Shown piece after piece: positions 1-18,407 of a stretch of 18,407 nt of DNA; the stretch's first letter is position 1, and every line of letters starts with the position of its first letter. The position numbers were made by a program, and so were the translations under genes. Under the pieces are notes generated by a model. That model worked only from the letters and a program-made list of their open reading frames with translations. It had not been told where the DNA came from and did no database searches. The DNA comes from Promethearchaeota archaeon (lineage in GTDB: Archaea > Asgardarchaeota > Thorarchaeia > Thorarchaeales > Thorarchaeaceae), in assembly GCA_048939765.1 (NCBI GenBank), contig JBHLPF010000051.1, forward strand, positions 1 to 18,407, given 5' to 3'.

Positions 1-150
1 CGAGTATGCTGAGCTGCGAAAGGAATTGAGCATCTGGAAAACACTGGGGAAGAGCGGTTATCCTAGACGGAACAAACAGAGAAGACGCGCATTCACGAGC
101 AGATAGGCGAGATGATACAGCAGGGCATCTGGAGAAAGATGCTCTTCTGA
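1..150 (+). CDS. 3' end of a TPR-protein paralog of 253..2025, carrying a 1-nt deletion frameshift near 68-70 (recent lesion or sequencing error)
   Basis: Frame 2 (2-70) reads EYAELRKELSIWKTLGKSGYPRR. Frame 1 (70-150) reads EQTEKTRIHEQIGEMIQQGIWRKMLF*. Together they align to the C-terminus of the 590-aa ORF (NHEVLNREISIWGRLGEKKPTLREQTEKTRIHEQISNMIQQGLWRKMLF*). The linker is 20 nt here and 21 nt in the paralog. Confidence 0.85.
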
Positions 151-232
151 TTGATCGAAAGCCTCAGTTGATGAAAAGTGTTATTTCAAAATGGAAGCAT
201 CATAGAAGGATAGGGTATCATGCGAGAAGATT

Positions 233-238
233 AGGAGG
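233..238 (+). promoter_or_regulatory. Shine-Dalgarno-like AGGAGG upstream of the TPR gene
   Basis: AGGAGG at 233-238, 14 nt before TTG 253. The spacing is somewhat long. Confidence 0.45.
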
Positions 239-252
239 ACATTCTCACGAGT

Positions 253-2025
253 TTGGCACCAGATGAGTCGTTCCTTCCACGGTTTGAGAAGCTTGTCAAC
301 AACGAGAGATACAGAGAGTGTCTTGGTGAGATAGACAAGATTCCAAGGGACAAACTCGAGAAGGAAAACCAACTAAAAATTGGCGTTCTGGAGAGCCTAT
401 GCTATTACGAAATTGGAAACTTCAAGCAGGCATTCGAAACCGCACGAGTCGTTGTGGAGAATGGGAGGAATCTTCGAGCAAGCAAGACAATGCTAATAGA
501 GGGCCTTCTTAGGATGGCCGAAGCAGCATCGCAACTTCTTCAGATTGATGCGATTTTTGAGGCCAGCGAGGAAGCCGAGCAATTGAGACAAGAATTGCCA
601 AAGGATGACAGGTCGCTAAGCAAGTCGATTAGAGCAAGTATCCTCTATGTTGAGTCTATCGGCTGGTTCCTTAGGGATGATGTCCATAGAGGCATTGACT
701 GGGCCCAAGAGAGTCTTTCAATACGACAACAAGTGAAGGACTTGCCGGGCATAGTTTCAAGTCTAATGCGCTTAGGACATCTTCAACTTGAAGATGACAC
801 AAATAAAGGCCTAGAATATCTGGAAAAAGGGCTTGAGTTGAATAAAGACCGACAAAAGAAACACATCATACAGACTCTTCAGCATAAGGGAACGATTCAG
901 GTGATAAATGGCAACTGGAATGAGGCCGAGGAGCTCTTGCTCCAGAGTATTAGTCTTGCCAAAGAACATGACTTGGGAAGATGGGTTCCAACTGGTCTAA
1001 TCCGCCTTGCAGATTTATACATGGCTAAAGGAGAGTATCTACAAGCACAGGAGTATTATCAAACATGCCTCGTTTTAAGCGAGGAAGCAGGTGCTGGGCT
1101 ATTAATCTCAATGAGCACTAATAACCTCGGCGAGATACATAGAGCGGGAGGGAATCTTGGCGAGGCTTTGTTGCGTTATGAAGAATGCATGAGGATTAAC
1201 AAGAAAGCGAACCGAATGAGAGGCTACGTTGTGGCTCTTGCTAACTGCGGAATGATTCATTATGCAAGAGGAGATTTGAAAGAGGCAATACAAGTCCTAG
1301 AGGAATCGTTATCGATATCCAAAGAGAAGACTTGGGGGACTTCATTCAATCCTATAGAATGGGGAACCCTATACACTGTTCTGGTCCTGGTTGAAATGGG
1401 CGAAATCAAGAGGGCACAGAATCATGTAGAGTACTTACAGAGATTGGTCGAGAATAGCTCAAGGGAAGTTCTCAAGCAAATTTACTACTTAGCGGCGTCT
1501 ATAGTAATGAAATCAAGCACTCTGTCCAAAAACAGAGCATTGGCGAAGAAGTATCTTACAGAGGTAGTAAATGGAAAGCTGTATGATTTCGAGGTCAGCT
1601 CCATGGCGCATTTTCTTCTATATGACCTCTTAATTGAGGACCTAAGAATATCTGATGATAGAAGCTTGCTTGATGAGTTGAAAATGCATATGACTAGCTT
1701 CTCCGAAACTATTCTTAGCCAAGGTTCAACAAGTCTGCAGGTGGAGATTCTACTTCTTCAATCCAAGATATCAATACTTGAGTTTGAAATAGACAAAGCA
1801 AATTGTTTCTTGAATCAGGCAAGAAGTTTCGCAGAAGAGAAGGGTCTTGGAAGGCTGTTGGAGAGAATAGAAGATAATCATGAAGTTTTGAATAGAGAGA
1901 TTAGTATCTGGGGAAGACTTGGTGAGAAGAAGCCCACGCTGAGAGAGCAAACAGAGAAGACTCGCATCCATGAACAGATTAGCAATATGATACAGCAGGG
2001 CCTGTGGAGAAAGATGCTCTTCTGA
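253..2025 (+). CDS. Tetratricopeptide repeat (TPR, MalT/TPR_12-like) protein, 590 aa
   Basis: About 40-aa helical repeats with TPR consensus, e.g. LADLYMAKGEYLQAQEYYQTCL, NLGEIHRAGGNLGEALLRYEECM, NCGMIHYARGDLKEAIQVLEESL. TTG start. Confidence 0.88.
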   Translation: MAPDESFLPRFEKLVNNERYRECLGEIDKIPRDKLEKENQLKIGVLESLCYYEIGNFKQAFETARVVVENGRNLRASKTMLIEGLLRMAEAASQLLQIDAIFEASEEAEQLRQELPKDDRSLSKSIRASILYVESIGWFLRDDVHRGIDWAQESLSIRQQVKDLPGIVSSLMRLGHLQLEDDTNKGLEYLEKGLELNKDRQKKHIIQTLQHKGTIQVINGNWNEAEELLLQSISLAKEHDLGRWVPTGLIRLADLYMAKGEYLQAQEYYQTCLVLSEEAGAGLLISMSTNNLGEIHRAGGNLGEALLRYEECMRINKKANRMRGYVVALANCGMIHYARGDLKEAIQVLEESLSISKEKTWGTSFNPIEWGTLYTVLVLVEMGEIKRAQNHVEYLQRLVENSSREVLKQIYYLAASIVMKSSTLSKNRALAKKYLTEVVNGKLYDFEVSSMAHFLLYDLLIEDLRISDDRSLLDELKMHMTSFSETILSQGSTSLQVEILLLQSKISILEFEIDKANCFLNQARSFAEEKGLGRLLERIEDNHEVLNREISIWGRLGEKKPTLREQTEKTRIHEQISNMIQQGLWRKMLF

Positions 2026-2037
2026 TTAGTTGCAAAA

Positions 2038-3510
2038 CTAAGCCTCCTCAAGCATTTGGATCTTGGAGAGAACCTTCTTGCGAAGAGTCTTCATACCTGG
2101 TGAGTCTGGAACAGCCAGAGCATCCTGAAGAGACTCTCTAGCCGAGTCAGCCCTTCCTTGCAAGAGCTGAAACTCTGACCTCATGAGATTATGACATATC
2201 AGGATCCCCGGCAGGCCACGATCTGCAGCAAGTTTCCGGAGTCTTGACATCCAAGGACCAGATGAATCTGCATCAGCAGTCGAGGGGTTCTTCTTGGCTA
2301 TGGCCAGCTCAGCCTCTGTTAGAGCAAGGAGGCAATATACAACATAGAGCAGAATATTCTGCCGCTCGTAGATGTCTAGGGCTTGTACCAAAGTCTGCAG
2401 AGCCGTTTCTGGATCACCAGTTGCTAATTCATAGAGACCCAGAACGTAGTAGTACTGACCCAATACGGCTTCGTGACCACTTCGAAAAGACAGCTCTTTT
2501 GCTATGTCAATGTGGTGAGCCGCTTTGTCTGGTGTTCCAAGATCGCTCAAGGAACGAGCCATCGCCAAATGCGACCAGATTTTTTCCCCTGAAGCGGCAG
2601 ATTGCAGTGCAGATTCAGCCCATGATAAAGCCCCCAAGTGATCATCAACGTTTCGATGAGCATGAGAGAGGTTAAGAGCGGCGAAGTATCCCGAGCGGCC
2701 CTCACGCTCTTCTATGCGGAAACTATTCAGGTGGCATTCCATTGCTAGGTCAAATTCGCCGAGTATCGTTGATACCAGACCCATTTCGTTTAGAATGACG
2801 CTCTCATCATGTCTTGTATCTAGCTCTGTACAGATGAGATGGGCACTCTCAAGATGATCTAATGCCGAGCGCACGTCCGAGTTCTTCGTCAGATTAGCGA
2901 GATCAATTAGGAGCCTCATCACCCTATAGCGGTCATCATATTTCCGTGCAATCTCCAATCCCAGTGCAATCTCCGAGATTGCACTGTTCAGATCATCATC
3001 CATCACATATAGCCAACACTTGACATTGTGAAGCCCAGACTTGAAACATTCCAGGTCGGGATTACTTGCCATGATATTGTCGATGTCTTCGATGAAGCCA
3101 CTGAACTCTGTCAGGAGACCCAAGAAACCTTCGCACACCTGAGGGAACTGAACCAGAATCCAGTCCTCAGGCTTCGCTGCAATTGCATCCTCAATGGACT
3201 TTCGAATTTGAGCAACCTCTCCCTCTGATTCGCCCGAAATTCTCTGGTGAAAGGTCCAAGGTCTGATAATAGCATTCTCTCGATGTGCTTCGGCCAGTCG
3301 TTGCATTACATCCGCTTCAGACAATTGCCACGCGTGGCGAGCGGTCATGTAGACAAGATGAAAAGGAACGGATTCTTTGCTGGCTTTGCTGGCCAGATTG
3401 AGTACGAATTCACGATAGGATTGCGAGCTGTTTGAGATGGCCTCGATCATACTTCTTGTTTCAGATTCGAGAAAGGGATAGTACATAGTGATTGTGCCAA
3501 GCGGCTTCAT
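2038..3510 (-). CDS. TPR-containing alpha-solenoid protein, 490 aa
   Basis: TPR-like repeats NEMGLVSTILGEFDLAMECHLNS and LGLYELATGDPETALQTLVQALDIY. The N-terminal MKPLGTITMYYPFL resembles an expanded Thorarchaeia protein family (from recall, not verified). Confidence 0.82.
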   Translation of the reverse strand: MKPLGTITMYYPFLESETRSMIEAISNSSQSYREFVLNLASKASKESVPFHLVYMTARHAWQLSEADVMQRLAEAHRENAIIRPWTFHQRISGESEGEVAQIRKSIEDAIAAKPEDWILVQFPQVCEGFLGLLTEFSGFIEDIDNIMASNPDLECFKSGLHNVKCWLYVMDDDLNSAISEIALGLEIARKYDDRYRVMRLLIDLANLTKNSDVRSALDHLESAHLICTELDTRHDESVILNEMGLVSTILGEFDLAMECHLNSFRIEEREGRSGYFAALNLSHAHRNVDDHLGALSWAESALQSAASGEKIWSHLAMARSLSDLGTPDKAAHHIDIAKELSFRSGHEAVLGQYYYVLGLYELATGDPETALQTLVQALDIYERQNILLYVVYCLLALTEAELAIAKKNPSTADADSSGPWMSRLRKLAADRGLPGILICHNLMRSEFQLLQGRADSARESLQDALAVPDSPGMKTLRKKVLSKIQMLEEA

Positions 3511-3537
3511 GCTCTGATGCCTACCGACTACAGCTTT

Positions 3538-3547
3538 GATATATATC
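3538..3547. promoter_or_regulatory. Palindromic TATA-like element in the divergent intergenic region
   Basis: GATATATATC is a perfect palindrome 27 nt upstream of the minus-strand ATG at 3510, a typical archaeal TATA distance for a leaderless transcript. Confidence 0.5.
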
Positions 3548-3653
3548 GGATATAATCCACGAGATGAGTCTTTCCACTTGCGGAGTCATCTTGAAACATA
3601 ATGACATAACTTATGAAGTGGAAGGAATTTATGAGAAATTGGTGGTATCTTCT

Positions 3654-4076
3654 TTGGAGGTCGAAGGATTCCATTTCCCATTGGAACTATATTACCATCC
3701 AGACCACACATGGGCAAGAATTGAGGGTGACAGAGTTCGCGCAGGAATCACGCCATATGCAGTTCATCTTGCTGGGGAGATTAGGGCAATTACACCCCGG
3801 CCTGTGGGGAAAGAGATTATGATCGGGGGGCCCATTGCTACACTCGAGAGCAACAAGTGGGTAGGGCCCATGAGGAATCCTGTGTCCGGAGTTGTCGTTG
3901 AATCAAACTCTGCCCTCGAAAAGGACTACAGCCCCCTGATCAGCGACCCCTATGGTGACGGTTGGATTTGCGTCCTTAAACCATCTAGTCTTCAAGAAGA
4001 CTTGAAACAGCTCTTTCATGGGGAAGAATCTGTGAGTGAGTGGATCATAATGGAGATTCGAGGAAAGGGTGGTTGA
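3654..4076 (+). CDS. gcvH: Glycine cleavage H-protein family lipoyl carrier (GcvH/LbpA-like), about 140 aa
   Basis: LYYHPDHTWAR, GITPYA, LESNKWVGP (lipoyl-Lys motif), PVSGVVVESN, DPYGDGWI. The start was moved from 3564 to the in-frame TTG 3654, which has a GGTGG SD at 3641-3645 and matches where family homology begins. Confidence 0.9.
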   Translation: MEVEGFHFPLELYYHPDHTWARIEGDRVRAGITPYAVHLAGEIRAITPRPVGKEIMIGGPIATLESNKWVGPMRNPVSGVVVESNSALEKDYSPLISDPYGDGWICVLKPSSLQEDLKQLFHGEESVSEWIIMEIRGKGG

Positions 4077-4084
4077 AACCCATA

Positions 4085-5026
4085 TCATGCTCTTTCCAAA
4101 ATGCCAGTCAGACAGCCTATGCCTCCAGCTGCTTTTGTTACCTCACTTATGTCAACCAGTTGACAGCTCAGTCCTAGGTCCTCATAAAACGCCTGTGTCT
4201 TGGGATTACCATCTGCAGTCAGAATTCGTTTTGGTCCTAATGCAACGAAGTTCATTGATAGGCCAAATGTCATCTCGGACTCGTCGGGCGCGAAATGCGT
4301 AGAGAATCCATGTTCATGTAGCACTTCCAGAGTTTTGCCAGAGACTCTACCAGGTCTACAAATTGCGAGGTCCTGGTCTGCAAAGCGAACGTCGCCCATG
4401 AGATGCATTGAGCCTGGTGGAATTTCGACTCCAACGGTTCCAACCCCCATCTCCATCAGAAGGCTTGACACCTGTGAAGCACCCTCCCTGTTGGTGCGAA
4501 AACCAACTCCGATTATGACTGTATCAGAATTGAGCCATGCTGCATCAGCACCTTCGAATGTGCCATTCCCGCGGATACTTTTCAGGACAGGAATGCCCAG
4601 TCTAGACAATGACTCAGCAATGAATCGCTCCTCACCGGCGCGTACAGATGATGCTGGGCGAGCGAGAATGACGCCCTCAGGTGTTGTGAAGAGTAAGTCT
4701 GCTACGAACATTAGATTAGGAGGCGGCTTGACTGAAGGTTCTACATAGGACACCACTACGCCTGCGTCCCTGAATGCAGCTGCAATGTGACCATGCTGCT
4801 TCGTGATGACTTCTATGAATGGTATCTCAATCATCTGCACCTTGTCTGGATCTGAGATACCAGTGAGTTCGATTCCTGGGCAATGGAGGAGCACTCTCTT
4901 GAGACGAGTCCACTCGGTGTCTACTCCACAAGAACTCCATATGGTTCCAATCTCCTCCTTCATCGATCTCTTCCGCGGGGACCATCCCTTGCCCCCATAT
5001 GGAGAGGCGTTTGACCGGTCTTTCAT
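4085..5026 (-). CDS. Amidinotransferase / arginine deiminase / dimethylarginine dimethylaminohydrolase (pentein) family protein, about 313 aa
   Basis: TEWTRLKRVLLHCPG, PNLMFVAD, RAGE, FEGAD, RTN, MHL and C-terminal GGIGCLT (catalytic Cys). The start was moved to ATG 5026 because the track start at 5122 overlaps dodecin. Confidence 0.87.
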   Translation of the reverse strand: MKDRSNASPYGGKGWSPRKRSMKEEIGTIWSSCGVDTEWTRLKRVLLHCPGIELTGISDPDKVQMIEIPFIEVITKQHGHIAAAFRDAGVVVSYVEPSVKPPPNLMFVADLLFTTPEGVILARPASSVRAGEERFIAESLSRLGIPVLKSIRGNGTFEGADAAWLNSDTVIIGVGFRTNREGASQVSSLLMEMGVGTVGVEIPPGSMHLMGDVRFADQDLAICRPGRVSGKTLEVLHEHGFSTHFAPDESEMTFGLSMNFVALGPKRILTADGNPKTQAFYEDLGLSCQLVDISEVTKAAGGIGCLTGILERA

Positions 5027-5060
5027 CTGCAGCACCGAAAGCGGCTTCCAAGAAAATGTG

Positions 5061-5089
5061 ATGGCAAGGGAGTCAACCGCCCTCGCCAC
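5061..5089 (-). terminator. Stem-loop downstream of dodecin (candidate terminator or processing site)
   Basis: Minus-strand GUGGCGAGGG-(9 nt)-CCCUUGCCAU forms a 10-bp stem with two G-U pairs, followed by CACAUUUUCU. Confidence 0.45.
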
Positions 5090-5108
5090 TCTCAACCTAT
5101 AATCGAGA

Positions 5109-5324
5109 CTACTCCTTCTCATACTTGAAACTCAATGTGACTCGAGCCCGGTAGGCAACAATCTTACCATCCTCAAGTTTGACATCGAGCTTCTTTACCT
5201 CGGCAATTCGAAGATCACGCAGGTTCTTGCTAGCTTTAGCCACTATTGTCGCCACAGCATCCTCCCAGCTCTTAGCACTGGTGCCCACTAGGTCGATTAT
5301 TTTGTATACGCTATTCTCTTCCAT
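5109..5324 (-). CDS. Dodecin family flavin-binding protein, 71 aa
   Basis: SVYKIIDLVGTSAKSWEDA...ASKNLRDLRIAEV...DGKIVAYRARVTLSFK is the dodecin signature. ATG 5324 is preceded by a GGAGTG SD. Confidence 0.93.
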   Translation of the reverse strand: MEENSVYKIIDLVGTSAKSWEDAVATIVAKASKNLRDLRIAEVKKLDVKLEDGKIVAYRARVTLSFKYEKE

Positions 5325-5447
5325 GTCTCTCACTCCGAAAAGAGTATGATATATTCTATGCATTCTTGGACAAAAGGATTGCTGGAGGTGTGAAAACCTG
5401 CGTTTCCATCTGTTTCAGACGGATATCAGCTTTGAACAGTTCTTTGT

Positions 5448-5705
5448 CTATCGAGTTGTCTGAATCTCAGCACTTATGACACTATCACAGTTCGAACAGA
5501 CAAGCATATTGACAAGAGGGGGATTGTCCCTCAACCTACCATATTGAGACCTAATTACTCCTCTCGCCATTCTTGACATTCTCCCTACGTAGGCGTCAAG
5601 GCTGGAAAAGAACTCTTCATCAAATTCTGAAACAAAAGCTCCTGCTAGCTTTATTCGTAATTCCTCAGAACAATACGGGCATTTTGGCATGCTTGTACTT
5701 CTCAT
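5448..5705 (-). CDS. Small putative zinc-ribbon protein (CPYC...CSNC), 80-85 aa
   Basis: Two CxxC pairs at opposite ends of the protein (MPKCPYC, LVCSNCDSVI). Alternative start at ATG 5690. Confidence 0.72.
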   Translation of the reverse strand: MRSTSMPKCPYCSEELRIKLAGAFVSEFDEEFFSSLDAYVGRMSRMARGVIRSQYGRLRDNPPLVNMLVCSNCDSVISAEIQTTR

Positions 5706-5777
5706 CTCTGCATATTTACTCTTGCGCCATCATCCTTAAGTCCCTGCAGTGACCATTTCCGATGAGGAAATTCGGAT

Positions 5778-6101
5778 TTGAAACTTAATCCATGTGGTCA
5801 TGTCTGTGACGTCTGCCCTAGCTATAAGGGTGAAGACGAACGTCAATGTTCGGGCTGCCTAGCTTCAGAGGGAAATCCATGGTGGGGTAAATGTAGATTG
5901 TACGAGTGCACTATCTCGAAGGGAGTGAGTCATTGTGGACTCTGTAGAGAGTTCCCCTGTCACCTTCAGGTCGGACATTTCAATCCATCCAATCCGAAAG
6001 GTCAACGGAACGCGGTCATGCGAACCGGTGTGCTTGCATATTGGGCAAAGCATGGTGAAGACAAGACAGTCGAGTTAGTCAAGAGAGTTCATGGAATCTG
6101 A
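5778..6101 (+). CDS. DUF3795-like Cys-rich metal-binding protein, 107 aa
   Basis: Pattern PCGHVCDVCPSY...CSGC...CRLYEC...HCGLCREFPC matches DUF3795. TTG start with GAGG upstream. Confidence 0.82.
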   Translation: MKLNPCGHVCDVCPSYKGEDERQCSGCLASEGNPWWGKCRLYECTISKGVSHCGLCREFPCHLQVGHFNPSNPKGQRNAVMRTGVLAYWAKHGEDKTVELVKRVHGI

Positions 6102-6192
6102 ACCTATGCTCTGCTTCTTGTGATGGTTTATCTCTCCGAATTCAAGAACAGATAATAATCGGCAAATACCAGCCTGATGAGGAGATTGTGAT

Positions 6193-7611
6193 ATGAGTAG
6201 CTCGGAGAAGCTCAGTCGGAAAAACCTCTGGGGTTATGCGTTTGGTTCAATTCCCACTGGGCTCTTGGGATTCGTTTTTAGCTTCAAGTACATCGAGTTT
6301 TTCTTTGACGACCTTGCACTCCTTCCTTCATTTTTCATTCTTGGACAGATTATCTACATGACTATCAACTCACTGAACGATCCGCTATCTGGGCAGCTGT
6401 CAGATAGAACCGACAGGGAACGATGGGGGAGCAGGCGGCTTATCTACATCAAATACGGCGGTCCAATCTGGGCACTCACCTTTCTCCTTGTGTGGTTCCC
6501 ATGGAGTCTTACAAATCAGATTATAATATTCCTACACTATGTAGTGACAATCTGTCTCTTTGACACGATGTACACTCTGGTCATTCTCCTCTGGCTTGCC
6601 CTGCTTCCCGAGATGACCATGGACATTGATGAGCGTAATAAGGCTCAGTTCTTCGCAACCGTTTTGGGCACCGTTGTGACCCTACCTGTCTTCATAATAA
6701 TCGCGAACATTACCCCCAATTCTGACCAGTTTAGAGCAATAATGTTCATCCTAGCCGCAATCTCTACCGTCTTCATCTTACTCACTGCTGCTATGTGCGA
6801 GGAGCGTCCTGAGTTCCAGAGTGACAAGGTCTTCACTCTAAAGGAATCAATCATTGCCACATTTCGATCAAGGGCATTTCTTGTCTATGCGGGGTTCTAT
6901 CTCTGTCAGAATATGCTGGGAAGCTTGGGCTTGAGTTACTTCTTCGTATATCTGCTTCTCTTGGAGAGTATAACGCCAGGACTAGACATCATTCTCCTAT
7001 TCTTTGTGATCTACTTCATAGTCGGATATTTGGGAAACATCATAGCAATCAGACTCCAGTCAAGATGGGGAATGAGAAGAATCATGCTTAGGTTCGGGAT
7101 TGTTAGAGTCATAGGTTCGCTAGTCCTTTTCCTCATCATACTTATACCATCTTTCGAATGGACTATATGGCTCGGACTCATTGTGATCACTCTTGCATCT
7201 GGTTACGGCATTTTCCACATTCCAATGCAGTACCTTGCAATAGATGAGGATGAGGTGCTTCACGGCTCACGGAGAGAGGGTATGTTCATCGGAGTAATGG
7301 CCCTGTTGACTCGTCCAGGGACAAGTCTTGGCCCCATAGTAGCCACCTTTATTCTTGCATCTTTTGGATACATCCAAGGGGGTGCGCTCGGAGATCAACC
7401 TGCGTCAGCCCTACTCGGGATCAAGATTCTCTGGTTGCTCGTGCCAGCAGTGGTAGCAGCTATAAGTTTAATCTTCATCTATTTCTATCCACTCCACGCT
7501 GGTGCCCTAGTAGAAATGCAGGAGAAACTAGAGAAGCTGCATAAGGAGAAGAGGGCGGCTTATCTAAGTTCAGAGGGTTCAGATTTAGAGTCTGAGAGAA
7601 TGGATACTTAG
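6193..7611 (+). CDS. MFS transporter of the GPH (glycoside-pentoside-hexuronide:cation symporter, MelB-like) family, 472 aa
   Basis: About 12 hydrophobic segments. Motifs NSLNDPLSGQLSDRT..RWGSRR, LLPEMT...ER, IDEDE....RREGMF and terminal YPL. GAGGAG SD at 6179-6184. Confidence 0.92.
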   Translation: MSSSEKLSRKNLWGYAFGSIPTGLLGFVFSFKYIEFFFDDLALLPSFFILGQIIYMTINSLNDPLSGQLSDRTDRERWGSRRLIYIKYGGPIWALTFLLVWFPWSLTNQIIIFLHYVVTICLFDTMYTLVILLWLALLPEMTMDIDERNKAQFFATVLGTVVTLPVFIIIANITPNSDQFRAIMFILAAISTVFILLTAAMCEERPEFQSDKVFTLKESIIATFRSRAFLVYAGFYLCQNMLGSLGLSYFFVYLLLLESITPGLDIILLFFVIYFIVGYLGNIIAIRLQSRWGMRRIMLRFGIVRVIGSLVLFLIILIPSFEWTIWLGLIVITLASGYGIFHIPMQYLAIDEDEVLHGSRREGMFIGVMALLTRPGTSLGPIVATFILASFGYIQGGALGDQPASALLGIKILWLLVPAVVAAISLIFIYFYPLHAGALVEMQEKLEKLHKEKRAAYLSSEGSDLESERMDT

Positions 7612-7618
7612 CATACGG

Positions 7619-8785
7619 TCAACTGGGGACGTTGATAGGATAGCTGCCATACTTCTCTCGTACATCCATGACTGCTTCCCATCTATCTAGCGTCACAGAA
7701 GGCACTATGCTGTGTCCGCTGCTGAAGAAGTATCCTCCTCCAGGTGCAATTTCTCGAATCAATTTCTTGCTGTACTCCTTAATTTCAGAGATTTCGCCTG
7801 TGGCTAACAAGACAGGGCTGATATTTCCTACGAAAGTAAGCCTATCACCGTATTTCTCTGCAAGACTGAAAATATCGTAATCAGGATTTGCTGTAGTGGG
7901 TTCAATTGGGTGAATTGCATCAATACCACAATTTGTGATATCATCGAATATCATAGCTAAATCCCCATCTGAATGCAATAGAATCATGCAGTTTCGTTTA
8001 TGTGCAGCATCGCAGATTCGCTTGAGCCAAGGAAGAACATATGTTTTGAAGTTCCGCGGGCTCATAAACAATCCATTTTTGAAACCATAGTCATCCCAGA
8101 TTAGAATAAGCTCAGCACCATTCTCTCCAAGAATTTTCACTAATTCGAGTGCTAGATTCCCTCTATCATCAAAGATCTTCTTTGCCTGTTTGGGTTTGGC
8201 TAAGATACGTGAGAATACTTCAATTCCAAAGGGTTCCCAAGCTGTTTCCATCATCCCACCAATAGCAGGAACAGATAGGATTTCATTGTTCATCTGTTCT
8301 TGAACCTGTTTGCCAGCAAAGAAGGCTGCAAGCCGCCTTTTCTCATGAGGGCTTGGTTGTTTCCATTTCTCATAGTCTTCAAAGCTCTTTAAGTAACCTC
8401 CACGATAGCCTAGAATCAGAGTTCCATCCTCATAATAGTCCACATTCATAATTCTTCCAAACTCGTCTATGTAGCCACCTTCGATACCCTTCCGATATGT
8501 GTGTGTAACATAACTTAGCCCGATGTCGATTTTTGCACGTCGTAGGAGCTCATAGCCATCGACCAAACTCTTGGCAAGCCACTTTTGGCTGGAAAATGCC
8601 ATGTTTGCTAGGCGATCCTTGCCCGGTAATCGCTTTATCGATTCATAACCATCCTTGATACCAGCACCTGGTTCGATTCCATAGTATTTCATGATTGTGT
8701 TGTTTGTGAAAGCACTCTCAAACGCCGGAACTCTGTCAGGCTCCTCATGATTTAGTGCCATCAAAACTCGTGTTGGTGCGTCCAA
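7619..8785 (-). CDS. URO-D/MtaA-CmuA-fold corrinoid-dependent methyltransferase (variant H-S-D...H), 388 aa
   Basis: RVLMALNHEEPDRVP, DEFG, WDDYG....FMSP..F, LHSDGD, GNISP, PGGGYFFSSGHSI. Lacks the HemE RQAGR motif. Lies 5 nt downstream of the corrinoid gene. Confidence 0.87.
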   Translation of the reverse strand: MDAPTRVLMALNHEEPDRVPAFESAFTNNTIMKYYGIEPGAGIKDGYESIKRLPGKDRLANMAFSSQKWLAKSLVDGYELLRRAKIDIGLSYVTHTYRKGIEGGYIDEFGRIMNVDYYEDGTLILGYRGGYLKSFEDYEKWKQPSPHEKRRLAAFFAGKQVQEQMNNEILSVPAIGGMMETAWEPFGIEVFSRILAKPKQAKKIFDDRGNLALELVKILGENGAELILIWDDYGFKNGLFMSPRNFKTYVLPWLKRICDAAHKRNCMILLHSDGDLAMIFDDITNCGIDAIHPIEPTTANPDYDIFSLAEKYGDRLTFVGNISPVLLATGEISEIKEYSKKLIREIAPGGGYFFSSGHSIVPSVTLDRWEAVMDVREKYGSYPINVPS

Positions 8786-8790
8786 TAGTA

Positions 8791-9420
8791 TTATCCCTCC
8801 AAAAGAGCTCTAATGCGTCTCACGCCATCAATAGCGTCTGCACCAAAGTCATCAGCCCCCAACTTCTTGGCAAGATCCATACTGAGGGGTGCACCACCAA
8901 CAATCAGCTTCACATCATCGCGAAGACCCGCCTCTCCAAGAGCCTTGTCAACTTCAGATATCTCGTTAATCGTCATCGTAAGCAGACAGCTCAGTGCTAC
9001 AATTCTGGCACCAGACTCCTTCACGGTTTCAACTATTTTCTCCTTAGGACAGTCCATGCCAAGATCAATAACATCGAAACCACCAGAAATCAACATTGTA
9101 ATCAAGATGTTTTTGCCAATGTCATGATTATCGCCTCTCACCGTAGCCGCAATTACCATGTTTTTCTGACCAGCTCCTTCCGACGAGATATGAGGCTTTA
9201 GCACTTCAAAAGCCTCCTTCATGGTTTCCCCAGCCAGAACTAGTTCAGCAAGGAAGTATTCATGCGATTCATAGAGACGACCGACCTCATTCATGCCGTC
9301 CGTAAGGGCTTTCAAGACGTCCTGAGGCTCAGCACCACGATCGAGTTGCGATTTAACAGCTGCTGCAATGTTATCGATATCAAGCTCGATTGTCATTCTT
9401 GTTATGTCATTAAGACTCAT
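8791..9420 (-). CDS. Corrinoid (cobalamin-binding) methyl-carrier protein, MtaC/MtbC/MtoC-like, 209 aa
   Basis: Cap domain (ALTDGMNEVGRLYESHEYFLAELV), B12 motif GDNHDIGKN (DxHxxG), SCLLT and IVGGAP. Confidence 0.95.
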   Translation of the reverse strand: MSLNDITRMTIELDIDNIAAAVKSQLDRGAEPQDVLKALTDGMNEVGRLYESHEYFLAELVLAGETMKEAFEVLKPHISSEGAGQKNMVIAATVRGDNHDIGKNILITMLISGGFDVIDLGMDCPKEKIVETVKESGARIVALSCLLTMTINEISEVDKALGEAGLRDDVKLIVGGAPLSMDLAKKLGADDFGADAIDGVRRIRALLEG

Positions 9421-9561
9421 ATTCTGTCACTACTCACAATTGCACGATATTTCCTCGACTAATCGGATTCAATGGGAAAACTGCGTAATATTCTTTCAGG
9501 CAGAATGTAGTAAGAGATTAATGGCTTGTTGACGGTTTGATTGGACTTAGGAAGGAAAGAT

Positions 9562-12294
9562 ATGTCAGAGAAACCATTTGGTTCGGGCTACTTCGGTGAA
9601 TGGATTAAGGATGAGTTCGGTCTTCCAGCTTATCGCTATACATGTGACCAGATTAGGGACCCAAAGGCCGTATCACCAATGACTGAGGTCTGGCGGCAAA
9701 ACACCGACCATCTTCATCAGGTTGGAAATGATAGACTTGTCGCCGTGGTTTCAAATTATGGCCATGTACAGGTTAGGCAGGATGAAGGCAGTCCCAAGTT
9801 TCTCAACGATTACGACCCATCAAGGTTTCAATTTGGAGGCGGCATAGGATATCTGACCGATGGAGAATCGTTCCTTAGTACATATTATAATGGTCAGGCA
9901 GATGAGTTTGATCGTATCTTTGGCATGGGTTATTTCAGAAAGACAGTGAAGGACAATTCATATGTTTTAGATCAGGTGATCTTTGCACCATTTGGAGATA
10001 TTCCAGTAATAGTTTCTCAAGTCACAATAGAGAATCATAACACGCAAGCCTGCAATCTCAAGTGGATTGAGTACTGGGGATGTCAACCCTATCAATTCTC
10101 ATTCAAATCGTTCATGATGTCCTTAGCACAGAAAAAGCCCGCCTCAGAGATTCGTAGAGATTTCAGTCGTCGATTTGACCACAAGACAGAGATAATAGCA
10201 CACAATAGGGGTCTGTTGGACTCAAAGCGCTTCAAAGGCAATACTATGAGTGATAAGATTGCATGGAAGGCTTTGAATGCGTACCTATCTACAAAGGGAA
10301 AGCATCTTACAGGAGGCCCCGTTAAACCACCAATCAAAGAAACCGTTCTTGAGGATGAGTCACCTCCTAAAACATTCTTGATTTCCTTGGATGGCCCGGC
10401 AGATGAACTTGGCACTGATGTCATGGAGTTCTTTGGAAATGGAGGTGCAGGCGCTCCGGAGGGAATACACAGACCTTTGTCGATGAAACATTCCACTAGG
10501 GATTCCGAAACAGGACTCCTAATTGAGCGGAGATTTCATCTTGAGCCGGGAGAGAAAAAGACGCTCTATTTCGCCTATGGCTATCTACTAGAAGACATGA
10601 AACTTGAAGCCCTGGTTGCTGAAATTGAGAATGACTACTCGAATCTATTGGCCAAGACATGTGAGCAATGGAGAGCCAACAGGATACAACTCCTCACGGA
10701 TGAGGAATGGGTGGATAGGGAGTTGAGCTGGCATAATTACTATCTTAGAAGTAATCTCACCTTTGACAGCTTCTTCAATGAACATATTCTCTCGCAAGGG
10801 CATATGTATCAGTATATCATTGGAATCCAAGCTGCTGCTCGAGACCCTCTTCAGCATGCACTACCCCTTGTGTTTACTCGACCAGAGATTGTCAAGAATG
10901 TCATTAGATATACACTGAAGACAGTGACTCCTGAGGGGAACATTCCATACGGTATTGTGGGACATGGGATGTATATGCCATCTCCCTGGCGTCCAAGTGA
11001 CCAACAGCTTTGGCTCCTGTGGTTGGCTTGCGAGTATGTTCTTGGTCACCGTGATCTCGAATTCTTAGATGAGGATATCACCATGTATCCGATATATGGA
11101 AAGAGAACAAAACAGGCACGAGTGCGAGATGTGCTTGCGCTCTGCTTCAGATATCTGGTCGATATAAATTCAATAGGAAGACACGGGTTGGCCCGGCTCT
11201 CATATGGTGACTGGAATGACATGGTCGTACATGGATATGTTCCGGAAGAACAGCGTGAAGAGGTGACAGATGCAGGAGAGAGCATGCTGAACGCAGCTAT
11301 GTCCACCTATGTAATGAAACTATATGGCCAATTACTCACGTATATGGGGGAAACGAATCTTGCGCAAGAGTCGCGCGATTTTGCAGAAATGCAACGAGAA
11401 GCAGTGAATAAGCAGTGGAATGGAAAGTGGTTCAAACGCGCATGGCTTAGTAATGATATTGGATGGATTGGTGCTGATGTAATGTGGCTTGAACCACAGC
11501 CTTGGGCAATAATAGGCGGAGCCACGAGCAAAGACCAAGCTGATATTCTTTTGAGATCCATTGACGATCTTGCCAGGTCCTTCTCCAAACATGGGGCAGT
11601 GATTCTTTCCAAGCCTATGGAACAGATGGCAGGAGACCCTGGTATTGGTACAAATGCTGGCGTCTGGCCATCAATAAATGGCACACTAATATGGGCACTT
11701 GCATTGATTGATGGAGGCTTGGCTTGGGATGAGTGGAAGAGAAACTCCTTAGCCAAGCATGCAGAGGAATACCCTGATGTGTGGTATGGTATCTGGAGTG
11801 GCCCAGATACGTACAATTCTGAGTTTGCGGAGCGCCCGGGGCAGACAATTGCAGTAGAGGCGAGAGGAGGAGTACGAGATGCCCTTGAGGAGGAAGAGGA
11901 GGCCGCAGGATTCATGGGAGTTGGGTGGACAGATTTCCCTGTGATGAATATGCATCCGCACGCCTGGTCACTTTATGCAATTGCCAAGTTGATGGGGGTC
12001 GAGTTCAATAACAGAGGCGTTGACTTGGCTCCAACGCTACCCAAAGACGTGTACAAGTTCTCAACACCTCTCCTCGAACTAGAGAAGTCAAAGGAGGGAT
12101 ATTCTGGGAGTTACTCTCCAAAATCCTCTGGACAATGGATAATGACACTGAAACTAGAAAAAGACGAGCTAGATAGTGCGACTGCATTGCTTGTCAATGG
12201 CAGACAGGTCGAAATCATCCGAGATGGCGACAGAATAGTATGGGAGGGCAAAAGCACCTCAGAAGAACCATTGAAATGGGTTTTGAGATTCTAG
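9562..12294 (+). CDS. GH94-like (cellobiose-phosphorylase-related) (alpha/alpha)6-barrel glycoside phosphorylase or hydrolase, about 910 aa
   Basis: HQVGNDR..AVVSNYG N-terminus, AARDPLQ (cf. GFRDxxQD), PSDQQLWL, GRHGLARLSYGDWND (catalytic Asp motif, 11206-11220), GES, WNGKWFKRAW, LEPQPWAI. ATG 9562 follows an AGGAAGGA SD. Confidence 0.8.
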   Translation: MSEKPFGSGYFGEWIKDEFGLPAYRYTCDQIRDPKAVSPMTEVWRQNTDHLHQVGNDRLVAVVSNYGHVQVRQDEGSPKFLNDYDPSRFQFGGGIGYLTDGESFLSTYYNGQADEFDRIFGMGYFRKTVKDNSYVLDQVIFAPFGDIPVIVSQVTIENHNTQACNLKWIEYWGCQPYQFSFKSFMMSLAQKKPASEIRRDFSRRFDHKTEIIAHNRGLLDSKRFKGNTMSDKIAWKALNAYLSTKGKHLTGGPVKPPIKETVLEDESPPKTFLISLDGPADELGTDVMEFFGNGGAGAPEGIHRPLSMKHSTRDSETGLLIERRFHLEPGEKKTLYFAYGYLLEDMKLEALVAEIENDYSNLLAKTCEQWRANRIQLLTDEEWVDRELSWHNYYLRSNLTFDSFFNEHILSQGHMYQYIIGIQAAARDPLQHALPLVFTRPEIVKNVIRYTLKTVTPEGNIPYGIVGHGMYMPSPWRPSDQQLWLLWLACEYVLGHRDLEFLDEDITMYPIYGKRTKQARVRDVLALCFRYLVDINSIGRHGLARLSYGDWNDMVVHGYVPEEQREEVTDAGESMLNAAMSTYVMKLYGQLLTYMGETNLAQESRDFAEMQREAVNKQWNGKWFKRAWLSNDIGWIGADVMWLEPQPWAIIGGATSKDQADILLRSIDDLARSFSKHGAVILSKPMEQMAGDPGIGTNAGVWPSINGTLIWALALIDGGLAWDEWKRNSLAKHAEEYPDVWYGIWSGPDTYNSEFAERPGQTIAVEARGGVRDALEEEEEAAGFMGVGWTDFPVMNMHPHAWSLYAIAKLMGVEFNNRGVDLAPTLPKDVYKFSTPLLELEKSKEGYSGSYSPKSSGQWIMTLKLEKDELDSATALLVNGRQVEIIRDGDRIVWEGKSTSEEPLKWVLRF

Positions 12295-12309
12295 ACGAGA
12301 GGAGCATGT

Positions 12310-13353
12310 GTGATGACCCCACGCGACTTGACTCTTGCAGCAATTGAAGGAATGGCGGAAAGAATCCCGTTTAATCCCTTCATTATGCATTTGGCTGCTG
12401 CAATTAATGGAACGGGGTATAGTGATGTTTACTGTCAGAATGCGTGTGTGCTTGCGGATGCTCAAATGAAATGCGCCAGGACATATGGGATAGACCATGT
12501 CAACGTTTCAACTGATGCCTATCGGGAAGCTAGCGCATGGGGTGTGGAGGTCAATTTCTTGGGCCATACTCCTGTCGCTATGAAGCATCTCGATGGAGAG
12601 CGCTTCCACGAAGTTGACGAGCCAAACCTAGACTCCGCCGAACGTATTCAAGACCGGGTTGAAGCAGTTCGGTTATTGAGAGAAGCTAGCGACAAACACT
12701 GTGTTGTCGGATGGATAGAGGCTCCGTTCGCAGAGATATGCTGCTTGTTTGGTCTAGTGAATGTTCTAAAGCTTGCACGTAGACCTGATTGGAATGAATT
12801 GATTCAAAGACTCATTGAACGAGTGCTTCCAGTTCAGCTTGAATTCGCTAAGATGCAGATTGAGGTTGGAGCGGACATCATCGGTGCAGGTGACTCAGCT
12901 GTTTCCCAGATTGGCCCCAAGCGGTATGAAGAGGTCTGCCTCAGACCTACACAGAAACTCTTCAGGGAGATTAGGAAGCGTGCGCCAGTACTCTACCACG
13001 TGTGTGGTGATAGTTCCGTGATAGACAATGAAGGTCGTGACATGTTGGAACTCGTTACTGACTCAGGAACCTCGGTTCTGGACATAGACTACCAAGTGGA
13101 CATGGCCACAGCAAAGGAGAAGATCGGGGACAGAGTATGTCTTCGAGGGAACACTAACACTTCCATTCTTGGAAATAACATGTATACCGCATCTCAAGTC
13201 AAGAAAATGATAGCTGAAACAATCGAGGCAGGAAAACCAGGCGGGAAGTATATGTTCTCAGCTGGCTGCGAATGGCCTTGGGAACCTCTAGACCTTGCCC
13301 TCCGAGATTTGCAGATAGCAGGAAATTTGGTGAAGAAACTCGGAGAATATTGA
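12310..13353 (+). CDS. MtaA/MtbA (MT2)-like methylcobamide:thiol methyltransferase, URO-D fold (H-V-C...C), 347 aa
   Basis: EASAWG, APF, QIEVGADII..GDS, YHVCGD (12997-13005), RGN, SAGCE (Cys 13267). This is the full His-X-Cys-Xn-Cys zinc motif. GAGGAG SD; start at GTG 12310 or ATG 12313. Confidence 0.87.
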   Translation: MMTPRDLTLAAIEGMAERIPFNPFIMHLAAAINGTGYSDVYCQNACVLADAQMKCARTYGIDHVNVSTDAYREASAWGVEVNFLGHTPVAMKHLDGERFHEVDEPNLDSAERIQDRVEAVRLLREASDKHCVVGWIEAPFAEICCLFGLVNVLKLARRPDWNELIQRLIERVLPVQLEFAKMQIEVGADIIGAGDSAVSQIGPKRYEEVCLRPTQKLFREIRKRAPVLYHVCGDSSVIDNEGRDMLELVTDSGTSVLDIDYQVDMATAKEKIGDRVCLRGNTNTSILGNNMYTASQVKKMIAETIEAGKPGGKYMFSAGCEWPWEPLDLALRDLQIAGNLVKKLGEY

Positions 13354-13354
13354 C

Positions 13355-14527
13355 ATGAATTCACGAGAACGTGTCATGGCTGCATTGAATCACAAGAAAC
13401 CAGATATGGTTCCGTTAGACTTTGGCGGAAACCAGTCAAGTATTCATATTGTAGCATATCGACGACTGCTCGAATATCTCAGTATCGAGGATGACAACAT
13501 TCGCTATAGTGATTTTCTGCAGCAGATTGCTGATCCTTGTGAAGAAGTGCTTGAACGATTTCACATCGACATTCGATGGCTTCGTGCACCATCTTCTTTT
13601 CGACCCGCAAGTTTCGTGCCCGAAGTAGAAGGAAAATTCCAGGGCGTATGGGACCAATTTGGGGTGTTCTGGGGAAATGCTGCAGAAAAGGATCTGAAAG
13701 ATACTCTATACTATGATCCAGTTATTCATCCTCTAGCAGACATGAAGACGGTCAATGAGATTAAAGAACATGAATGGCCCGATGGGAGGGACAGGACCCC
13801 TCTCAAGGGATTGAGAGAACGGGCAAAAGAACTTAGAGAGCACACAGACTATGCCATTGGCACTCCCCCTCTGGGGTGCATCTATGAATATACCACATTC
13901 CTTTTTGGATTTGCAAAAGCTATGAGGCATCTGCAGAAGAATCCAGAACTGATTATCGCAGCCATGGAAGAGCTGGAGAGATATTGGACAGATTATGTGA
14001 CCACATTTCTTGAAGAAGTGAGATTTGGAGATGAGCACTATGTCGACATTGTGTGCAACAATGGAGACTTGGCAGAGCAGGCAGGTCCAATCATGAGCCC
14101 CAAGCGCATCTATGAACCACTAATCAAGCCGATAGAAAAACGGTTCGCACTAAAGGTGCACGAACTAGCTGATATAAAGATGAATTACCACAGCTGTGGG
14201 TCAGTCCCTCATTTCATCCCCCACTTCGCAGAAATCGGTTATGACGCAATAAATCCTGTTCAGGTCGGCGCATTTGATATGGAGCCTTGTAGTCTGAAGC
14301 AACGATTCGGCGATATGATAGCTTTCTGGGGCGGTCTTTGCGACACGCAGAAGACCCTTCCATTTGGTTCCACTGACGAGATTCGTCAAGAGGTCGAACG
14401 CAATATGGCATGCTTGAAACCCGGTGGTGGGTATATTGCCTCAAATATACACAATATAACTGCCGAAGTCCCGCCAGAGAATATTGTCGCTATGTTTGAT
14501 GCCGCCAAGCGAAACAGGTTCTATTAA
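13355..14527 (+). CDS. URO-D/MtaA-CmuA-fold corrinoid-dependent methyltransferase (variant H-S-C...H), 390 aa
   Basis: MNSRERVMAALNHKKPDMVPLDFGG, DQFGV, HPL, GDLAEQAGPIMSP, YHSCGS, INPVQ, FWGG, PGGGYIASNIHNI..EVPPEN. Coupled to the upstream gene by TGAcATG. Confidence 0.9.
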   Translation: MNSRERVMAALNHKKPDMVPLDFGGNQSSIHIVAYRRLLEYLSIEDDNIRYSDFLQQIADPCEEVLERFHIDIRWLRAPSSFRPASFVPEVEGKFQGVWDQFGVFWGNAAEKDLKDTLYYDPVIHPLADMKTVNEIKEHEWPDGRDRTPLKGLRERAKELREHTDYAIGTPPLGCIYEYTTFLFGFAKAMRHLQKNPELIIAAMEELERYWTDYVTTFLEEVRFGDEHYVDIVCNNGDLAEQAGPIMSPKRIYEPLIKPIEKRFALKVHELADIKMNYHSCGSVPHFIPHFAEIGYDAINPVQVGAFDMEPCSLKQRFGDMIAFWGGLCDTQKTLPFGSTDEIRQEVERNMACLKPGGGYIASNIHNITAEVPPENIVAMFDAAKRNRFY

Positions 14528-14625
14528 GCCACGTCGGCACTCTCGAGGACAAAGACGTCATCCAAAATAATGAAATGGGTCCTCGCACAGAGGTTAACAT
14601 AGTTTAATCCAAGGAGTGGAGATGA

Positions 14626-16041
14626 TTGTCCGCATTTGAGGACAGCGCAAGGAAACTGTCCGAATTTGGACTAACGCCCTATGAGGCGAAGGTCTATCTG
14701 GCTGCAGTCAAGCTCGGACCAACCTCTGCAAGCAAGGTTTCCAAGATTGCGAAGATTCGTCGTGAGGAAGTCTATCGAACATTGCCAAAGCTCGAAAAAG
14801 TCGGACTTATAGATCGAATTCTTGGTAGACCCGTTAAGATCAGGGCAATGCCAATCGAGGAGGCTCTCAGCTTCCTGATTAGTCGGAAAGAGGAGCAGGC
14901 AAAACAAGAACTCTCAAACCTCTATTCAATGAGAGAGAATATACTTGATAGTCTGGAGGCAGAACCTGAAGAGATGGATTTGGATGAGGAAATGCATCAT
15001 TTCACATTGATATCTGAAAAGGACGCAGTTTCTGCAAGGACTTCGGCATTAATTAGCAACGCTAGAACTTCAATTGACATAGTAGATTCAGGTGCAGACA
15101 TCGTTCGATTCATACTCAACTATGCAGATGCTCTGGAGAACACAAACAAGCGAGTTGTCAAAGTTCGTATACTGACGGTCTGTCCTGACAAGGAGGAAAC
15201 TATCCCTGAAGCTCTTCAGAAGCATGTTCCAAACAATTCCTTCGATTTGAGATATGTGGAAACACTCCCCAGTCGATATGTTATGGTCGACCGAAAGCAG
15301 GTACTAATCACAACGACACCTGATGGAACATTGTCCGATTTGAAATGCCTGTGGACAGATGACCCTAGCCTTGTAGGACTCATCGAGAGAGACTTCGAGG
15401 AACAATATGCCAAGTCTACGTCCTGGAAAGATTTCAGACTCTCCCCATCTGAGAAGATGACTAGGATTGTGAAACATCTGAGACCAAGAGATCATGTGAT
15501 TCTAATGTACGACTCACTTGAGGCAAAGCGAAACACGCTCTTCAACTACCTTAGATATGGACTGGAAAACGGAGAGGCTGTGAAGTACGTCTGTTCAGAA
15601 GAGTCTCCTAAAGAAATTCGAATGGCTATGCAGAAGTTCGGCATTCCTGTGAGCGAGTACGAGAAGACAGGTGCTCTGGACATAATGAATTACACTGACA
15701 TCTATATCAAAGATGGAAAGTTCAGTGTTCTAGATATTATGGATGCATGGGATAGCTACTACTCAAACGCACTTGCTGAGGGATTCAAGGGTCTGAGAGT
15801 CACTGGAGAGATGTCATGTTTCATGGAACACTCGCTGGTGGACGACTTGATTGAGTATGAGAAAGCGCTCCATACCATTCTTGATATCCCCTTGACGGCA
15901 ATTTGTGCCTATAACTCCGAGACGCTGGCTAGAATAGAAAATCCTTTGGACGTATATTCCGAGCTTGTCAAGGCACATGGTAAAGTCCTTTTTGCCGGCA
16001 AGGACAGCACTGTTGGAAAGGTAGAGATGCGTAAGGCTTGA
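14626..16041 (+). CDS. TrmB-family transcriptional regulator with a C-terminal MEDS sensory domain, 471 aa
   Basis: N-terminal TrmB HTH (LSEFGLTPYEAKVY...IRREEVYRTLPKLEKVGLI...GRP), a coiled coil, and a TrmB effector-like middle (ARTSIDI...VRIL...VMVDRKQVLI...LWTDD). From about 15481, MEDS motifs DHVILMY, GLENGE, GFKGLRVTGEM, LIEYE, ICAYN, AH. TTG start with AGGAGTGG SD. Confidence 0.88.
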   Translation: MSAFEDSARKLSEFGLTPYEAKVYLAAVKLGPTSASKVSKIAKIRREEVYRTLPKLEKVGLIDRILGRPVKIRAMPIEEALSFLISRKEEQAKQELSNLYSMRENILDSLEAEPEEMDLDEEMHHFTLISEKDAVSARTSALISNARTSIDIVDSGADIVRFILNYADALENTNKRVVKVRILTVCPDKEETIPEALQKHVPNNSFDLRYVETLPSRYVMVDRKQVLITTTPDGTLSDLKCLWTDDPSLVGLIERDFEEQYAKSTSWKDFRLSPSEKMTRIVKHLRPRDHVILMYDSLEAKRNTLFNYLRYGLENGEAVKYVCSEESPKEIRMAMQKFGIPVSEYEKTGALDIMNYTDIYIKDGKFSVLDIMDAWDSYYSNALAEGFKGLRVTGEMSCFMEHSLVDDLIEYEKALHTILDIPLTAICAYNSETLARIENPLDVYSELVKAHGKVLFAGKDSTVGKVEMRKA

Positions 16042-16044
16042 CAT

Positions 16045-16290
16045 TCAGGCGGGCAGATAGATCCACTGGCGCATGTCTTGAAGGCAAGGTATACGTTTGA
16101 TCAACTTCTTCCTGAGTAGTTTCCGCAGCGCATATCTAACGGTTCTCGCAGCAAAAGGAACTTCCTGAAGAAGCTGCTTTGGTGTCACGCCTTTCTTTCC
16201 TCTTGTTCTCATCAGGTCGAGCACGATGGTTTGACTCTTTGTCAGACTAATGTTATGCAGCTCCTCTCTGAGCTGTTCATCACTCATCAC
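16045..16290 (-). CDS. Small winged-helix (MarR-like) DNA-binding protein, 80-81 aa
   Basis: LTKSQTIVL...TPKQL......RTVRYALRKL...LI......DMRQWIY is the wHTH pattern with the wing DxR motif. Confidence 0.82.
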   Translation of the reverse strand: MMSDEQLREELHNISLTKSQTIVLDLMRTRGKKGVTPKQLLQEVPFAARTVRYALRKLLRKKLIKRIPCLQDMRQWIYLPA

Positions 16291-16344
16291 ACGAATTCAC
16301 CGTTTTTGTAGTTGATTCGCTGTCTAAATTAGGATTTAAGCACC

Positions 16345-16368
16345 TGTGACTGTGAGGATACAGTCACA
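16345..16368. promoter_or_regulatory. Perfect 9-bp inverted repeat, candidate operator
   Basis: TGTGACTGT-gaggat-ACAGTCACA, directly upstream of a TATA-like CTTAAAT (minus strand, 16340-16334) of the wHTH gene. Confidence 0.55.
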
Positions 16369-16641
16369 TTCACGGATATGAATAAACAATTGTTAACTGG
16401 TCGGATAATAGTCGTGCGATTGGCTTGATCACAGCGATGCAGAAATTACCTAATGGTGGAGCGATGAAAGCTGTCGATAGTCGGAAATAGGGATGAAGCA
16501 CCAATGCCATTATACTACAATATTCAACTGCGGAATATCATCCAAAGCCGTTCCTCATAGTGTAACTTTTATCAGGGCTTGGGAAAGGGGCAACCTAATC
16601 CCTCAGTGATCGTTGCGAACAGTGAAGGAATTGCGAAGCCT

Positions 16642-17334
16642 ATGCTACAAATCATTGAGTTTGCCCAGTTAGCGGCAGCATTCTTGTCAGGACTGTATAT
16701 TGCTACCTCACCGTGCATCTTCCCATTACTGCCACTCTTCCTGATTAGAAGTCTTGCATCTGCAGATGATAGGTCAAGGAGTGTAATCGTCACCATTGCT
16801 CTTACAGCAGGCATTCTGAGTTCGCTCGCCATATACTTCGCAGTTTCTGGATTGATTGGACGGTTTATAATTCAGAATTATACGATTTTCCAAGCTGTTC
16901 TTGGCGGAATTGTAATATTTCTCGGATTTGTGACTGTATCGTCCACTCTCAGAGAGAAGCTCCGATTGAACTCACTCAGCATTGGAAGCCAACCAGAAAA
17001 GCCAACCGGTCTCTCAGGAGTCTTTATTGTAGGATTTGGTTATTCTCTATTGGCAGCGCCTTGCTCAGGACCGGTGATTATTGGTCTGTTTGCATTATTC
17101 GGAGCACAGCCAGAAATCTCGGTGCAAGTAGTGATGTTCGTTCTATTGTCGATTGCTGTGATGATACCATATTTGGCAATAGCGCTAGCGACTGGAGAGG
17201 CCAGAACCAGGATAGCAATGCAGATTGCAAATTCAGCAAAAACCCTGGAATATCTGGTTGGCGGTCTACTCATTGTCATAGGGATTATCTTGATGTATCC
17301 ATGGCTCAACTCTTTCATATCGACGATAATTTAG
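16642..17334 (+). CDS. ccdA: CcdA/DsbD transmembrane-domain thiol:disulfide electron transporter, about 230 aa
   Basis: Two conserved Pro-Cys motifs (TSPCIFPLLP and AAPCSGP) and six hydrophobic segments. The start was moved from TTG 16579 to ATG 16642. Confidence 0.88.
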   Translation: MLQIIEFAQLAAAFLSGLYIATSPCIFPLLPLFLIRSLASADDRSRSVIVTIALTAGILSSLAIYFAVSGLIGRFIIQNYTIFQAVLGGIVIFLGFVTVSSTLREKLRLNSLSIGSQPEKPTGLSGVFIVGFGYSLLAAPCSGPVIIGLFALFGAQPEISVQVVMFVLLSIAVMIPYLAIALATGEARTRIAMQIANSAKTLEYLVGGLLIVIGIILMYPWLNSFISTII

Positions 17335-17417
17335 ATGGTGAAGAAAGGGCTCCAAAATAGGAGGGAAGGGAGAAGGAAACAGAGCAGGGCTCCGAGTCTT
17401 CTCCGGATCATATCGTA

Positions 17418-18275
17418 TCAATCTCTCCAGTCGAATGACTCAATGCCGCCCCATTTGCTCCTGCCAATTACCGCTCCAATAGCACCCATGAGGACTATAG
17501 ATAGGATTACAACTGCAAAGTTCTGGTAGTCGTTAAATCCTGAAGCGAAGAAATAGAACCACACAATGAGTAGGACTAACCATACAAAGCCTATGCCTGG
17601 ACCCACCCATCTGGGAATAGGACCCATTTCTGCATCAGTCACTGAAATGCCGACAGCCACTATGTAAACGACTAGTGTAACGACTAGACCTACTGTGATA
17701 TTGAAATAGAGGCCATATCCTCCGGCATAGACCCAAAGCCAGATGATCAGGAATGCGAAGTATGAATAGAGAGTCACTAGACCCAGCACTGCGCGCCCCC
17801 TGAAAGCCATGAATGCTTCCCGGGGAACTTGTGTCATCCAAGGACCTCCGGTTACTGCAATCAAGGTCGCAACTGATAGGATCATGACTGCGAAATTCTG
17901 GTAACCACTGTAAAATGTGGCATAGAAAGGCCACCAGAGCACTATGAAAATCAACCAGCCAATTCCAACTGTGATTGAGAGCCGTATTCTCCATGCTGAA
18001 GGAGCCCACATTATGGCATTGACCCAACCAATGAATAGGAAAGAAGCTCCTAGTACTGCGACATTCTCCCAGAATGTGTATCCTGTTCCGGCAAAGAAGA
18101 ACAGCCAGATCATTGCGAAAGCAACCCAAACAACAAAAGAAACAGCTGATGCATTTCCTTTCCTCTTTGTTCCTGACCAGCCGGAACGTCCTCTTCGAAC
18201 TGGTGCGGGAGGGGCGCTTTCCTCTTCCTCAGGAGCCTCAGCTGGCTCCTCTTCGTTATCATTCGAATACTCCAA
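17418..18275 (-). CDS. Hypothetical membrane protein with four internal two-helix repeats (about 8 TM) and an acidic/Pro-rich N-tail, 285 aa
   Basis: Repeat cores WLFFFAGTGYTFWENVAV, WWPFYATFYSGYQNFAV, WLWVYAGGYGLYFNITV and WFYFFASGFNDYQNFAV. TTG start preceded by GGAGG. Confidence 0.8.
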   Translation of the reverse strand: MEYSNDNEEEPAEAPEEEESAPPAPVRRGRSGWSGTKRKGNASAVSFVVWVAFAMIWLFFFAGTGYTFWENVAVLGASFLFIGWVNAIMWAPSAWRIRLSITVGIGWLIFIVLWWPFYATFYSGYQNFAVMILSVATLIAVTGGPWMTQVPREAFMAFRGRAVLGLVTLYSYFAFLIIWLWVYAGGYGLYFNITVGLVVTLVVYIVAVGISVTDAEMGPIPRWVGPGIGFVWLVLLIVWFYFFASGFNDYQNFAVVILSIVLMGAIGAVIGRSKWGGIESFDWRD

Positions 18276-18407
18276 GTTTCGTCCTCCACATATTGTGAAA
18301 CGAATCGACGAGCTAGTTGAAGTTCAATATAGTTAATAAACCTGTGCACTCAAGCGGTCCCTGCCAACTAGGGCTCTTCCAAACACCTTAAAGCAATAAT
18401 TTCAATT

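Follow-up and report, generated by a model that had tools for sequence, protein, structure and literature searches.

Among the systems described so far, the closest to the locus presented here are the three-component corrinoid O-demethylases MtoABCD of Methermicoccus shengliensis and Archaeoglobus fulgidus, MtvABC of Moorella and Odm/Vdm of Acetobacterium, which combine a small corrinoid protein bearing a DxHxxG motif with one or more URO-D-superfamily methyltransferases as the presumed substrate-specific MT1; their clusters also carry a transporter of the MFS type and a regulator, and their genomes a RACo-type activator and an MtrH-type MT2 (PMC8630106). So far, aryl methyl ethers are the only O-methyl compounds that URO-D-type MT1 enzymes have been proven to use (PMC8630106). 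The URO-D fold is also that of the methylcobamide:CoM methyltransferases of the MtaABC and MtbA systems (PDB 4ay7). For sugars, a cytochrome P450 located in a glycan-utilisation locus of marine Bacteroidetes is described as oxidatively demethylating the 6-O-methyl-D-galactose of porphyran, thereby lifting a methyl-ether block on sugar catabolism (PMC6292453, PMC9400963). Finally, the GH94 phosphorylases, which act on cellobionic acid (4ZLE), cellobiose (2CQS/3QDE) and chitobiose (1V7V), have a common multi-domain fold; the general acid is Asp490 of C. gilvus CBP, in a D-W-N-D motif, and phosphate is bound by His666 together with Arg351, Thr731 and Gly732 (PMC5501786).

In the window analysed here, an 18,407-nucleotide stretch of DNA from an Asgard archaeon of coastal sediment with near-identical DNA in mangrove sediment metagenomes, a GH94-like gene stands beside genes for a corrinoid protein and URO-D-fold proteins (Table 1). 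A literature search for a system of a GH94-like enzyme and corrinoid methyltransferases found no paper describing one. ORF calls together with Pfam and NCBIfam scans, which define the gene set, recovered every gene of the original prediction at its coordinates, and the short gaps it had reported (15 nt from the GH94-like gene to MT_B, 1 nt from MT_B to MT_C) and the divergent intergenic region agree with the coordinates as well. On the minus strand, MT_A follows the corrinoid gene after 5 nt. The intergenic region contains two conserved AT-rich boxes, at ~9486-9498 (GTAATATTCTTTC) and ~9507-9521 (AGTAAGAGATTAATG), and probably comprises back-to-back archaeal promoters.

Table 1. Features of the locus, with positions in the window.
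Feature	Position	Strand	Basis
DUF3795 small protein	5778..6101	+	Pfam PF12675, 42.8 bits
GPH/MFS_2 sugar:cation symporter	6193..7611	+	PF13347, 162 bits, full length
MT_A, URO-D/MtaA-fold	7619..8785	-	PF01208, 102.6 bits
Corrinoid (cobamide) carrier, MtbC/MtaC/MtoC type	8791..9420	-	PF02607 + PF02310
Divergent intergenic region	9421..9561	.	Alignment of 7 orthologous regions
GH94-like protein, 910 aa	9562..12294	+	PF17167, 80.8 bits; PF06165, 28.8 bits
MT_B, URO-D-fold	12310..13353	+	PF01208, 149 bits
MT_C, divergent URO-D-fold	13355..14527	+	PF01208, 61 bits over C-terminal half
TrmB-MEDS transcription regulator	14626..16041	+	PF01978 + PF14417

The locus had originally been read as one contiguous block, and part of that reading stands: the conserved core is smaller and consists of a corrinoid gene divergent from the GH94-like, MT_B and MT_C genes, the GPH symporter, MT_A, DUF3795 and TrmB-MEDS being lineage-variable accessories. 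URO-D and/or corrinoid genes lie beside the GH94-like gene in 13 Asgard loci, which represent several classes. The corrinoid gene is nearly always present, being kept in 11 of the 13 complete Asgard loci, and it runs divergently to the GH94-like gene in the loci of 11 Asgard genomes (L022-L029, L101 and two Atabeyarchaeia genomes, in which the GH94-like and MT_B genes overlap by 4 nt). When 61 related genomes are compared, a GH94-like orthologue is present in 13 and an MT_B orthologue in exactly these 13, with MT_C in all of them and in two cut contigs besides, an exact match that holds despite a patchy distribution inside one genus; in one of the 13 (G044) the module genes lie at separate loci. 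Conservation of the neighbourhood had been named beforehand as one of the points on which the prediction should stand or fall, and the module of GH94-like, MT_B, MT_C and corrinoid genes is indeed conserved and co-inherited in Asgard archaea.

The accessory genes have narrower distributions, with the symporter, DUF3795 and TrmB-MEDS genes confined to the closest relatives of the window and MT_A found additionally in some Hel-/Promethearchaeota loci. The symporter gene adjoins MT_A in L023, L024, L028, L101 and L107 and was not found in L022 or in other Asgard classes among the loci compared; its product, which scores 102 bits against the TIGR00792 gph model (cut-off 231), is a probable importer. 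The DUF3795 gene occupies the same position in L022-L024 (72-79% identity) and is syntenic in the closest relatives only. The regulator has the architecture of the TrmB-MEDS family, an N-terminal TrmB wHTH (PF01978, residues 11-78, 64 bits) followed by a C-terminal MEDS domain (PF14417, residues 289-434, 111 bits), and its gene is found in the same position in L022, L024, L027, L091 and L164 with 78-95% identity. It is probably a local regulator.

A link between GH94-like and URO-D genes also recurs in four bacterial phyla, with differing URO-D subfamilies; the cases include Chloroflexota, Bacteroidota and one Acidobacteriaceae genome. Two independent fusions in Chloroflexota join GH94-like, URO-D and SCP2 domains (P0089, 1445 aa; L036, 1451 aa). 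The gene order in an Anaerolineales locus (L032) is GH31, URO-D, unknown, GH94-like, membrane protein, URO-D-SCP2, URO-D, corrinoid protein, GH3 and GH3; in L044 it is MT_C-like, PfkB sugar kinase, RhaT and GH94-like, and in L081 corrinoid, MtaB, RACo, MT_C-like, GH94-like and esterases, a tannase/feruloyl esterase gene lying directly 3' of the GH94-like gene. Relatives of MT_C with 28-30% identity adjoin the GH94-like gene, or lie at most two genes away, in L041, L044 and L081. The URO-D link, mapped on the GH94-like tree, falls on the Asgard clade and on basal bacterial branches, with at least four to six state changes. Of 64 bacterial loci that carry a GH94-like orthologue of ~50% identity, ~59 have no URO-D gene nearby, which argues that this enzyme can do without methyl transfer; nine such loci, all acidobacterial, have a MetE-like (Meth_synt_2) gene within 7 kb instead. 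Among MT_C orthologues with enough flanking sequence, a GH94-like gene is found in two of seven and a corrinoid gene in one of seven, and of 18 sufficiently flanked loci with more distant MT_C-like genes, 5 place a corrinoid gene no further than 8 kb away. The MT_C orthologues with neither gene nearby again lie in sugar loci, and those elsewhere occur with genes for a GPH-like symporter, a DUF2961 (GH172-like) protein, a sulfatase and an FGGY kinase; most neighbours of the GH94-like and MT_C relatives are sugar genes (GH31, GH3, PfkB, FGGY, ROK, SIS, RhaT, sulfatase, DUF2961). The recurrence in other genomes, the co-occurrence and the fused forms show that the arrangement is more than chance, and the conserved module, its co-inheritance and the fusions give good support to the view that glycoside cleavage and corrinoid methyl transfer are functionally linked.

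The GH94-like protein, whose ATG start agrees with the N-termini of its homologues, has an N-terminal supersandwich, an (alpha/alpha)6 barrel and a C-terminal beta domain. PF06165 and PF17167 both exceed their cut-offs, as befits the GH94 supersandwich and barrel, but the catalytic domain reaches 81 bits in Pfam where the canonical GH94 of the same genome reaches 482, and no NCBIfam model was matched in the NCBIfam scan. A profile search of the PDB retrieved CBAP (4zle, 1e-27) and CBP, and the top Foldseek matches of the AlphaFold model (pLDDT 88, pTM 0.92) are all GH94 phosphorylases (TM ~0.65, E 1e-35). Judged by sequence and predicted structure, the protein belongs to the GH94 superfamily as a distant member and is a remote relative of cellobiose phosphorylase, identity with the GH94 phosphorylases being only ~15-17%. 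It keeps the DWND motif, which aligns to the ADWND of CBP and in which, across 41 sequences, D550, W551 and D553 never vary and N552 hardly varies, together with the equivalents of Trp488 and Asn660 and a probable equivalent of Arg367-Asp368 (ARDPLQH). In contrast, the His666 column is occupied by a near-invariant Ser704, Glu659 is replaced by Thr, and Tyr653 falls within a deletion; the positions of Arg351, Thr731 and Gly732 did not align. As the phosphate-binding His is absent, the enzyme may not be a phosphorylase, and it differs further from the GH94 phosphorylases in that its gene is coupled, or fused, to those of URO-D proteins.

Conserved H/C/D triads of metal type are present in all three URO-D-fold proteins. 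In MT_B, the invariant H230-x-C232...C320 (alignment A2) resembles, at the level of pattern, the MtaA-type zinc/thiolate site; MT_C has H279-x-C281...H366 (alignment A3) and MT_A has H271-x-D273...H358 (alignment A4). The best PDB match of MT_A is MtaA (4ay7, E 5e-7), the model of MT_C (pLDDT 67) has a URO-D/MtaA/MetE fold, and MT_B is equally close to true uroporphyrinogen decarboxylases (HemE) and to MtaA. In the NCBIfam scan all three lie far under every methyltransferase cut-off, with 70.9 (MT_B), 52.2 (MT_A) and 37.1 (MT_C) bits on the MtaA model NF040654, whose cut-off is 400, and at most 79.5 bits on TIGR01463, whose cut-off is 235. MT_C is a candidate methylated-substrate:corrinoid methyltransferase (MT1), MT_A a candidate second substrate:corrinoid methyltransferase, and MT_B a candidate methyl-corrinoid:acceptor methyltransferase (MT2). 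The corrinoid protein has the features of a carrier, with B12-binding_2 and B12-binding domains and a DNHDIG sequence that matches DxHxxG; it reaches 158 bits on TIGR02370 (cut-off 215), and its best scores are with MtbC/MtaC models.

The locus resembles the MtaABC/MtbA systems in the URO-D fold, the H-x-C...C of MT_B and the affinities of the corrinoid protein, yet it falls far short of their equivalog cut-offs, and the organism is no methanogen. A search of the genome, which is 88.5% complete, found neither ComA, for CoM synthesis, nor McrA, a result that argues against CoM as the acceptor, and MtaB was not found there either, so that free methanol is unlikely as an intermediate. Set against the Mto, Mtv, Odm and Vdm systems, the locus differs in having an additional MtaA-patterned URO-D protein, MT_B, in having the 910-aa GH94-like gene as the first gene of an operon and co-inherited with the methyltransferases, and in having relatives whose neighbouring genes are sugar-related rather than aromatic. 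It also contains neither a pterin-type (MtrH) MT2 nor an activator, both of which are encoded outside it: a RACo/RamA-type activator (COG3894; 593 aa, with Fer2, RACo_middle and RACo_C_ter) is found on contig 21, outside the window, where its gene adjoins an MtrH and a corrinoid protein gene. With three MtrH homologues, this activator and CdhC encoded elsewhere in the genome, which also has a further corrinoid system (MtmB-like and corrinoid), the predicted hand-off to C1 metabolism is plausible.

From sequences and models, we would give roughly even chances that a cobamide-dependent methyl-transfer module and a cytoplasmic glycoside-cleaving enzyme of the GH94 superfamily act jointly on a methylated carbohydrate or glycoside. 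The GPH symporter would import a methylated di-/oligosaccharide or glycoside, and the GH94-like enzyme would cleave its beta-glycosidic bond with Asp553 of DWND as the general acid and either water or phosphate as the nucleophile. A metal bound by MT_C (and by MT_A in this genus) might then activate the O-methyl group for transfer to the Co(I) of the corrinoid protein, although demethylation may instead come before cleavage. MT_B, through its HxC...C site, could pass the methyl group to a thiol-type acceptor; alternatively, the MtrH-type enzymes of the genome may serve the route from methyl-corrinoid to the CODH/ACS pathway. The activator encoded on the other contig would re-reduce Co(II), and TrmB-MEDS would control both divergent operons. 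To our knowledge, nobody has demonstrated that Co(I) can attack the methyl ether of a sugar, which offers a poor leaving group, and we know of no organism in which oxygen-free removal of methyl groups from methylated sugars or glycosides has been shown.

It is possible to read the same machinery with the methyl group on an aromatic aglycone, in which case a methoxylated-phenolic glycoside would be imported (coniferin, syringin, a vanillin or ferulate glycoside, or a lignin-carbohydrate fragment), the GH94-like enzyme would remove the sugar, and MT_C and MT_A would be aryl methyl ether O-demethylases like MtoB/MtvB. We regard this as unlikely, given that sugar genes dominate the neighbourhoods of the GH94-like and MT_C relatives and that no aromatic-ring catabolic genes were seen, even though the precedent of the proven URO-D-type substrates (PMC8630106), the lipid/hydrophobic-ligand SCP2 domain of the Chloroflexota fusions, the tannase/feruloyl esterase of L081 and a mangrove sediment habitat with abundant plant detritus are all in its favour. 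We favour a methyl group on the sugar.

It seems improbable, too, that the URO-D proteins work other than as O-demethylases, either in the methylating direction, to yield a methylated glycoside or a methyl-thiol (for instance by a methionine-synthase-like MT_B), or with MT_C-type proteins catalysing a cobamide-independent sugar reaction. Such roles would suit the thiol-activating pattern of MT_B, the MetE-like gene of the nine acidobacterial loci, the fact that most MT_C orthologue loci have no corrinoid gene closer than 8 kb and the in vitro reversibility described for cobalamin methyltransferases (PMC10946705). They are harder to reconcile with the corrinoid gene of most complete Asgard loci, with the corrinoid protein in L032 and L081, the latter with a RACo activator too, and with contexts that are all catabolic sugar loci with importers. 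The closeness of MT_B to HemE points the same way as these roles, but real HemE is not known to have the conserved Cys/His triads. That the GH94-like and methyltransferase genes are mere neighbours, an ordinary beta-glucoside-degrading enzyme beside an unrelated methylotrophy operon, is very unlikely in view of the exact presence/absence match across a patchy genus, gaps of 1-15 nt or a 4-nt overlap, the two independent fusions and the recurrence across four bacterial phyla whose URO-D subfamilies differ; the absence of methyltransferases beside most bacterial orthologues, the separate loci in G044 and the presence in Asgard genomes of other corrinoid systems, here MtmB-like with corrinoid and MtrH with RACo and corrinoid, would nevertheless fit it.

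For joint action on a methylated sugar, a functional parallel is the P450 pathway, which, as described, involves unrelated protein families, needs O2 and releases formaldehyde, whereas the proposed Asgard system would be oxygen-free and would conserve the methyl group. We suggest only tentatively that MT_C-type URO-D enzymes and a GH94-superfamily enzyme that has abandoned phosphate could constitute the first anaerobic, cobamide-dependent O-demethylation of methylated sugars, with the methyl group directed to acetyl-CoA synthesis. If so, the new GH94-superfamily enzyme would release or unblock a sugar, MT_C-type enzymes would take its methyl ether, the module would be spread over Asgard archaea, anaerobic Chloroflexota and Bacteroidota, and methylated plant and algal glycans would be a source of both sugar and C1 units in anoxic sediments.

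Six-frame ORFs combined with Pfam/NCBIfam scans recovered every gene named in the original prediction, which had proposed a cobalamin-dependent methyl-sugar or glycoside O-demethylation locus at 5778-16041, and the resulting gene coordinates agree both with the gaps of 15 nt and 1 nt that it described and with the divergent region at 9421-9561. The gene for the GH94-like protein, a 910-aa distant relative of GH94 phosphorylases, begins at an ATG at 9562 that agrees with the N-terminus of its homologues, MxxKxFGSGYFGEW. DNA near-identical to the window is present in sediment metagenomes, from which it may itself derive, and in mangrove metagenomes from a separate study 0.33-0.41 of the sampled words were matched.

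Genes of the candidate module, called from ORFs and domain scans, with the conserved triads of the three URO-D/MtaA-fold proteins
Feature	Position	Strand	Basis	Conserved triad (orthologue alignment)
DUF3795	5778-6101	+	ORF + Pfam/NCBIfam	
GPH/MFS_2 symporter	6193-7611	+	ORF + Pfam/NCBIfam	
MT_A, URO-D protein	7619-8785	-	ORF + Pfam/NCBIfam	H271-x-D273...H358
Corrinoid protein	8791-9420	-	B12-binding_2 + B12-binding; DNHDIG = DxHxxG in translation	
GH94-like protein	9562-12294	+	ORF + Pfam/NCBIfam	
MT_B, URO-D protein	12310-13353	+	ORF + Pfam/NCBIfam	H230-x-C232...C320 (MtaA pattern)
MT_C, URO-D protein	13355-14527	+	ORF + Pfam/NCBIfam	H279-x-C281...H366
TrmB-MEDS regulator	14626-16041	+	ORF + Pfam/NCBIfam	

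When the proteins of the window were mapped onto loci of related genomes and onto 80 loci representing one genome per species, URO-D and/or corrinoid genes were found to adjoin the GH94-like gene in 13 Asgard loci; among their records are ones labelled Thor-, Hermod-, Hel- or Promethearchaeota or Atabeyarchaeia, and others labelled simply as archaea. The commonest layout is GH94-like, MT_B and MT_C with the corrinoid gene divergent from them, and in both closed Atabeyarchaeia genomes the GH94-like and MT_B genes overlap by 4 nt; MT_A is also frequent at Asgard loci. Because this layout recurs while the GPH symporter, DUF3795 and TrmB-MEDS genes are limited to the closest relatives of the window (GPH is absent from the sister genome L022), we take the core to be four genes. 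The expected co-localisation of GH94-like, URO-D and corrinoid genes is thus borne out and that of the symporter is not, and the ten-kb block envisaged as a unit resolves into a conserved four-gene core and accessories that differ between lineages.

The genes that flank the module encode TPR, GcvH-like, ADI-fold, dodecin, small wHTH and DsbD_TM proteins and do not obviously belong to the system. The large TPR proteins at 253-3510 contain MalT-like TPR regions, and TPR_MalT and wHTH-TPR proteins also stand beside the MT_C-MT_B-MT_A locus of a distant genome, G044 (L104:2969-4810 and 6772-8775); TPR proteins near the module may be regulators. In the closest relatives, synteny with the module extends to the genes for the GcvH-like lipoyl carrier (170 aa), the ADI-fold protein and dodecin (3564-4076 on the + strand and 4085-5363 on the - strand), and gcvH has been described adjoining MtrH, MttB and MtbC genes in a study of Atabeyarchaeia and Freyarchaeia (PMC11291895). 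An 81-aa winged-helix protein with weak Rpc34/MarR-like matches (16045-16290, - strand) is unusually conserved for its setting, at 97-99% identity in four of five genomes and 88% in the fifth, where its neighbours reach only 78-95%. Between the small wHTH and DsbD_TM genes, two sister genomes (L022:16283-20747 and L024:16728-21197) carry ~4.4 kb with three genes (~251, 473 and 500 aa) that is missing from the corresponding 16290-16579 of the window.

Among 61 related genomes, GH94-like orthologues (at least 52% identity) occur in 13, MT_B orthologues (at least 59%) in exactly the same 13, and MT_C orthologues (at least 66%) in these 13 and as two fragments at contig ends; the counts stand without a statistic because related genomes are non-independent samples. 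Distribution of the module is patchy even inside the window's own genus (8 of 16 genomes), and in G044 the GH94-like gene and MT_C-MT_B-MT_A lie on different contigs. The matching presence and absence, together with this split, therefore argue that the genes are gained, kept and lost together, beyond adjacency. In the single-contig genome G004, a 555-aa open frame directly upstream of MT_B and MT_C (L021:8214-9770) matches only residues 393-910 of the GH94-like protein, and is either N-terminally truncated or the remnant of a gene whose N-terminal half has decayed.

The GH94-like protein scores 81 bits against the Pfam catalytic domain, compared with 482 bits for the ordinary GH94 of the source genome, which adjoins an Opp-type ABC transporter. 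A profile of 41 sequences matches cellobionic acid phosphorylase and cellobiose phosphorylases (1e-27 to 1e-25), and the structural model (pLDDT 88, pTM 0.92) fits GH94 structures over its whole length with a TM of ~0.65. In alignments with the C. gilvus cellobiose phosphorylase, for which residue roles are taken from PMC5501786, the general acid D553 (DWND) and the Trp488 equivalent are invariant, the Asn660 equivalent is also kept, and the motif ARDPLQH probably contains the Arg367-Asp368 pair; His666 is replaced by a near-invariant Ser704 and Glu659 by Thr, and a deletion spans the position of Tyr653. We predict an active enzyme that cleaves glycosides and whose acceptor/phosphate side is altered; it is not necessarily a phosphorylase.

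Outside Asgard archaea the GH94-like protein belongs to a large family, with 1572 hits, many of them sharing ~50-55% identity, from Terriglobia, Anaerolineae, Bacteroidia and Opitutaceae. About 59 of the 64 bacterial loci have no URO-D gene nearby, their neighbours being genes for sugar utilisation (TonB-dependent outer-membrane barrels, Sugar_tr, ROK, SIS, RhaT and SDR proteins). The association reappears on deep branches, one case being L032 (Anaerolineales), ordered GH31, URO-D, unknown, GH94-like, membrane protein, URO-D-SCP2, URO-D, corrinoid protein, GH3, GH3, where a gene of its own, two positions downstream of GH94-like, encodes URO-D-SCP2 (550 aa). The two proteins are fused as single open frames, with the SCP2 (sterol-carrier-like) domain C-terminal, in L036 (Chloroflexia, 1451 aa, L036:9971-14326) and in the metagenome protein P0089 (1445 aa). 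L044 (Bacteroidia) reads MT_C-like, PfkB kinase, RhaT, GH94-like, and L081 (Acidobacteriaceae) reads corrinoid protein, MtaB, RACo activator, MT_C-like, GH94-like, tannase/feruloyl esterase, SASA esterase. The latter, on a MAG contig (L081:3952-16268, CAWEHF010000011.1), has a full methanol-type corrinoid set, with MtaB at 518 bits, unusual in Acidobacteriaceae, which are mainly known as aerobic heterotrophs. A short MetE-like gene (Meth_synt_2, ~368 aa) lies within 7 kb of GH94-like in nine loci from closely related Terriglobia genomes (L040, L042, L043, L048, L049, L052, L056, L095 and L100), frequently several genes away, with Sugar_tr, ROK, SIS, PTE, FAD-oxidoreductase and RhaT as co-neighbours; it may be an equivalent of the URO-D partners that works without a cobamide, or a coincidence among close relatives, and we do not treat the association as established. 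On a FastTree phylogeny of GH94-like proteins the Asgard clade, URO-D-linked in 11 of 11 members, is sister to a bacterial clade with linked members basal; the linkage label has to change six times, and supported branches force four of these changes, with the root unsure as the outgroup and L071/L072 form long branches.

All three URO-D proteins fall far under every curated NCBIfam cut-off. MT_B is equally near in sequence to true uroporphyrinogen decarboxylases and to MtaA, and the mediocre model of MT_C (pLDDT 67) gives Foldseek matches to URO-D, MtaA and MetE that cannot separate a substrate:corrinoid (MT1) from a methyl-corrinoid:acceptor (MT2) methyltransferase. A scan of metagenome contigs with the MT_C alignment gave seven orthologues (at least 55% identity) flanked by at least 3 kb on each side, with GH94-like beside two, a corrinoid gene beside one and a GPH-like symporter beside four; their other context also points to carbohydrates, with genes for DUF2961 (GH172-like), an FGGY kinase, a sulfatase, an amidohydrolase, two MFS proteins and a GPH-type symporter. 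Of 18 well-flanked loci with more distant MT_C-like genes, 5 include a corrinoid gene no more than 8 kb away. These contexts therefore mark MT_C-type proteins as sugar-locus enzymes with changing glycosidase partners, which probably depend on a cobamide carrier. No longer, fused form of MT_C turned up in a separate search, which is weak evidence.

To judge from gene content, the parts absent from the locus would be supplied by the rest of the source genome: on contig 21 a 593-aa RACo/RamA-type reductive activator adjoins an MtrH homologue and a second corrinoid protein, and two further MtrH genes and CdhC of CODH/ACS are found elsewhere. As MtoA is MtrH-type and MtoB is MtvB-type in the archaeal methoxydotrophic system (PMC8630106), the genes of this genome suffice to put together an Mto-like chain. 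MtaB, ComA and McrA were not found in it (88.5% complete), and methanol as a free intermediate, cleaved from a methyl glycoside and passed to MtaB, which we considered as L081 carries MtaB, was rejected here on that account. Contig 90 (L187:13612-15757) holds an MtmB-family gene (monomethylamine methyltransferase-like) that contains no internal stop, overlaps a corrinoid protein gene and adjoins Opp-type ABC transporter genes, with the canonical 788-aa GH94 and its own ABC transporter 7-8 kb off.

Our best explanation, to which we give about even chances, is that a methylated carbohydrate or glycoside is imported and then demethylated by a cobamide-dependent route, in concert with the GH94-like enzyme. 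MT_C, together with MT_A, would take the MT1 role, and either MT_B or the MtrH homologues would provide the methyl outlet. The methyl group might instead sit on the aromatic aglycone of a glycoside, a variant kept in play by the feruloyl-esterase gene next to GH94-like in L081 and by the SCP2 domain of the URO-D fusions, but sugar genes surround both GH94-like and MT_C relatives, and for this reason we favour a methyl on the sugar and consider the aromatic reading rather unlikely. Reverse or cobamide-independent chemistry ranks below the best explanation and seems slightly less probable still, and mere adjacency of the GH94-like and methyltransferase genes, which their joint gain and loss goes beyond, also ranks below it and would surprise us greatly.

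Corrinoid three-component systems are well known, as are GH94 enzymes. What appears to be new is their conserved coupling and fusion, with a putative sugar-linked substrate; in literature on corrinoids with methylated sugars, or on GH94 with corrinoid or URO-D proteins, we found no such system described. Sugar methyl ethers, among them 4-O-methyl-glucuronate in xylans, 6-O-methyl-galactose in red-algal galactans and the 2-O- and 3-O-methylated sugars found in pectins, mosses and microbes, obstruct ordinary glycan breakdown. The only published route of sugar demethylation that we came across relies on an O2-dependent cytochrome P450 (PMC6292453), whereas the B12 route proposed here would be oxygen-free and, if it exists, would close a gap in the anaerobic carbon cycle. 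A compact module of four core genes would then give the GH94 superfamily a functionally distinct family and corrinoid methyltransferases an extra substrate class, and Asgard archaea would gain a definite part in breaking down plant and algal material in the sediments of mangroves, marshes and the sea; the route would also open up a methyl source that bypasses methanol, in competition with methylotrophic methanogens.
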